Below are positions 1 through 64,000 of a stretch of 64,000 nt of DNA, one piece after another; positions within the stretch are counted from its first letter, which is position 1, and each line of letters begins with the position of its first letter. Both the position numbers and the translations under genes were made by a program. Source of the stretch: a virus (Duplodnaviria > Caudoviricetes); IMG/VR virus record IMGVR_UViG_3300033067_001807, positions 1 through 64,000 of that record, one strand, 5' to 3'. A model generated the notes under the pieces. That model did not search any database. It saw only the letters and a program-made list of their open reading frames with translations, and was not told the origin of the DNA.

Positions 1-1290
1 TTCGTTTACTGTAATACTTTTAAGAAGTTTTTGTCCAATTTTAGACAATGAAACTCCTTCTTCTGAAATTGTAAAGTAATGTGCATTGTTTTTAGTCCAT
101 CTTTTAGAATTATTAGAAAGACCTGCAACAAAATTTTCAAATGCCTCTTTGGTAATTTTACCATTTTTAATAAACTCTAATACTTTATTTCTAACAGCAG
201 CTGTTTTACCTACTGTTTTTGCTGGATTATTTTCAGTATATTGTCTTTTAAGAATAACATTGCGACCTTCAGTAATCACAGATTCTAATACATCTTCTAA
301 TTCCAAGTCATAGTTTGCAAGAACTTTATCTAATTTATCTGCTGGAACTTTGTCGCCATACGAAACAGAAAGATCTTGAATTGCAGATTTTGCGTCAATC
401 ACCCAATCACCTGCGTTATTTGCAATCTTAACTATTTCTTTGGTATTATAGAATTTTTTAGATTCGATAACGATAGATTCTGCGACATTAGTTTCCCACC
501 AATCTTGAAGTTTTTGGAATTCTTTACTTCCCATATTTGAAAGCATATAATCCATTATGTCATTATCGTAATCTTCAGCTTCATCTTTATAACCACCTGG
601 AGTATCGATGTAATCTTTACCCATGATTTTTTTGATTGCTGATTCTGGCATTCCATCAATTTCCTCTAAGAAATCTTCGAAATTTTCAGTATTTTTAAAT
701 TTGGCTGCTTCAGTAACTACTGATTCATTTGCAAATGCCTTTTTCATGTTTTTTGCAATTGTGTCAACTGTATCATTTTTCTTACCATATACTGGATTCG
801 AAGGTACTGCCATATTCATAACATTTCCGTTTTGATAGATATTATATGAACCTCCCTCAAATTCTTCTCCATCAACATCAAGGTCAAATGAATCCTCTTC
901 TAATGTTCTTTTATTAACAGTAACTTTACTACTGTCAATTTTTGACATTGCGTCTGCAAATTTTTGTGCAATTTTCAAAGTCTCTTCCTTTGTAAGACCC
1001 GCTGGTTTTCCATAAGCCTCATCAAGATTTTCATTAACAACCAATTGAACATCTTTATCTTTGCCTGCAACTGCGGCATCTAATTCTTTAACTAGGTCAT
1101 TTTTCTTTGAGGTTAATCCCTTTAATTCTGCAAGAATATTTGCCTTTTCATCTCCGGTTGCGGCAGCATATTCCTTTGCCATTGCCGCCATTTTATTTAC
1201 AACTTCAGTAAATTCAGTTTGAATTTTGTTAATCGATCTTTCGTTTAACACACTGTTCATTTCATTTACGTATTTTTCAAATGAGCTCAT
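1..1290 (-). CDS. Modular putative internal-head polyprotein; runs off the left edge (>=430 aa); not in ORF track
   Basis: Hand translation from ATG at 1290 gives 430 codons with no stop (MSSFEKYVNEMNSVLNERS...KSITVNE). N-terminal capsid-targeting-like tag; linkers ENLDE|A, ESVVTE|A, ESIVIE|S, ESVITE|G. Confidence 0.85.
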   Translation of the reverse strand, partial: MSSFEKYVNEMNSVLNERSINKIQTEFTEVVNKMAAMAKEYAAATGDEKANILAELKGLTSKKNDLVKELDAAVAGKDKDVQLVVNENLDEAYGKPAGLTKEETLKIAQKFADAMSKIDSSKVTVNKRTLEEDSFDLDVDGEEFEGGSYNIYQNGNVMNMAVPSNPVYGKKNDTVDTIAKNMKKAFANESVVTEAAKFKNTENFEDFLEEIDGMPESAIKKIMGKDYIDTPGGYKDEAEDYDNDIMDYMLSNMGSKEFQKLQDWWETNVAESIVIESKKFYNTKEIVKIANNAGDWVIDAKSAIQDLSVSYGDKVPADKLDKVLANYDLELEDVLESVITEGRNVILKRQYTENNPAKTVGKTAAVRNKVLEFIKNGKITKEAFENFVAGLSNNSKRWTKNNAHYFTISEEGVSLSKIGQKLLKSITVNE

Positions 1291-1326
1291 TTTTTGCTTT
1301 TTATTTTTATATTATAAGATTATATA

Positions 1327-3204
1327 TTAAAATTTATTTATGAATTGTTCAAATGTCATAATTTCAGCTGAAACGGTTTCGGCAACTACTCCCATTTTAT
1401 CTTCTAACTTTGACTTTAGTTCATTGTACATTGGGTGAATTGCCTTAGGTGTCATTGATTGAAATTCTTTCTCATTTCCATTTAACATTGCATTTCTAAC
1501 TTTAGTTGCCGAAATTTCATCATCAGTTCTTGGAATTTCAAATAACGCAAAATCAGCTCTTACATTTAATTGGTCTCTATATGAGTCATTGTTAACCATG
1601 TATCCATAAGCTTTCATTCTATCGCTTCCAGTTCCCCATAACACAGGCTCATATTTTGGTCTTACCTCATTAAACATTATATCTATGGCCGCGCTTGGCA
1701 CAACAAATATTTCCTTTAGAAAAGGATATTGTTTTTTAACCTTATTAAACATTTCGATTTGAGTGTTTTCCTCATAAGGTCTACTAAATTCATCACCTTT
1801 TTTAACTGTCTTTGATTTTACCAAAAATACAACTACAGGATATCCATTCGCTTTGTACATTGTTTCAAGTACCTTTGCATGTCCAAGTGTAAATGGTTGA
1901 AATCTACCAACAAACATATTTACGGGTTCTTTACCCTGTTCCATGTGTTTAACAGTTAAAGCTTCGTTTAAGTTCACAGATGCTTTAATCTTATTATGTA
2001 ACATAAAGTTGTTATAGTCATATACCGCATTTTCATCGGTATTTTCTACAAATATTTTTTGATTTATTTTATCAATAAAATCGTTCATTCTTGCAAGAGT
2101 GTCTTCGTCAATTAAATCAGTTGCCTTAGTTCTCTTTTTTCTAAATGAACTTAAAATCATTTTCAATAATTCTGACAATATCTCATTGTCAACATATTTT
2201 AGCGTCTTTTCATTTTTGATGTATTTTGAATTTAATCTAAAAGATTGTGCTGTAGAAAATTCTGCACTTTCAAAATTAACGCCAATATATTTTGATGAAT
2301 TTTTGTCAATATATCCATTAAATAGGACAGACATTATTTCTAAGTATCTATAATCAGCATGCTCCTCTTCGATTGTTACATCATCGAGGTCATACATTGT
2401 AACATATTCTAGAAAGTCTGTAACTGCAATCTGATATGTGTGACTTGAAGCTCGCATATCTCTTTTTTCTGCACCTGCTCTTAAAAAATCTTCAAGCTTA
2501 AAGGACTTCATTGTTTTTCCATCAATGAAATTAATAACTAATCCATCTATTTCACTGTCTAAATTCGAATTAAGTGCAGTGGCAGTTATGCTTGGATTAA
2601 AAATTTTAAATATTGCCTTGGTAAAACTTTCTTTGTCTGCTGTTTCAGTTAAATAGTCAAATGAATCAGCAAATTCTCTGTCTCCCATTGCCAATAATTC
2701 TAATAGGTTTTCTCTCTGTTCTTGTGAAAGATAACCATCGAATATTACTGGCGGTGTTTGCACATCCATGATTTTCGCCCATTTATTTAAAATAAGTGGA
2801 TCGTTTATAGTTTTTCTAACTTTGCCACCTTCGCTTAATTGGTGGATATGTGTTAAAATTAAATTATTTGTAGGTGTTATTTCATAGACAATATCAGATG
2901 CCTTTGTTTCAGGCAAGTATTCAAATCCAAACATCCAATCTACTGGAAATTGTGCCTTAGTATCTTTTGATAAACTTTGTAAATGATTAATGGCCATTTC
3001 ATATAACGAAATTATGGTTCTATCTATCATATTCAACCTTTCAGCCGTTGCAGATTTATAAAATTCAAATCCATTTATATTTCTTCTAAAAAGAAACGTG
3101 GGTGCTGCAACCTTTTCGGTTACTAGTACCCTATGTTTTAACATTTCAATAAAATTTTCTCTATTGGTCTCGTTAAAATATTCTCTTATTTTTTGTAATG
3201 CCAT
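1327..3204 (-). CDS. Degenerate ATP-dependent ligase-like domain fused to HIGH-family (cytidylyltransferase/NMNAT-like) nucleotidyltransferase
   Basis: C-terminal MFVGRFQPFTLGH, GTGSDR and ISATKVR motifs. N-terminal TEKVAA (motif I-like), FGFEY and IDGLVINF...FKL. Confidence 0.7.
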   Translation of the reverse strand: MALQKIREYFNETNRENFIEMLKHRVLVTEKVAAPTFLFRRNINGFEFYKSATAERLNMIDRTIISLYEMAINHLQSLSKDTKAQFPVDWMFGFEYLPETKASDIVYEITPTNNLILTHIHQLSEGGKVRKTINDPLILNKWAKIMDVQTPPVIFDGYLSQEQRENLLELLAMGDREFADSFDYLTETADKESFTKAIFKIFNPSITATALNSNLDSEIDGLVINFIDGKTMKSFKLEDFLRAGAEKRDMRASSHTYQIAVTDFLEYVTMYDLDDVTIEEEHADYRYLEIMSVLFNGYIDKNSSKYIGVNFESAEFSTAQSFRLNSKYIKNEKTLKYVDNEILSELLKMILSSFRKKRTKATDLIDEDTLARMNDFIDKINQKIFVENTDENAVYDYNNFMLHNKIKASVNLNEALTVKHMEQGKEPVNMFVGRFQPFTLGHAKVLETMYKANGYPVVVFLVKSKTVKKGDEFSRPYEENTQIEMFNKVKKQYPFLKEIFVVPSAAIDIMFNEVRPKYEPVLWGTGSDRMKAYGYMVNNDSYRDQLNVRADFALFEIPRTDDEISATKVRNAMLNGNEKEFQSMTPKAIHPMYNELKSKLEDKMGVVAETVSAEIMTFEQFINKF

Positions 3205-3229
3205 TTTTATATTTATAGAATTATTTTAT

Positions 3230-4516
3230 TTATCTGCCGTATTTAATAATACCTAGTAGTGAATTTATTGCGGCGAATGTTCCTGTAAGCTTCATTGTCT
3301 TTCCTTTATAAACAAAAACAATACCTTCAGTTGGAATAATTGAGTCTATTCCTCCGATTCTATCAAGTCTTTCAAGTTCTGAAATTACTTTATCGACTTG
3401 TGGGGCTTCTCCTCCTTTTTTAATTTTATCTGCCTCAGATCTAATTTGTGCATGCAATCTTTGCATCTCGACTGCAGGGTTTGCTGCCACAAAGTTACTT
3501 GCATTTTTTAAGATAATACTACCCAACTCCAGAAATAAATCTTCAAATGGTCTAATATTTTCTTTATATTTCTTTTTAACGTCTTCTTTGTCAAATTTCT
3601 TAATTAATTCAGCCTGATCTTTTCCAAGTTCTTTATCTAAACTTCTTAAGTTAAGTGTTTTCTTGTCATCGTATGCCCATCTAAGTAGTAGACCCTCTTT
3701 AAAGTTTTGTGATAACGCTGGGAAATTTTTGTCAATTTGCTCTCTCCACCACATTTCATGATATTTAGAAACTTCATCAGCATCTGTTAATTTATAACGA
3801 TTTTTAAGTTCCTCTACCTTTGCAATAAATTTACCTTTGTTTTCACTGAAATTTAAGTCCTTACCTATTTGAATAATTTGAGGAGGGATTACTGTAAATA
3901 CCTTTCCTATATGTGATTTAACGTCCTCTAGGGCCTTTGCAATTGAGCGTGCATATTTATCTTCAGATCCAATAATATTACCCTCACCGTCAGTTATTTT
4001 AATCCCATGGAACTGTATAACATCTCTATCATAATAGATTACATTTGGATTTTTAGAATAAATAAGCTCCATGTTCATGAAGTTTTTACCATTGTTAAAT
4101 GCCTCTAAATCATTTGGTGATAATTTAATAAGTAAGGTAGCTAAATCATCTGCTGCAAATTGAAATGTGTCCTGTACTAATTTACTAGGATGTCCTTCAA
4201 ATTTTTGTTTAAACGCAGAAAGATCCATTGGATTTTTTAGTTCGGTTTTATTTCTTGCAAATTTAACTTGACCATCCTGTACTGTAGCAAAAACGTTTTG
4301 ACCATCGGTTTTTTCAGTAGGTTCCTTTTCAAATGTTAAATTACCGGATAGCCCTGCCTCAATGATTTTTTTAAAATCCCCAAAAGTTAAATCATGTTCA
4401 TCAAATGGATGTGACATATGCCCTGCTGCTCCGCCTTCAAGTAAAAGTTGCTCATGTAATTTAACTTCGTATTTTTCAGTTAAAAACTGATTAAAATTAA
4501 GGATTCTTGTTTTCAT
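3230..4516 (-). CDS. ATP-dependent ligase/nucleotidyltransferase-fold protein (RNA ligase-like) with capsid-targeting-like N-terminus
   Basis: TEKTDG (KxDG motif I), NMELI, EGIVF...KLTG (motifs IV/V-like). Start moved to ATG 4516 (MKTRILNFNQFLTE) because the upstream extension overlaps a hairpin/promoter. Confidence 0.6.
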   Translation of the reverse strand: MKTRILNFNQFLTEKYEVKLHEQLLLEGGAAGHMSHPFDEHDLTFGDFKKIIEAGLSGNLTFEKEPTEKTDGQNVFATVQDGQVKFARNKTELKNPMDLSAFKQKFEGHPSKLVQDTFQFAADDLATLLIKLSPNDLEAFNNGKNFMNMELIYSKNPNVIYYDRDVIQFHGIKITDGEGNIIGSEDKYARSIAKALEDVKSHIGKVFTVIPPQIIQIGKDLNFSENKGKFIAKVEELKNRYKLTDADEVSKYHEMWWREQIDKNFPALSQNFKEGLLLRWAYDDKKTLNLRSLDKELGKDQAELIKKFDKEDVKKKYKENIRPFEDLFLELGSIILKNASNFVAANPAVEMQRLHAQIRSEADKIKKGGEAPQVDKVISELERLDRIGGIDSIIPTEGIVFVYKGKTMKLTGTFAAINSLLGIIKYGR

Positions 4517-4533
4517 ATTGTAAATATAATAAA

Positions 4534-4563
4534 AATACCTGACATAATAAAACATCAGGTATT
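4534..4563 (-). terminator. Hairpin AATACCTGA...TCAGGTATT plus T-run, followed by TATATTTAC promoter-like box
   Basis: 9-bp inverted repeat at 4534-4542 and 4555-4563 between two genes. Confidence 0.6.
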
Positions 4564-4579
4564 ATTTATTTAAATTATT

Positions 4580-6298
4580 TTAAGATTCTTGAGAGATTTC
4601 TTCGTTCGTATCTGATTCTCCTAAAGAACCTGTTAACATTCCAACGCATGCACCATAATCTCCATCACATTTTTTAAGAATTCCATCTGCAACTTCTCCA
4701 GCTTTAGCTTCGTCAAAGTCAGTACCGAACGCTTTTTTCAAAACACTCATTGCATATTCTTTAAATTCATCGTCAGATTTGATTTCTGCTTCATTGACTA
4801 GGGATTCAAATAAAGTTAATTCATAGCGATATGCATATGATTTATCAGCTGTACTTTTTGATAGCTTCTTAGTAGCAAATCCCATAGATTTTAATTTCTT
4901 TTCGATTTCATCTCTACGTTGTTTATCTTCACATCTAAAAATTAAACGATCACTATTTCCATGAGAACCTTTTTCAAGTTCAACACTATTTGCGCCAATT
5001 CCGTATGGGTTATTTTCATACTTATCTCTAATTTCTTCAAATGACATAGCTTCATTAACTAAAGATTCTTTGATTCCTAATTCTTGTAATTTTCTAACAG
5101 GTACACCTTTCTTTTCTTCATCATCCGGATTAGGATATGCTAATAAATTAGCAGCAATTAATCTTTTGTAGATTTCTGCTTTAACTAATCCAAAATCAAT
5201 TGAGTCACTTGAATTTTCCCAAGTATCTGCGACATGTTCTGGATCGATCCAACCATATCCTGACTTGATATTTTTAACCATGTCGTTAAAATCGGCGTCA
5301 AATCGCTTAACAGCGGCCTCTGAGATTACTGACTCATTTTTTTTTACTGAATCCTTTAACGCATCTAATTCTTTTTTCAATTCCTTAGGTAGACCTCTTT
5401 CGATTCCCCAATTAAAACTTGCGTTAACTAACATATATAATGGTAAGTTCTCATTTCTTTTGCCATAAGGCGAAGATTCAATCCATGATAAATAATGGTC
5501 AGCTAATTCCTTTGACATTTTAATACCTTCTGCCTCTGTTGAATCACCGTCAACGATTCCTTTAAGTAATTTTTTAGCCATACCATGTTTTCCTTCAGTA
5601 ATCACAGTTTCGAACATTTTAGCTAATTTACTTTTTTTAAGAGTCATTGTAATAAAATCTACAATTTCATCAAATTCAAACATTTCATCATATAAATCTT
5701 TGAAAATAATCTCGGCCGATTTTAGCAAGGCATCCATTGCCTTAGTATTATGAAGTCCGTCCATTCTATCAAATGCGCTTCTGCTAATTGCCTCATCTAA
5801 ATGTTCTTCAACTTTATAAGTTTCTCCTTCAAATTCAAATTCAGATTCTCCTGCCTCTTTTGCTTTTCTAACTGCATCTCCAAAAGCATTACCTTCTTCA
5901 ATGGATTCCTTAACGCCAGTATCTTTAATTGTTACTTTATAAGTTTTACCATTAAATTCGAATTCATCTTTACCTTCTGCTTTGGCCTTTCCAGCAGCAT
6001 ATACAAATGCATTACCTTCTTCTAATTTTTTAGGTTCTCCTAATTTATTGATTTCGTCTTCAATATCTTCTGCTTCATCTTCTGAAACATTACCGAACAT
6101 TTTACTAATTAGTGCCTGTTTTGTATCTTCTTCCAATTCAGTTAGAGAGGTTACTCCCATTTCATCAAGGATTTCTCCAATTTTACCAACAGTTTCCTGT
6201 CTTTTTGCGTTGTTTTCTTCTCGTAGTTTCATTGCAGTTTCCTGGTTTTTAACCTCAGTAAAACTTTTAAATGAAGAGATTTTGTTAACTTCTGCCAT
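4580..6298 (-). CDS. Modular putative internal-head polyprotein (572 aa)
   Basis: Seven protease-site-like linkers at E94, E135, E169, E235, E327, E416 and E503; duplicated EEGNAF module; late-promoter-like motif upstream. Confidence 0.75.
   Translation of the reverse strand: MAEVNKISSFKSFTEVKNQETAMKLREENNAKRQETVGKIGEILDEMGVTSLTELEEDTKQALISKMFGNVSEDEAEDIEDEINKLGEPKKLEEGNAFVYAAGKAKAEGKDEFEFNGKTYKVTIKDTGVKESIEEGNAFGDAVRKAKEAGESEFEFEGETYKVEEHLDEAISRSAFDRMDGLHNTKAMDALLKSAEIIFKDLYDEMFEFDEIVDFITMTLKKSKLAKMFETVITEGKHGMAKKLLKGIVDGDSTEAEGIKMSKELADHYLSWIESSPYGKRNENLPLYMLVNASFNWGIERGLPKELKKELDALKDSVKKNESVISEAAVKRFDADFNDMVKNIKSGYGWIDPEHVADTWENSSDSIDFGLVKAEIYKRLIAANLLAYPNPDDEEKKGVPVRKLQELGIKESLVNEAMSFEEIRDKYENNPYGIGANSVELEKGSHGNSDRLIFRCEDKQRRDEIEKKLKSMGFATKKLSKSTADKSYAYRYELTLFESLVNEAEIKSDDEFKEYAMSVLKKAFGTDFDEAKAGEVADGILKKCDGDYGACVGMLTGSLGESDTNEEISQES
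5810..6025 (-). repeat. Two tandem intragenic modules EEGNAF..A..KAK..G..EFEF.G.TYKV
   Basis: Residues about 92-123 and 133-163 of ORF 4580-6298. Confidence 0.85.
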
Positions 6299-6330
6299 TT
6301 TATTGTTATTTTTTTATTACGTTATTATGT

Positions 6331-7839
6331 TTATATATCTCCATCAAAATTGACTTTCTTAATAGTGTAATCAAACTTCTCCTGTTTATATATAGCCTGT
6401 CTTGCCTTGCCATGTTTATATAGGTAATTATCCCATTCAATTGTTCTAATATCGTCTACAAAATCTACGATTAGTACTTTATCCTTTGATTCATGTTGGC
6501 GTAATCCTCGACCAATTGATTGTCTAATAATTACCTCTGACTTGAAGGATTCTGTAAAAAATATATTGTGAATTTTTTTAATTGAGATTCCTGTTGAAAA
6601 AGTTCCATAACTTGCAACGATTACGATTTCCTCACCGGCTTCCATCTTCTTTTTATATTCTTCCCTAATATCGGAAGCGGTTCCTCCATCTACATAGAAA
6701 ACACGTTTATTTGTTTCCTGTCTTAGTTTTTCGTATAATCTCTGACCATGTTCAATTCGATGGAAAAGTACAAGTGAGTTTCTTGGAACTCTACCTATAA
6801 CACTTGATATAAAATCTAATCGTGCCGCATTATTAATCACAAAATTCTGTTCAAGTGAAAAAACATCCTTATTTTCATATTTATTTTGTGCTAATTCCAT
6901 TAGGGCAGTTTTCTGTTTATCGGTTGCATAGTCCATTTCAATAACTTTAACCGCACATTTTGCGATGTGACCTTCGTCCTGTAAAAAGCTTGCCTTAACC
7001 TCTGTGATTACAGGGCCAGTTTGACTCATCAGGGTTAATTTATCTAATGTACCATCCTTTGGAATTGTACCCGAAAGTCCAAATCTATATTTTGCATTTA
7101 TACATTTTTGTAAAATTGTCTTGATACTTGCTGATTTTGCCTTATGTGTTTCATCAACGATTACGGCATCAAATTCTGCAAAATAGTCTGCATCTTTTTT
7201 AATAAGAGATTGATATGTACCTATGATAATATTTTTATTGCCTTTAATTTTTTGACCTGCAAAAATCTGTTGAATTCTTAAGTCAATTCTATTTCTAAAG
7301 TTGTATTCATGAAAATCCTCATGTGCCTGTACAACCAGTGAAACATTAGGTACTATAAATAAAATCTTTTGGGCTTTATTTTTTTCTAACATATATGCAA
7401 TTGTTAGAAAACTGATTAGGGTCTTACCCGCTGATGTTGCAAGCTCTGCAAGGCATTTTCTAAATTTTAGAATATTGTATGCTGCCTCAACCTGATAGTC
7501 CCTAGGAGTTATCTTTGAACCCTCAAATAGGCCATATGCCCATGTTTCAAATCCTTCTGCTGAAATATCGGGGTCGATTAATCTTTTAATTCCATTTATT
7601 TTTAATTCAAAACGATAATCCTTACATACGCTCATTACATATCGCCATAGTCCTGCAGGAATCCATTTATCATCTTTAATATAAGATACATAACCATCCC
7701 ACACACCTCTTTTGACAAGTGGATTAAATCTCCACGAGTCAATTCGTTTAGTTAAAGAAATTCTAATTTGCTCTAACTCAAGCTCAGTTGATTCATCAAT
7801 TCTTAAAAATTGATTGTCTTCTGTTAATGTTAAAATCAA
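6331..7839 (-). CDS. uvsW: UvsW-like superfamily 2 DNA helicase
   Basis: PRDYQ, ATSAGKT, IVDETH, GLSGT and QSIGRGLR motifs; next to uvsY; TTG start (start uncertain). Confidence 0.9.
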   Translation of the reverse strand: MILTLTEDNQFLRIDESTELELEQIRISLTKRIDSWRFNPLVKRGVWDGYVSYIKDDKWIPAGLWRYVMSVCKDYRFELKINGIKRLIDPDISAEGFETWAYGLFEGSKITPRDYQVEAAYNILKFRKCLAELATSAGKTLISFLTIAYMLEKNKAQKILFIVPNVSLVVQAHEDFHEYNFRNRIDLRIQQIFAGQKIKGNKNIIIGTYQSLIKKDADYFAEFDAVIVDETHKAKSASIKTILQKCINAKYRFGLSGTIPKDGTLDKLTLMSQTGPVITEVKASFLQDEGHIAKCAVKVIEMDYATDKQKTALMELAQNKYENKDVFSLEQNFVINNAARLDFISSVIGRVPRNSLVLFHRIEHGQRLYEKLRQETNKRVFYVDGGTASDIREEYKKKMEAGEEIVIVASYGTFSTGISIKKIHNIFFTESFKSEVIIRQSIGRGLRQHESKDKVLIVDFVDDIRTIEWDNYLYKHGKARQAIYKQEKFDYTIKKVNFDGDI

Positions 7840-7856
7840 ATCCCATGCAATCTTTT

Positions 7857-8285
7857 TTACAATCTTGACATATCTAGGCGATTCTTTATTGCAAAGCCCA
7901 TGTTGTCAAGAGTTTTTACCGATCCCTCGATAAAGTTTTTTTGAGTTATTAATAACTCAAGAATCTGTGTATCATCTGAAATATCAGCCTCTACAAATTT
8001 TTCGCGCATCCTATCTGTCAACTTATAATCATAGTTAAAGTATTCGATCCATTTGTCTCTGTACCTTTTGTCTACTGTTGCCTTTTGTGATTTAATGCGG
8101 TTTCCCATGGTAGCAAGTTGTTCTACCAATATTTGACGATAACTTAAAGTATATGAACTAACTTCTTCAAGATTAATACCTATCTTTAATTGTTCCGCCA
8201 ATCCCTTTATTTTAGAAGTCCAATCAACTCTTTGTTTACTTAAATAATCATCAAGCTGTTGTATTTTATCTACTGTTTCTGACAT
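7857..8285 (-). CDS. uvsY: UvsY-like recombination mediator
   Basis: 142-aa helical protein with YFNYDYKLT...FVEAD and KTLDNMGFAIKN; adjacent to uvsW as in T4-like phages. Confidence 0.7.
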   Translation of the reverse strand: MSETVDKIQQLDDYLSKQRVDWTSKIKGLAEQLKIGINLEEVSSYTLSYRQILVEQLATMGNRIKSQKATVDKRYRDKWIEYFNYDYKLTDRMREKFVEADISDDTQILELLITQKNFIEGSVKTLDNMGFAIKNRLDMSRL

Positions 8286-8295
8286 ATTGTCTTTA

Positions 8296-8514
8296 TTAAA
8301 ATAATGAGTTTCCTTTTTTATTGTCCTTAATGTAAACTGAACTTTTAAACTTTGCTTTAAGTTTTGGTTTAGTCATTGTAAATTGCTTACCCTCGTGCGA
8401 AATAATGGTTGATGTGAAATCAATAATCAGCTTTAGGTTTTTTCTCCTATTTCTTTCGTCTTCAAAGTCCTCGAATTGTTCTTCGATCATTTGTAAAAAA
8501 TCTTTTTTTATCAT
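8296..8514 (-). CDS. Hypothetical protein
   Basis: ORF tightly packed in the operon; overlaps the primase stop. Confidence 0.6.
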   Translation of the reverse strand: MIKKDFLQMIEEQFEDFEDERNRRKNLKLIIDFTSTIISHEGKQFTMTKPKLKAKFKSSVYIKDNKKGNSLF

Positions 8515-9635
8515 AGGTGGTATGCATCAAGTTTTGAGTCCGTAAAATATTCAACCAACTTATTTAAACATTTATTTTTAGTAAGCCATGCTGCTATAAC
8601 TAAGTCGTTTAAATCACCTATTTGTTTAGGATATTTATCTCTATTAATTTTATCAATACTCGCGAGATAGGTTTCCCAATCCCTTTCAATAGAAGTTTCT
8701 TTTAAAAACTTTTCCCATATAAATATCTTCCTACCTCTTTTTAGCTTCTCCATCATTTTCTTTTTACCGGTCGTATCGTTGTCAAACATATAACGGATGG
8801 TTGGAATCTCATCAAATTCTTCAGTTGATCGACCTGCGGTTGCAAGTCCAATTGAATTTGGAATAAACATAGAATCAATGGGACCCTCGAACATCGTTAC
8901 TTCTCTTTCAAAATCAACCATCATAACGTTAAATAATGTCGAAACCTTCTTTGCACTTATAAGTTCTTCTTCAGATATTACAAGTTCTTTTTTTGCCTCT
9001 TCGTATATTTTTTCAATATCGTATGTCAGGTATCTTGAATTTGCCCTTTTAACAAGTGATCGAGTTTGAAATCCTATTATTTTTTCCTTTGGCGCTAAAT
9101 TTAAAACAACTATCCTTTTGTCCTTTGGAGAATACATAAATCGATCGAGCTTATTTGACAATAATCTATTTCTTAAATAAAAGAATGCTGGATCTCCTGG
9201 TTGAATTTCATGAAAATCAAACCATTCCTTAATTTCAGTTCGAGTCGGGGCTAAATCATGCACCAGCTTAAATACATCATGTTCTAAAACTTCAACATGA
9301 TTTGTTTCTAATTTATGTTCCTGTATGTAATCAATTACTTGAATAGAATCATCTGTACTTTGAAATTTTACATGATGTTCCTTAAGAAGTTGATATGCAT
9401 TAGAGTGGGTGCTGCAATTAAAACAGTGATACTGTAATGTGTCCCAGTATAAATTTCCACGTTTCTTTTTATGGTCAGTTGTAGAGTCACCACAAAATGG
9501 GCATGCCATAGTAAGTCTACCTGGCATTTCCTTAATCATTTGTTTAGAAGGCTCGCTATGTGCTTGTACAATAACTTGCTTTACTAAACTTCTGATTTTT
9601 GATTTTAATTCTTCTGTGATTTTTTGACCTGTCAT
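8511..9635 (-). CDS. gp61: T4 gp61-like DNA primase
   Basis: CPFCGD...HCFNC zinc finger; TOPRIM FEGPIDSMF and FDND. Start moved to ATG 9635. Confidence 0.88.
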   Translation of the reverse strand: MTGQKITEELKSKIRSLVKQVIVQAHSEPSKQMIKEMPGRLTMACPFCGDSTTDHKKKRGNLYWDTLQYHCFNCSTHSNAYQLLKEHHVKFQSTDDSIQVIDYIQEHKLETNHVEVLEHDVFKLVHDLAPTRTEIKEWFDFHEIQPGDPAFFYLRNRLLSNKLDRFMYSPKDKRIVVLNLAPKEKIIGFQTRSLVKRANSRYLTYDIEKIYEEAKKELVISEEELISAKKVSTLFNVMMVDFEREVTMFEGPIDSMFIPNSIGLATAGRSTEEFDEIPTIRYMFDNDTTGKKKMMEKLKRGRKIFIWEKFLKETSIERDWETYLASIDKINRDKYPKQIGDLNDLVIAAWLTKNKCLNKLVEYFTDSKLDAYHL

Positions 9636-9639
9636 ATAT

Positions 9640-9668
9640 ATTATATAGTAAAAAAGGGTCAAGTTTAC
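9640..9668 (-). promoter_or_regulatory. Class A promoter GTAAAC-N15-TATATAAT (primase)
   Basis: One of seven exact AAAC-N15-TATATAAT copies. Confidence 0.7.
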
Positions 9669-9680
9669 ACCTGACCCTTT
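9653..9680 (-). terminator. Intrinsic terminator after gp32; loop carries the AAAC box of the primase promoter
   Basis: AAAGGGTCA / TGACCCTTT 9-bp stem followed by a T-run on the minus strand. Confidence 0.7.
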
Positions 9681-9699
9681 AAATTTATATATGTTTCAA

Positions 9700-10620
9700 T
9701 TAAACTCCTAAATCGTTTAAGAAATCATCTAAATCGTCCGAGTCGCTTGCTCCCGATGGAGATGATACCATTTCACTTGGAAATTCAAAATCAGATGCAG
9801 ATTCAGTAACGCTTTCAGTTTTAGCCGCTGGTCTTTTAGTTGCTGGTTTTGAAATTACAGAATCCATAGAGTCTCCTGGATTTAAATAGTTTCTTAAGAT
9901 ACTATTCACAAAATCTCTAGTTTCTTCATCCCATGCCTTGTATTCATAAGGTTCTAAGCTTGGAGCTGAGTCTAACTCAGATTTAATAGAAGCCATAACT
10001 TCTTTGGTTCTCTCTGCTGGAGATCCACCCATGTCAATAGCGCTAGTTGAAGATGAGAATTTAGATTTATCGTAGTTATTAAAATCTCCTTGGCGAGTAA
10101 TAATTAACTCAAAGTTTTTACCTGCAAATAGGTCAAATACTTGAGTTGGTTCACCAAACGCCGGTTTTAATTCTTCATCAATTTTTTCTTTGATTTTATA
10201 ACCAAATTTAAAAATCTTATATTGTCCTTCTAAATCTGGGTTTTGAGGATCTTTGATAACTTTTACTAGAGCGAAGTATTGCTCACGTCTTTTAAGTTTA
10301 TCACTCATTTTACGGTCAACTGCTGAATCACTTTTACGTAATTTGAAAAATACATCTGCAATTGGGCATTTTTCACCAACAGTTGAAGGTGAGTCTACCA
10401 TTTTACCATCACCGTTTGCATTTGTCAACCAGTGTACGTATTTTTTTACTAAAGAGTTTCTTGGATTTGCTGGATTTGGAACGAATCTAATGATTGCTTT
10501 GTAAGTTCCATCTTTACCATCATCAGCGGTTGGTTTGTAAAGGTCACTTCCTGAAGAAGCTTGTGTTTCATGTGTGTCTACGTCTGCCACACCTAAGTTA
10601 AAAATGTCAAAATCTGCCAT
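9700..10620 (-). CDS. gp32: T4 gp32-like single-stranded DNA-binding protein
   Basis: YKAIIRFVP, CPI, FKFGYKI and YDKSKF motifs; acidic tail DDLDDFLNDL. Confidence 0.92.
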   Translation of the reverse strand: MADFDIFNLGVADVDTHETQASSGSDLYKPTADDGKDGTYKAIIRFVPNPANPRNSLVKKYVHWLTNANGDGKMVDSPSTVGEKCPIADVFFKLRKSDSAVDRKMSDKLKRREQYFALVKVIKDPQNPDLEGQYKIFKFGYKIKEKIDEELKPAFGEPTQVFDLFAGKNFELIITRQGDFNNYDKSKFSSSTSAIDMGGSPAERTKEVMASIKSELDSAPSLEPYEYKAWDEETRDFVNSILRNYLNPGDSMDSVISKPATKRPAAKTESVTESASDFEFPSEMVSSPSGASDSDDLDDFLNDLGV

Positions 10621-10670
10621 GTCTTAAATACTTTAATTTTTTGTTAATACTTTAAATTGTTTATCTGTTA

Positions 10671-10699
10671 ATTATATAATAATTCTTAAAAATGTTTCA
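10671..10699 (-). promoter_or_regulatory. Class A promoter TGAAAC-N15-TATATAAT (gp32)
   Basis: Exact motif and spacing upstream of gp32. Confidence 0.7.
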
Positions 10700-10700
10700 G

Positions 10701-10874
10701 TTACATTGTTAAAATAGCACCAGAATCATCTCTGTATGTGTTATCTTTAATCTTTGTAAGACCTGATTTTGCAAGTAGGAATTCCATTTCTTCTGTTGAA
10801 AGCTTTCCTAACTTTACTAATTTGTTTAAACTTCTGTGTAATTCAAAATGTTCTGTACTGTTAAAATAATCCAC
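10701..10874 (-). CDS. Small hypothetical protein (57 aa, GTG start); not in ORF track
   Basis: Open frame VDYFNSTEHFELHRSLNKLVKLGKLSTEEMEFLLAKSGLTKIKDNTYRDDSGAILTM, with its own class A promoter at 10902-10930. Confidence 0.55.
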   Translation of the reverse strand: MDYFNSTEHFELHRSLNKLVKLGKLSTEEMEFLLAKSGLTKIKDNTYRDDSGAILTM

Positions 10875-10901
10875 TTTAATACTTTTAATGTTACTATATT
10901 G

Positions 10902-10930
10902 ATTATATATCTCTATTTATTTTGGTTTCA
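10902..10930 (-). promoter_or_regulatory. Class A promoter TGAAAC-N15-TATATAAT
   Basis: Exact motif and spacing. Confidence 0.65.
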
Positions 10931-11030
10931 GAACTATTTTTAATTCTTTTTATAGGTACTTAGAAACTATTTTAATTTATTTTTAGTTTTTCTGAAACAA
11001 AACTTCACTAGTACAATATAACTTAAGTCT

Positions 11031-11687
11031 TTAAGCCTGAGGGTAAAATAAACTTCTTGCTAAATGATTTAAAAAATAAGCATCGACTAAATCATCCATT
11101 GGTTTAGGTATAGTTTTAACTACTCCAATGTTATCTTTACAGAATTTAAGAAGAGATGAGTTTTTAAGTTCTTCATCATTTAAAATGTTATCAAGAAATT
11201 TAACCCAAAGTTCATCTTTTTTCATGTTACCTTTTCCAGCATGTTTCTTAATAGTAGAAGGTGATATTGTCATCATTTCTAAGACTTCAAGTCTAGACAT
11301 CATTTCCATTTTTAAGATTGCTGCTCCAGCTGCCATGTCAATAATATTGTTAGTGCCTGCAGAAGAACCATAAGAAGAACCTTCAAACGCAATTACAAAA
11401 GGAGATTCATTACCTGTGATTTCTATAATCATATCGATAATGTCCTTCGCAGTTTGGGTATGTCTTTGGATTTTAATCATTTCACTTTTAGAATAAGCCT
11501 CATTGTTAGTCCAATCAGGTTGATGTGAAATTCTAGTGTCTTCAAGAAGATTAAGTTCTTCCTGTAAGATTTGTTCCTTTTTAGTTCCAGTCTTTGGTTT
11601 TAAATAACCTATAAAATTATATTTGTTATCTTTAAAAACGCAGATGCCTGGTGAGTTAAGTGAAAAGTCAATAGTTACAAAATTCAT
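11031..11687 (-). CDS. RuvC-like Holliday junction resolvase / RNase H-fold nuclease
   Basis: IDFSLNSPG, FEG, PSTIKKHAGKGN and DDLVDAY acidic triad. Start moved to MNFVT (11687). Confidence 0.8.
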   Translation of the reverse strand: MNFVTIDFSLNSPGICVFKDNKYNFIGYLKPKTGTKKEQILQEELNLLEDTRISHQPDWTNNEAYSKSEMIKIQRHTQTAKDIIDMIIEITGNESPFVIAFEGSSYGSSAGTNNIIDMAAGAAILKMEMMSRLEVLEMMTISPSTIKKHAGKGNMKKDELWVKFLDNILNDEELKNSSLLKFCKDNIGVVKTIPKPMDDLVDAYFLNHLARSLFYPQA

Positions 11688-11688
11688 A

Positions 11689-12057
11689 TTAGATTCTTTT
11701 ACCAAGAGCAGCACCTAAAGCAGCACCAACAAGTCTTGAGGTTAACATGTCATACATGATTCCATCTCTAATACCTAAAATATTTGCAACTGTCTTTCCA
11801 ACTGTCTTTCCAAGAGCAAATCCTGCAAGTCCACCGAATATACTTCCTAAAATACCTTCATTAGTTAATTCCTCATTGAAACGACTAACGTCATAAGATC
11901 CATCTTCCAATTGATATGTTGCAGTAAATTCATCAAGCGCAGCATTAACTTTAGCTTCAAGTTCATCGCTCCATTCGGTCTGTAGAGATTCATTTAATAT
12001 CTGTAACTCTGCTTCAGTAATATTTTGTTCGTTAATGTAATCTAAAAATGTTTTCAT
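11689..12057 (-). CDS. Small protein with capsid-targeting-like tag, acidic pro-region and C-terminal glycine-zipper helices
   Basis: MKTFLDYINE start; LTNE|GILGSIFGGLAGFALG...LVGAALGAALG; GATATATAA just upstream. Confidence 0.7.
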   Translation of the reverse strand: MKTFLDYINEQNITEAELQILNESLQTEWSDELEAKVNAALDEFTATYQLEDGSYDVSRFNEELTNEGILGSIFGGLAGFALGKTVGKTVANILGIRDGIMYDMLTSRLVGAALGAALGKRI

Positions 12058-12070
12058 AAGTTATATATCT

Positions 12071-12622
12071 TTAATCTATTTCTAATGCAATATTAAATTT
12101 ATTATAGTAGAAGTTTAAATCAAATGTTGTAAATTCAGCAATATTAGAACTCATATTAAGGTCAAGTTCTGAAATAGAATTTAAAATTGGTTTTTCAAAA
12201 ACTGCACTTATAATATGAATACCTTCTGCATCCATTATCTGTAATTTAATATCATCGATAAATGGTTTTCTAATCTGTTTTGAATAATAATACAGCAAAG
12301 TGTCTTGCATAATCCAATAATTGATGTAGCCATCTAAAAGTTGCATAGTAACTTTAAATTGTCTATCAATTGTATTTTGTATCGGAATAGAACCTCTGTG
12401 ATATGTGATAGTTCCATCATTTGGTGCTACCTCAATCGGATCAAACGTAATACCTGGTAAATTTACTCCCTGAATTGAATAGTTAATAAAATCAATTGGC
12501 TCAGTAATTAAATTGCCTGGCATTCTATTTAAATACTTACGGTATTTATCAGCAACCTCCTTAGGAATAAAAGTCCTTGGAAATTTAAAATTAAATAAGT
12601 TATTTCTGCTGTTTAAAATCAT
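12071..12622 (-). CDS. Tail-tube-fold protein (gp3 tail completion / gp19-like)
   Basis: SIQGVNLPGITF and terminal TTFDLNFYY resemble T4-like tube/terminator proteins. Confidence 0.55.
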   Translation of the reverse strand: MILNSRNNLFNFKFPRTFIPKEVADKYRKYLNRMPGNLITEPIDFINYSIQGVNLPGITFDPIEVAPNDGTITYHRGSIPIQNTIDRQFKVTMQLLDGYINYWIMQDTLLYYYSKQIRKPFIDDIKLQIMDAEGIHIISAVFEKPILNSISELDLNMSSNIAEFTTFDLNFYYNKFNIALEID

Positions 12623-14685
12623 TATATGATATTTACGTTTCCATAGTATAATAGCGATTCTGTACCACCATTTTTAATATTAATATAGAACTTGTCAGCA
12701 TATTGATTTGTATCTGATTGGTCAAATCTATTTGCAACGTCCTTTGTAACTTTAAAGAATATTTCGCCATTACCCATGTCAACACCTGGAAATGAAGGGT
12801 CATGTGAAATTCTTTGTTCTATTGTTCCACTTTTAATAATTAATACAAGGTCTTCAGAATTTACAAGACTAATTGCATTTAATACACCATCACCTGGTTT
12901 TGCAACTTTAAACTTAATAAAATTATCAGAAACCTTTGATAGTACAATAGTACCAACTCCTTCAACTTCATATTTAATATCGGCAGTCGCAGACACATCT
13001 ACTCCATCTACTGACATTTTTGTATTCGATGCAACAATTCCATAAGTGTCTAATGCAACTGGAACATATTTAGTTTCTCCTACCGTTGGTCTAATAGAAT
13101 TTACAAATTGATTTAATTCTCTATTAACCGATGTATTGGGTAATGTGTTATATACAATTGTTGGTGAAAAACTTGAATTTAAGTTTAACTTTAATAATTT
13201 TTTACCATATTTTTTAGGTTGACTATAGATTAATGAAGCAACCTTTAAAATCTGAGTATTATCTGTTTCATTGTAAATACGCATATTTACAGTTATTAAA
13301 AAGTTACTTGTTATTGAAGAATTCATAATAACTGGTCTAAACACTATTTCCTCATCAAACTGTGAAGTTTGCGTAAACGTATTTGTAAAAGTATTGACAT
13401 AATTAAGACCAATCTGTTCACTAACTTGTACTTCATAAAATATTGTTAAATCATCTCCAGAAGTTTGCATTTTTCCATTAATGTAACTTTCAAATTGAGA
13501 TTGGGAACCATCTTTAGTTCCATATATTTGAAAATAATCTCCATCGTCAGCATGCTTAATATTTACAGCTAAATCTACATATTCATCTTCCCGTGAAAGA
13601 ACAATTGATGTTCCTTCTGCTAAATTAATATAGTCATATCCATTTATAGTGATTACCTGACTTATTAATTTAAAATCAATCTCATAGTTTACTGAATTTA
13701 TAACAGCATCATTTGTATTTGCTTGGCCAAAGAAACTTTCTTGAAATTCAAGATTTTTAGTTGGTTCATACATATACACTAATGAAGGTACTTTAATTTC
13801 AATATATTTTGAATATGAAGTTTCTCCTAGTATAAATGGGTTTGGATTTTGAATTTCAAAGTTAGATGAATTTAAATAAACCAAAGAGTTAAAATAATTA
13901 TAAACACCTGATTTTCTTTTAACCTTTGTTTGAAATAAAAATCCATCATATCCTCTACCACTAAATGAATATCCTGTTCTTAGGTGTAATCGAATTGTGT
14001 CATACCAAACTGCATTTACCTCTTGGGTAGGCACAACTATTAAGTCATTGGACTTTGTTCCATTCCATTCAGTGGAATCTAAATAATTTAAAGAATTATT
14101 TAATAATGCCAGTGTGTTATCTATTTCAGTTGGAACTGCATAGTATCTTCCACTCTCACCAGGTGCTGTTTTTATGTCATTTCCTGTTTGAGCATGTGGT
14201 GTTGAAAATAATGAGCTTGCTCTATTTGAAACTTCGATCTGCCCTCCTATAAATTCCTTTCCAGCTAAATTTGTGTATTCATATCTGTAATTTCCATTAG
14301 TTGTAGGAGAATACACATATATTTGCCCGGTTATATATCCATTTCCTCCGGGAATATTAAAGCCATTAATATTATCGATACTTAGATCTGTTAAATCAAA
14401 CTTATATGTTTTACCATTTCTAAGTAATAATTGTCTACTTGCAAATCCATTTATAACAACGTATCCATTAGATATTGCAACCGTGAATTCAACAACATCA
14501 TCTCCAAGTTCATTAATTAAGAATCTGGAAGCACTATTATCTCCTTCAACTACATTTAAATATTTAAGTTGACTTCCATTGTTATCATTTTCAATCATTG
14601 CTTCATTTGCATTTGATTGGTCATGATAGATGAATTCCAATAATACATCTTCATCTATTCTTAAAAATCTTGATGATTTTGCCAT
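12622..14685 (-). CDS. Putative virion structural protein
   Basis: 687 aa, beta-rich, within the structural operon. Confidence 0.6.
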   Translation of the reverse strand: MAKSSRFLRIDEDVLLEFIYHDQSNANEAMIENDNNGSQLKYLNVVEGDNSASRFLINELGDDVVEFTVAISNGYVVINGFASRQLLLRNGKTYKFDLTDLSIDNINGFNIPGGNGYITGQIYVYSPTTNGNYRYEYTNLAGKEFIGGQIEVSNRASSLFSTPHAQTGNDIKTAPGESGRYYAVPTEIDNTLALLNNSLNYLDSTEWNGTKSNDLIVVPTQEVNAVWYDTIRLHLRTGYSFSGRGYDGFLFQTKVKRKSGVYNYFNSLVYLNSSNFEIQNPNPFILGETSYSKYIEIKVPSLVYMYEPTKNLEFQESFFGQANTNDAVINSVNYEIDFKLISQVITINGYDYINLAEGTSIVLSREDEYVDLAVNIKHADDGDYFQIYGTKDGSQSQFESYINGKMQTSGDDLTIFYEVQVSEQIGLNYVNTFTNTFTQTSQFDEEIVFRPVIMNSSITSNFLITVNMRIYNETDNTQILKVASLIYSQPKKYGKKLLKLNLNSSFSPTIVYNTLPNTSVNRELNQFVNSIRPTVGETKYVPVALDTYGIVASNTKMSVDGVDVSATADIKYEVEGVGTIVLSKVSDNFIKFKVAKPGDGVLNAISLVNSEDLVLIIKSGTIEQRISHDPSFPGVDMGNGEIFFKVTKDVANRFDQSDTNQYADKFYINIKNGGTESLLYYGNVNII

Positions 14686-14699
14686 TTCTTTATAATTTT

Positions 14700-15533
14700 T
14701 TAAAATCTAAGCCATTTTGGTGACCACATTAAACCGACGTTAATTGAAGGACCGAATCCTACAACTTGACCAGGTGTTAAATTAACTCCGTATCCTAATC
14801 CGATTCCAACAGACCAACCTGCTTTCTTTTCATTTTTTTGATTTAGTTTATCATTAACTAAATTAATATTTTCAATATTCGTAAATTCAATTCCAGGATA
14901 AGGCGATGTTATCTTTAAAGAATTAACTCCGTTTTCATTTAAAATTGCGGCTTTTAATTCAATACCTTGTTCAAAATCAAATCGACTGGAAGTAACTGAA
15001 AGACCATTTGTTTCTTTATTTCTTAAAACATCTAGGGTTCCATTAAATCTTCTCCAGTTATATTTATCCCAATTTTTATCATCATTAAATTTAATCGTTG
15101 ACGTAGAATCAGTTAATGTAACTACAGTACCCTTTGAATTAATAATTGAATCTTTAACTCTAATCTCAGTTCTTAATAGCGAATTTACATTTCTAATATC
15201 CTTTGCTAGATTAAGTGCTCTCTGATAATCTGCAATTGCTTTTTTATTATTTTCATTTAATGAATTAATGTCAAATTCATATGCTAATTTCTCAGCCACT
15301 AATTCACCATTTTTATTTTTTTCAAGTTCGATAGTATCTAAACTTGCTCTATAATTATTAAGTTCTCTATTAGCAACTATTTGGGTTTGTTTAATTTCTC
15401 TTTTTAAAGAAGCATTTGAATTACATTGTTGTAAAAACAATAAGATAAACACAATAAGACTGATGTAAAGAATATCAGTCTTAGTTAGTTTTAAATTTTT
15501 AATCCAATTTATTATTTTAGTGATGTATATCAT
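14700..15533 (-). CDS. Membrane-anchored coiled-coil protein with C-terminal amphipathic beta-hairpin (spanin-like candidate)
   Basis: N-terminal TM ILYISLIVFILLFL; coiled coil; GWSVGIGLGYGV...SINVGLMW; terminal Phe. Confidence 0.5.
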   Translation of the reverse strand: MIYITKIINWIKNLKLTKTDILYISLIVFILLFLQQCNSNASLKREIKQTQIVANRELNNYRASLDTIELEKNKNGELVAEKLAYEFDINSLNENNKKAIADYQRALNLAKDIRNVNSLLRTEIRVKDSIINSKGTVVTLTDSTSTIKFNDDKNWDKYNWRRFNGTLDVLRNKETNGLSVTSSRFDFEQGIELKAAILNENGVNSLKITSPYPGIEFTNIENINLVNDKLNQKNEKKAGWSVGIGLGYGVNLTPGQVVGFGPSINVGLMWSPKWLRF

Positions 15534-15554
15534 TTTATTTAATTATTGTGTCTA

Positions 15555-18029
15555 CTATTGAATTGCCTCTGGCGTTCCAGGTGGAGTTGGTGTAAATGGG
15601 TCTGGATTTGGGTTCAATGGACCTGTACCACCACTTCCGCCGCTTCCGCTAGGAGGTGTTATTATTGCTACTGGAGATACGTATGGTGTTGCTGCTGAAT
15701 TTTGAAAATTCATAACAAGATTTAACGTCATAGCATTCGTATCGATAAAGGCGCTTGGTTTAAATCCAATTGGATTTCCTTGTGTATAATTATAAATACC
15801 AGCAGCTAGCCACTCACTAGCTTGAACACCATTTAAATAGGCAGCATATGCACTAAGCATGTTAGGTATTGTATCATGCTGTATTTGATAATTTATAGTT
15901 GTACTATAAATACCTAATACTATATATTGACCAACAACTGGAGTTCCAGATACCGACCATGTTTGTGTTCTATCTATTTGTGTTCCACCTGTAAATACTA
16001 AAGGTATTGCAACCGCACCTGCTTTGATTTCAAAATTTATAGTTGAACTTCCACCCGGATTAAGTACACCTAAATTATTATCTTTAATAATATAATCTAA
16101 TACAGTACCATTTCCATTTACATCAGTTACTGAATATTCTGTAATATTAGCACCATTCGTAATATTTCGCAGCTCAATCATCCCAAGTCCAACAGTATCG
16201 AAATAATATCCAGCATTAGCAGCGACTCTATATTTTATGTATCTTATAGTTCCTGTATCAGCAGTAACTTGTAAATTTGTAGTTTGAGTACCTGCTGAAT
16301 TTGGATCTGTTCCTAAATCAAAGACAGTAACAACACTTCCATTAATAACATCATCAATTATCGGATATGACGTGGGTGTTGGGTATGTGACTGTTGAAAC
16401 TGGTATTGGTATTAAAATTCCTGCAAAATTTGCATTTAATGTTGCAATAGTTCCATTAACAGGTTGTGCATTTACTGGAACTGAAACGTTTATTACAGTA
16501 TATCTTGGGCCTGAACCACTGAATGAAGTACTTGGATTTCCTAAATATGAATTTCCTCCATTTCCTATAACCGGTAAGCTACTCCAGTAATATCCTGAAG
16601 GTGCTGTAATTTGGAATGAAGGAGAATATGAACCGCCTTGTGTATATACTCCATTTCCTAAAGTATAAGGATTTGGTGAAACAATACCCGCAGCATCTTG
16701 TATTTTAAAGGTAACTGTTGTATTTGGTGCCTGATCTACTCCCTTGTCTTTCCAATATAGGTTTGATTTTCCTAAGTAAATAATTTGAGGTAGCCTTTTA
16801 ATCTTATATGTTGTCCCTGATGTTGTATTAATGTCAACATCGTTTGATTGAACCGATGAACTAATATTATACACTCCACCTGAACTGTATGTAGCAGTCA
16901 TTGAAGCGTCTGCACCACCTATTAAGTTAATAACATTGTTGACAACTGTTCTACTTCCTTGACTATTAATATCTATGGAAGCTTGATTATCGTCAATTGT
17001 GTATGAAAAAGTATTTAAATCTGGAAGAGTATATTGTTGCCCCGTTACGTCATCAATCCATGTTTTACCATTACAAATATACCAACCCTCATAATCTCCA
17101 ATACCGGAACCTACTCTTATTTTTATAGGGTCATTAATAGTGTATGGCGGTTGATTTAAATTTATAACCTCGCTATTTAAAAATCTGTTTGAATCTGCAA
17201 AAACTCCAGGCAATATTGAGATAATAGTCCCATAAGGTACAGTACCTCCAAGTTCTTGAATACTCTTAAAAACAACTTGTCCACCTGCATCTAATGAAGT
17301 TGCTATTTTATTTAAACCAGCACCTGCATTTTCAATATACAGTTCTTGATTTATTTTTACGCGAGAGTTAAATTGAGATTCTCTATTAAATTGAATAAGA
17401 TTCGAACCTATTGAAATTATATTAGAACCAGTAATATTACTTTTAAAAATGTGATTTTCAGCACTCCATATAATTCTAGTTGGATTGTCTAGGCCTGATT
17501 CGGCAAACGTCATTCTAAACGTAGTCTTATTAGATGCCTGGTCATAGTTAATAATAAAGTCAAACCAGTTGTTTTGAACATTACTACTTCTAAACCTTAG
17601 ATTTGAATAAAAATGATTTTTTCTATTGATTATCCACTGATATGGTGCCTGTCCATTCGATATATTTTGGTGCACTCCATATTCTGGATCTGTTGATAAA
17701 AATCCAACAGCAATTACAGGTGGATTTAAAGAAAATGGTGATGGTTTTGGAAATAAAGTGTCAGTAGTTAATGAATTAATATTACCTATTACTCTTGTCC
17801 AAAATGATTCTATTTCTTCTGCGTCTGCACCAGTTGGACCTTGAGGACCTGTAACTCCTTGAAATCCACGAGGACCCATAACTCCCTGAAATCCAGTATC
17901 TCCCTTTGGACCAGTAGGTCCTTGTGGACCTCCACCGTTAACAACCAACTGATCAAAGTTATAGTTAACCTTGTCCAATTTTATATTATCGCCATCAGAA
18001 ATATTAATTTGTTTTAAATTAATTGCCAT
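15555..18029 (-). CDS. Tail fibre / baseplate fibre with short collagen segment and tail-collar-like domain
   Basis: N-terminal ...KVNYNFDQL; G-X-Y run; PYGTIISI...GWYICNG...LPDL. Confidence 0.65.
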   Translation of the reverse strand: MAINLKQINISDGDNIKLDKVNYNFDQLVVNGGGPQGPTGPKGDTGFQGVMGPRGFQGVTGPQGPTGADAEEIESFWTRVIGNINSLTTDTLFPKPSPFSLNPPVIAVGFLSTDPEYGVHQNISNGQAPYQWIINRKNHFYSNLRFRSSNVQNNWFDFIINYDQASNKTTFRMTFAESGLDNPTRIIWSAENHIFKSNITGSNIISIGSNLIQFNRESQFNSRVKINQELYIENAGAGLNKIATSLDAGGQVVFKSIQELGGTVPYGTIISILPGVFADSNRFLNSEVINLNQPPYTINDPIKIRVGSGIGDYEGWYICNGKTWIDDVTGQQYTLPDLNTFSYTIDDNQASIDINSQGSRTVVNNVINLIGGADASMTATYSSGGVYNISSSVQSNDVDINTTSGTTYKIKRLPQIIYLGKSNLYWKDKGVDQAPNTTVTFKIQDAAGIVSPNPYTLGNGVYTQGGSYSPSFQITAPSGYYWSSLPVIGNGGNSYLGNPSTSFSGSGPRYTVINVSVPVNAQPVNGTIATLNANFAGILIPIPVSTVTYPTPTSYPIIDDVINGSVVTVFDLGTDPNSAGTQTTNLQVTADTGTIRYIKYRVAANAGYYFDTVGLGMIELRNITNGANITEYSVTDVNGNGTVLDYIIKDNNLGVLNPGGSSTINFEIKAGAVAIPLVFTGGTQIDRTQTWSVSGTPVVGQYIVLGIYSTTINYQIQHDTIPNMLSAYAAYLNGVQASEWLAAGIYNYTQGNPIGFKPSAFIDTNAMTLNLVMNFQNSAATPYVSPVAIITPPSGSGGSGGTGPLNPNPDPFTPTPPGTPEAIQ

Positions 18030-18067
18030 TCTTTATATCTTAATTTATTTTATATATATTCATTTTA

Positions 18068-20245
18068 CTAACAGTACCCTGCTTCTACTAAAATACCAGT
18101 AGATTGGTCTATATCACCATATTGTTTTTCAATAACAATATCTCCTTCAAATACTCCTTGTGTAGTAATGGTGTATAATGTTCTAAATTTTGAAGTTGAA
18201 CTTGGTGCATTTTGACTAATAACATTCACTAATGGAATTGTTCCAAACGTACCTGTAGTCCAATTATTATGTACATATATTACAAATCCTTCAAATACAA
18301 AATCATATAATTCAAATCCGTTAATATCTGAATAATTTGTCTCTATATATGCTGGTCTAACTGTCGATGTTAAAGAACATCCTTGAACATACGATACTGT
18401 TGTAAAGGCAGATCTACCTATTTGATGTATGTAATTCTGTATAAATATAGCTCCAATAAATTCATTTCCATTCCAATATCTTCTAAATCCTGTTAGTGTA
18501 TCTCTGTACCATCCCATAGTTGCATTAGCACCGGTTGTTAAATCATAAATTGCAGTACATGTTCCAAAATCAAATGCATTAATTTCATAATTTACACCAG
18601 TAAACGATGATATTGGACCATTTAACCCAAACACATTAGAATTTGTTGCTAAGTTTGCTGTAACAACTGGTAATGAAATACATTGAACTGATTGAGTAAA
18701 TGCAGATCCATTCCAATATCGTGTAATTCCTGTCATATTTTTATACCATCCGGCTGGCGCGAAATTTGTGGTACCATTAAGATATAAATATCTTTGTGTT
18801 GTATTATGGTCAAATGTTCCCCATTCATCTTCACTAGTACCAGACCATGAAAACGTAATTATAGGTGGTCTTGAACATGCAATATCTGAAGATACTGCAG
18901 CACTTGTTAAGACAATATTAGTACTGACAGGTGGTGGTGGAGTAAATACAGTATTTGACCAATGTAAATTAGGATTTTCAAGATACACAATATGTATCAT
19001 TCTATTTACTTCACTATTTGTACCTGGATTCGCACCCCCTAAACTAATAGAGTCATCTGAATTGTTTGCACTTAAATTTACCTGATAACTTCCATTTCCA
19101 GAAGTAGCAGCTGACATTGATATATTACTTCCACCTATAAGAATTGGAGTATTATCACCATTTACAACTAAATTTTGCCCGTTTCCATTTGATGCAATAT
19201 CGTAGTTAAATGAACTTAAGTTGGGTGTTTGAAATTCGTTAATTCCGTTTTCTACTTTCCATTTTTCACCATGACATAAATACCATCCATCAAAATCAGT
19301 ATTTTCCTTACCTCTACCATATATAAGTCTAAGTTCCTGATATGGAGGGCCCGGTTGTGTAATAGATGTATTTAATTCAAAATTGGTTGAGTTAAAATAG
19401 TCGGGTGGTATAGATATAATAGAACCTATTGGAAAACTTCCAAAGACAGATTTTTTATCAACCCACTTTACCTTTCCGTCAGTTCCTTCAGAAATTAAAA
19501 CATAGTTTTGAATTGCACCTTGAGATATTTGCAAAGCACTCTTTGAAATAAATTTTTGGGTGTTTATCGTTGTACTTAAATTTCCTCCAAATGTAATTAA
19601 ATTTTCAACAATTTTTAAATAACTTGTACCTAATATTTCATAAACAACTTCACCGCTAACATTTAAGAAATCAAACCCTACGTCGGCAGTTACTATTCTA
19701 CCTATTTCCATGTCTAAAAAGTTGCCTGTTTTCTTTAATCTTAAATCAGCAACCTTTCCTTCATGTTGTAATCTTAATCCTATTTGATATTGTGTAGCGC
19801 CTTCTCCATTTAAAGGACCTGTATAAATTGTTTTTACAGCTCCTCTATAATCTTCTGCAGGTTCAACATTTGGATTTAAAAATCCAGTTTTCATTACGAT
19901 TGGAGTATACTCAACGTAAGGAGGAGATGGTGGAACAAGTGGAAATAAGACTGATGGATATACAATTCCATTTTCTGTCTTTTCCTTTACTTCTAACCAA
20001 TCAGAGGGTGCAGAAGCACCTTGAGCACCTTGATATCCTTGAGTTCCTGAATAACCTTGAAACCCCCTAGGTCCAATTTTTCCATAGTCACCATCAGGTC
20101 CTTTAAATCCATCTGGTCCAGGCATACCACCATTGATAAACTGATAAAAATTAAAATTTAATTTATCAATTTTGTCTTTAGACCACCATTGGGTGCTATT
20201 AGGGTCTAGGTCAGATTTAAATATTTCTTTTATATTTATATTCAT
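18068..20245 (-). CDS. Tail fibre paralogue (collagen segment plus tail-collar-like domain)
   Basis: ...KLNFNFYQF; G-X-Y run; PIGSIISI...GWYLCHG...TPNL. Confidence 0.65.
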   Translation of the reverse strand: MNINIKEIFKSDLDPNSTQWWSKDKIDKLNFNFYQFINGGMPGPDGFKGPDGDYGKIGPRGFQGYSGTQGYQGAQGASAPSDWLEVKEKTENGIVYPSVLFPLVPPSPPYVEYTPIVMKTGFLNPNVEPAEDYRGAVKTIYTGPLNGEGATQYQIGLRLQHEGKVADLRLKKTGNFLDMEIGRIVTADVGFDFLNVSGEVVYEILGTSYLKIVENLITFGGNLSTTINTQKFISKSALQISQGAIQNYVLISEGTDGKVKWVDKKSVFGSFPIGSIISIPPDYFNSTNFELNTSITQPGPPYQELRLIYGRGKENTDFDGWYLCHGEKWKVENGINEFQTPNLSSFNYDIASNGNGQNLVVNGDNTPILIGGSNISMSAATSGNGSYQVNLSANNSDDSISLGGANPGTNSEVNRMIHIVYLENPNLHWSNTVFTPPPPVSTNIVLTSAAVSSDIACSRPPIITFSWSGTSEDEWGTFDHNTTQRYLYLNGTTNFAPAGWYKNMTGITRYWNGSAFTQSVQCISLPVVTANLATNSNVFGLNGPISSFTGVNYEINAFDFGTCTAIYDLTTGANATMGWYRDTLTGFRRYWNGNEFIGAIFIQNYIHQIGRSAFTTVSYVQGCSLTSTVRPAYIETNYSDINGFELYDFVFEGFVIYVHNNWTTGTFGTIPLVNVISQNAPSSTSKFRTLYTITTQGVFEGDIVIEKQYGDIDQSTGILVEAGYC

Positions 20246-20248
20246 TAG

Positions 20249-23200
20249 TTAAGCCTGTATTTTAACATGTATTTTGAAGTTGTAAGAATATCCAAGTATC
20301 TTATTATATATTAGTCTAAAACTAAGTCCATCATTTTGATAACTTAAAATGTTATAGTTACTTAATTTTGTATAACTATTAAGAGTTAAATCTTCAACAT
20401 TATCTACCGAAACAAACCCAGTCGTTAAATCTTTACCTTGAATTCCATAGATGTCAATTGTGTCCAATATAAACCTAGGTGTTATATTGGTATTTGAATA
20501 TATGCTTAAATCATCTTGTATTGATTCTTTATCTCCAAATGAGAATTCACTTTTAATATATCTTTTAAATCTTGAAGTAATTCCGTCTTCTAATAATTCA
20601 TTAAGAATAGCACTTGGTAAATAAAAATCAGCAATCAATTGTGATTCATTTTCATACCAGTGTATTGAAGATTTATTAGATTGATTAAATCTAATTCTAT
20701 CCAACTCTTCTAAAGAATTTTCTTGAATATCGCTGAATCTTGTGATATCATAAGTGTCTTTAACCTTCATTATGGTCGAAACCATGAATGTTTTCTTTTC
20801 AACTGGACTTAAAGTACCATGTACTTCCTCCGAATTTCCACCGGCTAAAGCCTTAGAAAAGTATTTAGGTGAATATTTTGACATAAATAGGTTTAAATCC
20901 TTTTTATCAATTGCAATCTCTCCAATTGCAGGATATAATGGCAATTTATCAGAAGTTTGAGAAAGCTTTAAGATATTCTTTGAATCCTCGTCATTTACCT
21001 TATGATAAAAATAGTTTTTAATAATTCCATAGCTATTTGTATTTGTCTTAAATGATTCAAACGCAATTCCAAGCCCATTGAATTTATTATATACTAATCT
21101 TTCATAATCTGATATCTCATTATTTTCTGATAAAACCTTATATTGTGTATATAAATCAGTAAATGTTATAATGCTATTGAATGATGGATTATAATCTCCA
21201 TTCATTCTACGTAAAACAGTGATATAACCACCATCTGTTCTATTTGTAATTATTTTTCCAATTTCGCCAGAAACAAGTTGATATGCTTTAGGTCTGTCAG
21301 GATCTGCATCTGATTGTAACATCGATGGCTTAATTATATCAGTCCCTGATTCAATAGATAAAATATATTGATTGTTTAATATGGTACCATCTTCCTGTAC
21401 CGTAATATAATCAACATTATTTAATTTATTAAATGAGTTAGCAAAATTATATGCATTGATTTGATTTAACACCGAAGCAAATTGATTTTTACCACCTTGA
21501 TAATATTTAAATTCAGCATTTAATGGTACTAATCCAAACTGTGAAGGATCTAATCTAAGACTATTTGCAGAAATCGTACCAGTCGTTGTGTTAAATAAAT
21601 ATGGCCAACCACTAACAACTATACTCTCATCATTTATCACTCTAATAACCTTAACTGCCCATGTCTCTCCAATTGTATTAAAATAAATCCAACTAAAATT
21701 TCCTATTTCATCGGGAGTTACATACGTTCTAAATTTAGCGCTACCATCCTGTATAGCAAATTGAGAAGCATTTAATATTGCCTCTTCATTTGGATTAATT
21801 TGGCTAAATGAACTACCTGCAAAATCGATTTGAAATTTAATCAAAGTATCTATAACAATATTATTCTCCTTTACGTCGTTAAGTGTATATAATAAATTTC
21901 TATTTAAGTATTTTTCATCATTTTCAATAAGTTCTAACTCAATTAAAATACACATAAATTTAAATTTGTCATTCTTGATCGATGTAATTGTTGCAGCATC
22001 CTTATTTGAACCCTGTTTATATTTTAAAACAACTCCGAATTTAATGTCATTAGCCTCATTTGTTGGAATAAATTCAGTAGGATTTTGAGATATAGTTTCT
22101 TTTCTTTTTTGATAAACATATCTTAATCCTCTAAATACTGTCGATGCATTTTTTTCATTATTGCCAGCATCAAATTTAGTCCATAATGGTTTAAGGGTAT
22201 TATCATACCATATATTATCGATTGAATCATAATATCCATTCCAATTAAAGTATTGGTTAAAATAATCGAAAGAAGTGTCTTGTAATTTTGCAATTGTTAA
22301 TTCTTCATCTGCAAAGTTTACATAATTATTAAAATCCTTTCTTCCTCCTAGTAGAGTATTAGGTAGGTCATGTATATGAAAATGCTCCATATTCATTAAG
22401 TCAACGTTTCTCTTTGAATCTATTTCAATATTTGGTGATAGATTATCTTCACCAAATGATTCGTTTACGTTCAATGTATATGGTAAATTTCTTGCGTTTG
22501 TTGCGTTTTTTAATTCAAACTTACAAATATGAGGTGCTATTCTGCTTTTTATAGCTGTTTCCTTTAACTTATTTTCACCTAATCTATCATACTCTGATTT
22601 TAAATTAACTAATCCTTGATTTTCTTCAACCTTTTCGTTTTCTAAAATAGGATTCAATCCACTATAAAATGTAAATGCTTCATTATCTTCAAAGTCATAC
22701 GATAAATCTCCAAGTTCTGAGTTTTTAGTTGAATAAAAATCAAAGTCAAAATCTTTAAAATCATATGCAGCAAATCTTCCATGTGATATTTCGAAAATCT
22801 TATACGTTTCAAATACCATATCATTTGAAAGTTTTATTGGATTTTGTAATATTACTCTATATAAATCTTCGTTAAAAGGGTCTTTATCAAATTCTATAAT
22901 TTTAGAATATGATTCAGAGTCTTTTTCTTTAATCCACTCTGCACCAATTTCTATTGTTTTAATTTCAGAAGATTTTACTAAAAAGCCTTGTCCACCAGTA
23001 GAACCTCCAACCATTGTCCACATATTCCAATCTGAAAATATTGTGTTAGTTGTAGAAGGAACCAAAGAATTTACTAGCCCAATATTGCTTTCTTCTCCGT
23101 TCGATACTGTAATAAAGTTAACAGTGTTTGGCTTATAAATACCAAATACAGACATATATCTTCTATTACCATCTTGTGTATCTTCTATTATTATTGTGTT

Positions 23201-24652
23201 ATCTTTAACGTATGTTTTGTATGGCAATGCCTCGTTCGTTTTAATTGCATTAGATATTGCAATCGTAATTTGTTGAATAGATCCTTGATTTGAGAATCTA
23301 TTTGAGCTTGCTCTACCTGGAAGCATTGTTTCATCTGCTACCAATGTAAAATCGCCTAGATTATATCCGGCAATCTCAATTTCCATACGGTCTCCTATAA
23401 AAAATCTATCATTGTGATTTGGAACATCATTAACAGATAATCTAATAAATCCACGTGGATTCGGCGTTAATTTTTCTGCATTAATAATTTTACCTGTCTT
23501 TGAAAAACCTTCAAAATCAGAGTAGTTAGCTCCATTTAATGCAATTGGTAATTTTCCAAAAGAATAATTTGAACCATTTTTTATATTATGGAAATTTCCA
23601 TGTTTATCTTTAACATATTGCAATGATGGTATACTTAAATCAGATGCTTTAGGCAACATGTCAATATGTGACAAGGATGTGCCTGTGATGTCATACAAAC
23701 TTGTATATGAGTCCATATTAATACTTACTATTCCGTTTTTATTAATAGTATCAACCTTAAAATAACCCTCATCAATATCGTCTACATATAATCCGAAATA
23801 TCTGTATATTTTATAGTTCTCTGCTGTAGTATCATCAAATAAAAATTCAAGGTTAATTGTATTGGCTAAAATAATTCCATTTCTTTCAAATCCTTGTGTT
23901 ATAATTTCATTACTAAAAATTTCAGGATAGTCAACTTGCGTATAATATTTATCAAACTGTTCTGCTTTACTCACAAATCCACCATTAACTGTATCTATTC
24001 CATTATAAAAAGAGGAAGCACCCTCCTTAAAATTAACGCTTATTGCAGAATTTGGAAATTGTTTATCGTTGACATGCGTTGCTAAATATTTTCCAAGGGG
24101 TGCATTTATTCCAATATCAAATGTTTTAATAATAGTTGCCTTGCTTAATAACTCAACAATTCTTTGGTTTTGTCCAACTGTATCTTCATCATATTGTGAA
24201 ACATAGTCAACATCATCTACACGATATACTACAAATTTAGAAGGCAATTTCTTTTCAACCCATAATGGTGCAAATATTTTATACTGTTCATCATATAATT
24301 TTGTGGTATTATGAGAAGCTCCATACTGATATTGGTCTTCATATTGAATTGAATAATCGGAGTATAGAGTAACATCAGTATTTGTTCTTAATACTTGATA
24401 TTTTTCGCTATTAGGTAAATTTCTAAAGAATGTCGCAACATCAGACGAATATATGCCATCAGGTTTAATATCGAATTTTTGATACTCTACCTTTGCAAGT
24501 TCTTTGTTTGCTTTAAAAGCACTTAAAAATAAATTGGAATTTGAGTCAACAACTAATTTAAGATTACTTGTTAACTTAGGGTTGGTACGAAGCAATGCAA
24601 ATGATTTATTATCATTATCATTACGAACAACGCTTGTATTAATTATAGCCAT
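20249..24652 (-). CDS. Large putative baseplate/virion structural protein (1467 aa)
   Basis: Long ORF in the structural cluster; no enzyme motif recognised. Confidence 0.6.
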   Translation of the reverse strand: MAIINTSVVRNDNDNKSFALLRTNPKLTSNLKLVVDSNSNLFLSAFKANKELAKVEYQKFDIKPDGIYSSDVATFFRNLPNSEKYQVLRTNTDVTLYSDYSIQYEDQYQYGASHNTTKLYDEQYKIFAPLWVEKKLPSKFVVYRVDDVDYVSQYDEDTVGQNQRIVELLSKATIIKTFDIGINAPLGKYLATHVNDKQFPNSAISVNFKEGASSFYNGIDTVNGGFVSKAEQFDKYYTQVDYPEIFSNEIITQGFERNGIILANTINLEFLFDDTTAENYKIYRYFGLYVDDIDEGYFKVDTINKNGIVSINMDSYTSLYDITGTSLSHIDMLPKASDLSIPSLQYVKDKHGNFHNIKNGSNYSFGKLPIALNGANYSDFEGFSKTGKIINAEKLTPNPRGFIRLSVNDVPNHNDRFFIGDRMEIEIAGYNLGDFTLVADETMLPGRASSNRFSNQGSIQQITIAISNAIKTNEALPYKTYVKDNTIIIEDTQDGNRRYMSVFGIYKPNTVNFITVSNGEESNIGLVNSLVPSTTNTIFSDWNMWTMVGGSTGGQGFLVKSSEIKTIEIGAEWIKEKDSESYSKIIEFDKDPFNEDLYRVILQNPIKLSNDMVFETYKIFEISHGRFAAYDFKDFDFDFYSTKNSELGDLSYDFEDNEAFTFYSGLNPILENEKVEENQGLVNLKSEYDRLGENKLKETAIKSRIAPHICKFELKNATNARNLPYTLNVNESFGEDNLSPNIEIDSKRNVDLMNMEHFHIHDLPNTLLGGRKDFNNYVNFADEELTIAKLQDTSFDYFNQYFNWNGYYDSIDNIWYDNTLKPLWTKFDAGNNEKNASTVFRGLRYVYQKRKETISQNPTEFIPTNEANDIKFGVVLKYKQGSNKDAATITSIKNDKFKFMCILIELELIENDEKYLNRNLLYTLNDVKENNIVIDTLIKFQIDFAGSSFSQINPNEEAILNASQFAIQDGSAKFRTYVTPDEIGNFSWIYFNTIGETWAVKVIRVINDESIVVSGWPYLFNTTTGTISANSLRLDPSQFGLVPLNAEFKYYQGGKNQFASVLNQINAYNFANSFNKLNNVDYITVQEDGTILNNQYILSIESGTDIIKPSMLQSDADPDRPKAYQLVSGEIGKIITNRTDGGYITVLRRMNGDYNPSFNSIITFTDLYTQYKVLSENNEISDYERLVYNKFNGLGIAFESFKTNTNSYGIIKNYFYHKVNDEDSKNILKLSQTSDKLPLYPAIGEIAIDKKDLNLFMSKYSPKYFSKALAGGNSEEVHGTLSPVEKKTFMVSTIMKVKDTYDITRFSDIQENSLEELDRIRFNQSNKSSIHWYENESQLIADFYLPSAILNELLEDGITSRFKRYIKSEFSFGDKESIQDDLSIYSNTNITPRFILDTIDIYGIQGKDLTTGFVSVDNVEDLTLNSYTKLSNYNILSYQNDGLSFRLIYNKILGYSYNFKIHVKIQA

Positions 24653-24659
24653 GAAAATC

Positions 24660-24714
24660 GCCTCTTTTTATTTATAGTATATATCCTCGGAATTAAGGAC
24701 CAATAAAAAGAGGC
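24660..24714 (-). promoter_or_regulatory. 13-bp perfect inverted repeat enclosing a late-promoter-like motif; downstream arm covers the initiation region
   Basis: gcctctttttatt (24660-24672) pairs with aataaaaagaggc (24702-24714). Loop contains GGATATATAC; TATAAATA spans the loop/arm junction. Confidence 0.7.
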
Positions 24715-24723
24715 TATTCTATA

Positions 24724-27700
24724 TTAATACATATTAATTTCTGGATATGAATAATCGATTCTATCTTCTGCAAGGTATAATCTTCTACCTCCACCGCCTC
24801 CACCTGTTTGGAAGTTTGTATTATAATTAGACAACATTGAACTTGTAATATTGTTTATGTTTTTTCCTTGAGGTGAATATTTAGCGTAAACTTCAATGTC
24901 GAATTTAAATTCTTTTTTAGCAAAATCTAATATATCTAATCCTATTTTTTTAGAATAGGTTAAATTTGTTAGTGTATTATCTATAACTCCGCCTACTCTA
25001 CCTGTTCCGGCTGCTCCTTCTCCAAAATAATCTGTCATTCTGTATTGAAATACAAGATCGATAGTAATCGCATTTGCACTTCCACCAACTACAATTTTTT
25101 TACCATTTTTATTTGGTGCGTCAACGACTAATGAATCAACGTTTAATGGCGACAAATATAGGAAAGATCCACATGAACGTCCACCTAATAGATACTGATC
25201 TTCGGGATTAAATCCATTTTTAATAGTAGATCGTAACCCTCTGCTTCCCTGTTTATTAAGCGTTTTAATAATTCTAAATGGTGTTTGTTTTTTGCCATGT
25301 GCATCATCTGCTCTTCTTGGCGCCGTTTTTGGCATACCAACCAATCCATTTCCTACAATTTCTAAAATTGCGCTTGATGGTGAAGCCACTGAAGAATATC
25401 CGGATAACAATGGGTGATCCGTATGCATGTATATTCCATTTGAATAATCTGAATATGTTACCGCGCCTCCTAGCCCGGTTTTATTTGGAACACTTCCACT
25501 ATATGTACCTGCCCATATAAAATTTCCTGGATTGTTTTCGGTTGATAATGGAGTTGCAGTAGCACCTGTAAAATTCTTAGAACCATCAGAGTTCACTGTA
25601 ATTCCATTTATAACAAAATTTAATCCATATTCATATTTATCATATCCATTTACACTAGCAATATCGATGTCTCCATCAAATCCTCCATTACTATTTCTTT
25701 CATCTATTATATATAAATTATCATCAGCTGCAAGATTTTTAAATCTAGAGTATATGAATTGTCCTCGCAATTGAGTTGATTGCTCAGGTCCACTATTGAA
25801 ATAGTCGGTATTTAATCCTGTAACATTATCTATATTTTGATATACTACCGGAACTAAATCATATCTACCCTCATTTTTATAAAAATCATCATTAATATAT
25901 TCAGGTGAAGGTGTTCCCGTTCCTAATCCAAATCGAGTGTCAACCGTTGAAACATGTGCAGGTGTTCTTGTATCTCCAATGATTCTTGCAATTAATTCAA
26001 GGTCAGTTGCTTTAGTATTTGAAAGTTCAACTTTAAAGTTTTTAGTAACAATATATCCTTTACCTCCAGTGCTTGGAATTTCATTTACATAATAACCTGC
26101 AAATAATTGTACAGTACTGTTATTTGTGACTGGTGTAACGTTACCATCTTCATCAATAATTTTAACCATTAATTCACCAACAGTACCTTCAATAACAGCT
26201 CTTAATCTTAGAACTTCGTTTTGAAGACTTAATAATTTATCATATACTGATAAAGGATTATTTAGGTCAGATAAAAATCCAGATGCAATTGAACTTGCGT
26301 TGTGTGCATATATAGATTCTCCTGCAGTAAACGTTTCTGCAACGTGAGAATATACTCCGGCGGTTTCAAGGTCTTGTTGAATTTGAACGCGAACCGCATC
26401 TAATTCATTAGCCTTAACAACACTATCGATAACGTCTGTATTTACTTCACCTTGTGGAAATTCTATTCTTTGAATTTCTGACCATTCAGATTCAATTGGA
26501 TTTGCAGGAAATCCTGCTTCAGAAATAGATTTAACCATTACTTCAACAATTTCCCCTGGGTTAATTGAAATGTCTAGTGAGTTAAAGTTAATTGCGTTTG
26601 CATCCTCTTCACTCTCTAAAACCCATGCATATTTTCCATCTTCTCCTAACTGTCTTTTTCTAACAGGTCCCATAACTTCAACCCAGTTTGAAAACGCTGC
26701 GGTTTTTTCAGTTTGGTTAACACTGTCAGTAAATTTTATTTGGTCAACTTCGGATGTTTTACCGGATGTTGACACATATCTATATCTTATTTTAAATTGT
26801 ACAACTTCTTGTGAAACTTGATTTCCAATTGTCTTAGGTTCAGGTACTGACCAAAATCCACGTACTCTAAATTTAGGAGCAACTGTTTGTAAGTCGGCAC
26901 TTTCGGCAGAAGATTTAATATCTGTAATAATTGAAGAGAATAGTTTTGAACTTGATTCTCTCTGATTAATTAAAGAATTTAACTCATTATTTTGAGTATC
27001 TTTTTCAGCAGAAGATTTAAATTTTTTGGTGTTGATTAGGGATTTCTTTTGCTTAATTGCATCATCAAGTTTTTTAATCTCCTGCTCTACCGATGTTTTA
27101 TCAGCCTTTAATTGCTTAATTTTATCAGTAGTTGTATTATTTGTTAAATGTTTATTAATTTGAACAACTTTAAAATTAGCAGTATCAATTAAAGGTACAT
27201 TTGGTTTAATACCTACTGCTGCAGGCGGAATATAATCAACCTTTAATGATTTAATAAATTGCCCGAAATCTGAAACCTCATCTCTATAGTACTCTGCAAG
27301 AGTCATTTTGTTTCCTAATGAATTTACAATTTCTAATTCATTAGAATAAAATGCAACTCCAGGCGAATAGTTTTCAGCTGGAATCTTTGAGTTTGGATCT
27401 ATTGGTTTTATAAAAATAACCTGTCTTTCATTAAAACCAATTTTAATTTCTACGTCTAAATTAGTGTCAACATCTTTATAAACACCAAGTTGATTAGCAC
27501 CAATTTTTATTGCTTCAGAACCTTCCATTAATAAAAGTTCAAGTTGAGAAGTTGAATTATCAATCGAAACAATTTGATACCTTGTTCTATAATTTCCAGA
27601 ATTAACAATTAATGAATCTCCAACCTTTAAAGTCTCAGTGTCTTTAAGGTCTTTTGTAGAGTCGTTGTATGCTAATTTATTGACAGTATATAATTTAACT

Positions 27701-28407
27701 AGTTTTGTTTGAGTAACTCCGTCAATTACTTGTGATTTTTCAACATTATCTATTTTAGTTACATCAAATGTACCATTATATTGTATTAATCTCATTGGCA
27801 TATCTAATACCTCTGCATCAATATAATATTTATATGGATTGTCATTTAACTGAGTTTTGAATGTTGCATAATCAATTTCACTACCTCCTTTGTAAATTTC
27901 ATCAAACGCTGTTATTGTGGCAGCATCATCTGAATCAAACACAAATCTCTCAACATAAACCTTTTCTGTTTCAACTGGAATTTGTCCAGTAACATCAAGA
28001 TTGATAGTTAATAATGGATTTAGAAAGTCCTCAAAAAATTCATTTAATTTTGTTCCAAATGTAGTTGGAGATGCAAGAGAAGTAATAGACTTTGAAGGTC
28101 CTTTTAATCTTGCAGTATGTATTGTTCGATATGAACCATCCTTTAGCCTAACTGTTGCGTCAGAACCTTCAAGACCACTTATAGAATTAATGTTGTTATT
28201 TAACCTCTCAATTTCTCTTTTCAAATATCCAAACGCTGGAATTTGAATAGTTTCCATTTGATTGGTACTATTATTAAATAAGTCAATAACCACAGTTTCT
28301 TTGTTAGTGGTTATTGCTTCATTGATTCTATTAAATGTTTCTAGCGCGTTTGTGTTTAACTCTAGAAACTGTTCAAGTAATTGTGATATTGAATTGCTAG
28401 CGCTCAT
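24724..28407 (-). CDS. Large virion structural protein with coiled-coil segments
   Basis: 1227 aa; central coiled coil; structural context. Confidence 0.6.
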   Translation of the reverse strand: MSASNSISQLLEQFLELNTNALETFNRINEAITTNKETVVIDLFNNSTNQMETIQIPAFGYLKREIERLNNNINSISGLEGSDATVRLKDGSYRTIHTARLKGPSKSITSLASPTTFGTKLNEFFEDFLNPLLTINLDVTGQIPVETEKVYVERFVFDSDDAATITAFDEIYKGGSEIDYATFKTQLNDNPYKYYIDAEVLDMPMRLIQYNGTFDVTKIDNVEKSQVIDGVTQTKLVKLYTVNKLAYNDSTKDLKDTETLKVGDSLIVNSGNYRTRYQIVSIDNSTSQLELLLMEGSEAIKIGANQLGVYKDVDTNLDVEIKIGFNERQVIFIKPIDPNSKIPAENYSPGVAFYSNELEIVNSLGNKMTLAEYYRDEVSDFGQFIKSLKVDYIPPAAVGIKPNVPLIDTANFKVVQINKHLTNNTTTDKIKQLKADKTSVEQEIKKLDDAIKQKKSLINTKKFKSSAEKDTQNNELNSLINQRESSSKLFSSIITDIKSSAESADLQTVAPKFRVRGFWSVPEPKTIGNQVSQEVVQFKIRYRYVSTSGKTSEVDQIKFTDSVNQTEKTAAFSNWVEVMGPVRKRQLGEDGKYAWVLESEEDANAINFNSLDISINPGEIVEVMVKSISEAGFPANPIESEWSEIQRIEFPQGEVNTDVIDSVVKANELDAVRVQIQQDLETAGVYSHVAETFTAGESIYAHNASSIASGFLSDLNNPLSVYDKLLSLQNEVLRLRAVIEGTVGELMVKIIDEDGNVTPVTNNSTVQLFAGYYVNEIPSTGGKGYIVTKNFKVELSNTKATDLELIARIIGDTRTPAHVSTVDTRFGLGTGTPSPEYINDDFYKNEGRYDLVPVVYQNIDNVTGLNTDYFNSGPEQSTQLRGQFIYSRFKNLAADDNLYIIDERNSNGGFDGDIDIASVNGYDKYEYGLNFVINGITVNSDGSKNFTGATATPLSTENNPGNFIWAGTYSGSVPNKTGLGGAVTYSDYSNGIYMHTDHPLLSGYSSVASPSSAILEIVGNGLVGMPKTAPRRADDAHGKKQTPFRIIKTLNKQGSRGLRSTIKNGFNPEDQYLLGGRSCGSFLYLSPLNVDSLVVDAPNKNGKKIVVGGSANAITIDLVFQYRMTDYFGEGAAGTGRVGGVIDNTLTNLTYSKKIGLDILDFAKKEFKFDIEVYAKYSPQGKNINNITSSMLSNYNTNFQTGGGGGGRRLYLAEDRIDYSYPEINMY

Positions 28408-28408
28408 G

Positions 28409-30337
28409 TTATCTTATAATTTCAAGTTCAAATGCCTTGTTTATTTGGTCTACACAAATTAATTCAACGTAGGGTTTTTGACTTAATAAATTTGAAGTAT
28501 CTAATACTGCTTTTAAAATCCAACCGTTTTGTTTATCTGTATATATGTTAATCTTGTTTGTACCTAATGCAGGTAATACGTTTTTAAATGAAAATTTAAT
28601 TGTTTGTCCTTTTTTCCAAATATTAATACTGTCATCTAAGTATATATTCAAATCTCCAGTAAGTGCCACTGTATTTGTATTAATTCTTACAAGATTTTCA
28701 TAAGGTCTTACTCTTGTTAATAAACCAGAAGAAGCTGATAAAGACATGTTAAATAGATTTGCAGGATTAACTAAATTTCCGGTAGTCCCTGATATAAAGT
28801 CATATTCAAACACCTCATTAAGAGTATATCCATAATTACTACTAACAATCTTTATTTTATCAGGTGATGATCTGTCAATTGTAATACCATCTCCATTTGA
28901 TAATACGTCAGTATTATATTGTATTTCACTAGGTATTTGACCACTGATTACCTGGTTTAATCTGGTGTTAACAGACGTAATCATATCTAAAATAGATGTA
29001 GAATTAGCATAATTTAAAGCGGCATCCTCTAAGGATCTCTCAAGGTCCTGTACCCTTGCTATTAAATCAGTAGTTGAATTTGAAGTCATTAATAAATCTT
29101 CAACTGTTGCCAATCTATCAACAATACTAGCATATCTTGCATTTGCCTGAACCATTAATCTTGCTGCATTTTCAATTGCAGTAGTTGTGTCCAAGAAAAT
29201 GTCCATCGAAAATGTTGAATAATCATTTATATTTGATTCAACTCCAACGTTATCAAGAGATGAATTAAATTTAACATTTAATTTTAAAGCATATGCATTA
29301 CCATTTAGGCCAGTTACATCATTTGGCTTGTATTTAGTAAATTCCGGAATATACCATCCTGAAGTAGTAGGTTCATCTTTGAAATTATCTAAAATGATTA
29401 TACCATATAAGTTAGTTGATCTGTTTGCAACATTAGATTTTGAATATAAATCGTAGTAAACTAGAATTGCGTTGAATCTAAAATCTCCACCTCTCTTAGA
29501 ATATTCTAAGAAGTTGTTTAATTTAGGGTCATTAGCTATTTTAGCATACACTGATGGATTCCATTCAATTCCATAGTTATATGATGTTTGGTCTAAACTA
29601 ATAGTACCATTGGTATTATCAGATAATGAATCTAATGTGATATTAGAATCCGGATGTGTTTGTCCTGCTCTACCATTTATTTGAGTATCGGGTAAATATG
29701 AGGTTGCAGTTGTATTATAGTTTGAAGATTTAAATAAAATTTCAGGTGTAAATCCAACTGACGAAGGAACGTTAACGAAAATTTCGTTATAGGTATTTCC
29801 TTGATAGTTTTTATCATTAGAAACATCAATATTTCCAAGATATTTTACTACTCTACTATAATTATCTCCAGTATTGGTTGTGTCCTCTTTTTCAATTGCT
29901 CTAGAATATCCAGAAACTGTTTGTTGATTATTTGCAGTTTTAACCTCAAATGCACCTATGTGATGTAGCCATTTAAAGAAAATCTTTTCAGCGTCGGAAC
30001 TATATATTGTAGGATCGAAATCGTCATCGCTTAAAATGAAGTTTTCAAAATTTAATGCATAATTTTGTAAAGTTTCCGCAAAACTAACATTTGCGTCTGC
30101 ATTCGGAACATAAGATGCGGCGGGTGAACCTCCACCTTCAAATAAATTTTCGAATTGGATATAATTTTCACCATTAGAAGGGCTAGCAACTACCGGAATA
30201 TCTAAAAGAGCGAATTTTGAATATTCAAAATTAATATCTGGATTGTAATATGCTCTTGTTAAATCCCTTGCTGCACTAGAAAATGCATACATAGTTCCTC
30301 CCTGTTCCTGAGGTATTCTTATTAATGGTGTTGCCAT
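28409..30337 (-). CDS. Putative baseplate/structural protein
   Basis: 642 aa; coiled coil; FNAILVYYDLY; structural context. Confidence 0.55.
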   Translation of the reverse strand: MATPLIRIPQEQGGTMYAFSSAARDLTRAYYNPDINFEYSKFALLDIPVVASPSNGENYIQFENLFEGGGSPAASYVPNADANVSFAETLQNYALNFENFILSDDDFDPTIYSSDAEKIFFKWLHHIGAFEVKTANNQQTVSGYSRAIEKEDTTNTGDNYSRVVKYLGNIDVSNDKNYQGNTYNEIFVNVPSSVGFTPEILFKSSNYNTTATSYLPDTQINGRAGQTHPDSNITLDSLSDNTNGTISLDQTSYNYGIEWNPSVYAKIANDPKLNNFLEYSKRGGDFRFNAILVYYDLYSKSNVANRSTNLYGIIILDNFKDEPTTSGWYIPEFTKYKPNDVTGLNGNAYALKLNVKFNSSLDNVGVESNINDYSTFSMDIFLDTTTAIENAARLMVQANARYASIVDRLATVEDLLMTSNSTTDLIARVQDLERSLEDAALNYANSTSILDMITSVNTRLNQVISGQIPSEIQYNTDVLSNGDGITIDRSSPDKIKIVSSNYGYTLNEVFEYDFISGTTGNLVNPANLFNMSLSASSGLLTRVRPYENLVRINTNTVALTGDLNIYLDDSINIWKKGQTIKFSFKNVLPALGTNKINIYTDKQNGWILKAVLDTSNLLSQKPYVELICVDQINKAFELEIIR

Positions 30338-30359
30338 TTATGGTGTACTTTATATTTTA

Positions 30360-30929
30360 TTAATATGTAATATCAGCGTTCATTGCTGAAATTACATAAA
30401 ATTCTGAAGTTGTTCCAGAATATCTCAATGTAACAGATCCTCCTGCATTAATTATTACTCCAGTCGCTCCTGCAAAATTAGAAGTATCTAATGTAATAAT
30501 TCCTCCTTCTGCAATTAATACAATTTCTTGTCCATTTTCAGCAGCAGGTAATAAAATTGGTGCCGCAAATGCAGGTGTATTTGCATCTAAAATATATGTA
30601 GAAGCAGTATATCCATCTGTTGAAATAGAAGTAACTCCATCTTCAATATTAAGAATTAAAGCATTATTTAATTGTACTGCCTCATTAAATGCTGCTTCAA
30701 CATTTGCAACGATCGCAGTTTGAGATACTTGAAATGTATCAATAGTACCATTATTTGCTCTTAATGTACCACCTTTAATCTCACCTGTTAGAGATAAAGT
30801 TTGATTTGTTGTATTTAACAATGCTGCAATTGAACCAAGTTCATTATTCAATGCTGCGAAGTTATTGTTAATTACAATTCTTGAAGAAGAAACACTATCT
30901 GTTCCTAAGATTGTTGTTATACTTGCCAT
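30360..30929 (-). CDS. Short fibre/spike-like structural protein
   Basis: N-terminal ...RIVINNNFAALN resembles the N-termini of the two fibres; C-terminal ILLPAAENGQEIVL...GGSVTLRY fibre-tip pattern. Confidence 0.5.
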   Translation of the reverse strand: MASITTILGTDSVSSSRIVINNNFAALNNELGSIAALLNTTNQTLSLTGEIKGGTLRANNGTIDTFQVSQTAIVANVEAAFNEAVQLNNALILNIEDGVTSISTDGYTASTYILDANTPAFAAPILLPAAENGQEIVLIAEGGIITLDTSNFAGATGVIINAGGSVTLRYSGTTSEFYVISAMNADITY

Positions 30930-30930
30930 T

Positions 30931-33696
30931 TTAAATGATTTTTAATATATTTTTATTTATTTTGTTTTTATTTCCATTAACATCAGTTAACTCAAGTTCA
31001 ACTGTATAATCTCCCTTATGTTTAAATAGGTATGTTAACCATGTATTATTATAATATATATCATCTATATTCTGGCTATTATTTTTTAGCCTCCATTTTT
31101 GAGAAACTATACCAGGCATATTTGTAATATCATATGAAAATGTTACATGATTCAACATATTAACTTCCATATGTGTATCTACAATGCATAAATCATTGAA
31201 GTTTGGATTATAACTTACAAAATGTACTTCAGATCCAGGTACTATTATACCACCTGTTGGATTATTAAATCCAACTTCTGAATAGTCATGTGTTCTTGAA
31301 GGTTCTTCAGCAACTATTAACATATAATTGCAAATGTCTTCTGTTCCATTATTATCGGCATCGATTATGATTGGATTAAAATTAAACTTAGCAAACAACG
31401 GGTGTTCTACTGCATCTAGTGCTCTTAATTCTTCTGCAATTAAATTCCACGCAGTCAGGTCTGTATTGTTAATTGGATATGGACTCATAATTTCATATGA
31501 ATCTACCACTTCAACATTAGTTACAGGGTCAATTTGTTTTATAAATAATTTATGTCCATTCACATAACCTTCACTGTTTCTAAGATCTATTTTAAACGAT
31601 GAATTTATATCTGCACCAACTCTCATCATATTCCAGTTTACCTGAGGCCCATCATTCCATGTTTGAGTTCTAAGTTCTTTCCATTGATATGGTCCAGGAG
31701 TTTCATTATATCCGGTTGGTTGTGTACTATCTAAAAATCTTCTAACTGTTGAGAATTCAACCCCATCTTCACCATCATGCACATAATTTGCCCTGTCTAA
31801 TGTTAAATAATATGTTGCTATAATACTGTCGATTGTTGCAGTGTTTTCCCTAGACCAATCCCAATCACCTCCAGCATCATCATATTGATATGCATATTGA
31901 TTTAAATTTAATTTAGGAAGCATCCTTTGGAACAATCCATAAACTTCAACATTCTTATTTTTAACTTCAAAATAATCTTCTTCTCTCCAAGAACTTCTTA
32001 CATTATATAAATCATAAATTGCAAGTTCTACCGAATATGTTCCAGCATACGGCAAAACGACTGGAAACTGTTGGTACTCCGGATGAAATTCACCAAGGTT
32101 GTCAGTATATCCAACGCCACCTCTAAACGATTTTAAATATCCTTTAGGTCCGGAGATTGTCCATTCCATTTCATAAATACCTTGTTTCCACCAGTTATTC
32201 CATGTTAGCATGTGATTTCCTGTACTATCTGCATCCATAAATGTGAATTCAGCAGAATCCCATGAGTCTATAAATGATTCCGCATTTAATACAACTGGAC
32301 ATCCTATTGGAATTCCATCTAACGTATTAAAGGTTGACATGTCATTATTATAATAACCTTTGTAAAATTCTATAATTGATTGTGTAATTTCTTCTCTATC
32401 AGATTCACTTAATGCTTCAAAGTTTTGATTAATTCCTGTAAGTCTATAATCAACCTTTCTAAGATCTTCTATAAATAATTGTCTTTCACCTGGAATCCTA
32501 CTAAAAGATACCATTGAACCTGCGTTTTGTACTTTAATTGCATGTTGATTATTCCAAACGTTTTGATTAAATTGAGAAAAGTAATCTCCTTCCCCCGTAA
32601 TATCAACGATTTTTGCCTGTAATGGTAAGAATTCCTTTTGAAGTTTATTCTTAAGTCCATATAGTTTTATTAATACTTCATCTGGCGAGTAATCCAAAGA
32701 TTCCTGTACTGTTGGGATATCCCATTCGTCAACATTTCCTGTTGCATCATTTAGTCGATACACCAACGAGAATCTACTTGTCTTTTTTAAATTAGAACTT
32801 GGTAGTTCATTTCCATTATTTTTATCAGCTAAAAATCCAGTTACATCCTGATTAGGAACTGCAATTGCTTTTAACTTTCCGAAGTTTTCAGATTGTTCAT
32901 TGATGTTTAACCAATATTCCTTTAGCGTTATTTTATTATAGCCGAAAAAGTCAATTGCATTTAAAAGTGCTTTATACGTTCCAATAAACGGTTTGATTTG
33001 ACTTGCCTGTAAAAGTAATTCCTTTCTCTTTTGATTCATTAAAATCCAATCTGGTGAAAGTTCTTTAATATCAGAATCCTTAAGAATCACATAGTCTTCT
33101 GGCTTAAGAGTCATTCCCATATTGGATAATAAAACTGCTAATCTTTCATCTTCTTCCTCCGTCTCACCATATATTCTAATAGTTGCAATTAAAGTTTCAT
33201 TTCCTTCTTCGTCAATTTCACTAATATCTAGCAGTCGGGTATGGTAATTATCAACATGACTCATTAATGCAATGTTACATTTTAGTGGAGTCATTGCAAG
33301 ATTTGAATCTATAATTTTAAATCCATCTGAATTTATGCCATGTATTACATTTGAATTTAATAGGTCTAATATTACCTCATTCTTTTTTTGAATCTCAAGC
33401 CTCCCATCAACATTAACAGCGTCGTACATAAATATGTCTTCGCTTTGTTCATAATCACTAAAGAACTTAAACTTAAATTTGCTTACTCCTACATTTTCCG
33501 AAATTGGAGTTATAAATTTAGTATTTCCAAGTTTTCCTTGTACCTCTTCTAAAATATAAATAGTTAGCGTTTCATATAATCCTGTTGAAACCTTTGGCAA
33601 ATAGCAAATACCTTCCCATATTTCGTTATCTGAATTATATAGAAGGTTAAGGTCATTTGATTCACTATCAAAAAAACGTAGTTTATTATATGCCAT
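30931..33696 (-). CDS. Baseplate wedge protein (gp7-like candidate) with PKD/Ig-like repeats
   Basis: Follows the gp6-like gene; GTYKALLNAIDFFG; two G.Y.VEL...D Ig/PKD-like strands. Confidence 0.5.
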   Translation of the reverse strand: MAYNKLRFFDSESNDLNLLYNSDNEIWEGICYLPKVSTGLYETLTIYILEEVQGKLGNTKFITPISENVGVSKFKFKFFSDYEQSEDIFMYDAVNVDGRLEIQKKNEVILDLLNSNVIHGINSDGFKIIDSNLAMTPLKCNIALMSHVDNYHTRLLDISEIDEEGNETLIATIRIYGETEEEDERLAVLLSNMGMTLKPEDYVILKDSDIKELSPDWILMNQKRKELLLQASQIKPFIGTYKALLNAIDFFGYNKITLKEYWLNINEQSENFGKLKAIAVPNQDVTGFLADKNNGNELPSSNLKKTSRFSLVYRLNDATGNVDEWDIPTVQESLDYSPDEVLIKLYGLKNKLQKEFLPLQAKIVDITGEGDYFSQFNQNVWNNQHAIKVQNAGSMVSFSRIPGERQLFIEDLRKVDYRLTGINQNFEALSESDREEITQSIIEFYKGYYNNDMSTFNTLDGIPIGCPVVLNAESFIDSWDSAEFTFMDADSTGNHMLTWNNWWKQGIYEMEWTISGPKGYLKSFRGGVGYTDNLGEFHPEYQQFPVVLPYAGTYSVELAIYDLYNVRSSWREEDYFEVKNKNVEVYGLFQRMLPKLNLNQYAYQYDDAGGDWDWSRENTATIDSIIATYYLTLDRANYVHDGEDGVEFSTVRRFLDSTQPTGYNETPGPYQWKELRTQTWNDGPQVNWNMMRVGADINSSFKIDLRNSEGYVNGHKLFIKQIDPVTNVEVVDSYEIMSPYPINNTDLTAWNLIAEELRALDAVEHPLFAKFNFNPIIIDADNNGTEDICNYMLIVAEEPSRTHDYSEVGFNNPTGGIIVPGSEVHFVSYNPNFNDLCIVDTHMEVNMLNHVTFSYDITNMPGIVSQKWRLKNNSQNIDDIYYNNTWLTYLFKHKGDYTVELELTDVNGNKNKINKNILKII

Positions 33697-33698
33697 TA

Positions 33699-33968
33699 CT
33701 ATTTAACTTTTTTATCTCCTTTTTTAAGTGTAAAGGATTTATATGATTTTAAATATGACGCAGAATCTACCCAATCAGCAATAACATGCTGAATCATAAT
33801 GATAAAATCGTTCATTGTATCATTTCTTTGTATATATTCCGAAATAGAATTTGACAAAATATTAAGACGATAATTGTTTCCTACATGTTTTCTATTATCC
33901 ATTGCAGATAATTTAGTATCATATGATTTTAATTTTCGTACCTTAAATAAATTACTTAATATATCCAT
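33699..33968 (-). CDS. Hypothetical protein
   Basis: Translationally coupled between baseplate genes. Confidence 0.6.
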   Translation of the reverse strand: MDILSNLFKVRKLKSYDTKLSAMDNRKHVGNNYRLNILSNSISEYIQRNDTMNDFIIMIQHVIADWVDSASYLKSYKSFTLKKGDKKVK

Positions 33969-35788
33969 TAAATTGTTTTTCTATTTTGTGCCTGTATTCT
34001 ACTAAATACTGTGTTTGGTATTGCTGGCTCATCAAAATAAATCGATAATGCAGCCATTTCACCTATTCGAGCACCATCTTCCACGGTTGCTCCATCTCTA
34101 TCTTTCCATCCTCCTCTAAATAAAGCAACTTCTTCTTTTTCTAAAAGAATATCTCCAAAAGAATCTAAATTTATTACATTTTCTGGAAGAGCCGCACCTG
34201 GTTCAAAGTTTATTTGTTGTTCTGTTTCTGTTCTTTTAAAGAAAACATATTTTGATTTTCCATTACCAATGTCTTCGAGTACTGGCGTGCTTGGAGTTAC
34301 TGTAACGGTTTTTGAGATATAGTAACCATTTCTTCTGGCTGTCTCTTCTTTTTCAGAAACAAATCTAACATTTACAGAGTCTATACCTTCAATACCCTCT
34401 AAAAGAGCAATGATATCTGACTTTGGTAAACGATCTCTTCTTGTAATATTAATTAAGTAGTTTGAAATTTTTGAACGAATTTCATTATATAAATTATTTT
34501 TATCAAATCCTTCAAAATATCTTACTTTAACATCCATTCTAAAATATTGTACTTGTGGCTTAACGATTTTTACTTCGGTTGTAACCATTTGTTGTCCTGA
34601 CTTTTCAAGTACATTTAATATTGCATTAGTCTCGTCTTCTGAAAAAAAGAACTCTTCTTTATTAAGATTAAAATAGTCATTATTTTTTGAAAGCTTTCTG
34701 GCAGTATCTGGCAACATAAATATGTATATCACATTGTCATCGTCAATAAATCCATCCTCTGTCGTGTTATATGCATCTAAATATGAAAACATACCATACT
34801 TAGACAGAAACGCCTCATAGTTTTCTGGTTTTGCCAACACAAATGAATGACTCTGTAAAGGTGCAATTAATTTAGTTAATTCTATTGGCTCCGGATCTGA
34901 CCCCATTGATGGTGCAATAGTAAATGAAGATTCTAATAATTGGTTTAAATTGTAATTATTTCCTAAAGAATCGAATCCCTCTGTTGTAAATCTAAAATTA
35001 AGATCTTTAGAACCTGTTAAATTTCCTCTTGAACCTTCTGTAATTACGTACTCAACTCCAATAGATGCTCCTTCATTTGGAATCATACCAAAAGAACCAT
35101 TACCGAAATAAATGTCAAGTCCTCCAGTAATTCCGGTTTTTACCAAATAACCCTTTGTCCCGACCTTCATATCATATAATGAATCATACTTTGTCCAAGG
35201 TTCTCCATTAACACTTACCTTAACCGAATGATGATCTGTATTCCTTTTAACTATAACATTAAATGATTGTAATTTTTCACCAGTACCTGTCAACGTTTGC
35301 GATTCTATTTTTCCTTGAATAACAGGAATATAGATATATTCTGGATTGCTTTTTTCAATTCTAAATTGATCGTTATTTGTTTTTAACATATACTCCAACC
35401 CATTCTTAGTTGATGTAATTATTGTATTCGCTGGAATATTAATTGCATCTCCAGCAATATCATTAAATGCGCTTGTATTTAATCTAACCTTTATTTCACC
35501 TGTGGCAGAAGTTCCTCTGAATGGGTCATGGCCTGCAAGTCTCGCAAGTCCATATATAGATTCTTTATTTTGGGCAGTTAATATGTTTTGTTCTACCACA
35601 GCATCTTCAACATAGAAAAATACTAAATTAGTCAATTCAGTTAATACTTCTAGTATCTGTGAAAATGGTGATGCGGTTGTAAATAACTCACCAGTTCTAC
35701 CATATAATCTACTGATATATGTTCTAGTGTCGGTTAACATTTCGTTAGCCTTAATTCTAGCGGTCGATAAAAATTTTAATTCTGCCAT
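33968..35788 (-). CDS. gp6: Baseplate wedge protein, gp6/baseplate-J-like
   Basis: SIYGLARLAG; FGNGSFGMIP...IGVEYVITEGSRGN; next to gp25-like gene. Confidence 0.75.
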   Translation of the reverse strand: MAELKFLSTARIKANEMLTDTRTYISRLYGRTGELFTTASPFSQILEVLTELTNLVFFYVEDAVVEQNILTAQNKESIYGLARLAGHDPFRGTSATGEIKVRLNTSAFNDIAGDAINIPANTIITSTKNGLEYMLKTNNDQFRIEKSNPEYIYIPVIQGKIESQTLTGTGEKLQSFNVIVKRNTDHHSVKVSVNGEPWTKYDSLYDMKVGTKGYLVKTGITGGLDIYFGNGSFGMIPNEGASIGVEYVITEGSRGNLTGSKDLNFRFTTEGFDSLGNNYNLNQLLESSFTIAPSMGSDPEPIELTKLIAPLQSHSFVLAKPENYEAFLSKYGMFSYLDAYNTTEDGFIDDDNVIYIFMLPDTARKLSKNNDYFNLNKEEFFFSEDETNAILNVLEKSGQQMVTTEVKIVKPQVQYFRMDVKVRYFEGFDKNNLYNEIRSKISNYLINITRRDRLPKSDIIALLEGIEGIDSVNVRFVSEKEETARRNGYYISKTVTVTPSTPVLEDIGNGKSKYVFFKRTETEQQINFEPGAALPENVINLDSFGDILLEKEEVALFRGGWKDRDGATVEDGARIGEMAALSIYFDEPAIPNTVFSRIQAQNRKTI

Positions 35789-35800
35789 TTTATTTATATT

Positions 35801-36154
35801 TTATACGTATAATCCAATACCAAATCTATTATCGATTGTGATATCAATATACATTGCATTTCTTTCTGTTTCTGTCACGTAATCAACTTCAACATTAACG
35901 CGGTATTTAGTTGAAAGTGGAATATATTCGGAAATAGCGTTTGATACAACACCCTTTATCATGTCATTGTTATACATAAATGAATAAACATAATCTTCAA
36001 GATTTAAACCGAAGTCAGGGGCGCCCATAACAGATCCCTTTGCTGTAAAAAGAAGAGTTTCTATTTGAGTCAATATCAATTGAATATCCTCATCTACCTG
36101 CATTTGATCAGCTCTAAAATTAGGGTCTCCTATTGCCTTTATATATAGTTCCAT
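35801..36154 (-). CDS. gp25: gp25-like baseplate wedge / sheath initiator
   Basis: LLFTAKGSVMGAPDFGLNLEDYV signature. Confidence 0.8.
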   Translation of the reverse strand: MELYIKAIGDPNFRADQMQVDEDIQLILTQIETLLFTAKGSVMGAPDFGLNLEDYVYSFMYNNDMIKGVVSNAISEYIPLSTKYRVNVEVDYVTETERNAMYIDITIDNRFGIGLYV

Positions 36155-36170
36155 AGTATTATATATTTGT

Positions 36171-37001
36171 TTAAGAATGCATCATCCAGTCAGTGCCTTC
36201 ATCTGTTTTGATTTCTTCTATAACCTTTTCTAATTCCTCTTCACCAAGCCCCTTAATAGCGTCAGCATTTACTTCAATGTTTCCAGGAAGAGCAAATCCA
36301 AATATAGATAATTTTTGTCCTAATGAAATTTTAACCTTTGCTGCGCAATATCTAAAAAATGCTTCATCAGCAAATAATGCACATTCCGGAATAGTTTCAT
36401 ATATTTCTAAAATAATGTCTTTCTTTGGAGTCTCTCCGGTAAATCTCAATTCTTTTGTTAATTGATTGTAGTGATAACTAATTGGATTTTGAATAATTTG
36501 CCTTGCTAAATCATAGAAGCTTTCATTAATAACATATGCCTGTAGGTTTTCAGCCGCGGCTCCAGTATTCGAACCACCATACATTCCACCCATTAAAATA
36601 CGTTCCATTGAAAAATCTCCTTGTGTAAAGTTAATGTCCATTGAACCTCCCCATCTTGAACCTGTTTCGAAAACACCATATACAGAGTATACTTCATTTC
36701 CGCCAGTTGTTGGGTCCATTCCTGGTAGAGTAAAACTTCTCTTTCTTTTAAATTGTTCAGAAGAAAAAAGGTTAACTGGTAGAACCATGAAATTTTCTTT
36801 TACAGAATATTCATAATTTTTATAGAACCATTTCTTTGCGTTTTTAACAATGTTTTGAACCTCTTTTTTTGGAAGATTCATTGGAATCATACATGAACCA
36901 GTAACATCATCTGCCAATTCATTTACAAAATTATTAAAACAATCGTTTGACCATACCGGATCTTCTAAGTGGCTTTCATTACCTATAATAATATCACTCA
37001 T
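36171..37001 (-). CDS. Neck protein (gp13-like)
   Basis: YHYNQLTKELRF; RYCAAKVKISLGQKLSIFGFALPGNIEVNADAIKGLGEEELEK resembles the T4-like neck C-terminus. Confidence 0.65.
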   Translation of the reverse strand: MSDIIIGNESHLEDPVWSNDCFNNFVNELADDVTGSCMIPMNLPKKEVQNIVKNAKKWFYKNYEYSVKENFMVLPVNLFSSEQFKRKRSFTLPGMDPTTGGNEVYSVYGVFETGSRWGGSMDINFTQGDFSMERILMGGMYGGSNTGAAAENLQAYVINESFYDLARQIIQNPISYHYNQLTKELRFTGETPKKDIILEIYETIPECALFADEAFFRYCAAKVKISLGQKLSIFGFALPGNIEVNADAIKGLGEEELEKVIEEIKTDEGTDWMMHS

Positions 37002-37018
37002 TTTTATATTTTATATTT

Positions 37019-38311
37019 TTATATTAATTGATATTTAATAATTTCAACATCATTAAATTTTGCTAGCTTTTTGTCATAGCTTCCTTCTCTAAATATTCCA
37101 CCATACATTGTACCTTTGAAAACTCCTTTTCCATATACATAGCAATCACTAGTTGAACATGTTCCATGCACATACGATGAGTCTATTTTACTTGAAGTAA
37201 TTTGAGTACCTGAATAAAAATTACAGTAATGAATGTCGGAACCCTGTACATCACATCCATACATATCGCATGTTGTAAATTCTCCTCTTAAGAAACAACC
37301 GACGAATTCATAATCATGAAGATCCACACAATATTCAAGCCTTCCGTTTGAAACCTGTATTCTACCTGTATCAGAATCATAATTGATATGTCCTTTTGAA
37401 AGTTCACCGTGTGTAAATAGTCTCATTACTCTATCCCTAACACTTGGCCAATAGAGATCCACTACCTTTGGATTTTCCTTTAGGTCAACTGTAAATTTTA
37501 CGTTTTTCCAATTATCCGCAATGGTTTTCCAGTTTTTTCTGGCGTCAATTATTCTTTGATTTGCTGAGATAATTCTTTTAAGTTCAATTGCATTAAGTTC
37601 TGAAAATTCAGTGTTTTCAGTTGATTTCCATAATTGCATTAAAAAACTATCAACAAGATGCAGTATTTTTGTTGTCTTTTTTTCCCAATCTGCTCCACCC
37701 ACATATCTAAATTCTAAATAATTTTTGTGTCTTTTGTCAAAATTTATACCATAATATTTTGAGTCGGGAAAGATAAAGTTTTGTTGATTAATATATTTAC
37801 CATCAAAGAAATACGTGTCCTCTTTAGGTAGTACAAATTTTATTGATTTTGCGTATGCTGAATTTTCTCTCTTAGGAAACAATTTAAATACTTGCTCCTC
37901 ATTGAAATCTAGAATGAATTTAAGGGTATTCATCTTAGAGATTCTATATTTATTGTCAATCTTAGATTTATCAAATGAAAGATTCAGGTGAATCGAGGAA
38001 CGGTCATTTGTATATCCATTCTCTTCTATCCATTTACATACATTAATTATCATTAATCTTGCTGCAAAATACGGAAGAGCTCCAGTTACAAGCTCAAGTA
38101 GCTTTGCGCCACCTGACATATCTGGTTCTATTTTAAATTCATCTTGAGTTACTTCAAAATCACTGTGCGCTTTTGTCTCAACATGTATTTTTTTGCCTAA
38201 TAGTTTTGCAAGTTTATTAGCAGTTTCTGATGCACTGAAATTTGAATAAAATTCAAATTCAACACCTATTAAGGCGTTTTGTAAAATGCTTGCGTCATTA
38301 AGGTTATTCAT
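37019..38311 (-). CDS. Putative amidoligase (COOH-NH2 ligase fold) with C-terminal beta-helix-like repeats
   Basis: IGVEFEF, IEPDMSG..LELVT, SSIHLNLS, KYYGIN and LEFRY motifs; Cys/Ser/Gly-rich 5-residue periodicity at the C-terminus. Confidence 0.7.
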   Translation of the reverse strand: MNNLNDASILQNALIGVEFEFYSNFSASETANKLAKLLGKKIHVETKAHSDFEVTQDEFKIEPDMSGGAKLLELVTGALPYFAARLMIINVCKWIEENGYTNDRSSIHLNLSFDKSKIDNKYRISKMNTLKFILDFNEEQVFKLFPKRENSAYAKSIKFVLPKEDTYFFDGKYINQQNFIFPDSKYYGINFDKRHKNYLEFRYVGGADWEKKTTKILHLVDSFLMQLWKSTENTEFSELNAIELKRIISANQRIIDARKNWKTIADNWKNVKFTVDLKENPKVVDLYWPSVRDRVMRLFTHGELSKGHINYDSDTGRIQVSNGRLEYCVDLHDYEFVGCFLRGEFTTCDMYGCDVQGSDIHYCNFYSGTQITSSKIDSSYVHGTCSTSDCYVYGKGVFKGTMYGGIFREGSYDKKLAKFNDVEIIKYQLI

Positions 38312-38359
38312 TATTCTATAGATATATTACTTAGTTAAGTTATATATCTTAGTAAATAA

Positions 38360-39169
38360 TTATAGTAGGGAATCTAGTTTTGCTTGTAACTTTTTTAAGG
38401 TCTTTTGATAATCTACGATTGATTTTCTTTTCCATTCAATATTCATTTGTTTCCAAGAAGCAATTCTTTTAGCGATTCCATTATCACGCTCTGAATTATA
38501 GAATGACTCGTCATTGTTGTAGTTTTTAGCAGCATCTCTACTTACAATTTCTTTCCATGTTGGCCATTCATGCCAAGACTCTCTAGGATTATCTTTAATA
38601 GATTGAATGATTTCAGCATCAGTTAATTTAGAATTTGTTTCAGCATCTTCAGTTGCTCTTTTAATTCTAACTTCGTAGCTCTGAATTTCTTGGTTAAGTT
38701 TTTCAAGCTTAGACATTTTCTTAATCTTCTCAGAATATTCTTTTGAAATTTCACTGGCACCGGTTTTAGGGATATTTGTCTTAACAATATATCTATAGTG
38801 AAGTCTTTGGATGTTGTGACCACCTGCATAAATTGCTTCAGTTACAAAACTATATGTAGTTCCTTCTCTTTGGATTTGAGAAGATATTTCAATATTTCCT
38901 TTAGCACTTTTACTAACATTAAGAGAAAGTAACAAATCAGTGGGTTGTGTATATGCTTCAACTGCTTTAACCATATCAAAGATTAAATTTAATCTTGCCA
39001 TTTCTCTGTCATATTTAGTAAACTCCTGTTTAAATGTTTCAGTAAACCATTTTTCGGTAGCTGCTAACATTTCTACAATAGTAGGTTCCATCGAATCCAA
39101 AATAACATTTACAATATTATTTTGTTTGGATTCATTAACGAATTGATTATATGTTTTAAATTTACTCAT
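38360..39169 (-). CDS. Hypothetical protein with capsid-targeting-like N-terminus
   Basis: MSKFKTYNQFVNE|S; C-terminal coiled coil. Confidence 0.65.
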   Translation of the reverse strand: MSKFKTYNQFVNESKQNNIVNVILDSMEPTIVEMLAATEKWFTETFKQEFTKYDREMARLNLIFDMVKAVEAYTQPTDLLLSLNVSKSAKGNIEISSQIQREGTTYSFVTEAIYAGGHNIQRLHYRYIVKTNIPKTGASEISKEYSEKIKKMSKLEKLNQEIQSYEVRIKRATEDAETNSKLTDAEIIQSIKDNPRESWHEWPTWKEIVSRDAAKNYNNDESFYNSERDNGIAKRIASWKQMNIEWKRKSIVDYQKTLKKLQAKLDSLL

Positions 39170-39186
39170 AATATATTTATCTGTTT

Positions 39187-39260
39187 AATTATAGTGTAAA
39201 TATAAACAAAAAACCCGAGACTAAAAAATCTCGGGTAAATTATTTCAAAAAGTTATTAAC
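39187..39260 (-). promoter_or_regulatory. Conserved intergenic element, copy 1: GTTAATAAC / hairpin / T-run / TATATTTACACTATAATTA
   Basis: Hairpin ACCCGAGA..TCTCGGGT; flanks near-identical to 53477-53551 and 57389-57465. Confidence 0.8.
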
Positions 39261-39262
39261 GC

Positions 39263-40453
39263 CTATAGTTTCAAGAAAACTTTTCTAGTGTCAACATCTA
39301 TTCTTGTGATTTGAACGGTAATTGGGCTGTTTTTTGTAAGTGAATCTAATTCTATTCCTTCAGGTAATTCTGAGATATGCAATAATCCTACAATTCCATC
39401 CCCAATGTCAACAAATACTCCATAATCTTTAACAGATTTAATTGTACCTGTAACTTCTACTGGAAAAGATTTATACTTTCCTGCAACTTCTTTCCATGGA
39501 TCTATGGTTTCAGTATATTCGATTTGCGTTAATGTAATTTTAGTATCACTAATAATCTCTTTAACTTTAAATTCAATTACATCACCTGGATTAATTTCTC
39601 TCGCTTTGTGTTTTTTAGCCATTTCAGGAGATAAATCGTTGGCATGAATCATACCAGTTAAACATCCATCAAACTCAACAAATACACCATATTTGGCAGA
39701 ACCTGTAACATTTCCAGTTTTTGTTTCTCCAATACTATTTTTAAGCTCTTCAACTTTACTTGGAATCATCGCCTGTAAATATTTTCTATGCGATACAATG
39801 ACGGTTCCTCTTTCCGGTGAGTAACTCATAGGCACAACATACATTTGTGTATTTAAAATAGATTCAAACTCTGCAAGTTTATTAATTCCTGCAAGTGAAC
39901 CTGGCATGAAACAATCGATACCTTGTACATTTACAAAATAACCTCCATTTGGAATCATTCCAGTCACGGTTCCAATATATGCAGTATTTTGATTTTCAGC
40001 AGATGCTAATATTTCTTTAAGTATTGCAGCTTTAATTCCAGCTTCAACCGAACCTAAAATAAATCCTTTATTGTTTCTACCTGTTGTAATTTCAACATCT
40101 ACCCTTTGGCCTGGTATTAATTTAGCCTTTGAAATAACTGACTCTCTTGACATATTTACATATATCATTTCTTTGTGTCCAATATCGATTGAAGCCCATT
40201 CTTGGTCAACTGAATATACAGTTCCATTATGCGTTTCTCCGGCATTTACAGAATATACTAAGTTTGCATCTGTTAATACGTTTTCCATTAGGTCATAAAG
40301 TTCTTGAGCATACGGCTCTCTTGAATATACTTTATGTCCACCCTTTGTTTTTACGTGTGGATTCGATTTTCTACTTATTGATGGGCAATCAGATACATAA
40401 GCATCCCAATCAAATTTTGGATTTCCATCAATTGTAATTGTGTTTTTTGACAT
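39263..40453 (-). CDS. rpsA: Ribosomal protein bS1 homologue (four S1 domains, Bacteroidota-type N-terminus)
   Basis: FDWDAY N-terminal motif; four S1 repeats (VQGIDCFMPGS, KYGVFVEF..GMIH..DL, DPW..V, DYGVFVDI..GLLHISEL). Confidence 0.85.
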   Translation of the reverse strand: MSKNTITIDGNPKFDWDAYVSDCPSISRKSNPHVKTKGGHKVYSREPYAQELYDLMENVLTDANLVYSVNAGETHNGTVYSVDQEWASIDIGHKEMIYVNMSRESVISKAKLIPGQRVDVEITTGRNNKGFILGSVEAGIKAAILKEILASAENQNTAYIGTVTGMIPNGGYFVNVQGIDCFMPGSLAGINKLAEFESILNTQMYVVPMSYSPERGTVIVSHRKYLQAMIPSKVEELKNSIGETKTGNVTGSAKYGVFVEFDGCLTGMIHANDLSPEMAKKHKAREINPGDVIEFKVKEIISDTKITLTQIEYTETIDPWKEVAGKYKSFPVEVTGTIKSVKDYGVFVDIGDGIVGLLHISELPEGIELDSLTKNSPITVQITRIDVDTRKVFLKL

Positions 40454-40501
40454 TTTTTTTTAGTTTAAGTGTTAATATTAATAGTTTATATATACGTTTT
40501 A

Positions 40502-42163
40502 TTAGAATGTAGTTGGACTTATACCTACCATTGGAATTGGAGGTCCAGTTGGAACAATAAATCCACCTAGATATAAAAATTTAACCGAAAGTAGATGTTT
40601 TGCACACGATACTGAAACTGCAGAAGCGACTGCCTTTGACGCAACTGGGGTAAGCGGTTGTCTTTTAAATTTTTTACCTGTGTTCCATGCTCTTCTTAAA
40701 TCGTTTGCTAATGATTTTTTATTTCCATACGATATTGGAGTATATTTACCGCCTAGCGGAGGTATTGAAGTGCATGGTGATATTGGAGGTCCCGGTTTAA
40801 ATGGTTGTATAGAACAACTTTTCCAATAATCAATAATGGCTTGAGCCATTACGTCATATCCATCGCCACTGTATGATTCCTCTTCAGTATTTCCAGTCAT
40901 CGAATTACCCCATTTTCGTAAAAGGTCATACCATTTATTTTTTTCTTTAAGGTACTCATCAATTTTTCTTTTGTTTCTTTTCACTTCCTCCTTTTCAAAT
41001 CTCTTTGGATCGAGCTTTGATAAAATAGATTGTATTGAAACTTTGCTGTCTCCATATCCGTCCATTTTTTTATCAATAGACTTAAAATATACAAACTTGC
41101 AAATATCTGCGGCTGTTAACCATTCAGGTATTTTTGCCTTATCATCGATGTGTTCCTCTTGAAATATGTAATTATTAATTGGATTAATCTGACCAGCTGG
41201 AAGTGCTTTTATTTTTTTATAATCTCCGTCCTTTACTCCAAGTAATTCAAACACCCTTGTTTGAACCTTTTTACCAAATCCTTTTTCATATCCAATGTCA
41301 AGTCTATCAACCCATTCTCTGTATGAATCCGATCCGTCATTTTGATAAACAACTCGCATCGCTATATTGTTTATTCTTTCCTCTTCTGTCATTCTAGGTA
41401 TTGAAACTCTTTGCTCTTTCGAGGTGAAAGGATCCTTGATTTCATCAATTACCTCAACTCCACTTGACTTTATTTCTAGGGTTATCGATTTGTTTATCTC
41501 TTTTAATAAAATATCATCAGGTCCGTAAACCGCTTTAAAATTATAAATATATGTGCCTTCGGTAATAGGTGCAAGTACGTTTAAAACATCATCTGATGCA
41601 ATCTGGATAGGCTGGTCTTCACCATTAATAGAATATAAGAATTTATAATCGATTCCCTCAGTAAATCCCGAGATACTCATGGTAATGTATTTTTCAGGTT
41701 CTCCTGGTTTAGAAGTCTCTTCTAATAAATTAAAATCAATTTCGCCATTTAAAGTAGATGGCTCTTCAATCGGGCATGTTGATTGAAAGAATGGGTAAAA
41801 TATAAACTTTTCAAGATTATCTTTATTTTTTTCAGTCCATTTTTCAAGTTCACAATAAGTATCGAAGTTGATGTTTGGGGCTGGTGCCTTTTCGAATAGG
41901 TCTGCGTATTTTGAATCTGAAAATTTACTTTCAAATTCTATACTCTCTTCATTATAAATTTTATTGAATGCCTTTTTAAAACCTTCTTCAAGAACTGATT
42001 TTTGTCCAGGCTGATGAATATTGCCAAATATAGTTTGTGAAGTTTTTACACTATTAAAATACTCATTAGCTAAAAATACAGCAAATTCGTCTATGCTAGA
42101 TGCACTCAAGCTTGACAATTTTGTAGATACTTTATTAATGAATATTGGCCACTGTGCCGGCAT
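40502..42163 (-). CDS. Hypothetical baseplate-associated protein
   Basis: Follows the gp5-like gene; Pro-rich C-terminus. Confidence 0.55.
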   Translation of the reverse strand: MPAQWPIFINKVSTKLSSLSASSIDEFAVFLANEYFNSVKTSQTIFGNIHQPGQKSVLEEGFKKAFNKIYNEESIEFESKFSDSKYADLFEKAPAPNINFDTYCELEKWTEKNKDNLEKFIFYPFFQSTCPIEEPSTLNGEIDFNLLEETSKPGEPEKYITMSISGFTEGIDYKFLYSINGEDQPIQIASDDVLNVLAPITEGTYIYNFKAVYGPDDILLKEINKSITLEIKSSGVEVIDEIKDPFTSKEQRVSIPRMTEEERINNIAMRVVYQNDGSDSYREWVDRLDIGYEKGFGKKVQTRVFELLGVKDGDYKKIKALPAGQINPINNYIFQEEHIDDKAKIPEWLTAADICKFVYFKSIDKKMDGYGDSKVSIQSILSKLDPKRFEKEEVKRNKRKIDEYLKEKNKWYDLLRKWGNSMTGNTEEESYSGDGYDVMAQAIIDYWKSCSIQPFKPGPPISPCTSIPPLGGKYTPISYGNKKSLANDLRRAWNTGKKFKRQPLTPVASKAVASAVSVSCAKHLLSVKFLYLGGFIVPTGPPIPMVGISPTTF

Positions 42164-42189
42164 AATACGTGTTTTAGAAATTATATATC

Positions 42190-42909
42190 CTATTTACCTT
42201 TTTGCTGATAATCTTTATGAGATGATTTTAGACTGCTAACAGTTGAAGGTGTTGCTGCAGCAGGAGGCCCTGAAGGTCCAACTCCAGTTGGATGAAAATG
42301 GTTTTTATAATCATCAAGCAATTTATTCAACCATTTTTCTAATGATACTCCACGAACAGCTGGTTCCGATTCATCTTCACTACCCTCTCCAGTGTTACTT
42401 AAAAATATGTTTCCTGAATCAAGGAATATCTTTTCATTACTGGATATTTTAATAAATCCAGCTTCATCAATTTGAATTAAAGGTCTTTCCTTTGCTCCAC
42501 TTCCTCTTGTAATTACAAGTCCGTCCTCCGGTGAGTGATAGATTCTAATGTTTCTTACCTCATCATATACCAGTGAAACAACATCATGTGCTGCGCCTGA
42601 TGCTTCTAAAATGTCCTGTTTTAATGATTTACTTTGATTAATCTGAAACCAATACTCCGGGTGGTATATGTTACCGTTATCAAAACGTACCGCCACGATT
42701 GTACCGATATTTGGGGTGTGATGTGCACCTACAAAATCTCGATTCATTGGAGTTGCCCATGGAATAGCATCATTTGGTAATTTATCAAATTTACCAAAAA
42801 CTTTAATGCGGCATCTTCCAAGAAATTTAGGGTCGGCATTATCCACAACCTCACCGATCCAGTGGGTTTCCCTAATATTATCTTTGTCTAATTCTTTATC
42901 TGTTGCCAT
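42190..42909 (-). CDS. gp5: Baseplate central spike, gp5 OB-fold / gpV-like, without lysozyme
   Basis: GEVVDNADPKFLGRCRIKVFG...IPWATP; C-terminal HFHPTGVGPSGPP (HxH tip). Confidence 0.8.
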   Translation of the reverse strand: MATDKELDKDNIRETHWIGEVVDNADPKFLGRCRIKVFGKFDKLPNDAIPWATPMNRDFVGAHHTPNIGTIVAVRFDNGNIYHPEYWFQINQSKSLKQDILEASGAAHDVVSLVYDEVRNIRIYHSPEDGLVITRGSGAKERPLIQIDEAGFIKISSNEKIFLDSGNIFLSNTGEGSEDESEPAVRGVSLEKWLNKLLDDYKNHFHPTGVGPSGPPAAATPSTVSSLKSSHKDYQQKGK

Positions 42910-44114
42910 TAACTATATGCGTTTCCTAGGTTTCTTACTCCATTTTCTGCTGCAGTATTTAGTCCATTTACTATTGAAGAGCCTGCAAAATTACCATGTA
43001 CATTTGCCTGTATATTATTACCAATATTTCTACGTTGTTGCGTTATGTCAGTTGCATTATCAACATTTCTTACGAAATTTGAAAATACATTCTCGAATGA
43101 TGGAATTCTATTAACAGTCTGTGTTCTAAGCTCTTGTGCCAACTCTCTTTTTTTGTCTTCTGCAAGTCCCTTTAAGGCAGTTTTTCCTCTTTCCTGTGCT
43201 TCAGTTAATCTACCATTTAATTTATCTTTAGCAAATTCCAATGGAGTTTTGATTGATGCATCAAATGATTCCGAATCAGGTGCAGGTGCTAAATAATTTT
43301 TAGTATGTTCCAATTCTTCAATTATTCCATTAAGTACTCTAGCCTCTATTTTTACAAAACTTTGATAGTTAATTGTAATATTATTTGTTGCAGCGCTTTC
43401 TGGATTTTTTGAAAGGTCGCTAAATATCGCAGTACCTGTCATCATATCAAATTCACAGTGCTTAATTCCAACCATAAAATAAGGCCTTCCATCTTCTCCC
43501 ATGATTGCAGCATTTTTATTTTTAGTATCGATAGTTGGTTTAAAGTTGTCTGGAAATTTTGTAAATGCATCTCTATCAATTCCGTTTACCTTTGTTTCAG
43601 TTTCTACTTGTATACTTCTAACCTCAGTGACATAAACATACATTGCAAATTTTCTTAAATTTGTTGGTAATATGTAACCCCATCTTCTACTATCAAATAC
43701 TCCTTCTCTATATAAGTGCATAAGACCAGCGATTGGTAGGTTTAATGATTCTAATGTTTCAATTTCTATTTTGGCGTCATCACCTCCAAAGAACGGTTCT
43801 GCCGGATCTCTTTGAAAAAGACGTTCAAGTCCTTTCAATGATTGCCAGTACCATGGCATTTCATTGTTAATCGTTAGCAAAGCATTTTTAAATGCAACAA
43901 AGCTTACATAGGCATCTTTGTAAAATGTATCTTTACTGTTAGGTGAGTCTGCTAATTTTTTTAAATATTCTTCAGCGGGACCCGCAAGTAAAGGGGAAAG
44001 TTCTGGATTAAATACGTCAAATAATATTGCAAAGGACAAGTATGTAGGATCCTGATATGGATATTTTTTAATTGAGCCTTTACGGAAATCCGATATGTTT
44101 TTAAAATCTGACAT
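42909..44114 (-). CDS. Putative baseplate/tube-related structural protein
   Basis: Position between hub and spike genes; no decisive motif. Confidence 0.45.
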   Translation of the reverse strand: MSDFKNISDFRKGSIKKYPYQDPTYLSFAILFDVFNPELSPLLAGPAEEYLKKLADSPNSKDTFYKDAYVSFVAFKNALLTINNEMPWYWQSLKGLERLFQRDPAEPFFGGDDAKIEIETLESLNLPIAGLMHLYREGVFDSRRWGYILPTNLRKFAMYVYVTEVRSIQVETETKVNGIDRDAFTKFPDNFKPTIDTKNKNAAIMGEDGRPYFMVGIKHCEFDMMTGTAIFSDLSKNPESAATNNITINYQSFVKIEARVLNGIIEELEHTKNYLAPAPDSESFDASIKTPLEFAKDKLNGRLTEAQERGKTALKGLAEDKKRELAQELRTQTVNRIPSFENVFSNFVRNVDNATDITQQRRNIGNNIQANVHGNFAGSSIVNGLNTAAENGVRNLGNAYS

Positions 44115-44126
44115 ATATTATATATA

Positions 44127-45629
44127 TTATTTATTAGAAGAACCAACAGTATCTTCATCTATGTTATTGACTCTACTTGGCCACTCTCTTCTAAGTAAAT
44201 TTAATTTTTGGCCAACACTGTCGTCACCTGCCTTATACGTATATTGAATTCCCCCAACAACGTAATAACCTGTTAAAAATTCATCAACAGCGTATACTGA
44301 AGGATCTGACAGATATGAATCTTCTATTTTCTCAGCTTCAAACCCATCCTTAGTCTTTTTATCTTTAAGAATTTGATCTGCTTTCATTATATCTCTATTA
44401 TTAGTATAAATAACAATAGGAATTTTATGGTATCTATGGATTGCAGGATTAAATGTCAGTAGTTCAATATCAAGTGACATCTTTTTTACCTCGTCAATAT
44501 TTTGTGAATTTGCAATTGCAGCATACTCATAATTTAAATGTGTATTAGAAGTTTCAGGGTCGCCTGATTTTCTACCTACATATTTATATTTTATTTCATT
44601 TTTGTATCTATCCTCATCTCTTCTACCCTTTAAAGGTTCTTCAATGTCTTTCATTTTTTTACTTGCTAGCGGTTCAATATCGTGTGAAACCAACCCTTCA
44701 TCAGAATCATTTTCATAGTATTGTAAAACACGCTTATATCCATTCTTTTTATTTGAAGCTCCTGCCTTATTCTTTAATGATTGTGAAACAATAAATCTAT
44801 TTGTTCCATTATCTCTTTTATGATTTGAAAGAACTAATGGAAGTTCTGCCTGATTTGGGGAATCTCCGACCTTGGCAGAAGGCATGTCTGTTAAATCCAT
44901 ACCAAATGCAAGTTTGGCGTCCTCTAATGTTTCTTCAGAGTCAAGCAACTTATTTAAATTTACATAATTTAAATAATAATATGGGTCAATACTAAAGGTT
45001 TGAAAACTGTCATCATCTATATATGAATGTCTCACAAGATCCTCTAATGTATCGTACATTGAATTAAATGGCACTACCAGATTCATTGAATCATCAGTTG
45101 AATCTATGTTTGTTGCCACTCCCAATTTCAGGTCATTTGCTATTTTTTCAATATGGTCTAATGAGGTACCTACTCCATATGATTTACAATCTTCTGAGTA
45201 TAATCCTGGAATTTTAACCCTTCCCATCAATACATATTTTCCTCCTTTGATTGAAGATCTTTGATTAGGAGTTTCTACATATATAATATCGAAATCCATT
45301 CTTATTTCCTTATATGACGTTTTATCAAGAGTACCCATTCTTAAATTAATAACGTCTCCATCCCTTGGAAATGTATCAACACTAAATTGCCCTCTAGTAT
45401 CAATAAGAGTAAGTTCAATAATCGGAAGAGTTCCAGTGCAATCTAAATTCATTTTAGCAATGTCATCCATTGAAAATTCATATCGATTTATCATTACAAC
45501 AAGAAGCATACCTTTACTTTGAATTGCCTTGTCATTTCCTTCATTTTCGCCAAACGATTCAAATACCAATTTATCTGTCTTGATAGTTGGCTCAGTTATT
45601 GTAAGTATGTGGTTATTTATTGATGCCAT
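44127..45629 (-). CDS. Baseplate hub protein (gp27-like candidate)
   Basis: LPIIELTLIDT...FPRDGDVINL; FSIDPYYYLNYVNL; FLTGYYVVGGIQY; located upstream of gp5. Confidence 0.55.
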   Translation of the reverse strand: MASINNHILTITEPTIKTDKLVFESFGENEGNDKAIQSKGMLLVVMINRYEFSMDDIAKMNLDCTGTLPIIELTLIDTRGQFSVDTFPRDGDVINLRMGTLDKTSYKEIRMDFDIIYVETPNQRSSIKGGKYVLMGRVKIPGLYSEDCKSYGVGTSLDHIEKIANDLKLGVATNIDSTDDSMNLVVPFNSMYDTLEDLVRHSYIDDDSFQTFSIDPYYYLNYVNLNKLLDSEETLEDAKLAFGMDLTDMPSAKVGDSPNQAELPLVLSNHKRDNGTNRFIVSQSLKNKAGASNKKNGYKRVLQYYENDSDEGLVSHDIEPLASKKMKDIEEPLKGRRDEDRYKNEIKYKYVGRKSGDPETSNTHLNYEYAAIANSQNIDEVKKMSLDIELLTFNPAIHRYHKIPIVIYTNNRDIMKADQILKDKKTKDGFEAEKIEDSYLSDPSVYAVDEFLTGYYVVGGIQYTYKAGDDSVGQKLNLLRREWPSRVNNIDEDTVGSSNK

Positions 45630-45637
45630 GTATTTTA

Positions 45638-46138
45638 TTAAATAGTAATTGTACCGTTTCCTATTGCAATGTGATTTTCACCCTCCTTAAGAACATTAGG
45701 CGGCAATATTTGTCTTGAACCATTCGCCTTCTGTGCTGCCTTTCTTTGTAAATATTCAATTCTTTTGGCGTCCTTAACTGGAAGTCTTTTAGTGTCAATA
45801 AATTGATCCCTAATTGAAGGTTCATTAATCGAACGTTCAACAAATTTAATAGGTTTGACAATATTAAGAACTGACATATTCTGAGGAATAAGCAAAACAT
45901 CTCCAACATTTATTGAAAATGGATTTGATATATTATTCCATTTTAATATGTAGTCACAATAGTTTGCATCACTATAATATTTTAATGAAATTAAATCTAT
46001 TCTGCCTATCTCGTATTCGGTCACAATATGTTCAGCGACAGTTTCCGTTAATGTAGAAAATACTACAGTAGGTTCTGTCATAATAACTTTAGTATTATCA
46101 GTTGAAAGTTTCTTTTTTTCTAATGTTGTAAATTTCAT
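45638..46138 (-). CDS. gp53/LysM-like baseplate wedge protein
   Basis: GRIDLISLKYYSDANYCDYILKWNNISNPFSINVGDVLLIP. Confidence 0.75.
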   Translation of the reverse strand: MKFTTLEKKKLSTDNTKVIMTEPTVVFSTLTETVAEHIVTEYEIGRIDLISLKYYSDANYCDYILKWNNISNPFSINVGDVLLIPQNMSVLNIVKPIKFVERSINEPSIRDQFIDTKRLPVKDAKRIEYLQRKAAQKANGSRQILPPNVLKEGENHIAIGNGTITI

Positions 46139-47961
46139 TATCCGTTACTTAATTTTCTAAATACATTGACAAATGAATCCTTAGTAGGTTTTCCAACGTC
46201 TTTATTTCCATATGCGCTTACATCAACTGTTTTGTTAATGTCTGCGACATCATCAGGCTGTACATAAAATCTTCCTCTACCTGTATTAAACATTGATTCG
46301 ATTTCTGCTTTATCTCTAGGTCTACCTGGTTTTAATTTAATAACCGCGACCATTCTTTCTGGAAAGTCATGTATTGTATTTGCTCCTTCAAATGTAATCT
46401 CACAATCTTCCATTACAAGATTTCCAATTACGGCAATAGGATTTAATGGATTTCCAACCGTTAGATGCCATTGCCCAGTAGGGTCTCCTGTTAATAAAGA
46501 CTGAACTGCCTGTCCTCCCTGTGGAGTATTAAATAGGTCCATTAACTGTCCACCTATTAAGTTATTTAAAAATTTATTATTTGCAAGATTTTTATAATTT
46601 GCAGGATCTAAAATACCTTTAAACGCATTTCCCATATCACTCACAATAGAACCTAAAAATCCCCCATAATCACCTGCCCTAAGTTTTCCAAGATCTCCTA
46701 ATGGTTTAGCAACAGATCCATCACTAATATATCGAACGCTTCCTCCCCAAAATGGAGCATTATTGTATGTAAGCGCTAATAAATTTGCAAGCTGGTCTAG
46801 CATCATTATCTTTGGATTTACTCCTTCAAAGCTTTTAAGTTCATATTCAAATTTCAAAGTAAATGCTTGCTCAAATTTAAGCCCAGAGTCTCGAACTACC
46901 ATGTCTTTTATCACATTCAATGGTCCAAATACATGATTTGGATATGTATTTGAGAATGAGTCATAATCTGCATTTTGTTTATTTGCGTTTGCTGAGACTG
47001 CATCTCTACCTGATGCAGCATTCGCGGCTGCAGAAAGAAACATATTACCTTCAACAATACTACCAAATTTTCCACTAGCAGCACCTTGTTTAGATTGTAA
47101 GGTTTGAACCTCTGCGCTGGCGTCTTTATAATTAAATCCATGTGAAAATTTTAAAATTTCAGTAAGTGGATTTCCAGGACTTTCTCCTAACCAAGTAACT
47201 GCTCTTGCAATATCAGGCTGTTGGATTGGGACCATTGTAGTACCGGCTTTATCTAATCCAGTAGGTGTTATAATATCATCAGTACATGGATACGCGAATC
47301 GCCTTAACGTAATTAACATGCTATTTGGAATCTTTCCAAAAAAACGCGTTAGGGCAAAATCAGAATACTGATATCTATACGCATAATTATTTTCAATCCC
47401 TCCTGTTATTTCAATAATTTGAGAAGCAGTTGGATTAATTAAACTGTTTGGATCTATTTTTCTATATCTTTCATTTGCGCGCGAATTTTCCCCTGCGCCA
47501 GAAGATTCAAATCCATTTTTATTAATATCTAATGGATTTCCTCTATAATTAATTAATGAGTATTTATTAAATGCAGAGTATGGTCGAGGACCAACACTAA
47601 TTTTCTTTCCTTTATTTACACCAGCTTGTGTGGAAGTATACGTTTCGGAATCAAATGCATTAACATAATACTTTGAATTTTCAGTATCAATAATAGAAAA
47701 AGATGAATCTGTTACCATAGATCTTGCCTTAGTCTGATCTGGTGCATTTAAGGATTTTAATCCTTTATCTTTAGTTTTTCTTTTACCCGGAGTATTAGTT
47801 GGATCCTCTCCATCCACATTATATCCAGTAACACTTTTTACTGCGCTAATAAATCCTTTGCCTAATCCTGTGGTTTTTGCATATTCAAAGCCTGATCTGG
47901 TTTTTGCAGCAGTAGATTCTGCTAGTTTTTCAAAATAACCCTTTTCGGTACTATCCGCCAT
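46138..47961 (-). CDS. Baseplate tail-tube initiator/cap candidate (gp48/gp54-like)
   Basis: FTLKFEYEL and WHLTVGNPLNPIAVIGNLVMEDCEITF..FPERM tube-like strands; first gene of the baseplate operon. Confidence 0.45.
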   Translation of the reverse strand: MADSTEKGYFEKLAESTAAKTRSGFEYAKTTGLGKGFISAVKSVTGYNVDGEDPTNTPGKRKTKDKGLKSLNAPDQTKARSMVTDSSFSIIDTENSKYYVNAFDSETYTSTQAGVNKGKKISVGPRPYSAFNKYSLINYRGNPLDINKNGFESSGAGENSRANERYRKIDPNSLINPTASQIIEITGGIENNYAYRYQYSDFALTRFFGKIPNSMLITLRRFAYPCTDDIITPTGLDKAGTTMVPIQQPDIARAVTWLGESPGNPLTEILKFSHGFNYKDASAEVQTLQSKQGAASGKFGSIVEGNMFLSAAANAASGRDAVSANANKQNADYDSFSNTYPNHVFGPLNVIKDMVVRDSGLKFEQAFTLKFEYELKSFEGVNPKIMMLDQLANLLALTYNNAPFWGGSVRYISDGSVAKPLGDLGKLRAGDYGGFLGSIVSDMGNAFKGILDPANYKNLANNKFLNNLIGGQLMDLFNTPQGGQAVQSLLTGDPTGQWHLTVGNPLNPIAVIGNLVMEDCEITFEGANTIHDFPERMVAVIKLKPGRPRDKAEIESMFNTGRGRFYVQPDDVADINKTVDVSAYGNKDVGKPTKDSFVNVFRKLSNG

Positions 47962-48008
47962 TCCTATTTTAGATATATTTGTTTTGTTATATATCTAAGT
48001 CTTTGATT

Positions 48009-48596
48009 TTACGTTAAACGATCAAGTTCAATCGATTTAGGTCTAAATAGTAGTTTGTCAAAATAGTCAGGTGAAGTGCCTGCCCTATCACCAAGAAACT
48101 TCTTGATGTGCGCCTGAAACACCCCTTTACTTCCATAGTAGTAACTACCCTTAGAATATGTGTTTCGTGTGGTTAATTCATATAAATCCTTGATAGTCTT
48201 TTCAATAAAAAAATCTTGTATATTATTATATAATTCGATTACTTCTCCATACGTTCTAACACACATCACAGAATCAACAACAACCATATAAGTTTCCCAT
48301 TTAGATTCTATATAATTTTGAAATTCTTTAACAGTTGCAAATTTTTGCCTAGATATTTTAAAAGTAGTAAGAGCTCCTTCAAAATTTCTATCAAATTTCA
48401 TATCGAACATATATCTTTTTAAAAAGTCAATATCATCATAAAACCTGGTAATACGAATTTGATATCTTGGCATTTTGTCATTAAACTCAACATCATGAAT
48501 AATGGCGCGAACCGGAAAAACAATATTGTTATACCGATTGTTTGCGATCAATACATGGATATGTTCTCCTTTTGAAAATAATTTATGTCTAATCAT
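48009..48596 (-). CDS. Hypothetical protein
   Basis: ORF, coupled to its neighbours. Confidence 0.65.
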   Translation of the reverse strand: MIRHKLFSKGEHIHVLIANNRYNNIVFPVRAIIHDVEFNDKMPRYQIRITRFYDDIDFLKRYMFDMKFDRNFEGALTTFKISRQKFATVKEFQNYIESKWETYMVVVDSVMCVRTYGEVIELYNNIQDFFIEKTIKDLYELTTRNTYSKGSYYYGSKGVFQAHIKKFLGDRAGTSPDYFDKLLFRPKSIELDRLT

Positions 48597-48997
48597 TTTT
48601 TAATAATATTAACATGTTCAAATAAATTTGCGATTCTCGCATCTACATTTACATTATTATGTATTATCGTTAATATGATTACTTGCTCTCTAGTGGATTG
48701 AGAGTCTATTAATCTTTTAAAATTTGTTACAACTTCAAATTCAAGATTTTTAAATAGATAAATTACACGACTAACATCTGTATTATCTATATGAAGCTGT
48801 CGTGTAATTTCAGATACTATTGTTAATCCAACAACTGAATCACTTGGCTCTTGGCCATAGGGATCTGCCTTAATAAGTTTATTTTTTATTGAAGCATGGT
48901 CAATCACTTTAGTTGACACTTTATCAATATCTTTTATAAACTTATTAAATTCTCGTCTCGATGGACACCATACACATTCAATTGTTAAGTTATTCAT
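48593..48997 (-). CDS. Hypothetical protein
   Basis: ORF, coupled to its neighbours. Confidence 0.6.
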   Translation of the reverse strand: MNNLTIECVWCPSRREFNKFIKDIDKVSTKVIDHASIKNKLIKADPYGQEPSDSVVGLTIVSEITRQLHIDNTDVSRVIYLFKNLEFEVVTNFKRLIDSQSTREQVIILTIIHNNVNVDARIANLFEHVNIIKK

Positions 48998-49312
48998 TTA
49001 TTGTTTTATAGAAGCCTTTAACAATTTTAATTGTTTTTCAAGCTTCTCTATTTTTTCCAATTTCTCTTTATCGCTTGGAATGTAATCAACACCCCAGTCT
49101 TCGATAATTTGTATTTGGCGTTTATTTTTTGAATTACCAAATGTTAATCCAATATCAACACATAATTCGGTAATAAATTTAATTTTGTTAGATTGAATTT
49201 CAAAATCATAAACTGTTGTTGATTCAAAACCCTCTCCAGCAGAATTAATATTATCATCTATTACAGTTTTAATAACGCCATTGTCGGCTAATGTTATTTT
49301 AACTGTTTGCAT
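48998..49312 (-). CDS. Hypothetical protein
   Basis: ORF, coupled to its neighbours. Confidence 0.6.
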   Translation of the reverse strand: MQTVKITLADNGVIKTVIDDNINSAGEGFESTTVYDFEIQSNKIKFITELCVDIGLTFGNSKNKRQIQIIEDWGVDYIPSDKEKLEKIEKLEKQLKLLKASIKQ

Positions 49313-49691
49313 TTAACCTTGCATTTAAAGATTCTCTTGCCTGTTTTTGAAGATCAGCTGATTTTTTCTTATCTTCCTTGTATGTTAGTTTATTTTTAAT
49401 ATTAACAAGAATCCATGCCTCTTCTAACATTTTTATTTCAGCATCATTATATCCTTGTTCTTTCCAAGATTCTTTTAATCCATTTACCTTAATTTGTAAT
49501 TGATTTTCAATATCATCTTGTACTCTATTTAAAAAAGCCTCATGCGCCTGATTTCCATCATTTCGGGTTTTATCATACCATGCTTCACCTGGTCCATTTA
49601 GAGGGCTATACATATTTTTAATTTTTAAGTAACCCATTGCTGCCAATTGCGATCTGCGTTGTCTTCTAGACGGTGTTGTTCCTTTACTCAT
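49299..49691 (-). CDS. Hypothetical protein
   Basis: ORF with basic N-terminus SRRQRR. Confidence 0.65.
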   Translation of the reverse strand: MSKGTTPSRRQRRSQLAAMGYLKIKNMYSPLNGPGEAWYDKTRNDGNQAHEAFLNRVQDDIENQLQIKVNGLKESWKEQGYNDAEIKMLEEAWILVNIKNKLTYKEDKKKSADLQKQARESLNARLNANS

Positions 49692-50325
49692 TGTAGTATT
49701 TATTTATAAACGTTATTACTTCTTCTTTTAAATATTCTTGTAGTTTATTTATCTCTATTTGTGAAACAGCAACTTGTGCAATTGTCTTTATAAGATTTTC
49801 TTTGTCCTCATCCGCATTTTCAATCAACATATTAAATATCTGTCTATTTGGTATGTTTAAGTTTATGGTTACAAGTAAAGGCTCTATATTTTTTTTAGAA
49901 AGCTTAGCAACCAACTCTTCCAATGGAGAAATTTCAGCAGGTTTGTTGATATGCCGTGTGGCATGTTGAATTGAATCACTGGAGTCAATATTAATTTCCT
50001 TTGTTGATTTTTCACCCATCGCTATTAAATTCAATGAATCTGCCCCTGGAAATGGTAATTTTCCATCAACTACTTCTTCCATAAATTCACCTAACACCTC
50101 ATTAAAAATTTGAGAACCGTCTGTAAAGTATGTAAATTTAGCATCGCTATTTTTTACTTCTACAACCTTTCCGAAGTTTTCACCCTTTTTCCATTGGTAT
50201 GTTTTAACAGTATCTTTCACTAATTCCATTATTTGTATATTTTCATGTTTATATTCATTTTTAGAAAAATGTTTCTTAATCCAATTGATTGAACTCTTCA
50301 TCATTTTCATGGTATTTAATTTCAA
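49684..50325 (-). CDS. Hypothetical protein (start uncertain; 50301 or 50229 possible)
   Basis: ORF with several in-frame ATGs. Confidence 0.6.
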   Translation of the reverse strand: MKLNTMKMMKSSINWIKKHFSKNEYKHENIQIMELVKDTVKTYQWKKGENFGKVVEVKNSDAKFTYFTDGSQIFNEVLGEFMEEVVDGKLPFPGADSLNLIAMGEKSTKEINIDSSDSIQHATRHINKPAEISPLEELVAKLSKKNIEPLLVTINLNIPNRQIFNMLIENADEDKENLIKTIAQVAVSQIEINKLQEYLKEEVITFINKYYNE

Positions 50326-50473
50326 ATCTTTCTATAAAATCTATTCCACAATCATCTCCAATTAATACATCTACATTTCTAACGTATTTATAATAGAATG
50401 CTTTACTGCCATTTTCATTAAGAAATTTCGCAAGTGTCTCAGCACTTGGAACTATTATTTTATTAATACTCAT
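50276..50473 (-). CDS. Small hypothetical protein
   Basis: 65-aa ORF overlapping the deaminase stop. Confidence 0.45.
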   Translation of the reverse strand: MSINKIIVPSAETLAKFLNENGSKAFYYKYVRNVDVLIGDDCGIDFIERFEIKYHENDEEFNQLD

Positions 50474-50975
50474 TCCAAACGTTTACTTGATTTACTTTTA
50501 TATTTGCAGTTTTTAATAATTCAACACCACTCATATCTCTATAATCTTCACTATAGTATACTTCATTTACCCCTGATTGTATGATTAATTTTGCACAATC
50601 AAAACATGGACATGTTGTTGTATATAGAGTTGCTCCTTCGCAACTCATTGTAGATTTCGCAACTTTCATAATTGCGTTTGATTCCGCATGCAAAACTTCA
50701 CGCTTTGTCACACTTCGATGTGCACATCCATCTTCATCAGATAATGTCCATCCATTTTCATCAAGAAGTTTCGCCTGTTCAGGAAAATCCCAACCGGTTC
50801 TTTCAACACACTCACATTCATTTTCAAATCCATGTGGAGTACCATTGTACCCAAATGAAATTACTTGTTTGTCTTTAACAATAACACATCCAACCTTTCT
50901 TCGGTTTGCATAACTAAGTTTTGCAAACTGATAGGCTACTTGCATGTATATGTGTTCGATCGGAATTTTAGGCAT
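50463..50975 (-). CDS. cd: dCMP deaminase
   Basis: KVGCVIV, GYNGTP, LHAESNA and PCFDCAKLIIQSG zinc-deaminase motifs. Confidence 0.92.
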   Translation of the reverse strand: MPKIPIEHIYMQVAYQFAKLSYANRRKVGCVIVKDKQVISFGYNGTPHGFENECECVERTGWDFPEQAKLLDENGWTLSDEDGCAHRSVTKREVLHAESNAIMKVAKSTMSCEGATLYTTTCPCFDCAKLIIQSGVNEVYYSEDYRDMSGVELLKTANIKVNQVNVWNEY

Positions 50976-50977
50976 AA

Positions 50978-51026
50978 AAAAAGTCTATATGTTTATTATT
51001 ATATATAGACTTTTTATTTAGTTTAT
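50978..51026 (-). promoter_or_regulatory. Class A promoter (50998-51026) overlapped by a 13-bp inverted repeat (50978-50990 / 51003-51015)
   Basis: ATAAAC-N15-TATATAAT; aaaaagtctatat pairs with atatagacttttt. Confidence 0.65.
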
Positions 51027-51033
51027 TTGTGGA

Positions 51034-51510
51034 TTATTCTACATCCTCAGCATCAACTGCATCTTTTACCTGCTTAGACTCATTGATTTTTTTAGAGTAT
51101 GCTTCGGCCATTTTATTTAAACATGCTTCAAATGCTTCGGTTTCCATGTCACCTTTCATTTCGTTAAGTGCATTAACTCCCATTTTTGCAACTAATGCAG
51201 CATTTTCAGCCATATAAGTTTCTACGGTATGGTCATCATGTGCATCTTCGTCCCATGCCTGTGCCTCTTCCATTACTCTCTCGTAACATTTTTCTAGCAT
51301 TTCTGAAACGGGAATAGTTGGATTAATTCCATCTCCTTTTCCTTGAATTGGAGTTACTTTTTCTTCAGATTCTTGTACCTCTTCAGCTTCTTCTTCAGCC
51401 TCTTCAAAATCCTTGTCATCAGGTTCTGCCATTGAAGTTAATTTAGTTTCTATCTCCTCTGCTCTGTCCATTTCAGAAATAAAGGTTTCAAATGATTTAA
51501 TACTTGCCAT
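51034..51510 (-). CDS. Very acidic protein with capsid-targeting-like N-terminus
   Basis: MASIKSFETFISE; about 45 D/E versus 15 K/R in 158 aa (hand count); GATATATAA upstream. Confidence 0.75.
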   Translation of the reverse strand: MASIKSFETFISEMDRAEEIETKLTSMAEPDDKDFEEAEEEAEEVQESEEKVTPIQGKGDGINPTIPVSEMLEKCYERVMEEAQAWDEDAHDDHTVETYMAENAALVAKMGVNALNEMKGDMETEAFEACLNKMAEAYSKKINESKQVKDAVDAEDVE

Positions 51511-51543
51511 AGTTTTTAATTTTTTTATTATTAGTATATGAAT

Positions 51544-51870
51544 TTATATATCTTTATCTTTTGACAGGTATTCAAAACTAGAAGGAAGGACGTGTTTTTG
51601 AATTTTTAAGGCCTTAATTATTATTGCAACTATAACACCGCCTGGCATTAATGCAATAGTAGTAAGACCTATTGTTTTTAAAACATCTTTGAATTGGTTT
51701 CCAACCCATTCTCTTTGAAGTTCATCCATTTTTATATCGTATATGATATGATTGTACAACATCGTGAATGCGTCTTGCGTTTCTTTACCTTCAAGCTTTA
51801 ATGCACTAATAAATTTCTTAGAGTTTGTCTTAAAATCATTAATATGATTTGACAATATGCTTGTTTTCAC
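51544..51870 (-). CDS. Small membrane protein
   Basis: Hydrophobic IGLTTIALMPGGVIVAIII followed by LPSSF. Confidence 0.6.
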   Translation of the reverse strand: MKTSILSNHINDFKTNSKKFISALKLEGKETQDAFTMLYNHIIYDIKMDELQREWVGNQFKDVLKTIGLTTIALMPGGVIVAIIIKALKIQKHVLPSSFEYLSKDKDI

Positions 51871-51879
51871 CTAACGCAG

Positions 51880-52221
51880 TTAATCTTCTGATTTATATGG
51901 TAGTTTTTTATCATGTCCACCATCTCTAACTTCTTTAGCTAAATCGGCATCAGCCTTGCCCCATGTTCCTGCACCTTTTTCTAGAAATGCGTTTACTCTT
52001 GCATGTCCCCAAGCCTCTTGACTCATTCCTTCATAGTGACTTGAATTCCATGCTCCCATTCCTCTTCGCATAACTGCATTTAAAATTCCAATCGGTACAC
52101 CAGATTCTTTACTCTTTTTAGCAAGAGATTTATTTAAATCCGGATTTTCTAACTTTGCTCTAGAAGTTTCTTTGTCATCTTTTTCTGTCAAAAATTCTTC
52201 AAATAACATAAAATGTTTCAT
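51880..52221 (-). CDS. Conserved phage protein (DUF5824-like) with capsid-targeting-like tag
   Basis: MKHFMLFEEFLTE; KKSKESGVPIGILNAVMRRGMGAW..H....QEAWGHARVNAF pattern. Confidence 0.65.
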   Translation of the reverse strand: MKHFMLFEEFLTEKDDKETSRAKLENPDLNKSLAKKSKESGVPIGILNAVMRRGMGAWNSSHYEGMSQEAWGHARVNAFLEKGAGTWGKADADLAKEVRDGGHDKKLPYKSED

Positions 52222-52239
52222 ATTAATACATATATTTAT

Positions 52240-53160
52240 TTAGCTATATATCATTGAAAAGTCTTTATGATATTTTTGTAATGCTAATTCCTTTGCTTTT
52301 GCCTCTATTTCTATGTCGAGTTCCATACCGTATGTTTCAATAAATTCATACAAATAATCGGCATGGGCTCTTAGTATAACTGAACTATCTTCATGTAATT
52401 TTTTGGAAGATGAATAGTGGCATAATTGTCTAATACCCTTTGGCCATGTGGTTGCGCATAATTCTAATGCATCTTTTTCTGAAATAGAATCCTCATAACA
52501 AAAATGGTGGAAGAAATCAAATGTGATTGGAGTACCACATAACTTATAAATTTCATAAAGATCCGTTACACCATATTGGCTTGGTTTATCGTCATTTTCT
52601 AAAACAAGACGAGAACTTGCACATTCTGGTAATAGTTTAAAATTTTCTGCAAATCTTTTAATTGCAGCATCTTTGTCACCATAGGTTCCACCTACATGGA
52701 TATTCATCGCAGCGTAATGATTTCTAGGTAAACCCATTAAATCCATAACCTTACCATGCTGGGTTAATTCCCATATTGCATCTTTTACTACCTTTGGATT
52801 TGGACTTGCAAGAATATTAAATGGACCTGGATGGAATGTAAGACGTTGACCTACTTTAGTTGCATAATCACCGGCTGTTTTTAATAAAGATTTGATTGAG
52901 TTATAATTAGGTAACTCTTCAATATCGTATTCAGAATTCCATGGGAACATGCTAGAGGACATACGGTACATTGTAATTCCATTTGCATTATTCCATTTAA
53001 GAATTTCAATCATGTCCCTGAGGTTAGCTTCTGCCAACTCACCTGCGTATTTAATACCTTTCGCCTGAAAGGTTTTCTTAATCATGCTTCTACCTATCTT
53101 AATTCCTTTTTGTTTATCCAATGTTAAGTTGATACAACAGTACCCGTAATTTGCAGCCAT
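52240..53160 (-). CDS. uvsE: UV damage endonuclease UvsE/UvdE
   Basis: GYCCIN, YRMSSSMFP, RLTFHPGPF, LENDDK, TPITFDFFHH, H-A-D and EAKAKE motifs. Confidence 0.92.
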   Translation of the reverse strand: MAANYGYCCINLTLDKQKGIKIGRSMIKKTFQAKGIKYAGELAEANLRDMIEILKWNNANGITMYRMSSSMFPWNSEYDIEELPNYNSIKSLLKTAGDYATKVGQRLTFHPGPFNILASPNPKVVKDAIWELTQHGKVMDLMGLPRNHYAAMNIHVGGTYGDKDAAIKRFAENFKLLPECASSRLVLENDDKPSQYGVTDLYEIYKLCGTPITFDFFHHFCYEDSISEKDALELCATTWPKGIRQLCHYSSSKKLHEDSSVILRAHADYLYEFIETYGMELDIEIEAKAKELALQKYHKDFSMIYS

Positions 53161-53172
53161 ATATTTTTAAAA

Positions 53173-53451
53173 TTAGTTATATAAAAATGGGATTGTTTTT
53201 GGATATTTATTACAAATATCATAAATTCTTGTAACCTTTGACGCTAATTCAGTAGGTAACTCTAATGCATACATTTGAAGATTTTCGTATAGATATCCAT
53301 CAAATAATCCATACAGCATATTTTCTAAATTGAATAGTGTCGAACTATCAATATCTGCGTCACTGAATCTAACTTCTTTAATAAGACCTAATATTTCAAA
53401 TCTAGTGTCTTCGTCCATGTTTGCGTGTCTATCAAAATGTGTGTAACTCAT
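53173..53451 (-). CDS. Hypothetical protein
   Basis: ORF directly downstream of intergenic element copy 2. Confidence 0.6.
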   Translation of the reverse strand: MSYTHFDRHANMDEDTRFEILGLIKEVRFSDADIDSSTLFNLENMLYGLFDGYLYENLQMYALELPTELASKVTRIYDICNKYPKTIPFLYN

Positions 53452-53476
53452 GGTGTTTGTTTTAAATTGATGTTTT

Positions 53477-53551
53477 AATTATAGTGTAAATATAAACAAA
53501 AAAAGCCAAACAAAAAATGTTTGGCTAATTATTTTCTAAAAAGTTATTAAC
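53477..53551 (-). promoter_or_regulatory. Conserved intergenic element, copy 2
   Basis: Hairpin AGCCAAACA..TGTTTGGCT with the same flanks as 39187-39260. Confidence 0.8.
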
Positions 53552-53554
53552 AAT

Positions 53555-53899
53555 TTATTTCCAAAATAACTGAACATATATTAATAATACTGAGAGTGAT
53601 AATGATATTATTGTTTTTTGATTTAATGGTTCATCCATTATAAAATATGTTAATAATCCAAATGAAACCATACCCATTGCAAATCCAATAAACCTGCCTG
53701 GCCACAGTTGACCATCATAATACTCTGCAATGTACCTGGTCGCAATTATAAACATATAAGATATAGTAGATCCTCCAATTAAAGCAACTATTATTGGATT
53801 TCTTTTAAACCAAGGCCAAACAAATTGTCCATTGGTTTGAAACCATATCATAGATTGACCTAATAGAAATAATAAAATTCCATATATTAAATTTCTCAA
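53555..53899 (-). CDS. Small multi-pass membrane protein (SMR/DMT-like size)
   Basis: About four hydrophobic helices in 114 aa. Confidence 0.65.
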   Translation of the reverse strand: MRNLIYGILLFLLGQSMIWFQTNGQFVWPWFKRNPIIVALIGGSTISYMFIIATRYIAEYYDGQLWPGRFIGFAMGMVSFGLLTYFIMDEPLNQKTIISLSLSVLLIYVQLFWK

Positions 53900-54528
53900 A
53901 ATAATTGCCCTGTTGATGTTAGTAGATGAGATATAAAACTAGGGCGGTGTATTTTGTTTGGTCCAAGTTCTTTGATTGCATTAATATGTGCACTTGTTCC
54001 ATACCCTTTATTAGAATTCCAACCATATCCTGGATTTTCAATATCTAACTCTTTCATCATCGCATCTCTTTCAGTTTTTGCCAAAATACTTGCTGCGGCT
54101 ATTGAAACATATTTATTGTCACCTCCTACTATTGTTTCAAATGGAATCCCATCAAATCCATGAAATTGATCCCCATCTACCAATATAAAGTCAAAATTTT
54201 GATTTTTTCTAACTTCAGTTAGGCATTGATTCATTCCCTGTAAAGTTGCTCGTAAGATGTTAGTTGATTCAATTTGTTCTGGATAGATATGAACAATACT
54301 ATATGCGATAGCATTATCTAGTACAATTCTTCTGGCGTCCTTTCGCTGTTGTTCATTTAAAAGTTTTGAATCTTTAATGAGTGGATGTTCAAATCCAAAT
54401 GGCATAATGCATGCTGATACTGTAACTGGTCCGGCGAGTGCTCCTCTACCTGCCTCATCTACTCCTATTTCAATGGTTTGTTCAGATCCAGTATAGCTTG
54501 ATTTGAGTAATATTTGTCTAGTTTCCAT
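53896..54528 (-). CDS. rnhB: Ribonuclease HII
   Basis: GVDEAGRGALAGPV, DSKLL, LVDG, GDNKYVSIAAASILAK and NKGYGT motifs. Confidence 0.95.
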   Translation of the reverse strand: METRQILLKSSYTGSEQTIEIGVDEAGRGALAGPVTVSACIMPFGFEHPLIKDSKLLNEQQRKDARRIVLDNAIAYSIVHIYPEQIESTNILRATLQGMNQCLTEVRKNQNFDFILVDGDQFHGFDGIPFETIVGGDNKYVSIAAASILAKTERDAMMKELDIENPGYGWNSNKGYGTSAHINAIKELGPNKIHRPSFISHLLTSTGQLF

Positions 54529-54546
54529 CTATATATTTTTATACAT

Positions 54547-54575
54547 ATTATATAGATGGATTCTGGATTGTTTCA
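54547..54575 (-). promoter_or_regulatory. Class A promoter TGAAAC-N15-TATATAAT (rnhB)
   Basis: Exact motif and spacing. Confidence 0.7.
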
Positions 54576-55286
54576 TTACTTATTTGGATTTTCAATCATC
54601 CATTTGTCATATCGGTCCACGACATCTTGCAATATTTTAGCTCTTACAATATCGGAATTTGAAAATGTATGGTGTCCTACTCCTTTAATACCTCGCATTA
54701 ATTCAATAAATCCAGTTAAACCTGCCATTGCCTTAGGAATATCATATTGACTAATATCCCCGGTGACCAAAACTTTTGAATTTTTGCCCATTCTAGTTGT
54801 AAATAACATAAGTTGCTTAAACGTCGAATTTTGTGCCTCGTCTAAAATCATAAATGCATCATCAAATGTATCTCCTCGCATAAATGCTAAGGGTTTAAAT
54901 TCAATTATTCCATGATGTATAAGACTTTCAGTTAATTCATTTCCAACTATTTTTTTAAAGTTAGAAATATACGATTGCATATAGGGATCTATTTTGTCTG
55001 CGATATCGCCTGGAAGGAATCCAAGTTTTTCACCGGATTCCTGTATTGGCTTACATAAGATTATTTTCTTTACCTTTTTTTCAGCAAGTAAATGTAGTGA
55101 TGTATAACATGCTGTAAATGTTTTTGAAGTTCCGGCTGGTCCTGAACAAAACGTTATATCATTCTTTAGTATTTGATTGACGTATTCTCTTTGATTATTT
55201 TTTAAATTAACGTGTTTAATGTCATCTTCCTTGACTGCCATTTTTTTAATGTTTGGCGAATGCTCTGAACTCGTTTTCTTTTGCAT
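54576..55286 (-). CDS. phoH: PhoH-like ATPase
   Basis: GPAGTSKT, LGFLPGD, FMRGDTF, LDEAQN and GDISQ motifs. Confidence 0.92.
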   Translation of the reverse strand: MQKKTSSEHSPNIKKMAVKEDDIKHVNLKNNQREYVNQILKNDITFCSGPAGTSKTFTACYTSLHLLAEKKVKKIILCKPIQESGEKLGFLPGDIADKIDPYMQSYISNFKKIVGNELTESLIHHGIIEFKPLAFMRGDTFDDAFMILDEAQNSTFKQLMLFTTRMGKNSKVLVTGDISQYDIPKAMAGLTGFIELMRGIKGVGHHTFSNSDIVRAKILQDVVDRYDKWMIENPNK

Positions 55287-55300
55287 ATAATTAAGTATAT

Positions 55301-55558
55301 TTAGTCGCCTGCCATTATCACAAGCTCCTTTAACTTTTTAAGAGTTTCACACTTTTCATATTCCTCTAGTTCTACGAAATATTCTATAAGAAGATCTATA
55401 AATCCACTTCGTTGTCCTATTCCATGTGGAATATCGATTGTGTTTTTACTATCTTGGTATACGATAAATCTATTAACCGTTTTTGTAAAATTTCGAGTTA
55501 TTATATAGTAGCTGGACCTCATTAAAGAGTCTCTCTCCTCTTTAGTAATATCTTCCAT
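55301..55558 (-). CDS. Small UVR-motif (UvrB/UvrC coiled-coil) protein
   Basis: YFVELEEYEKCETLKKL. Confidence 0.7.
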   Translation of the reverse strand: MEDITKEERDSLMRSSYYIITRNFTKTVNRFIVYQDSKNTIDIPHGIGQRSGFIDLLIEYFVELEEYEKCETLKKLKELVIMAGD

Positions 55559-55656
55559 CTGTTAATTTTATTTTTATTACGTCTAATTTGACTGATTAGA
55601 TTATATATTTAGATGGACTTCCGAGAATATGTCATGTTGACAAAAAGGTTAGTATA

Positions 55657-55836
55657 TTATAAATCTCTCGATTGTTTATATCTTGCCTTTATAATCTTTT
55701 TTCTTTTTGATATTGATGGTTTTTCATAAGACGTATTGTCGCGTAATTCAGATAGCTGTTTAGTTGCAATTACCTTTTGCTTCAATTGTTTTAGTGCCCT
55801 TTCTATGTTTCCTTTTTCTACATTTATAATTAACAT
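55657..55836 (-). CDS. rpsU: Ribosomal protein bS21, Bacteroidota-type; not in ORF track
   Basis: Hand translation: MLIINVEKGNIERALKQLKQKVIATKQLSELRDNTSYEKPSISKRKKIIKARYKQSRDL (59 aa), with bS21 hallmarks MLII.V, I.RALK and Y.KPS..R. Confidence 0.9.
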   Translation of the reverse strand: MLIINVEKGNIERALKQLKQKVIATKQLSELRDNTSYEKPSISKRKKIIKARYKQSRDL

Positions 55837-56081
55837 GATAGTTTATCAATTATTTTTTTAAGTTCTGTACATTTTTCATACTCTTCTCTATCTTTAAAAA
55901 AATCAAGTACGATTTGAACACCTTCTATTTTAACGGAGGCTGGGGCATCATGATTCAGTGCTCCCATACTTTTCTCAATAATTGATTTATAAATAATTTC
56001 CATCATGTCTTCCTTGGAAGCATTCTGTAATTTTTTTATAAAGTCTGTTTCCTTGTTGTCGTATTCATCTAAATCATCCAT
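55830..56081 (-). CDS. Small UVR-motif protein
   Basis: FFKDREEYEKCTELKKI; start moved to MDDLDE, which overlaps the dnaJ stop. Confidence 0.7.
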   Translation of the reverse strand: MDDLDEYDNKETDFIKKLQNASKEDMMEIIYKSIIEKSMGALNHDAPASVKIEGVQIVLDFFKDREEYEKCTELKKIIDKLSC

Positions 56082-56868
56082 TAGAGTCTTTAATCTTTTT
56101 AAGTAATTCAATTTGATTTTCTGTTAAACTAATAGGCAACGTTCTAAGCTTTACCATAAGATTACCATATCCATTTGAGTTATATATTGGCATTCCTTTG
56201 CCAACTACTCTAAGTATTTTTGAATCATGTGAACCTTCGGGCACCTTAATTTTTACAGCATGCACCTTTGTTTTAACTTCAAACTCTCCCCCTAGTAACA
56301 TATCAATCCAACTAAGTGAAAGATCTACATAAATATCTGCACCATTTACTATAAGGTCGATGTCTTGTATAACATTTATAGTTAATATTATGTCGCCTGG
56401 TCTGGCACTTTTGTTGATTGGATGGGGTTGGCCTTTTTCTTTGATTTTAAGTTTCGTGCCATTCGGAATTCCCTTAGGTATATTAATATTAAATCCACCA
56501 GTGCCGATATCGAGGTATCTTCTCGTTCCTTCATAACTTTCTTCTATTGTTATATTTATTGCCACTCGTACGTCAAATCCTCTAACTTCCTCATTAAATG
56601 ATTGGTCAAATGCTGTTGCAAAATCATATCTATTAAATATGTCTTTCCACGCATCGTCAATGTTAAATGATCGATTTCCACTAGTGTCGTGTTTCCTTCT
56701 ACGTTCAGGGTCTCCTAAAACCTCATATGCTTCTACTACCTTTTTAAATTGGGTTTCGTCTCCTCCTGTTTTATCAGGGTGGTATTGTTTTGCAAGTTGC
56801 CTATATGATTTTTTAATTTCGTCCTGTGTCGCATTTCTAGAAACGTTTAAGGTTTCATAATAATTCAT
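56074..56868 (-). CDS. dnaJ: DnaJ/CbpA-type co-chaperone (no zinc finger)
   Basis: J domain with YHPDK; C-terminal INIPKG, GKGMP and GNLMV. Confidence 0.9.
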   Translation of the reverse strand: MNYYETLNVSRNATQDEIKKSYRQLAKQYHPDKTGGDETQFKKVVEAYEVLGDPERRRKHDTSGNRSFNIDDAWKDIFNRYDFATAFDQSFNEEVRGFDVRVAINITIEESYEGTRRYLDIGTGGFNINIPKGIPNGTKLKIKEKGQPHPINKSARPGDIILTINVIQDIDLIVNGADIYVDLSLSWIDMLLGGEFEVKTKVHAVKIKVPEGSHDSKILRVVGKGMPIYNSNGYGNLMVKLRTLPISLTENQIELLKKIKDSNG

Positions 56869-56872
56869 TAGA

Positions 56873-57073
56873 CTATTTTGAAGAAACTGTTTTTACTCTG
56901 ATTGTTTGCTTTCTTTCAGGAATAGGCCTAGTACGAACCTGTTTAACAGCGGCCTCTTTTTTCTCAGCGATTTGAGATCTTTTATGGATATTAATTTCTC
57001 TAATCTGTTGATTTTCCATACAAATTGCGATACGTTCTAAACTATCTGCAATTTTCTTTAAAGTTTCTTCCAT
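56873..57073 (-). CDS. Small hypothetical protein
   Basis: 66-aa ORF with basic tail. Confidence 0.55.
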   Translation of the reverse strand: MEETLKKIADSLERIAICMENQQIREINIHKRSQIAEKKEAAVKQVRTRPIPERKQTIRVKTVSSK

Positions 57074-57090
57074 ATTATTATATTAATATA

Positions 57091-57375
57091 TTATATTTGT
57101 TCTAAAATATCTCTAATTCTAGCACATTTTTCATACTCTTCTACTTCAACAAATATTTCTAACATTTGATTAAGAGTTTTTGAAAGAGATTCAATATCAA
57201 ACCCATTGCGCTTCATTGTTTTAATATCTATTCCGTTTTCTACAATCATGTCATAGTTTTCATTCGCTAACTTCATTTTTAGCTCATACATCATTTCTTC
57301 CATTAAAGCTTCTCTTTTCATAGTTGTAATTTCGTCATCTTCCTCAAAAAGGTCATTAAAATTAAATTCGTCCAT
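57091..57375 (-). CDS. Small UVR-motif protein
   Basis: IFVEVEEYEKCARIRDIL; start moved to MDEFNF, downstream of element copy 3. Confidence 0.7.
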   Translation of the reverse strand: MDEFNFNDLFEEDDEITTMKREALMEEMMYELKMKLANENYDMIVENGIDIKTMKRNGFDIESLSKTLNQMLEIFVEVEEYEKCARIRDILEQI

Positions 57376-57388
57376 GTTGTATATTTTA

Positions 57389-57465
57389 TAATTATAGTGT
57401 AAATATAAATAAAAAATGCCAAACAAAAAAATATTTGGCAATTTATTTACAAAAAAGTTATTAAT
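57389..57465 (-). promoter_or_regulatory. Conserved intergenic element, copy 3
   Basis: Hairpin TGCCAAA..TTTGGCA with the same flanks. Confidence 0.75.
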
Positions 57466-58288
57466 AATTTACTCTAATTGATTTATCTATAAGAATATCA
57501 ATCTCCCATTCAATGTTTTTACCCTGCAGTGCCGTATCGTAATGATTGGCAAGTCCTGCATTTTTATTTTGTTCACTATTTCTTTGTGAATATTGTGTAT
57601 ATTTAGATCTGACGTAATCAGCTCCCATATATTTGTAATGTAATAATTTTATTGGAAAATTATTAAAAGTTTCTAATACTTCAAATTGCATTTTCCACCT
57701 GCCCCATGGATGTCCATTCCATTCACCAACTGGTCTAATTTCTTTGGGAACTGGGTGTAAGATTTCTCCTTCAAATTCAGAGTTTAATTCAATCTCATGA
57801 CAGCCTTCAATCCATTTCATCGATTTAATTTTATTTGGATTAATTAGAATAGGTTTTGAGTACCATGGATCTGGAACACCATGATTTATTTGTTCATATA
57901 TCTGAATATCTTCTTCTGGAAAGTGATGTGAAACCATTTGAAAACCGGCTGGAAATATCACTGAAGAATCATTTGTTTGTAAGAATTCTATAATATTGGG
58001 ATGGCATATAAATTCGTCACAATCACTTACTATAATATAATCTGCATTTCCTTTAGCATTTTCAATACATTGATGCTTTAAATCAAGGTGAACATAATCA
58101 TTGAAAGTTTCGCCTGTATTATATTGTATCACTTCAACCTTTGGATGTTTCTCACATATCCTTAGAGTGTTGTCTGTTGATTGATTATCTAAGACTATTA
58201 TTCTTTCACAAAACTGAGAATAGTGTCTTAGATAGTAAGGAAGCATCTTCTCCTCATTCCAAACAGTAACGTATGCCCATACTTTCAT
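57461..58288 (-). CDS. GT-A fold glycosyltransferase (GT2-like)
   Basis: WNEEKMLPYYLRHY, DNQSTDNT, DCDEF (DxD) and LLHYKY. Confidence 0.8.
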   Translation of the reverse strand: MKVWAYVTVWNEEKMLPYYLRHYSQFCERIIVLDNQSTDNTLRICEKHPKVEVIQYNTGETFNDYVHLDLKHQCIENAKGNADYIIVSDCDEFICHPNIIEFLQTNDSSVIFPAGFQMVSHHFPEEDIQIYEQINHGVPDPWYSKPILINPNKIKSMKWIEGCHEIELNSEFEGEILHPVPKEIRPVGEWNGHPWGRWKMQFEVLETFNNFPIKLLHYKYMGADYVRSKYTQYSQRNSEQNKNAGLANHYDTALQGKNIEWEIDILIDKSIRVNY

Positions 58289-58292
58289 AATA

Positions 58293-59015
58293 CTAAAGTA
58301 TTGGAAGATATGAGAGCCTTAACATAACATTCATTGTGGATTTTACGTCAGCCTCACAATATTCTTTTATTTTTTCAAGATTTCCATTCCAATATTCTTC
58401 AGTAGTTTCATTGCCTTTCATAATGGATTTCGGAGATGGAATGTTTAATGTATCACATATTAAATCTAATGAAGCGCTATTCCAACCCGCAAACTTCCAA
58501 ACCTCATACGTATCTAATAGACAGTTTTCCCAAGGTTTTTTATTTTGTAAGTGAAATTGTGAAGGGGTTTGAATACCATATACAAGGGCTCTCTTAATTA
58601 AAAACGGAAAATCAAAGTTTTTAATATTATGTCCTGCAAATTGAACATTTGGATTTTTTTTGAAAATTGCCTGAGCAGTTCCCATAAACTCCCTTAAGAA
58701 TTCTGCCTCATCGTCTCCGTAAAATGATCTGATTTTTTCTGCAATTGGATTTCCATTTTCATCAAATTGAATTTGACCTATTGAGACTGTAATAATTTTT
58801 GCAAATTCAGGATGTAACGCTGCATTTTTTAAATATAGATCAGCATCACTTAATTCTGCCAAATCAACCTCGGTTCTTCTATAATTATCTGCTTTTTTTA
58901 TCCAATGAATTACAGCACCAGGCCTTTGCTCGCAAAATTCACTATAGTATTTAAATTCTGAAACTGTCTCAATGTCAATAAATAACATTGATTTTAAATT
59001 GGATACGCTATACAT
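58293..59015 (-). CDS. PolB-related 3'-5' exonuclease (DEDD)
   Basis: FIDIET, GHNIKNFDFPFL, LDT and YCEADV. Start moved to MYSV. Confidence 0.85.
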   Translation of the reverse strand: MYSVSNLKSMLFIDIETVSEFKYYSEFCEQRPGAVIHWIKKADNYRRTEVDLAELSDADLYLKNAALHPEFAKIITVSIGQIQFDENGNPIAEKIRSFYGDDEAEFLREFMGTAQAIFKKNPNVQFAGHNIKNFDFPFLIKRALVYGIQTPSQFHLQNKKPWENCLLDTYEVWKFAGWNSASLDLICDTLNIPSPKSIMKGNETTEEYWNGNLEKIKEYCEADVKSTMNVMLRLSYLPIL

Positions 59016-59244
59016 CTTTTTCGTTATTAGAAATGTTATAAATTGATATTGGATATTTACTAGATTTTCTGCCTTCTCTCTCGTTAATAAACCAGAAATA
59101 TGGATGTCCATGTATTTTTGCTAATGAATTACATTTTTCAATAATAGGACCATACATAAGAGAACCTGCAAATCTAAAAAAGTATTTTTCACCGATCTTT
59201 GGATTTTTAACTTTAATCTCTTGGATTTTTTTATCTTTTGCCAT
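59008..59244 (-). CDS. Hypothetical protein
   Basis: ORF with class A promoter upstream. Confidence 0.6.
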   Translation of the reverse strand: MAKDKKIQEIKVKNPKIGEKYFFRFAGSLMYGPIIEKCNSLAKIHGHPYFWFINEREGRKSSKYPISIYNISNNEKDV

Positions 59245-59249
59245 ATAGT

Positions 59250-59278
59250 ATTATATACAAAGAATAAAAATTGTTTAA
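59250..59278 (-). promoter_or_regulatory. Class A promoter TTAAAC-N15-TATATAAT
   Basis: Exact spacing. Confidence 0.6.
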
Positions 59279-59496
59279 ATTTGATTTGAAATGCACGATG
59301 TGTCAGTACATTGTCTAAGTTTTAAGTATCTTTCAAATGTAATTGATAATTCAATCCAACCCCCTGTAATTGATTCAGGTATATTTGAATTATCGGTAAA
59401 GTAGTGTGGCGCGTTTTCAATACGGTCTAAAAGGAAGTCAACCATGCGATCAACTTCCATATTATGAACCCATATTTTTACAAACGTATTATTCAT
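59275..59496 (-). CDS. Hypothetical protein
   Basis: ORF; start moved to MNNTF. Confidence 0.55.
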   Translation of the reverse strand: MNNTFVKIWVHNMEVDRMVDFLLDRIENAPHYFTDNSNIPESITGGWIELSITFERYLKLRQCTDTSCISNQI

Positions 59497-61339
59497 TTTC
59501 GTTATATACAATGTTTGCTGCCATTTCTTCTTCTCCAAATCTTGGCATAACGTCTAATGGATTATTTGGATTTTCCTCATACGCCCAATCCTTTAATCCA
59601 AGTTCTTCAAATCTTTCTTTGATTTTTTCATTATAATATCCTCCAATAGTTCTTACTCTTCTTTGGATATCAGCTCTTGCTAAATCATGTGTGTTTTGTC
59701 CAGTTGCATTATTATATAAAAATTGAATATAACCAAGTTTCGGAATTTTACATGTTACTGTTTTTAGGAAAGTTCTTACAATTAATTCATAATCATCTGC
59801 AATGGCAAGATTTCTATTGTGTCCTCCAATTTCAAAATAAGTAGAACGTCTCCATGCTCTTACGTGATTTGGAACACCCACAATATGTCTAATTGTTTTT
59901 GGATTAAGATTATGTTGAGTTGCAACTTTCATCATTTGCCCATTATACATCTCATCTCTGTATTTTCCATATGCAAATGCAAATCCATCAGGATATGTTT
60001 GACACTCCCAATTTTCATTAACCTCTAATGTGTCATTGAAAAAGAAGCCAGCTTCAGGATGTTTCTTTGCTGCCTTGTATAAATCTTCAGTACACCATGG
60101 AACCAATAAATCATCATGGTCTAATTCTGCAAGAATAAATCCCTTTGCCATACAATTTGCTCTCCATTTTACTTCACCTATGTTTCCTCCACTCTTCTCT
60201 CTAAAGTCATATACTTTAACACGAGGATCTCTTGCAGCAATATCTTCTGCTATCTTTAATGTTTTACCTCCATCTGTAGAGTCATTCACAAGCACCCATT
60301 CCCAATTAGAATATGTTTGCTGTTTTAATGATTCGTATGTATTATATAATTTCTCCTTTGTATTATATATTGGAGTGGTATATGAAATTAAATTTGAATC
60401 TTCAATGGAATCATTATCAAGCATAGTATACATCGAAGAAACATATGCACGGTCCCCTACTTCCGCATCCAATATATCCAATGGAATGTTTATCCATTTT
60501 CTACGAAATTGTAGAGACATATTCGCCATATTTGGAAATTCTTGCCAAGACTCTCCTCTTGTTATTATGATGTCTGGTTTAAATATAGATAAAATGGATT
60601 CTATGTTTTCATCACTCTTTAAATATTTTACATTTAGGTTATCTGCCTCATACCATAAATATTTGATTGATTTTAAATCGGGTTCGTCTAATCCAATATA
60701 TAAAACTTTAGGTACATTTGCTGATGCCTTTTTTTCTAAATAATTATAATGAGAATATATTGTAGGTGTAAACGTAAATGATTCTGGCATTTTTTTAAAT
60801 ACATCACTTATAAGAATTCCATCAGCACAATAATCCGGTTTGAATTTATATCCATGTTTGTTATAGACATCAACATGTGAGATATATTGGGCAAGATCTA
60901 TGCCACCTTTTTTCATATTATGTGCAACCGCTAATCTGTAATCTAATCCAGTAAAGTCCTTTCCGGCAACATTCTGTGAAACAACATGAACAAGTTTTTC
61001 AGGAAATATATTTGACATTTCCAGTACATATTCATAAAATCCATCGTGTACTATGTTATCATCATCAACAAAATAAACCCAACCCTCTTTAAATTTTGAA
61101 ATTATATTAGAACATTGTGGATATAACATTCCTACTTTATCTCCCTTTTCAAAATAATATTGTGTAGAATCGTCCTTTAAATCAGATAGTAATTCAGCAT
61201 CAATATCCTTCAATGACGATGTATCGAAGACAACGTGCCATTTAATATCGATTCCGATTGGAATACTGTTAAATACAGATTCTTTAACTATTTTTAAATT
61301 TTGAAGTCTTGTACTTCTTGTAATTATATTGATTATCAT
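59489..61339 (-). CDS. Tandem double glycosyltransferase (two GT-A/GT2-like domains)
   Basis: Domain 1: FVDDDN. Domain 2: TTPIYN, LVNDSTD, ELDHDD and ADDYEL. Confidence 0.85.
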   Translation of the reverse strand: MIINIITRSTRLQNLKIVKESVFNSIPIGIDIKWHVVFDTSSLKDIDAELLSDLKDDSTQYYFEKGDKVGMLYPQCSNIISKFKEGWVYFVDDDNIVHDGFYEYVLEMSNIFPEKLVHVVSQNVAGKDFTGLDYRLAVAHNMKKGGIDLAQYISHVDVYNKHGYKFKPDYCADGILISDVFKKMPESFTFTPTIYSHYNYLEKKASANVPKVLYIGLDEPDLKSIKYLWYEADNLNVKYLKSDENIESILSIFKPDIIITRGESWQEFPNMANMSLQFRRKWINIPLDILDAEVGDRAYVSSMYTMLDNDSIEDSNLISYTTPIYNTKEKLYNTYESLKQQTYSNWEWVLVNDSTDGGKTLKIAEDIAARDPRVKVYDFREKSGGNIGEVKWRANCMAKGFILAELDHDDLLVPWCTEDLYKAAKKHPEAGFFFNDTLEVNENWECQTYPDGFAFAYGKYRDEMYNGQMMKVATQHNLNPKTIRHIVGVPNHVRAWRRSTYFEIGGHNRNLAIADDYELIVRTFLKTVTCKIPKLGYIQFLYNNATGQNTHDLARADIQRRVRTIGGYYNEKIKERFEELGLKDWAYEENPNNPLDVMPRFGEEEMAANIVYNENE

Positions 61340-61356
61340 ATTATATTATTAAGTTA

Positions 61357-62289
61357 TTATACGTCAAAGAAAAACATATGGAAAAATCTAGCGTTATCAA
61401 TTGCATCTCCAAAATATTGAGTTGCAGCATGGATATTTTTAGCATCAAATAAAACTAATCTATTATAGACATTTCCAACCTCATCTATTTTTTCAAAATG
61501 AGTTCCATCATAAAAATTCATTTCAGCATTTTTACCTTGAAAGGCTCTTACGTAGTTTATTGTACTTCTTTTTTCATCATCAAATTTATAATCTCCAGTA
61601 ACTTTACTTCTATAAAATGCGGTACCCGTTGATGGAGGTGCATTAGGCGTTAAAAATACCATACCAGCGTATGTTTGGTTATCGACATGGTATACTATTG
61701 GTTGATCTGCTGTACAAAATTGAAATATTCCATTTGCGTATGAATCATGGTTCCAATTATAAATAGGTTTTCCGATAATAGACTCGAGTTTTTCTTTCAT
61801 GCCAATTATTGAAAATCGACTAGTTGCTCTTTCTCCTTTATGATAATTAGATGGAGAGAATTTAATTTCCTTAATTGCCCATTCTCTAATAAAGTCAGGG
61901 TCATTATAAAAATTATCTACAACAATGATACCTTTGTCTTGATTTGCAAAACCAGTATAATATGCTAGCCACTTTGCAAGTGATTCGATTACAATTTCCT
62001 TTTCAACAAAATTACCCATGGATATAACAATAGGTTCGAATAGTTCACTACCATCGATTGTTATACTAAATCCTATTTGAGTACTTTCAATGTTAGGATA
62101 AAATTGCTTTACATCTTTCCTTTCTGAAAATTTGTTAAACCTTTTTTTACCTACCTTTATCATAGATATTTCTCCTTTTTCTGAAAAAATCCAACCATTA
62201 AAGGTATAGCTATTTTGATTTTGCTCTAATGAATCAACATACATTCGTATGTTATCATGTTTTGTAAAATGTGATATGATGTCTGCCAT
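61357..62289 (-). CDS. 2OG-Fe(II) oxygenase-like protein (DUF6445-like) with extra N-terminal domain
   Basis: IVVDNFY..PD; HVD (HxD); AGMVFLTP; GTAFY; YNRLVLFD..IHAA; RFFHMFF. Confidence 0.7.
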   Translation of the reverse strand: MADIISHFTKHDNIRMYVDSLEQNQNSYTFNGWIFSEKGEISMIKVGKKRFNKFSERKDVKQFYPNIESTQIGFSITIDGSELFEPIVISMGNFVEKEIVIESLAKWLAYYTGFANQDKGIIVVDNFYNDPDFIREWAIKEIKFSPSNYHKGERATSRFSIIGMKEKLESIIGKPIYNWNHDSYANGIFQFCTADQPIVYHVDNQTYAGMVFLTPNAPPSTGTAFYRSKVTGDYKFDDEKRSTINYVRAFQGKNAEMNFYDGTHFEKIDEVGNVYNRLVLFDAKNIHAATQYFGDAIDNARFFHMFFFDV

Positions 62290-62293
62290 AATT

Positions 62294-62322
62294 ATTATAT
62301 AGATGAATCTAGATTAGTTTAT
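62294..62322 (-). promoter_or_regulatory. Class A promoter ATAAAC-N15-TATATAAT
   Basis: Exact spacing. Confidence 0.65.
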
Positions 62323-62353
62323 TATTATATTATATGATTATATATCAATAAAA

Positions 62354-62376
62354 AAGGGGACCGATTAGGTCCCCTT
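62354..62376 (-). terminator. Intrinsic terminator after the fibre gene
   Basis: AAGGGGACC / GGTCCCCTT 9-bp GC-rich stem, 5-nt loop, T-run on the minus strand. Confidence 0.85.
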
Positions 62377-62396
62377 AGTTTTAATGTGAAATTAGA

Positions 62397-64000
62397 TTAT
62401 TTTTTAAGTAAATCAATTTCTGCCTTTAATTCATTAATTGCTTGAATTAATAATGGTACAATTTTTTCATATTGTACAGTGATATAGTTTTCACCAGTTT
62501 TAGAATTTCCATTCTCATCCATATCAAATGGTGCTGGTTTAATAACTTCAGGTAATACTTCTTGAAGTTCCTGTGCGATAACTCCAACCTGTTGTCTATA
62601 ATCATTATATCCATACTCTTCAGCTAATTTGTTTTGAGTATAAGATACACCTCTTATTTTTCCAACCTTTTCAAGAGCGTTTTCAATAGGCTTAATATTA
62701 TCCTTAAGTCTTCTATCTGAATAGAATGCGATAATATCGTTTGTTGCTACTATTTGTCCTCCAGTTCCAGTTGGTCCAACACCAACCCCTAAAGAGTTAA
62801 AATGCCAGTTGGATCCCCAACCACCACCACCGGCAGGACCGGTTGCTCCGGTTGCTCCAGTTGCTCCAGTAGGACCAGTCGGACCTTGTGGACCAGTTGC
62901 ACCCGTACCTCCAGTTGCTCCAGTAAATCCTTGGAAACCTCTAGCACCCTGTGCTCCAGTTGTTCCAATACCTCCAGTAGGACCAGTAGGACCAGTAGGA
63001 CCCTGAACACCTTGTGCTCCAGTACCTCCAGTTGCTCCAGTAGGACCAGTAAATCCTTGTGCTCCAGTAGGACCAGTTGCTCCAGTAGGACCAGTAAATC
63101 CTTGTGCTCCAGTTGCTCCTTGTGCACCATTTGTTCCATTAGTTCCAGCAGCACCTTGGAATCCTTGGTCTCCTTTTGCCCCAGTTGCTCCAACAGCACC
63201 TTGTGTACCAGTTGCACCAGCAACTCCTTGGAATCCCTGTGCACCATTAGTTCCATTAGTTCCAGCAACACCCTGTGCTCCAGTTGCTCCTTGTGCACCA
63301 TTTGTTCCAGCAGCACCTTGGAATCCTTGGTCTCCTTTTGCTCCAACGGCACCCTGTGCTCCAGTTGCTCCTTGTGCACCATTAGTTCCAGCAGCACCTT
63401 GGAATCCTTGGTCTCCTTTTGCTCCAACATCACCTTGTGCTCCAGTAATACCTTGAATACCTTGATCTCCTTTAGCACCTTGTGCTCCAGTAAATCCCTG
63501 GTCTCCTTTAGGACCAACCACATTTTGGTTAGATACTGGCGTTTGACCATTATCTAATGATATTGTTAATAAACCATTGTTTAATGATACATTGTTTACA
63601 GAAACTCCATTAAATCCTTGGTCTCCTTTAGCACCTTGTGCTCCAGTTTCTCCAGTAAATCCTTGATCTCCTTTGATACCCTGAATACCTTGTTCTCCTT
63701 GGTCTCCCTTGAATCCTTGATCTCCTTTAAGACCCTGTTCTCCTTGAATACCCTGAATACCTTGAATACCTTGTTCTCCTTGGTCTCCTTTGGCACCTTG
63801 TGCTCCAGTTTCTCCAGTAAATCCTTGATCTCCTTTGATACCTTGAATACCTTGTTCTCCTTGGTCTCCTTTAGCACCTTGTGCTCCAGTTTCTCCAGTA
63901 AATCCTTGGTCTCCTTTAAGACCCTGTTCTCCTTGAATACCCTGAATACCTTGTTCTCCTTGGTCTCCTTTGGCACCTTGTGCTCCAGTTTCTCCAGTAA
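62397..64000 (-). CDS. Collagen-like tail fibre with C-terminal peptidase S74 intramolecular chaperone; 5' end lies beyond the window
   Basis: G-X-Y repeats. The frame stays open through a ~35-aa non-collagen spacer to the right edge (first full codon at 63998), so the track start at 63521 is not the real start. [10 protein letters not shown] and [16 protein letters not shown]74 motifs. Confidence 0.9.
62840..64000 (-). repeat. Collagen-coding tandem repeats, including near-identical longer units
   Basis: Units such as [25 protein letters not shown] and [26 protein letters not shown] recur nearly identically at DNA level. Confidence 0.9.

Follow-up and report, generated by a model that had tools for sequence, protein, structure and literature searches.

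The window analysed here is a stretch of 64 kb, the first part of an 81,497-base IMG/VR virus record with a CheckV completeness of 27%. It begins with an open frame on the complementary strand, which starts from an ATG at position 1290 and runs for 430 codons without a stop up to base 1. As base 1 of the window is also base 1 of the record, the gene is truncated by the contig end; the frame is absent from the default ORF list because such lists omit open-ended frames, and a listing of open-ended ORFs bears out the 430 uninterrupted codons that the original prediction had read to the window edge. That prediction had also called for a leftward extension of the contig. The extension fails in the record itself, whose base 1 is the contig end, but succeeds through relatives (L002 and the contigs G001, G002 and G003), in which the whole protein spans 775–982 aa. 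Judged from these relatives, the window contains roughly the first half of the protein.

The features of the locus are listed in Table 1. The part of the polyprotein inside the window consists of a leader and five modules, M1 to M5, ranging from 7 to 11 kDa; four are acidic, and M5, the first module of a conserved C-terminal core, is basic. The rest of the layout is provided by a homologue of 846 aa (L002:8001-10538), which is 91% identical to the product of ORF 1..1290, while the copy found in the syntenic contig G001 is 982 aa long. Altogether, the protein features at least seven modules with disordered linkers between them, unrelated to one another and to those of a sister polyprotein gene, ORF 4580-6298. 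M7 is basic and, in the structural model, combines an alpha/beta part with a four-helix bundle.

Table 1 Features of the polyprotein locus and layout of a full-length homologue. Positions are nucleotides of the window, or residues (aa) of the 846-aa L002 protein where indicated. Slashes within sequences mark predicted cleavage sites; CTS, capsid targeting sequence.
Feature	Position	Strand	Description
Promoter-like motif ATATATAA	1320..1327	-	37 nt upstream of the ATG
Putative cargo-polyprotein gene, 5' part (430 codons)	1..1290	-	Open-ended ORF; full-length relatives 775–982 aa
N-terminal leader	1240..1290	-	aa 1–17, MSSFEKYVNE/MNSVLNE/R (MSSFEKYVNEMNSVLNE); T4-CTS-like, two [VL]-N-E sites
Module M1	1018..1239	-	aa 18–91; helical hairpin, pI 4.9; double linker VVNE/NLDE/A at end (nt 1018-1035)
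Module M2	709..1017	-	aa 92–194; alpha/beta domain; linker ESVVTE/A at end (nt 709-726)
Module M3	463..708	-	aa 195–276; acidic helical domain, net charge -13; ends NVAE/SIVIE/S (nt 463-480)
Module M4	268..462	-	aa 277–341; model poor; ends DVLE/SVITE/G (nt 268-285)
Module M5	1..267	-	aa 342–430; basic, winged-helix-like, pI 10.1; SITVNE at window edge (nt 1-18)
L002 leader	aa 1–17		CTS-like
L002 M1	aa 18–91
L002 M2	aa 92 to about 205
L002 M3	aa about 206–286
L002 M4	aa 287–351
L002 M5	aa 352–440
L002 M6	aa 441–529
L002 M7	aa 530–846		35-kDa core, outside the window

The linkers of ORF 1..1290 read SVLNE17/R, NENLDE91/A, ESVVTE194/A, ESIVIE276/S and ESVITE341/G, with SITVNE430 at the edge. The six Glu residues (E17, E91, E194, E276, E341 and E430) are exactly those originally predicted, and the segments that they delimit are, as proposed, 65–103 aa long. 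The strict motif E[ST][VLI][VI][TNSI]E[AGS] is matched seven times among the 85 ORFs of the 81.5-kb contig, three times in ORF 1..1290 and four times in the sister ORF. No match occurs in the other ORFs of the contig, enzymes and structural proteins included, and in G001, G002 and G003 the motif is confined to homologues of the two polyprotein genes. Composition-preserving shuffles of the ORF 1..1290 protein yielded a mean of 0.0007 strict matches versus the three observed, and none of 20,000 shuffles reached three. A looser motif, [VLI][VI][TNSI]E[AGS], occurs 7.0 times per 1000 aa in the protein of ORF 1..1290 and 0.10 times in the 86,435 aa of other ORFs in four related contigs, a 67-fold difference. 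The two polyproteins share no module homology, as BLASTP aligns only their linkers (best E 0.1). The claims that distinct segments are joined by one linker grammar and that two such arrays lie beyond chance are sustained by these counts, and equal frequency of the motif in ordinary enzymes, named in the prediction as a refuting condition, is not borne out in the contig or in three related ones.

In a census of junctions, the conserved first residues of five modules served as anchors, and the residues preceding each module were read in all relatives. The text upstream of module starts varies, and may be ESVVTE, EELDE, LAITE, ITVNE, TLNE or an N-terminal leader. Contexts were aligned on a Glu located within seven residues before the module, which is present in 95 of 96 unique contexts, so that Glu at P1 is given by construction. 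In the logo of these 95 junctions, P3 is V/L/I in 90%, P2 is N/T/S/A in 90% and P1' is A/G/S in 87% of cases; a second, slightly stricter count found L/I/V/M at P3 in 81 of 91 unique junctions. Residues off the P1' preference (K, R, M or N) occur, as in E17/R and VNE/K. A second aliphatic-x-Glu site is found 3–10 aa upstream, usually 4, in 47 of the 91 junctions. The six-residue connector is best read as two tandem sites, for instance DVLE/SVITE/G, and this doubling accounts for the conserved Glu-Ser pair at P6-P5. Non-canonical linkers, such as EELDE/A and LAITE/A, retain the P3/P1/P1' rule alone. The rule fits that of the T4 head protease gp21, which cleaves after Glu in L/I-X-E (PMC9026906). 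At the DNA level, linker codons differ synonymously (16 linkers, four contigs), and the two ESLVNEA copies of the sister gene differ at 5 of 21 nt; selection therefore acts on the peptide. One linker pair from the two genes shares 16 identical nucleotides (266-281 and 5592-5607), a stretch that may help recombination and does not explain the amino-acid rule.

An AlphaFold2 model of the 846-aa L002 protein, built from 62 aligned relatives, has a mean pLDDT of 71.7 and a pTM of 0.31, a value as expected for a model of beads on a string. Values of pLDDT below 50 are found at residues 12-16, 78-92, 188-205, 282-293, 309-373, 435-447 and 499-529, covering all seven junctions, with folded modules in between. 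Low pLDDT at the junctions could stem in part from misalignment of shuffled modules, but the analysis of homology block ends, which is independent of this effect, gave the same picture: the ends of BLAST blocks among 120 relatives cluster at the junctions. Segment boundaries are domain boundaries, as had been anticipated.

Searches for the function of the modules returned little. Pfam, PHROG and NCBIfam contain no family for the polyprotein, and full-length homologues have no Pfam match at E ≤ 0.01. A profile search of the PDB returned a spurious designed protein only, the ESM Atlas returned nothing usable for the polyprotein modules, and Foldseek searches of PDB and BFVD with the 846-aa model and with an M7-only model gave no match at E ≤ 0.001. 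VIA-align revealed only generic helical hairpins and bundles, besides a MarR-type winged helix for M5; the match of M5 to HpaR (7el2; Z 8.2, rmsd 2.2, 63 aligned residues) is weak and falls within the noise band for small domains.

Homologues were identified at eight IMG/VR loci and among metagenomic proteins, where they number more than 275. When 1.84 billion representatives were searched with a profile, 899 clusters (50% identity) were recovered at E ≤ 0.001 (208 at E ≤ 1e-30; lengths 164–1131 aa). No homologue was matched in cultured phages, either by tblastn against 50,697 phage records or by megablast and tblastn against GenBank phages. BLAST comparisons of 120 relatives revealed that family members are built of variable N-terminal cassettes, made of subsets of M1-M4, placed before a nearly constant M5-M6-M7 core. 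For instance, protein P0112, the N-terminus of which is of the sister-gene type, features M1 after QESVVNE/AR and M3 after ESVVNE/AE, and this mixture indicates that cassettes move between both genes. Linkers may also be replaced: in L002, linker 2 of ORF 1..1290 is swapped for a different, longer stretch, still ending in L-D-E/A.

A CTS-like leader is present at the start of 93 of the 120 family members, versus 5–14% of the ORFs in four contigs; 5 to 10 ORFs per related contig likewise begin with such a leader. Several modules of the polyprotein are found elsewhere directly behind leaders. M2 follows MNFNQFLNE/A, M3 follows MKKVKLFEQYVAE/A, M5 follows either MNFQDFLNE/K or MSTFEDYLNE/G, and M1 follows ..EFFLNE/AR. 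Complete stand-alone M7 proteins (300–370 aa) carry a leader ending in [LIVP]-x-E directly before the same module start in 26 of 26 cases, as in MKHIKLFEQFINESDSSLNE/AFASTKLA. Leader and linker are interchangeable, since M1, M2, M3, M5 and M7 all occur behind a leader with the same start residue. The stretch preceding M7 in the polyprotein is KFIYESFQEFVKTKLNEGILNE/AF, and the stand-alone protein P0189 begins with MKNQFIYESFNAFVENELNE/AF. The pre-M7 stretch is, by its sequence, a fossil leader, and three of its residues, F509, E512 and E529, belong to the 26 columns that are nearly invariant in the family alignment. In the simplest account, in-frame fusion of leader-tagged single-module genes would have turned the downstream gene's leader into a linker.

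The motif ATATATAA, found upstream of the ATG, occurs in 27 coding-strand copies, 20 of which are intergenic or lie at most 60 nt upstream of a start, in a contig that is about 7.5% non-coding. Most copies are located 11–57 nt upstream of large genes of the virion block, tail-fibre and baseplate genes among them, and one copy lies 40 nt before the sister polyprotein ORF. A few non-structural genes, such as the primase gene, are also preceded by the motif. This distribution shows a putative promoter class shared by these genes, and is not proof of late timing. Sites detected in a sigma-70 promoter scan were no more frequent than in shuffled sequence.

The source phage is uncultured, a myovirus with a T4-type head and a size of roughly 300 kb, and its host is probably a member of the Bacteroidota. 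Its large structural protein (24724-28407) is closest to that of LR756500, a metagenomic phage of 462 kb (37% identity), and matches more distantly proteins of jumbo phages that infect Tenacibaculum, Flavobacterium, Chryseobacterium and Prevotella, as well as of Sphingomonas phage PAU. The source phage probably belongs to a broad group of huge phages of Bacteroidota with a fused ‘prohead core scaffolding and protease’ gene (PMC9723584). No gp21 or gp23 gene is present on the 81.5-kb record, which is 27% complete. The contig encodes ClpP and ClpC. ClpP was considered as a maturation protease and rejected, as it is a canonical ClpP beside a ClpC-type ATPase, and in relatives the head module includes a gp21-type enzyme. 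ORF 61357-62289, annotated by PHROG as ‘minor coat protein’ and featuring IVIE/S just before its domain, was similarly considered as a second processed head protein and dropped; Pfam assigns it to DUF6445.

Genes for the head protease were found in the relatives. G001, which shows gene-for-gene synteny with the window and extends past its left edge, carries a Peptidase_S77 gene above the Pfam cut-off beside the portal gene, and Peptidase_S77 (gp21) genes are also present in LR756500, PAU and pT24. G002 and G003, each of which has a homologue of ORF 1..1290, carry head genes in the T4 order, i.e., portal, small core protein, protease-scaffold fusion and major capsid protein. The protease of the lineage is 27% identical to T4 gp21 (E 6e-12), retains GELDHP and ISSRA, with the catalytic His and Ser, and shows FVNE/G in place of T4 IVNE/G. 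From these syntenic relatives, we infer that the source phage also has the protease and capsid genes.

The grammar of the linkers recurs in the head proteins of the lineage. The capsid protein begins with MANLINE/SE...SPIIE/SA, and the scaffold part of the fusion protein contains the sites RVNE/S, FVNE/G, HIAE/S, YLAE/S and MVNE/A. The pattern [VIL][NTSA]E[AGS] is most frequent in the protease-scaffold fusion (11–12 per 1000 aa), followed by the polyproteins (7–8), versus contig means of 1.3–2.9. Sites of the same kind are found in T4 (NC_000866), both in head proteins (GSFLTE/AE in gp23, MAKINELLRE/S in gp24, FVTE/A and TITE/S in gp22) and in internal proteins (MKTYQEFIAE/A in IPII and IPIII, ...TITE/AT in IPI).

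We interpret ORF 1..1290, with a probability of about 0.7, as a gene for a capsid-targeted cargo polyprotein, predicted to be cut by a gp21-type prohead protease. The polyprotein reading put forward originally gains support from the presence of this protease in the lineage, from the occurrence of the same grammar in capsid and scaffold, and from the equivalence of leader and linker. Expression of the polyprotein would be driven by a promoter of a kind also found before virion genes. The T4-CTS-like leader, together with the fossil leader before the last domain, would recruit the polyprotein to the prohead scaffolding core, where the protease would cut after Glu at each [VLI]-x-E/[AGS] junction, mostly at tandem double sites. 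The predicted products are the small proteins M1-M5 and, downstream, as judged from relatives, M6 and the 35-kDa M7 core. Once cut, these would remain inside the head and pass into the host along with the DNA. Cleavage, packaging and injection of the products are predicted steps of the model. Several observations count against this reading: the gene is surrounded by replication and nucleotide-metabolism genes, the protease and capsid genes were not found on the 81.5-kb record, no homologue was matched in cultured phages, some P1' residues fall off the A/G/S preference, and the promoter-like motif is shared with some non-structural genes.

The polypeptide might instead remain uncut and work as one chain, a multidomain protein in which the conserved peptide serves as a flexible connector or docking motif. 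We consider this unlikely, although it is the best of the alternatives. M5, M6 and M7 are collinear in most relatives, which counts against the polyprotein reading because constant cutting apart would not require it, and the linkers are disordered in the model, as ordinary linkers are. However, ordinary linkers would not exhibit an invariant Glu, an aliphatic P3 and a small P1' over 91 junctions with unrelated flanks, nor would N-terminal leaders be able to take their place at an identical module start. Moreover, both the scaffold and the N-terminus of the capsid protein carry the same rule.

Slightly less likely still is that the polyprotein is cut at its linkers outside the capsid, by a paralogue of the head protease, by phage ClpCP or by a Glu-specific host enzyme, and that the leader has another role. 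The genes around ORF 1..1290 are those of replication and nucleotide metabolism (helicase, primase, ligase-like), not those of the head module; LR756500 contains a second, weak S77-like match, and ClpP and ClpC are, as noted, at hand on the contig. ClpP, however, is processive and lacks site specificity. The leader, in addition, closely resembles the T4 capsid targeting sequence, and a similar FEEF leader, which falls outside the regex of the leader count, is found in G001, G002 and G003 on the small core protein whose gene lies between those of portal and protease. T4 gp21, furthermore, is active only within the prohead (PMC5694885). That the linkers are primarily DNA-level recombination joints, sites of microhomology and cassette exchange encoding a functionless peptide, is very improbable. 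The exact exchange of cassettes at linkers and the shared 16-nt stretch fit such joints, but microhomology, while it may aid shuffling, leaves the amino-acid rule unexplained, and both the synonymous codon variation and the retention of the P3/P1/P1' rule alone in EELDE/A and LAITE/A speak against it.

Parts of the capsid-targeted polyprotein are explained by known systems, namely the CTS and gp21 of T4, the multi-site processing of phiKZ-like phages, and polyvalent proteins. The T4 internal proteins IPI, IPII and IPIII and the Alt protein, like the polyprotein, start with a leader of 10–19 residues of the M-K-T-[YF]-x-E-F type, which leads to an aliphatic-x-Glu site followed by Ala. The resemblance between T4 MKTYQEFIAE/A and MSSFEKYVNE/MNSVLNE/R is one of sequence pattern only. 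In both cases, the genes are dispersed away from the head module, the payloads consist of small, unrelated proteins, and the protease of the phage lineage is of the gp21 (Peptidase_S77) type. No homology to IPI, IPII, IPIII or Alt was detected in Pfam, PHROG and NCBIfam or in a PDB sequence search, and the polyprotein may work like the T4 internal proteins by analogy, without being homologous to them. The two arrangements differ in that T4 encodes one payload per gene, released by a single cut, whereas here up to about seven or eight payloads would be encoded per frame, with internal sites that are often doubled. Packaging is proven in T4; here, it is a prediction.

Giant phages load many proteins into the head, and in phiKZ, 201phi2-1 and SPN3US, head and ejection proteins are cut at S/A-x-E and A-x-E motifs, with several redundant sites per substrate (PMC10052503, PMC5694885, PMC9026906). 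These phages, like the lineage described here, have a Glu-specific prohead protease related to gp21. In phages of the phiKZ/SPN3US type, however, the repeated sites are located in long N-terminal propeptides, which are degraded and cleared, leaving one mature product. In contrast, the sites described here separate folded, independently shuffled modules that also exist as stand-alone tagged genes. P3 is also different, being A/S in the phiKZ/SPN3US type and V/L/I (90% of junctions) here, as in T4.

Polyvalent proteins (Iyer et al. 2017, PMC5512222) contain many unrelated, shuffling domains; the prediction is that they accompany the DNA and are set free by proteolysis. Like the polyprotein, they join several unrelated domains in one phage polypeptide, but they are defined by a set of domains (MuF, zincin-like MPTase, ART, PBECR and others) and by embedded peptidases (PMC5512222). 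Neither polyvalent-type domains nor an embedded peptidase were detected in full-length homologues with Pfam (E ≤ 0.01), or in fold searches, which are weak as negatives. Release from the polyprotein would instead occur in trans, through cleavage by the head protease at a short linear motif. We found no published account in the literature of modules strung together by head-protease sites.

A broader proposal, which we hold with little better than even confidence, is that this is a general way of building cargo in phages with T4-type heads. Leader-tagged genes would fuse, each leader turning into a cleavable linker, and one targeting event would load a fixed-ratio and freely reshuffled set of small effectors, presumably with anti-defence or takeover functions, which would be cut in the head and injected. 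Such a ‘protein-level operon’ would be widespread in aquatic huge phages. The conversion of leader into linker, exemplified by the start of stand-alone M7 proteins, which is an internal element of the polyprotein, offers a concrete and testable account of the origin of these genes.

If the cuts occur, one gene would deliver at least seven separate injected proteins, changing the cargo counts of T4-type and huge phages. Similarly, hundreds of ‘hypothetical’ multi-module genes from aquatic metagenomes would become libraries of small, early-acting effectors, the mature ends of which could be predicted precisely. A leader or linker ending in [VLI]-x-E/[AGS] provides a sequence rule for mining injected anti-defence proteins, and the design of the polyprotein could serve as a natural template for the packaging of multiple payloads in T4-based delivery vectors.

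The linkers of the polyprotein encoded by ORF 1-1290 vary in sequence. For instance, although this protein and its 846-aa homologue at locus L002 are 91% identical, their second linkers are wholly unlike, being ANESVVTE/AA in the window (709-735; slash, predicted cut point) and TNESFLDASDKNSEELDE/AK in L002 (8560-8620). Both versions end in aliphatic-x-Glu/Ala. At the DNA level, the two polyprotein genes share 16 identical nt, located at 266-281 (ESVITEG linker) and 5592-5607 (ETVITEG linker), and when the codons of the sister gene were shuffled 500 times, just 4 of the shuffled versions had a 16-mer in common with ORF 1-1290.

In the relative contigs G002 and G003, which carry a polyprotein homologue together with T4-type head genes, a scaffold of ~480 aa is fused to the prohead protease. 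This scaffold contains a duplicated acidic block, and sites of the form [HY][IL]AE/[SK] recur in it. The DUF3008 protein of L002 and of the syntenic contig G001 contains an internal leader-like stretch, MLKTFEQFINEMNES; this protein may be one more tagged-module fusion. The ClpP and ClpC-type ATPase of the contig, whose genes are separated by a thymidylate synthase gene, are an additional proteolytic machine, distinct from the head protease.

Promoter-like motifs ATATATAA are intergenic or at most 60 nt upstream of a start in 20 of the 27 coding-strand copies of the whole contig. Another, distinct motif, TTTATATTTACA, is found 3' of a hairpin upstream of further genes, 38360-39169 and 53173-53451 among them.

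Location of the features discussed
Feature	Location	Strand	Remarks
NMNAT-like fusion protein	window 1327-3204	-	upstream of polyprotein ORF
Ligase-like ORF	window 3230-4555	-	leader-like N-terminus
ATATATAA, example copies	window 47987-47994, 42181-42188, 18050-18057, 6331-6338, 1320-1327
DUF3008 protein	L002:11099-11902; G001 22576-23241		downstream of polyprotein gene in relatives
Prohead protease-scaffold fusion	G002 40177-42108; G003 1688-3601		loci L039, L041
Canonical ClpP	contig 72447-73133 = L010:10948-11634		Pfam, 201 bits
ClpC-type ATPase	contig 74306-76276 = L010:12807-14777

The NMNAT-like protein features a cytidylyltransferase-like domain from residue 430 (Pfam PF01467), immediately preceded by NLNE/A. 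Its C-terminal tip is a leader-like motif, AEIMTFEQFINKF (1327-1360, minus strand), located 36 nt ahead of the ATG of the polyprotein ORF. This C-terminus resembles what would be left of a small tagged gene after in-frame fusion, or else a fusion still in progress. Leader-like N-termini are also present on both enzymes separating the polyprotein genes (1327-4555, minus strand), that of the ligase-like ORF reading MKTRILNFNQFLTE..LLLE/GGAAGH. The entire four-gene block may be cargo.

Follow-up and report, generated by a model that had tools for sequence, protein, structure and literature searches.

Two neighboring genes in a marine T4-like phage

The window analyzed here, a stretch of 64,000 nucleotides, derives from an uncultured large marine T4-like phage whose source contig is 81.5 kb long and 27% complete. 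Two genes with a ligase fold, ORF1 and ORF2, are neighbors on this DNA, and we confirmed both at the coordinates and on the strand listed in Table 1. The ATG of ORF2 at position 4516 is kept in relatives, while the longer frame (4555) showed no conservation among them. A first-pass annotation of this DNA had placed the pair in a cargo locus. The two flanking genes are polyprotein-like. The pair adjoins replication-module genes encoding a UvsW helicase, a primase, and SSB, so that the surroundings are not purely a structural block. The motifs listed in that annotation were all found, namely, T67-E-K69-T-D71-G72, E397-G-I-V-F...K409, and L24-L-L-E27 followed by G28-G-A-A-G-H33 in ORF2, and T29-E-K31-V-A-A34, I219-D-G-L-V...F235-K236-L, and N411-L-N-E414-A415 in ORF1.

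Table 1. Coordinates of ORF1, ORF2, and their predicted domains and motifs in the window
Feature	Position	Strand	Description and basis
ORF2	3230..4516	(-)	Stand-alone protein of 428 aa with an RNA ligase fold (covalent nucleotidyltransferase)
ORF2 residues 1-14	4475..4516	(-)	T4 capsid-targeting-like leader (aromatic-x-x-aromatic-aliphatic-x-Glu), kept in relatives
ORF2 residues 21-40	4397..4456	(-)	hhxE then GGAxGHMxHPFD(D/E), conserved N-terminal domain boundary
ORF2 motif I, T-E-K69-T-D-G	4301..4318	(-)	Predicted AMP-accepting lysine; in a ligase-like beta-hairpin in the model
ORF2 residues 223-390	3347..3850	(-)	All-helical module that precedes the strands of motifs IV/V, an unusual order; model secondary structure
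ORF2 motifs IV and V, E397-G-I-V-F...K409-L-T-G412	3281..3328	(-)	Conservation in 51 relatives
ORF1	1327..3204	(-)	625 aa; ligase-fold domain, helical domain, linker, and NMNAT-like HIGH domain
ORF1 residues 1-240	2485..3204	(-)	Nucleotidyltransferase (ligase) fold; Foldseek and VIA on the model
ORF1 altered motif I, T-E-K31-V-A-A	3103..3120	(-)	Lys kept, Asp-Gly lost
ORF1 motif IV/V equivalents, I-D220-G-L-V...S-F-K236-L	2494..2553	(-)	Conservation in 32 relatives
ORF1 residues 242-385	2050..2481	(-)	Helical domain after the nucleotidyltransferase fold, as in Rnl1/Rnl2/Trl1-type ligases; model
ORF1 residues 387-424	1933..2046	(-)	Predicted disordered linker; pLDDT < 50
ORF1 N-L-N-E414-A-L	1960-1974	(-)	Candidate L/I-x-E protease site, conserved, inside the predicted linker
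ORF1 residues 425-610	1375..1932	(-)	HIGH-superfamily NMNAT-like nucleotidyltransferase; GRFQPF-T-L-G-H442 and I-S-A-T-x-V-R motifs
ORF1 C-terminal end, M-T-F-E-Q-F-I-N-K-F	1330..1359	(-)	Tag-like motif, in all 37 aligned relatives

Both N-terminal parts have a predicted RNA ligase fold

Structure searches with the AF2 model of ORF2 (pLDDT 88) returned ligases throughout: the best 40 Foldseek matches were all ligases, VIA gave Z scores of 9.1 to NgrRnl (185 aa, 3.9 A), 8.4 to Trl1-LIG, and 8.0 to T4 Rnl1, and in a search independent of Foldseek the best 13 of 48,161 PDB chains were all ligases. For the N-terminal part of ORF1 (ORF1-N; model pLDDT 81), Foldseek matched T4 Rnl2 with an E value of 1.2e-6 and a probability of 1.0, and VIA Z scores reached 10.8 to Trl1-LIG (216 aa, 4.4 A), 10.6 to NgrRnl (180 aa, 3.1 A), and 10.1 to T4 Rnl2. 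Overall, the two AlphaFold models matched polynucleotide ligases only, with RNA ligases first, and the aligned ranges place K31 of ORF1 and K69 of ORF2 at the position of the catalytic lysine. The first-pass annotation had proposed a ligase fold for both parts and had named its absence, or a failure of the two genes to co-occur in relatives, as contrary outcomes; neither of these, the outcomes testable here, was found. The comparison uses predicted models, and its Z scores, 8 to 11, are moderate.

Neither protein could be tied at the sequence level to a characterized ligase. ORF2 had no match in Pfam (at E 0.1), PHROG, or NCBIfam, and the first ~240 residues of ORF1 had none in Pfam (at E 0.1) or PHROG. 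The Rnl1 (PF09511) and Rnl2 (PF09414) profiles matched neither ORF2 nor ORF1-N at E 0.1; among the ORF2 relatives, only 3 of 51 reached even a weak E value of ~1e-3 to PF09414, and an hhalign comparison with the lineage's own PF09414 ligase was not significant.

Conservation in ORF2 was assessed with these 51 relatives, which extend down to 33% identity. None of the residues E68, K69, D71, G72, R88, E150, E397, G398, and G412 varies, and 50 of the relatives have K409. ORF2 thus carries a KxDG motif I with its predicted nucleophilic lysine together with motifs III (E150), IV, and V, and is most likely catalytically active: Lys69 would take AMP from ATP and hand it to a 5'-phosphate end.

With the ATP-dependent RNA ligases (T4 Rnl1, fungal Trl1-LIG, T4 Rnl2, kinetoplastid REL1, and Naegleria NgrRnl/Rnl5), both phage proteins share the predicted nucleotidyltransferase fold, a motif I lysine placed in a beta-hairpin, and motifs III, IV, and V in identical order; like Rnl1, Rnl2, and Trl1, they also have a helical accessory domain. 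This domain follows motifs IV and V in the ORF1-N model, where Trl1-LIG alignments extend to residue ~319, whereas in ORF2 it precedes them, which sets ORF2 apart from the known RNA ligases, as does its extra conserved GGAxGHMxHPFD segment. To our knowledge, a tie to a HIGH nucleotidyltransferase, as seen for both of these proteins, has been described for no Rnl family.

Motif I is altered in the ligase-fold domain of ORF1

ORF1-N reads EKxxAP where the known RNA ligases have KxDG. Across 32 ORF1 relatives the motif takes the form EK[IV][ASQ][AGS][PA], with Asp in none and Gly in 6; position 34 holds A (22 relatives), G (6), or S (4). E30, K31, and K236 are nonetheless invariant, 30 relatives have D at position 220 and the other 2 have E, and G221 is present in 30 relatives. 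Motifs III (E/D95), IV (D/E220-G221), and V (K236) are retained. The description of this domain as degenerate in the first-pass annotation was hence correct for the Asp-Gly pair of motif I and overstated for the remainder.

These data bear on whether one or both ligase-fold domains, and above all ORF1-N, might be noncatalytic, serving as nucleotide- or RNA-binding scaffolds or as regulators of the HIGH domain. T4 Rnl1 and DNA ligases both require the motif I Asp and Gly; ORF1-N lacks the Asp in every relative and the Gly in most of them, which fits such a role, as does the lack of sequence similarity to active ligases. However, the three invariant ORF1 residues and the acidic residues of motifs III and IV, conserved throughout the family, would be difficult to account for if the domain neither catalyzed a reaction nor at least bound a nucleotide, and ORF2 has the full motif set, so we consider a noncatalytic role unlikely. 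Because the lysine is kept while motif I is changed, ORF1-N probably carries out an altered or partial reaction or binds a substrate shared with its partner.

ORF1 ends in an NMNAT-like HIGH domain

Residues 430 to 570 of ORF1 match the Pfam family CTP_transf_like (PF01467) with an E value of 7e-7 and 29.9 bits against a cut-off of 21, and the F-T-L-G-H442 and I-S-A-T-x-V-R motifs, invariant in ORF1 relatives, assign the C-terminal part (ORF1-C) to the HIGH superfamily. The closest PDB matches were 1f9a and 2qjo, with NMNATs ranking above PPAT, in agreement with the earlier reading of this domain as NMNAT-like. ORF1-C is a HIGH/CTP_transf_like domain nearest to archaeal/NadM NMNATs, although its scores fall far below the NMNAT equivalog cut-offs (30.6 bits against 181 for TIGR01527, archaeal NMNAT, and 30.9 against 127 for NF002243).

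The reaction of ORF1-C is most likely the coupling of AMP to a phosphate monoester, with NMN + ATP -> NAD+ as the leading candidate; NMN is only the best guess as substrate because 30.6 bits were scored against cut-offs of 127 to 181. NMN might be supplied by a Nampt/NadV-like enzyme (NF006629, 547 bits) found in two of five partial relatives, the two fullest; in both, the ORF1 orthologue is the sole CTP_transf_like gene. No Nampt homologue was found in the source contig, at 27% completeness. The outcome would be an NAD+-rebuilding pathway of the NARP2 type, in which Nampt and Nmnat together reconstitute NAD+ (bioRxiv 10.1101/2024.02.11.579819). ORF1-C resembles the NadM/NatV (NMNAT-Nudix) and NadR-like (NMNAT-kinase) enzymes of NARP2 and NARP3 in its GRFQPF-x-x-GH and ISxTxxR-type motifs, in having NMNATs as its closest solved structures, and in the Nampt/NadV-like gene of the fuller relatives. 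It differs from them in that it is joined to a ligase-fold domain rather than to a Nudix or kinase domain, in the replacement of the first His by Thr, and in its low equivalog scores.

The ligase-fold and NMNAT-like domains are almost always paired

At every one of the 74 related loci whose flanks were long enough to tell, ORF2 was located upstream of ORF1. In other clades the two domains are usually found in one polypeptide: an NMNAT-like domain is part of 52 of 53 complete ORF2-type proteins, and for the single unfused protein it is encoded 3 kb away. CTP_transf_like was matched in 30 of 47 long relatives, Microcystis phage Mel-JY01 encodes a 639-aa ligase-fold/NMNAT-like fusion, and the best BFVD matches were phage proteins called 'cytidyltransferase-like' (TM 0.87). 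The two genes thus occur together without exception wherever this could be checked, and the pairing of a ligase-fold with an NMNAT-like domain is near-obligate, usually as one fused protein, in very many phages. The ORF2-type domain forms 1,820 clusters at 50% identity and is found in marine T4-like phages, in huge phages, and in Mel-JY01. On the reading preferred here, ORF1 and ORF2 represent the split form of a very widespread, uncharacterized phage enzyme pair.

Other lineages have multidomain phage proteins of 600 to 1900 aa that end in the ORF2-type domain, which recalls the polyvalent proteins, in which disparate enzymatic modules are likewise combined within long phage proteins (Iyer et al. 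2017, PMC5512222). MPTase and ArdC, the hub domains of that group, are mostly missing from ORF2-type proteins. The survey reports no RNA ligase association for 2H domains within polyvalent proteins (PMC5512222), and a term search of it found no HIGH-nucleotidyltransferase/ligase architecture.

The near-obligate pairing is not really explained by NAD salvage, since an NMNAT serving that purpose needs no obligate ligase partner. Linkage and fusion across very divergent phages are a classic sign of a shared pathway, and the HIGH domain, scoring far below metabolic NMNATs, might instead act with the ligase-fold domain on the same nucleic acid end. One possible role would be the supply or regeneration of NAD+ for an RNA ligase that depends on NAD+ as its AMP donor. 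Another would be the synthesis of an activated or capped 5' end of the A(5')pp(5')N type (App-RNA or NAD-RNA), to be sealed or processed by the ligase-fold domain. The NMNAT reaction, transfer of AMP onto a 5'-phosphate to give a 5'-5' pyrophosphate, can be viewed as formally equivalent to step 2 of ligation. ORF2 moreover has a conserved, extra N-terminal His/Asp-rich motif ahead of motif I, the place at which NAD+-dependent ligases have their NMN-binding domain Ia, a possible analogy. Yet we know of no RNA ligase that uses NAD+ and of no HIGH enzyme that acts on polynucleotide ends; ORF2 retains all residues for ordinary ATP-dependent self-adenylylation, and the Nampt-like gene of the relatives fits ordinary NAD+ salvage. 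Coupled chemistry of this kind seems improbable to us.

Our preferred explanation is that an RNA-ligase-fold lysine nucleotidyltransferase works with an NMNAT-like HIGH nucleotidyltransferase, each with the predicted activity given above. The target of ORF2 would most probably be RNA, given that its fold comes closest to RNA ligases and that rare relatives are fused to Zeta_toxin/AAA_33 (a P-loop kinase), 2_5_RNA_ligase2 (a 2H phosphoesterase), or PolyA_pol with HD (a CCA-type nucleotidyltransferase). Taken as a whole, with its activities and the packaging considered below, we give this explanation about an even chance. One point against it is that relatives have a gp30-type DNA ligase and, together with a kinase, a canonical RNA ligase as well.

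The pairing is among the commoner unexplained enzyme architectures of large phages, and its members are named only 'cytidyltransferase-like' or 'hypothetical' in databases. Assigning an RNA ligase fold to the unnamed part turns the family into a testable hypothesis that ties NAD+ chemistry to RNA end chemistry and possibly to protein delivery from the capsid. Coupled activities would amount to a new type of reaction for phage counter-defense, while independent ones would still supply a function for phage 'auxiliary metabolic' genes that make up a large family.

Virion packaging and proteolytic trimming

The first-pass annotation had further suggested that the two proteins are packaged and cut. 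The evidence in favor is circumstantial. The pattern [FYW]xx[FYW][ILVM]xE occupies residues 8 to 14 of ORF2 and thus forms an N-terminal leader; it starts six proteins of the source contig against 0.7 expected, an approximately 9-fold enrichment at N termini. No such leader was seen at the N terminus of ORF1. A gp21-family protease (PF03420) was found in four of the five related records searched. The residues preceding the conserved GGAxGH in ORF2 resemble a linker motif that is confined to the two flanking polyprotein-like genes. In the linker of ORF1, predicted to be disordered at residues 387 to 420 (pLDDT below 50), E414 and L416 are invariant and N413 and A415 almost invariant among relatives. 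The HIGH homologue of cyanophage S-SZBM1, gp140 (a cytidylyltransferase), begins with a similar leader and was detected with two peptides in CsCl-purified virions (PMC9146016). The DUF6267 protein of S-SZBM1 is absent from the published virion list of that phage (PMC9146016), which counts against packaging. Because the ORF2 leader is enriched at N termini and a cyanophage HIGH homologue is detected in virions, packaging of ORF2 and ORF1 is plausible (see also PMC9026906). The T4-like leader would direct both proteins into the capsid, and a gp21-type protease would trim them at hhxE sites, cutting ahead of G28 in ORF2 and of A415 in ORF1. The proteins may then act at injection, with the HIGH domain released by cleavage.

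This scheme resembles the capsid targeting and gp21 processing of the T4 internal proteins and Alt in the leader of ORF2, the candidate L/I-x-E sites, the gp21-family protease of the lineage, and, if packaging occurs, the delivery of enzymes together with DNA. It differs in that the putative cargo consists of nucleotidyltransferases and in that the tag-like motif of ORF1 is C-terminal and has no Glu.

Alternatively, the two proteins could be ordinary cytoplasmic proteins, made early or midway in infection from the replication region, an extra RNA repair ligase set and an NAD+ salvage enzyme that are neither packaged nor cut, the 'leader' and the hhxE sites being structural. The adjoining UvsW helicase, primase, and SSB genes fit this, as do the cyanophage counterparts, which lie beside gp41, mazG, and gp61, and jumbo phages often have several nonredundant RNA ligases together with NAD+ synthesis genes (PMC7824862). 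Around the junction of ORF2, where residues 18 to 30 of the model have a pLDDT below 50, G28, G29, G32, H33, and H36 are almost invariant; the same hhxE-GG junction precedes the ORF2-type domain in long fusion proteins, and even in relatives that are short and stand alone it is part of that domain's conserved sequence. In some relatives the Glu before GG is replaced by Cys or Met, which argues against a universal Glu-specific cut at this site. An exclusively intracellular role is more difficult to reconcile with the N-terminal enrichment of the leader, with the restriction of the strict linker motif to the two flanking genes, with the homologue in purified virions, and with the location of the fusion gene directly upstream of terminase and portal in other clades, and we regard it as doubtful while giving it some weight.

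A similar gene pair in T4-like cyanophages

The core genes of T4-like cyanophages include a pair analogous to ORF2 and ORF1, DUF6267 (PF19782, 'T4-GC 71') followed by a 'cytitidyltransferase' ('T4-GC 190'). DUF6267 proteins resemble ORF2 in their length of ~400 aa and in an HxxHxxD motif followed by K-x-D-G, and their gene is located close to replication genes, with a CTP_transf_like gene immediately downstream. Some members of the cyanophage pair begin with the leader pattern seen in ORF2. The cyanophage HIGH protein differs from ORF1 in being encoded by a separate gene and having no ligase-fold N terminus. The PF19782 profile matched nothing in the source contig even at E 10 and none of the 51 ORF2 relatives, and a profile-profile comparison of ORF2 with DUF6267 by hhalign was not significant; homology is thus a lead rather than a result. 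In a protein atlas, ORF2 falls beside DUF6267-bearing clusters (score 0.97), and this position, together with the motif order and the shared neighbor, makes kinship a lead to follow. The atlas and motif leads suggest that the cyanophage pair has the same arrangement as ORF2 and ORF1.

A further, quite improbable reading makes the ligase-fold and NMNAT-like domains a single machine, delivered by the virion and sharing one substrate. It could be an NAD+-dependent or NAD+-regenerating RNA ligase, or it could equip RNA with 5' caps or activated ends, of the NAD or App type, just as infection begins. Either version would define a new class of phage counter-defense or takeover enzyme that spans substantially more than a thousand phage protein clusters and might include the conserved cyanophage pair.

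Genomic setting of the ORF1/ORF2 locus

The 64 kb analyzed here are the first part of an 81.5-kb viral contig with an estimated completeness of 27%, a G+C content of about 31%, and nearly all of its genes on the minus strand. Since the closest fuller related records measure 160 to 236 kb at 59 to 77% completeness, we consider the phage to be a T4-like myovirus with a large genome, close to 300 kb in size. The locus comprises ORF2, which encodes a ligase-fold protein, and ORF1, whose product joins a ligase fold (ORF1-N) to a HIGH nucleotidyltransferase domain. Tail-fibre and baseplate genes come after the neighboring helicase, primase, and single-stranded-DNA-binding protein (SSB) genes. Among all proteins of the contig, the strict motif E-[ST]-h-h-x-E-[AGS] (h, hydrophobic) was confined to the two acidic ORFs that flank the pair.

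Features of the ORF1/ORF2 locus and of leader-bearing proteins in the window
Feature	Positions	Strand	Remarks
Acidic ORF	1-1290	-	Flanks ORF1/ORF2; strict motif, three copies
ORF1	1327-3204	-	625 aa; ligase fold (K31) and HIGH domain
ORF2	3230-4516	-	428 aa; ligase fold, motif I lysine K69
Acidic ORF	4580-6298	-	Flanks ORF1/ORF2; strict motif, four copies
UvsW-type helicase	6331-7839		Adjoins the locus
Primase	8511-9662		Adjoins the locus
gp32-like SSB	9700-10620		Adjoins the locus
Leader-starting protein	11689-12057	-	Leader pattern common to ORF2 and ORF 1-1290
Leader-starting protein	38360-39169	-	Same pattern
Leader-starting protein	51034-51510	-	Same pattern
Leader-starting protein	51880-52221	-	Same pattern

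The octamer TATAAATA lies at 3210-3217 on the minus strand, 5 nt ahead of the ORF1 ATG, and directly ahead of several structural genes too (e.g., at 35791-35798 and 24669-24676). As a candidate late promoter ahead of ORF1 it gained no support, its 23 occurrences in the window against 15.6 expected being no significant enrichment.

ORF2 and the N-terminal domain of ORF1 have ligase-like folds

All motifs that the first-pass annotation had quoted for the two ORFs were found in place, and the ORF2 start, the ATG at 4516, is kept in relatives. Neither ORF2 nor residues 1 to 415 of ORF1 matched Pfam, PHROGs, NCBIfam, or PDB sequences, and sequence searches of the PDB with the ligase parts of both proteins gave no useful match. 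Structure searches of AlphaFold models with Foldseek and VIA-align nevertheless recovered the proposed ligase fold for both. The ORF2 model, built from 51 sequences (pLDDT 88), retrieved only ligases in Foldseek, but weakly (best E value, 4.5e-3). VIA-align gave Z scores of 9.1 against the Naegleria RNA ligase (185 aa, 3.9 A), 8.4 against Trl1-LIG, 8.3 against REL1, and 8.0 against T4 Rnl1. A separate search run without Foldseek covered 48,161 chains, and its 13 top-ranked matches were all polynucleotide ligases. The model of ORF1 residues 1 to 420 (pLDDT 81) matched T4 Rnl2 in Foldseek with an E value of 1.2e-6 and scored VIA-align Z values of 10.8, 10.6, and 10.1 against Trl1-LIG, NgrRnl, and T4 Rnl2, respectively.

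In the aligned ranges, K69 of ORF2 and K31 of ORF1 fall at the position of the catalytic lysine of ligases, each within a ligase-like strand-loop-strand hairpin of its model. E68, K69, D71, G72, R88, E150, E397, and G398 of ORF2 are invariant and K409 is nearly so, while ORF1-N has invariant E30, K31, and K236 and retains E/D95 and D/E220-G221; the aspartate of its motif I is gone in every relative and the glycine in 26 of 32. This conservation is compatible with catalysis. The two proteins differ in topology: the modeled helical module comes before motifs IV and V in ORF2, whereas ORF1-N shares with Rnl1, Rnl2, and Trl1 the order in which it comes after them. That they are recognizable paralogues was rejected (BLASTP E value, 1.7; hhalign probability, 1.7%), their common features being only the fold and the logic of the motifs. 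A role as the replicative DNA ligase was likewise disfavored, since neither has an OB domain and RNA ligases are the better match for both.

In one subclade (loci L044, L046-L062, and L071), ORF2 carries an extra conserved N-terminal segment of about 33 residues, ending in Y-x-S-E, before the leader. This segment is all that is present there, and an in-frame fusion of ORF2 to a big upstream polyprotein in some relatives was therefore rejected.

The ligase-fold/NMNAT-like pairing is widespread

Relatives of ORF2 number more than 1,000 at the 90% cluster level, and those with E <= 1e-3, when grouped at 50%, make up 1,820 clusters; ORF1 has several hundred relatives, all complete ones sharing its two-part architecture. 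The co-occurrence expected from the first-pass annotation was confirmed: ORF2 lies upstream of ORF1 in 74 of the 80 IMG/VR loci found with ORF1, the other 6 having too little upstream DNA. A second set of 80 IMG/VR loci represented ORF2-type proteins at a greater distance. Of the 53 complete ORFs in it, 52 have an NMNAT-like domain within the same protein chain and the remaining one has it 3 kb away; the 15 cases scored as lacking the domain were all truncated by contig ends. The pairing is thus real and very widespread. By Pfam, CTP_transf_like was found in 30 of 47 long relatives, rare further partners being a P-loop kinase, a 2H phosphoesterase, a CCA-type nucleotidyltransferase with HD, ROS_MUCR, and DUF5661. 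Microcystis phage Mel-JY01 encodes a 639-aa fusion annotated as "cytidylyltransferase like protein," the best structural matches in BFVD were "cytidyltransferase-like" phage proteins (TM 0.87), a 462-kb huge-phage record also has the split ligase/HIGH pair, and in another clade the fusion gene sits between recombination genes and terminase/portal. According to the literature, phage HIGH domains described to date are fused to Nudix or kinase domains and none to a ligase fold; searches on ligase-cytidylyltransferase fusions, DUF6267, and Mel-JY01 found no relevant description.

The HIGH domain is NMNAT-like

ORF1 residues 425 to 610 matched CTP_transf_like above the Pfam threshold, as well as phage "cytidyltransferase" PHROGs, and the best solved relatives were NMN/NaMN adenylyltransferases, bearing out the NMNAT-like C-terminal domain first read from the sequence. 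A wider-family profile also ranked these enzymes best, with PPAT next. We call the domain NMNAT-like rather than a proven NMNAT because its nearest structures are NMNATs but the NCBIfam NMNAT equivalogs were missed widely, far below their cut-offs.

NARP2, a phage NAD+ reconstitution pathway, is defined by Nampt plus Nmnat (bioRxiv 10.1101/2024.02.11.579819). The two fullest related records encode a Nampt/NadV-like phosphoribosyltransferase, and ORF1 is their sole CTP_transf_like gene.

Other ligases in related phages

A separate gp30-type ATP DNA ligase was present in 5 of 5 related records, which argues against ORF1/ORF2 as the replicative DNA ligase. Nor are they likely to be the phage's only RNA-repair ligase, since 2 of these 5 records have a PF09414 RNA ligase beside an AAA_33 P-loop kinase, a classical RNA-repair pair separate from ORF1/ORF2; a third yielded the ligase but no kinase. 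LigA (PF01653), PF09511, and Tpt1 (PF01885) were absent from all five, and a Trl1-like pathway needing Tpt1/KptA and NAD+, as well as an NAD+-dependent LigA of the lineage as NAD+ consumer, were rejected accordingly. The ligase/kinase pair lies at 108.4-110.3 kb in G001 and 207.5-209.3 kb in G002 (the records of loci L043 and L079), its ligase having the motif K-I-H-G and an N-terminal OB-like part; the ligase alone lies at L089:167-1303.

Leaders and candidate cleavage sites

In T4, a 10-residue leader directs internal proteins into the head, and gp21 cleaves after the Glu of L/I-x-E (PMC9026906). The leader at the start of ORF2 follows the pattern aromatic-x-x-aromatic-aliphatic-x-Glu. Across the 78 proteins of the contig there are 12 instances of this pattern, and 6 fall in the first 24 residues, where 0.7 would be expected. 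In this phage and the majority of relatives, h-h-x-E precedes the conserved GGAxGH of ORF2, with Cys or Met for Glu in some; in distant fusions it is often preceded by a further x-E-[SGA], an echo of the linker in the flanking genes. N-L-N-E-A-L of ORF1 sits in a linker modeled as disordered. A gp21-family protease was found in 4 of 5 relatives. Cyanophage S-SZBM1 gp140, homologous to the HIGH domain (family profile E value, 3.5e-17), starts with a similar leader. In virions purified on CsCl, both gp140 and gp139 were detected; gp141, the DUF6267 protein, is missing from the list (PMC9146016). Given the leader enrichment, the candidate Glu sites, the protease, and the detection of gp140, packaging of ORF1/ORF2 into the capsid is plausible, if somewhat short of probable.

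The protein L089:1887-2747 (plus strand), from a related locus, starts with M-K-K-I-K-L-F-E-Q-F-I-A-E, which we take to be very close to the capsid-targeting leader of T4 IPIII; by eye, its remainder may be an ATP-grasp-type enzyme, another candidate for packaging.

A DUF6267 gene row in T4-like cyanophages

T4-like cyanophages have a conserved row of a hypothetical gene, DUF6267, and "cytitidyltransferase," adjoining gp41 and mazG. DUF6267 proteins contain HxxHxxD and then K-W-D-G-A-P, and the protein atlas placed ORF2 beside DUF6267-bearing clusters; profile comparisons gave no significant link between the two. A protein of about 440 to 457 aa follows the cyanophage cytidyltransferase (L173:4782-6098 in P-HM2, annotated "possible cytitidyltransferase," and L171:5795-7168, the virion protein gp139, in S-SZBM1) and matched no profile used here. 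Leaders resembling the T4 capsid-targeting sequence start both S-SZBM1 gp140 (L171:4679-5767; M-R-F-R-Q-F-I-I-E-A) and the DUF6267 protein of Stenotrophomonas phage DLP_6 (L172:2959-4194; M-M-K-F-T-Q-F-L-A-E).

Follow-up and report, generated by a model that had tools for sequence, protein, structure and literature searches.

Closest described systems

The internal proteins (IPs) of phage T4 are single tagged proteins, highly basic, and cut once next to the tag (PMC8442874). In the T4 capsid-targeting leader (CTS) MKTYQEFIAE, residues 4 and 7 serve targeting and residues 8 and 10 processing (PMC9026906, PMC8442874), and the protease gp21 cleaves after Glu at L/I-X-E (PMC9026906). Multiple cuts are known from the T4 core proteins gp22, gp67, and gp68 and from the propeptides of phiKZ and SPN3US, where cleavage rids the head of scaffold or propeptide material (PMC9026906, PMC10052503). 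The motif of the phiKZ type reads S/A/G-X-E, with A-X-E in SPN3US. Another precedent is given by the polyvalent proteins (Iyer et al. 2017), in which two to fifteen domains are joined in one phage or plasmid polypeptide, and whose authors draw the analogy with viral polyproteins. Their domains are recognizably enzymatic or DNA-binding, and release has been proposed to occur via an embedded peptidase, the zincin-like MPTase (PMC5512222).

The gene considered here encodes a 572-aa protein (P0001) that is probably a head-cargo polyprotein processed by the prohead protease: it would be targeted to the head and cut after the Glu of each linker, releasing several small proteins. As in T4 IPI, IPII, IPIII, and Alt, tagged proteins of this lineage start with a leader that reads aromatic-x-x-F-[LIV]-x-E, and they have Glu sites at L/I-X-E for Peptidase_S77, at which cleavage is here predicted. 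As with the T4 IPs, the genes are scattered away from the head cluster, with hypervariable content behind a conserved tag (PMC9026906, PMC8442874). Unlike the T4 IPs, however, the protein is one tagged precursor of up to eight (more in relatives) mostly unrelated modules, each followed by its own site, and these modules are mostly acidic rather than highly basic (PMC8442874). Furthermore, Pfam and PHROG searches gave no sequence similarity to the T4 IPs.

The likeness to polyvalent proteins lies in the many unrelated domains, eight in this case, within one polypeptide thought to travel with the DNA (PMC5512222). The difference is that Pfam, PHROG, and whole-model fold searches recognized no domain or peptidase in the 572-aa protein, which would be cut in trans by the head protease at a uniform linker. 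With gp22, gp67, gp68, and the phiKZ/SPN3US propeptides it shares several Glu-specific sites, including redundant neighboring ones (PMC9026906, PMC10052503), whereas its own sites separate independently occurring domains, predicted to be folded, and have the T4-type hydrophobic P3. In the literature searched, including two jumbo-phage reviews, we found no description of a polyprotein head cargo with uniform prohead-protease linkers. Thus, single tagged IPs, multiply cut core proteins, and polyvalent proteins are known, and the proposed extension of the tagged internal proteins of T4 to linker-joined polyprotein cargo appears to be new.

The gene and its genomic context

The window analyzed is a stretch of 64,000 nucleotides, positions 1 to 64,000 of the IMG/VR record IMGVR_UViG_3300033067_001807. 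The source fragment is linear, 81.5 kb long, with a GC content of 32%, and its CheckV completeness of 27% implies a genome near 300 kb. The source phage is an uncultured, ~300-kb marine relative of T4.

The open reading frame proposed in the preliminary description is real and lies on the minus strand (Table 1). Its neighbors are T4-type replication genes, namely UvsW (adjacent), a UvsY-like gene, primase, and gp32, while tail and baseplate genes are located farther along the same contig. The gene thus adjoins UvsW and not head genes, an observation that we counted against a role as head cargo; the T4 ip genes are likewise distant from the T4 head cluster. A search of the 81-kb fragment for an S77 protease and for a gp23 capsid gene gave no hit to either, as this part of the genome lacks the head module.

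The promoter-like motif GATATATAA upstream of the start codon is found nine times in the window, compared with 2.4 copies expected, always on the coding strand. Several of the copies precede tail/baseplate genes and leader-tagged genes. The sharing of the motif among these genes and the polyprotein gene suggests a common, possibly late, promoter class, and we counted it in favor of the cargo reading.

The protein has a pI of 4.8 and a net charge of −38, and its modules, with pI values of 4.1–6.9, are mostly acidic or neutral. It is composed of eight modules, seven of which are bounded by linkers. The seven Glu motifs previously described lie at the residues claimed for them, and the segment lengths of 41, 34, 66, 92, 89, 87, and 69 aa were given correctly. 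The segments had also been described as unrelated apart from the first two, and a pairwise BLAST of all eight agrees: the only related pair is B and C (64% identity over 28 aa, E 1.4e-10), and a match between F and G consists of the shared linker alone. A second polyprotein of the same kind, with the leader MSSFEKYVNE10/, is truncated by the end of the contig.

Table 1. Features of the polyprotein locus and module starts compared with standalone proteins. A slash marks the putative cut site.
Feature	Residues	Position	Strand	Detail
Promoter-like motif GATATATAA		6331..6339	minus	33 nt upstream of the start codon of P0001
P0001, candidate cargo polyprotein ORF	1-572	4580..6298	minus	ATG start, 572 aa plus stop codon
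N-terminal leader MAEVNKISSFKSFTE	1-15	6254..6298	minus	CTS-like F-x-x-F
Module A	1-94	6017..6298	minus	helical, acidic, always N-terminal; end KLEE94/G
Module B	95-135	5894..6016	minus	GNAF..GK.YKV mini-domain, helix and hairpin; end ESIEE135/G
Module C	136-169	5792..5893	minus	second copy of the B-type mini-domain; end HLDE169/A
Module D	170-235	5594..5791	minus	helical, optional cassette; end ETVITE235/G
Module E	236-327	5318..5593	minus	confidently predicted helical domain, pLDDT about 90; end ESVISE327/A
Module F	328-416	5051..5317	minus	confidently predicted alpha/beta domain; end ESLVNE416/A
Module G	417-503	4790..5050	minus	alpha/beta domain, rare cassette; end ESLVNE503/A
Module H	504-572	4583..4789	minus	three-helix domain plus degenerate final linker SLGE561/SDTNE
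Hairpin then T-run, terminator-like		4537..4560	minus	after the stop codon of P0001; read from the sequence
Second polyprotein of the same kind		1..1290	minus	C-terminus cut off by the contig end; linkers ESVVTE194/A, ESIVIE276/S, ESVITE341/G
Standalone module E (P0135)				MNYFKLYENFITE13/GQHGMAKKLL; P0001 junction ETVITE235/GKHGMAKKLL
Standalone module F				MKHIHTFENFLNE13/AAVKQF; P0001 junction ESVISE327/AAVKRF
Standalone module G				MKHIKLFEDFVNE13/GMSFQEIK; P0001 junction ESLVNE416/AMSFEEIR

A uniform junction rule

The strict motif E[ST][LIVM][LIVM]xE is present four times in the 572-aa protein (0.05 expected), a number reached in 0/200,000 shuffles of its sequence. The other 24,986 aa of the contig, from which the second polyprotein-like ORF was excluded, contain no copy (0.85 expected), and that ORF, with three copies, is the only other place on the contig where the motif is found. 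When the looser expression [LIVM]xE[AGS] is used, 11/11 matches in the protein fall within or beside linkers and none inside the module cores. The rule of the linkers is a hydrophobic residue, any residue, and Glu, followed by a small residue, often extended to E-S-[LIV]-V-[NT]-E/[AG]; some linkers have a second site five residues upstream. All seven linkers obey the gp21-type rule, with Glu at P1 and a Leu/Ile-type residue at P3. In T4, replacing the P1 Glu by Asp prevents processing.

The junction rule is conserved among homologs. We extrapolated the first residue of each module in 240 retrieved proteins, long and short, and counted distinct junction sequences only. Glu precedes the module start in 369 of 379 distinct junctions, which share ancestry and are not phylogenetically independent events (B 81/81, C 83/83, D 8/8, E 40/40, F 69/77, G 21/23, and H 67/67), and P3 is hydrophobic in about 347/379. 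The remaining linker context varies widely, as in PKKLEE, DTGLKE, EENIDE, SEPLNE, AGTVYE, and ESVVNE. The preliminary description had made its reading dependent on such conservation: the motif is kept across the homologs examined, and in 114/120 of the best ones ES[LIV]V[NT]E is present between one and six times.

The two identical ESLVNEA linkers of the 572-aa protein differ at four of seven codons, therefore selection acts on the peptide. On this ground, we rejected the idea that the linkers are mere DNA repeats for recombination, though one linker pair between the two polyprotein genes shares 16 identical nt. A RiPP-type multi-core precursor was also considered and rejected, the modules being predicted folded domains of 34–92 aa.

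Modules behave as cassettes

We retrieved 537 homologs of about the same length as the 572-aa protein and a further 212 that are shorter, all of them from metagenomes; a tblastn search with the 572-aa protein and with a distant positional homolog (L031) against 50,697 phage records gave no match, and thus no cultured relative. We mapped its segments onto the homologs. Module A is N-terminal in every mapped homolog, the B/C mini-domain is present in one to four copies, and D and G may be missing. The order of E, F, and H is constant, with other cassettes inserted between them, and H is the most widely shared module. More distant relatives have such a gene directly after UvsW, sharing module H alone.

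Insertions and deletions among homologs are entire cassettes with their ends at linkers. Indeed, module D (residues 168-232/233) is deleted in 33 of the 56 aligned homologs. In the 57-sequence alignment, the region at about 414-500, corresponding to module G, is deleted in about 30 sequences, and most long insertions follow either residue 324 or the H domain. Coherently, the modules at residues 18-91 and 195-276 of the second polyprotein are internal cassettes in proteins of the same family from other phages.

The segment-by-segment search suggested beforehand recovered segments standing alone, in two-module proteins, and as inserted or deleted cassettes. Modules E, F, and G exist as standalone ORFs of 94–290 aa, in which the module starts right after a leader of the type MKHIxxFExF[LIV]NE/; the residues that follow the leader correspond to those that follow the linker in the polyprotein (Table 1), so that leader end and linker end are equivalent boundaries. 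In the F ORFs P0208, P0235, P0187, and P0189 (94–102 aa) the leader is followed directly by F, and the standalone forms of G include P0181 (96 aa) and P0164/P0174 (106 aa). Short ORFs have module F by itself, in second place in a two-module protein, or ahead of another module, so that it can be first, second, or last.

Capsid-targeting-like leaders

The leader form of this lineage matches the key residues of the T4 CTS, and we counted this as support for the cargo reading. Its regular expression matches 8/85 ORFs on the contig and 35/295 in G001, a relative described below, mostly as MKHIKLFEQF[LIV]NE. For control, we applied the expression to the 165 ORFs in the first 100 kb of the T4 genome, where it matches ipII, ipIII, and gp61.1, together with three apparent false positives. 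Within the first 30 residues of the ORFs of the relative, there are 18 site motifs vs 0.96 expected, an 18-fold enrichment. The same hydrophobic-x-Glu rule that ends the modules thus also terminates the N-terminal leaders of dozens of unrelated small proteins. A Pfam search on ten leader-tagged proteins returned only DUF5824 and a weak ATP-grasp match, which give no functional clue.

In the leader of the 572-aa protein (ISSFKSFTE15), the residues I7, S9, F10, K11, F13, and E15 are each at least 90% conserved. The F-x-x-F element is present, and the canonical [LIV]-x-E ending is absent (the sequence reads FTE15/V), so that removal of this leader is uncertain. When compared with the N-termini of ipI, ipII, and ipIII read from NC_000866, its form is closest to that of T4 IPI (MKTFKEFTS..ITE19/A), in which the cut site lies farther downstream.

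Prohead protease and capsid protein in a collinear relative

G001 is a 234-kb IMG/VR genome collinear with the contig, having 70/85 ORFs in common at a mean identity of 67%. It encodes, at 139642-141564, a 640-aa protein with an N-terminal Peptidase_S77 domain (PF03420, E 4.5e-13; about residues 1-170) that aligns to T4 gp21 (PDB 5JBL), with the catalytic His (ELDHP) and Ser (ISSR) kept. The protease presumed to act on the 572-aa protein is thus known only from this genome, which is about 67% identical, and we counted this against the cargo reading. Fused behind the domain is a long, acidic, heptad-rich, scaffold-like tail. Sites of the linker type are found just past the protease domain (RVNE/A and FVNE171/G) and near the C-terminus (MVNE614/S), a placement that would be as expected for autoprocessing.

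The gp23-type capsid protein of the relative is closest to those of uncultured huge phages, Lak phages, Sphingomonas phage PAU, and Tenacibaculum phage PTm1, and from these affinities we infer a putative Bacteroidota host; for the clade, marine Flavobacteriia are likely. Its first residues, MANLINE7/AEI, resemble the linker ESLVNE503/AEI. The MANLINE stretch also resembles the start of the T4 gp23 propeptide. We regard this N-terminus as weak evidence, since the entire region is conserved, is propeptide-like, and in 8/48 relatives has Ser in place of Glu7.

Predicted structure and domain searches

The AlphaFold2 model of the 572-aa protein, computed from a 57-sequence alignment, has a mean pLDDT of 67.5 and a pTM of 0.34. 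The stretches with pLDDT below 50 (residues 86-95, 125-136, 165-188, 224-238, 323-325, 412-418, and 495-503) match the positions of the seven sites. The pLDDT is about 80–95 in modules B, C, E, F, and H and 55–76 in G, and A is predicted to be helical with moderate confidence only. The model draws one long helix across site 327, with confidence dipping there. As anticipated in the preliminary description, the prediction consists of independent small domains with low-confidence linkers at the motifs; in the model, the protein is a beads-on-a-string with exposed sites.

No function could be recognized in any module. The protein matches neither a Pfam family at E < 0.01 nor a PHROG family at E < 0.001. 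When PDB and BFVD were searched by Foldseek with the whole-protein model, no hit reached E <= 0.001 and structural matches had E > 0.01; two viral ORFs of roughly 79 aa, matching a single module, were alone of note. A wide VIA-align search reached a best Z of 6.6, within the noise range, with common folds (ferredoxin-like for G and helical for D and H), and a search of the ESM Atlas with modules E and F returned nothing usable.

Proposed mechanism and alternatives

The reading of the gene as encoding several small proteins separated by prohead-protease-like linkers, put forward from the first inspection of the DNA, is supported by the structural model, the standalone and cassette occurrence of the segments, the conserved motifs, the S77 protease of the relative, and the CTS-like leaders. 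According to this reading, the conserved CTS-like leader, together with the helical A region, probably addresses the precursor to the assembling prohead core. Seven further self-folding small modules would ride along with a flexible linker between each, so that one targeting signal would load many cargo modules. During head maturation, the gp21-family serine protease of the phage would cut after the Glu of each linker, and the resulting proteins of 4–10 kDa may remain in the mature head and be ejected into the host along with the DNA, like the internal proteins of T4; alternatively, they may serve in the core, or leave it. Since the same joint bounds every module, modules would be swapped, added, and lost as cassettes. 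The analysis establishes the module architecture, the conserved junction rule, the cassette behavior, the matching boundaries of linkers and leaders, and the gp21-type protease of the collinear relative; for the cargo reading, we infer targeting, cleavage, retention, ejection, and any anti-host function.

A different fate of the pieces has to be considered. The prohead protease could cut the 572-aa protein into disposable core or scaffold material that, like T4 gp22, gp67, and gp68, builds or sizes the large head and is then expelled. T4 core proteins are indeed cut into many fragments by the same rule and mostly exit the head (PMC9026906). The low pI of the protein, the moderate confidence of the helical module A, and the lack of a recognizable effector domain in any module would all suit such a role. 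Scaffold-derived peptides are acidic. On the other hand, modules E, F, and H are predicted to be compact, confidently folded, and not coiled coil, and these modules also occur as small leader-tagged proteins of their own and are gained and lost as cassettes between related phages. This turnover is the pattern of the hypervariable T-even internal proteins and unlike that of conserved scaffold proteins (PMC9026906), and in G001 the protease is already joined to a scaffold-like tail. We therefore consider expulsion as core debris unlikely.

Either an uncleaved protein or processing outside the capsid is less likely than cleavage in the prohead. If the protein stayed intact, it would be a beads-on-a-string multidomain protein in which the Glu peptide is a structural or interaction element at domain boundaries. 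Duplication or recombination of cassettes can carry a linker along and so repeat it, and the 16-nt identity between the two genes suggests recombination at the joints. The pattern of conservation, in which only the P1 Glu and the hydrophobic P3 are kept and the rest is variable, fits the subsite rule of a protease better than a binding motif; moreover, dozens of small, unrelated proteins have leaders closed by the same rule, different codons are used for identical linker peptides, and the linkers are predicted to be flexible rather than structured. An intact protein is thus quite improbable. Cutting in the cytoplasm by another protease, either of the host or a Clp-type system of the phage, with unpackaged products acting in the cell, would agree with the position of the gene among replication and repair genes. 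Clp proteases, however, act by processive degradation and not by cuts at particular Glu residues. Both the leader and the junction rule correspond specifically to the gp21/CTS system of T4, and the relative encodes a gp21-family protease, which leaves cytoplasmic processing with a very slim chance.

Meaning for T4-related phages

Beyond this gene, we tentatively propose, as a possibility we would not yet favor, that a large, marine, probably Bacteroidota-infecting clade of T4-related jumbo phages has a cassette cargo system, in which any small protein could travel either behind its own leader or as a bead of a leader-tagged polyprotein. The linker would be at once the release site and the joint for swapping between genes and between phages, and the cargo may represent a fast-changing set of injected anti-defense or takeover proteins.

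Should cutting of the linkers take place in the prohead, a single targeting signal would load many small proteins, and module content would be freely reshuffled between phages. This would widen the T4 internal-protein paradigm, which covers single tagged proteins, to polyprotein cargo with exchangeable parts. The leader and linker rule would offer an easy way to recognize virion cargo by sequence in T4-related phages that have not been cultured, and it suggests a design by which several foreign proteins could be packaged at once in T4-type capsids. If the cargo reading is true, hundreds of uncharacterized small domains of the ocean virome would become candidate injected proteins, the first phage products to meet host defenses.

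A second polyprotein-like gene and further leader-tagged genes

Beside the candidate cargo polyprotein P0001, the window holds a second polyprotein-like ORF (1-1290). Two of its modules recur as cassettes within P0001-family proteins of other phages, and its full-length homologue has 688 aa in the related contig L001 and 913 aa in G001, the 234-kb collinear relative. The linker at E235 of P0001 (ETVITE/G, about 5590-5610) and that at E341 of this ORF (ESVITE/G, about 265-285) share 16 identical nucleotides, CTGTGATTACTGAAGG, which could possibly be a trace of recombination between both genes.

Leaders similar to the T4 capsid targeting sequence (CTS) were also found at the start of five further window ORFs, one of which encodes a DUF5824 protein. 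For the ORF spanning 3230-4555, the ATG at 4516 is probably the true start. In G001, about 30 clustered genes (roughly 10% of ORFs) open with a near-identical MKHIKLFEQF[LIV]NE leader, a tagged set much larger than that of T4. The T4 control scan for leaders also returned gp61.1 (NC_000866 18966-19130, locus L166; 54 aa), with the CTS-like N-terminus MKTFKEFIKE.

Features of the window, of the relative G001 and of related contigs (a slash marks the predicted cut after Glu)
Feature	Position	Strand	Details
Second polyprotein-like ORF	window 1-1290	-	leader MSSFEKYVNE10/ and three strict linkers; cut off by contig end
Leader-tagged ORF	window 3230-4516	-	MKTRILNFNQFLTE14/K
Leader-tagged ORF	window 11689-12057	-	MKTFLDYINE10/Q
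Leader-tagged ORF	window 38360-39169	-	MSKFKTYNQFVNE13/S
Leader-tagged ORF	window 51034-51510	-	MASIKSFETFISE13/M
Leader-tagged ORF	window 51880-52221	-	MKHFMLFEEFLTE13/K
GATATATAA copies	window 6331, 10903, 12061, 14331, 38340, 42181, 47987, 51544, 62338	-	
Leader-tagged genes, examples (loci L074-L085)	G001 23092-24329, 48489-52444, 105915-107903, 158610-159336, 169722-181537		
Prohead protease with fused tail	G001 139642-141564	-	
Second, short S77-like ORF	G001 57359-57613	-	132 aa; E 1.7e-8; elsewhere in the genome than the fused protease
DUF3008, linker and module G	L001 17638-18204; short P0001 homologues P0191, P0223, P0233, P0238		

Candidate promoter element and genome context

The motif GATATATAA occurs in nine copies in the window. 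Every copy lies on the coding strand, and most precede a gene start by 25-40 nt; tail/baseplate genes are among the genes preceded. The motif resembles the T4 late TATAAATA box and is a candidate promoter element.

The prohead protease of G001 is fused with a 470-aa acidic, heptad-rich, scaffold-like tail. In the ~81-kb fragment to which the window belongs, the gene order continues directly from 51544 (counterpart of G001 233614) into 52240 (counterpart of G001 730), bridging these two G001 positions; therefore, both ends of the G001 contig join. G001 may represent a circularly permuted genome that is close to complete, despite the CheckV estimate of 77%.

DUF3008 proteins carrying module G

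In related contigs, DUF3008 (PF11450) proteins carry the linker ESFVNE/G followed by module G (residues 417-503 of P0001); therefore, named Pfam domains serve as beads too.

What the first reader, a model, noticed from the sequence alone, without database searches (positions are those of the whole stretch)
39263..40453. Phage-encoded four-domain bS1 with the host-type ribosome-anchoring N-terminus
Seen: FDWDAY matches the F[ND]WDA[YF]E motif of Bacteroidota bS1; there are four S1 repeats instead of six; the gene lies inside the baseplate/neck cluster behind a late-type motif. Known: bS1 recruits A/U-rich, SD-less mRNAs, Bacteroidota largely ignore SD, and bS1 homologues have been reported in some huge phages. 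Inference: it replaces host bS1 to bias ribosomes to phage late mRNAs.
Basis: partly seen in the sequence, partly recalled or inferred. Interest (0 to 1): 0.7.

Follow-up and report, generated by a model that had tools for sequence, protein, structure and literature searches.

The report
Phage-encoded short ribosomal protein bS1
A marine jumbo phage, probably of Flavobacteria-type hosts, carries its own four-domain copy of ribosomal protein bS1 that keeps the sequence features bS1 uses to dock on the small ribosomal subunit, so it probably plugs into host ribosomes, a known kind of phage gene for which this gives unusually specific, testable evidence.

Summary
ORF 39263-40453 (-) encodes a 396-aa protein collinear with bS1 domains 1-4. 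An AlphaFold model shows four OB folds, and its best structural matches are ribosome-bound bS1 chains. It lies in the baseplate/neck module of a jumbo-phage fragment, an 81.5-kb IMG/VR record about 27% complete.

The N-terminus has two fixed elements. F14-x-W16 matches the F[DN]W helix of class Bacteroidia bS1, which contacts uS8 in the F. johnsoniae 30S structure. Y48-A49-Q50 matches E. coli F5-A6-Q7, the uS2-binding helix. A 17-residue phage-specific insert separates them. The basic OB1 residue matching E. coli K43 and the OB2 signature are also fixed.

The protein belongs to a large clade of short S1 proteins; every genomic context examined for it was phage. The clade is not nested in Bacteroidia bS1, though an AU test does not exclude that origin. 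Its slot in the module is conserved down to 38% identity.

The phage's genes lack SD sequences, and it also encodes a Bacteroidia-type bS21.

Ribosome docking is likely but not shown. "Replaces host bS1 to favour late mRNAs" is untested. Phage rpS1 was reported in 2020, so this is a new member of a known kind. The scan noted the same gene type on other genomes.

The parts
39263..40453 (-). Gene for the 396-aa phage bS1 homologue (P0001)
   Evidence: ORF. rpsA HMMs about 140 bits, collinear D1-D4. E. coli bS1 E = 1e-37. Foldseek top hits are ribosome-bound bS1.
40397..40414 (-). Residues 14-19, FDWDAY: F-x-W element matching the uS8-contacting helix of Bacteroidia bS1
   Evidence: F14 and W16 are 64/64 invariant. 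Bacteroidia bS1 carry F[DN]W. The F. johnsoniae helix FLANFNWHNF contacts uS8 (PMC13000457). hhalign probability 77%.
40346..40396 (-). Residues 20-36: phage-specific 17-residue insert in the connector, with invariant C23 and N31 and near-invariant P24 and K35
   Evidence: The hhalign gap lies opposite the Bacteroidia profile. Conservation. Lak-A2 phage S1 has the same +34 spacing.
40268..40315 (-). Residues 47-62, helix PYAQELYDLMEN...: equivalent of the uS2-binding N-terminal helix of bS1
   Evidence: Model helix at 49-62. Y48, A49 and Q50 are 62-63/64 conserved. They match E. coli F5-A6-Q7, which contact uS2 (PMC10123108).
40049..40234 (-). OB domain 1 (residues 74-135), with D90, G92 and K94 matching E. 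coli D39, G41 and K43 (uS2 Zn-pocket lysine)
   Evidence: Alignment. Position 94 is K or R in 64/64. Model.
39791..39979 (-). OB domain 2 (residues 159-221), with the bS1 domain-2 signature GGY..V.G....FMPGS
   Evidence: Y172 and F182 are invariant and align to E. coli F120 and F130.
39527..39724 (-). OB domain 3 (residues 244-309), canonical RNA-binding S1 domain
   Evidence: Pfam S1, model, alignment to E. coli D3.
39269..39460 (-). OB domain 4 (residues 332-395), canonical RNA-binding S1 domain. The protein ends here, with no D5 or D6.
   Evidence: Best Pfam S1 stretch 334-394, model. The family-wide C-terminus is at the same place.
40485..40500 (-). Late-type promoter-like motif AAAACGTATATATAAA upstream of the S1 start
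   Evidence: Identical in a relative whose S1 is only 54% identical.
39213..39236 (-). Intrinsic-terminator hairpin directly after the S1 stop codon
   Evidence: 10-bp stem followed by a T-run. A hairpin at the same place in L223.
39184..39210 (-). Second-class promoter-like element TTTGTTTATATTTACACTATAATTAAA serving the next gene (38360-39169)
   Evidence: Repeated upstream of at least four genes of the contig. Conserved in L223.
55657..55836 (-). Phage-encoded bS21 (59 aa), the 30S platform partner of the bS1 N-terminus
   Evidence: Pfam Ribosomal_S21 49.9 bits against a cut-off of 27. The best solved matches are 9i5v_9 and F. johnsoniae 7jil_z, and the C-terminal Tyr is kept. Nearest cellular relatives are 9/12 Bacteroidota.

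Best explanation
The gene encodes a compact, phage-lineage version of ribosomal protein bS1.

Shown: it is collinear with bS1 domains 1-4 and has four OB folds. Its N-terminal region carries the Bacteroidia-type F-x-W element and the uS2-helix equivalent, and OB1 has a fixed basic residue at the position of the uS2 Zn-pocket lysine. All of these are fixed across a large family of short S1 proteins. The gene is a discrete unit (late-type motif, gene, terminator) held in the same slot of the T4-like baseplate/neck module across deep divergence. The phage's own genes lack SD sequences and have A-rich leaders. The phage also encodes a Bacteroidia-type bS21.

Inferred: late in infection of a Bacteroidia (probably Flavobacteriales) host, the protein docks on the 30S platform at the normal bS1 site. 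The F-x-W helix would sit on uS8, and the YAQ helix and OB1 on uS2, next to bS21. It would occupy sites that host bS1 holds only weakly and sub-stoichiometrically. OB3 and OB4 would then capture A/U-rich, SD-less phage leaders and so sustain or favour initiation on the very abundant late structural mRNAs. The 17-residue basic, Cys-Pro-containing insert may add a contact that strengthens binding relative to host bS1.
For: bS1 identity:
- All top NCBIfam hits are rpsA models, aligned collinearly.
- E. coli bS1 matches at E = 1e-37.
- Foldseek's best hit is 9gut_B, E = 9.5e-28, over 367 columns.
- The model shows four OB folds.

Anchor:
- F14 and W16 are 64/64. Y48, A49 and Q50 are 62-63/64. D90 is 61/64 and G92 59/64. 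Position 94 is K or R in 64/64.
- Among sampled cellular bS1, the motif occurs only in class Bacteroidia.
- The F. johnsoniae cryo-EM places the FNW helix on uS8 and the N-terminus on uS2 and uS8 (PMC13000457).
- E. coli F5, Q7 and K43 contact uS2 (PMC10123108).
- hhalign of the N-termini gives probability 77% against a 1.2% control.
- Lak-A2, a Prevotella phage, has the same motif at the same spacing.

Context:
- The phage genes are SD-less: 1 of 82 has an SD 5-mer, and G is 2-12% at -20 to -1.
- It carries a Bacteroidia-type bS21. In F. johnsoniae, loss of bS21 destabilises the bS1 N-terminus.
- The late-type motif and the terminator are conserved.
- Synteny holds at 54% and at 38% identity.
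- Late expression and ribosome substitution were proposed for phage bS21 in related ecology (PMC9723584).
Against: - There is no binding, expression or selectivity data of any kind.
- Scores are far below every curated rpsA cut-off: about 141 bits against 524 or more.
- D1-D4 form a separate long-branch clade outside all sampled cellular bS1, so function may have diverged.
- The F-x-W helix has only moderate model confidence (pLDDT about 60).
- The connector is 17 residues longer than in Bacteroidia, so the geometry on uS8 and uS2 is unverified.
- 14 of 41 clade members lack F-x-W.
- D5 and D6 are missing. From general knowledge of E. coli S1, these contribute to RNA unwinding and autoregulation.
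- The host is inferred, not shown.
Confidence: 0.55

Rival explanations
1. Dominant-negative ribosome blocker used for host shut-off. The protein docks at the bS1 site through its anchor, but because it lacks D5-D6 it cannot support initiation on structured host mRNAs. It therefore displaces host bS1 and silences host translation, while unstructured A-rich phage leaders still initiate.
For: It rests on the same anchor evidence as the main explanation and on the absence of D5-D6. From general knowledge, N-terminal fragments of E. coli S1 inhibit translation of canonical mRNAs when over-produced.
Against: OB3 and OB4 keep canonical RNA-binding S1 signatures. The promoter motif points to late expression alongside structural genes, which is late for a shut-off factor. 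Four-domain bS1 proteins function naturally in some bacteria (general knowledge).
Confidence: 0.12
2. Off-ribosome RNA chaperone or mRNA protector, or a cofactor of a phage RNA enzyme. The protein binds A/U-rich phage transcripts free in the cytoplasm. Precedents are host S1 acting with T4 RegB or as a subunit of Q-beta replicase.
For: S1 domains are generic RNA binders. [quoted passage not shown] Scores fall below the rpsA cut-offs. The clade sits on a long divergent branch.
Against: This does not explain why the non-RNA-binding anchor features are invariant: F14, W16, Y48-A49-Q50, K/R94 and the OB2 signature. Nor does it explain why the F-x-W element otherwise occurs only in Bacteroidia ribosomal bS1.
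Confidence: 0.15
3. Virion-packaged takeover factor. The protein is made late, is packed into the particle because of its structural-module position, and is injected to reprogramme ribosomes at the start of the next infection.
For: It keeps a stable place in the baseplate/neck module down to 38% identity and has a late-type promoter motif. The same idea was raised for phage bS21 (PMC9723584).
Against: No capsid-targeting or protease-site feature was seen at its N-terminus by inspection. It has its own terminator and a moron-like layout. A few injected molecules could not load the many ribosomes of a cell. This reading is not exclusive of the main explanation.
Confidence: 0.1

Closest known systems
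rpS1-like genes of huge phages (Al-Shayeb et al. 2020, PMC7162821; records LR756500-LR756504; Lak megaphages)
   Same: Multi-S1-domain proteins in phages of 200 kb or more that lack SD sequences. tblastn identity is 29-43%. Lak-A2 shares the F-x-W element and the YAQELYD helix at identical spacing. Short metagenomic S1 proteins of the same length and identity range form one clade with the window protein; the Lak and LR sequences themselves were not in the tree.
   Different: The paper could not confirm 'true' rpS1 and described no ribosome anchor. The LR756500 protein has a DPF-type N-terminus instead of F-x-W. Lak-A2 and LR756500 have no bS21. This family is marine and sits in a T4-like baseplate module.
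Flavobacterium johnsoniae bS1 (PDB 9zcd_A; PMC13000457)
   Same: F-N-W aromatic helix followed by a second helix ahead of OB1. The order F-x-W, Y-S, amphipathic helix, OB1-OB4 is the same.
   Different: The host protein has six domains (591 aa) and a connector 17 residues shorter. D1-D4 are only about 25% identical, and the phage clade lies outside Bacteroidia on the tree.
Escherichia coli bS1 (e.g. 6h4n_y, 8A3L; PMC10123108)
   Same: Collinear over D1-D4. F5-A6-Q7 matches Y48-A49-Q50, K43 matches K/R94, and F120/F130 match Y172/F182.
   Different: E. coli has no F-x-W element, has D5-D6, and works with SD-bearing mRNAs.
Phage-encoded bS21 of Bacteroidetes-infecting jumbo phages (Chen et al. 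2022, PMC9723584)
   Same: A 30S-platform ribosomal protein encoded among structural genes of jumbo phages with Bacteroidetes hosts. Late expression and ribosome substitution were proposed. This phage also has a bS21.
   Different: It is a different protein. Those freshwater genomes were reported to lack other ribosomal-protein genes, whereas this contig has both bS1 and bS21.
bS1 of cyanophage PhiMa05 (PMC13157829)
   Same: A phage-encoded bS1 proposed to replace the host protein.
   Different: That gene groups with cellular (Vampirovibrio-like) bS1, which indicates recent capture. The protein here belongs to an old, phage-specific clade.

Membership tests
Ribosomal protein bS1 (rpsA) | Tandem S1/OB domains collinear with bS1 D1-D4 | tested here: met
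   rpsA HMM alignment of residues 51-393 to model positions 28-370. E. coli residues 20-309. Four OB folds. Foldseek top hits are bS1.
Ribosomal protein bS1 (rpsA) | Score above the curated NCBIfam/TIGRFAM rpsA cut-offs | tested here: not met
   Best score is 141 bits against a cut-off of 524 (NF004952), and 139.6 against 577 (TIGR00717). The shortfall comes partly from the missing D5-D6 and partly from divergence. Sampled Bacteroidia bS1 also fall just below the TIGR00717 cut-off.
Ribosomal protein bS1 (rpsA) | N-terminal helix that binds uS2 (E. coli F5, Q7, F9) | tested here: met
   At sequence level only. The helix is at 49-62, and Y48-A49-Q50 are 62-63/64 conserved, matching FAQ. Actual binding was not testable.
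Ribosomal protein bS1 (rpsA) | OB1 loop-2 basic residue for the uS2 Zn pocket (E. coli K43), and the OB2 signature F120/F130 with FLPGS | tested here: met
   K/R94 in 64/64, and D90, G92 and E95 conserved. Y172, F182 and FMPGS invariant.
Ribosomal protein bS1 (rpsA) | Groups with cellular bS1 in a phylogeny | tested here: inconclusive
   The phage short-S1 clade (SH-aLRT 100) lies outside all sampled cellular bS1 on a branch of about 2.1 substitutions per site. The AU test does not reject a grouping with Bacteroidia (p = 0.405). No non-ribosomal multi-S1 proteins were included.
Ribosomal protein bS1 (rpsA) | Physical association with the 30S subunit at the mRNA exit and platform | not testable with these tools
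   This needs pull-down, sedimentation or cryo-EM.
Bacteroidia-type bS1 N-terminus | F[DN]W aromatic helix upstream of the uS2 helix (the uS8 contact in F. johnsoniae) | tested here: met
   FDW at residues 14-16 is invariant. 25/30 Bacteroidia have F[DN]W. It is absent from 34 sampled non-Bacteroidia cellular bS1. hhalign probability 77%.
Bacteroidia-type bS1 N-terminus | Short connector of about 20 residues between the F-x-W and uS2 helices | tested here: not met
   The phage has a 17-residue insert with invariant C23 and N31. Connector lengths vary among the phage subfamilies.
Virus-encoded ribosomal proteins | Encoded on a bona fide viral genome among viral hallmark genes, not on cellular contamination | tested here: met
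   IMG/VR virus record. Baseplate, neck and tail-fibre genes flank it. The same synteny is seen in independent metagenomes. GC content matches the rest of the contig.

The most novel reading that the evidence does not exclude
The short S1 proteins are an old, virus-specific lineage of a ribosomal protein. Their N-terminal module is tuned to the host's 30S platform: the F-x-W type for Bacteroidia, and DPF-type and other forms for other hosts. In this marine lineage bS1 and bS21 together would form a phage-supplied 'platform kit' that converts host ribosomes into phage-specialised ribosomes late in infection. The bS1 N-terminus would then be a ribosome-level determinant of host range.
Probability: 0.2. 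Interest if true: 0.8.

Novelty: new member of a known kind. Interest (0 to 1): 0.5.

Why it matters
Phage-encoded S1-like proteins have been listed since 2020, but the authors said they could not tell true ribosomal S1 from generic S1-domain proteins. This family answers that at sequence level. The positions that are fixed are the ones that do not bind RNA but, in solved ribosomes, contact uS2 and, in Bacteroidia, uS8. This turns a vague annotation into a precise and inexpensive experiment: point mutants at F14/W16 and Y48, tested in the existing Flavobacterium johnsoniae in-vitro initiation system. The family is abundant in ocean metagenomes and is paired here with a phage bS21. It therefore offers a way into how phages of SD-blind bacteria steer translation.

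Tried and rejected
1. Host assignment through the phage ClpC/B-like ATPase. It is 45-52% identical to proteins from many phyla, so it was uninformative.
2. Near-identical DNA in deposited phages: none found. No cultured relative was found in INPHARED either. The Acinetobacter 'phage' rpsA hits are only 23% identical.
3. PHROGs: no family for the S1 protein or for its two immediate neighbours.
4. The first attempt to sample Bacteroidota bS1 by phylum returned mostly non-Bacteroidia classes without the motif. Sampling the class resolved this.
5. A recent capture from a Bacteroidia host, as judged from D1-D4, is not supported by the tree. It is also not rejected by the AU test, so the donor stays open.
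6. bS21 as a universal partner of phage S1: rejected, because Lak-A2 and LR756500 have none.
7. tRNA genes as host clues: none in the 81.5-kb contig.
8. A truncated pseudogene: rejected. The C-terminus is the same across the family and is followed by a terminator.

Full report
WHAT IS THERE. The minus-strand ORF 39263-40453 encodes a 396-aa protein, P0001. Pfam finds S1 domains at 98.9 bits. All the leading NCBIfam hits are 30S ribosomal protein S1 models, aligned collinearly: residues 51-393 match positions 28-370 of a 580-position model. The scores, about 140 bits, are far below the curated cut-offs of 524 or more. Against solved structures, the best matches are E. coli bS1 chains (E = 1e-37), with residues 71-363 aligned to bS1 20-309, that is domains 1-4. 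An AlphaFold2 model built on a 64-sequence family alignment (mean pLDDT 78) shows a short helix at 16-21, a coil, a helix at 49-62, and four OB folds at about 74-135, 159-221, 244-309 and 332-395. Foldseek's top hits are ribosome-bound bS1 chains (9gut_B, E = 9.5e-28 over 367 columns).

GENOMIC SETTING. The window belongs to an 81.5-kb IMG/VR virus record that CheckV estimates to be 27% complete, so it is a fragment of a jumbo phage of roughly 300 kb. Identical S1 proteins occur on contigs up to 217 kb. Almost all genes lie on one strand, and GC is 31% throughout.

The gene order around S1 is:
- a gp5-type hub (42190-42909)
- a 553-aa protein of unknown function
- S1
- a 269-aa protein of unknown function
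- an amidoligase-like protein
- a T4 gp13-like neck protein (36171-37001)
- a gp25-like protein
- a gp6-like wedge (33968-35788)

Tail-fibre genes lie further along. The same order is kept in a TARA Oceans contig whose S1 is 54% identical, and in a contig whose S1 is only 38% identical.

TRANSCRIPTION SIGNALS. ATATATAA occurs 28 times in the window against 15 +/- 4.6 expected. Twenty-three copies are on the coding strand, mostly 20-40 nt before start codons of structural genes. One copy lies at 40486-40493, ahead of the S1 ATG. The extended form AAAACGTATATATAAA is identical in the 54%-identical relative. A 10-bp hairpin plus T-run follows the stop codon (39236-39213). After it comes a second-class promoter-like element that serves the next gene, and this element is also conserved. 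S1 is therefore a discrete unit of late-type motif, gene and terminator. That the motif is a late promoter is an inference from its likeness to the T4 late promoter and from its association with structural genes.

THE N-TERMINUS. Across 64 family members down to 52% identity:
- F14, W16, C23 and N31 are invariant.
- P24, K35, S44, Y48, A49 and Q50 are at least 90% conserved.

In 30 sampled genomes of class Bacteroidia, bS1 carries F[DN]W about 45 residues before OB1 in 25, with FVW or I[ND]W variants in three more. One reads FDWDAYE. Other classes of the phylum and 23 other cellular bS1 lack the motif.

The 2026 cryo-EM study of the F. johnsoniae 30S (PMC13000457) modelled bS1 residues 4-40 as a helix-loop-helix. 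The helix FLANFNWHNF contacts uS8, and the N-terminus associates with uS2 and uS8. PDB 9zcd_A has that sequence.

The classical uS2 anchor is E. coli F5-A6-Q7...F9, stacking on uS2 F32 (PMC10123108). It corresponds to phage Y48-A49-Q50...L52. E. coli K43, which enters the uS2 Zn pocket, corresponds to position 94, which is K or R in all 64 sequences. The OB2 residues F120 and F130 correspond to invariant Y172 and F182.

A profile-profile comparison of phage and Bacteroidia N-termini aligns FDW to FDW (probability 77%, pairwise E = 2e-5). With extension it continues collinearly through a shared Y-S pair into the second helix, and opens one 17-residue gap opposite the phage segment VSDCPSISRKSNPHVKT. 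The control against non-Bacteroidia N-termini gives 1.2%. The S1 of Lak-A2, a phage of Prevotella, has FNW and YAQELYD at exactly the same +34 spacing.

FAMILY AND PHYLOGENY. More than 100 clusters of 393-442-aa proteins share 53-88% identity with the window protein, many of them from marine samples. An exhaustive HMMER search finds a wider set of 365-450-aa four-domain S1 proteins at 30-48% identity. Some of these have F-x-W. Others have a DPF-type N-terminus but keep the K-[IV]-x-S-x-E-P-Y-A-x-E-L helix.

In a 94-sequence maximum-likelihood tree of D1-D4, all 41 short S1 proteins form one clade (SH-aLRT 100). A branch of about 2.1 substitutions per site separates it from all cellular bS1. 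Bacteroidia are monophyletic (100) and do not include the short S1 clade. An AU test on a 51-sequence subset does not reject phage clade plus Bacteroidia as one group (delta lnL 4.5, p = 0.405). The donor lineage is therefore unresolved. The F-x-W-type motif is present in 27 of the 41 clade members, with at least seven state changes on the tree. All genomic contexts examined for clade members are phage.

HOST AND TRANSLATION STYLE. Only 1 of 82 predicted genes has an SD-like 5-mer. G falls to 2-12% from -20 to -1, and A is enriched at -3, -11 and -13/-14. That is the pattern described for Bacteroidia.

Its best solved relatives are 9i5v_9 (41 bits, source organism not checked) and F. johnsoniae 7jil_z (35 bits). 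Firmicutes chains reach only 22-25 bits. It keeps the C-terminal Tyr that stacks on the anti-SD tail in F. johnsoniae (PMC7797042). Nine of its 12 nearest cellular relatives are Bacteroidota, including Flavobacteriales, Chryseobacterium and Olleya. A Bacteroidia host is thus supported by three independent lines of evidence, but it is not proven.

In E. coli, bS21 bridges OB1 to the 16S rRNA. In F. johnsoniae, loss of bS21 makes the bS1 N-terminus and uS2 disordered. The two phage proteins therefore meet at the same site on the 30S platform.

MECHANISM. Most likely (0.55), the protein docks at the bS1 site of host 30S subunits late in infection and uses OB3-OB4 to recruit SD-less, A-rich phage mRNAs. 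In doing so it supplements or displaces the weakly bound host bS1. Docking is inferred from the fixed anchor residues. Timing is inferred from the promoter motif and the gene's position. Preference for phage mRNAs is speculation. The rivals are a dominant-negative blocker, an off-ribosome RNA chaperone or cofactor, and a virion-packaged factor. The off-ribosome reading does not explain why the non-RNA-binding contacts are conserved.

WHAT IS KNOWN.
- Al-Shayeb et al. 2020 reported S1-like genes in huge phages and their link with missing SD sequences, but stated that true rpS1 is hard to confirm.
- Mizuno et al. 2019 set bS1 aside for the same reason.
- Chen et al. 2022 proposed late-stage substitution for phage bS21 in Bacteroidetes phages, and reported no other ribosomal-protein genes in those genomes.
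- PhiMa05 carries a recently captured bS1.

I found no paper describing this marine family or the anchor features. The finding is therefore a new member of a known kind, with a new and testable structural argument. First-reader notes of this scan describe the same gene type on several other genomes; those notes are unchecked.

Noticed in passing
window 55657-55836 (-): An unannotated 59-aa bS21 of Bacteroidia type that keeps the anti-SD-stacking C-terminal Tyr. The phage therefore carries two 30S-platform proteins.
   Followed up: yes
window 39184-39260, 53477-53551 and 57389-57465; also upstream of G000 78549-78974: A repeated composite intergenic element: a conserved flank, a sequence-variable hairpin terminator, then TTTATATTTACACTATAATTAAA immediately upstream of a gene. 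It is a second promoter class, distinct from the ATATATAA late-type motif, and it is conserved in the relative L223.
   Followed up: partly
window 37019-38311 (-): A 430-aa protein with a weak Amidoligase_2 match. It sits between the S1 unit and the gp13-like neck gene, and it keeps this place in relatives down to 38% S1 identity.
   Followed up: partly
L139 (G000 62000-81497): 12307-14277, 11415-12263, 398-2386, 3892-5855: A ClpC/ClpB-like double-AAA+ ATPase, a thymidylate-synthase-like gene, a collagen-repeat fibre with a Peptidase_S74 chaperone domain, and a GT2 glycosyltransferase next to a DUF2827 protein.
   Followed up: partly
L138 (LR756500.1) and P0141-P0143: A subgroup of phage short S1 proteins replaces F-x-W with a [DN]-P-F-[DE] element about 20 residues before the conserved K-I-x-S-x-E-P-Y helix. 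This may be an alternative platform contact for other hosts.
   Followed up: no
L228 and L229 (MAGs labelled Comamonadaceae): Contigs in two MAGs labelled Comamonadaceae carry a bS21 47% identical to the phage protein, like the hits in Bacteroidota genomes. These are probably mis-binned Bacteroidota or phage contigs.
   Followed up: no
family members P0043-P0066 and P0070-P0119: Many family members carry an extra 20-45-residue, Lys- and Glu-rich extension ahead of the F-x-W motif. This resembles the variable charged N-terminal extensions of Bacteroidia bS1.
   Followed up: no
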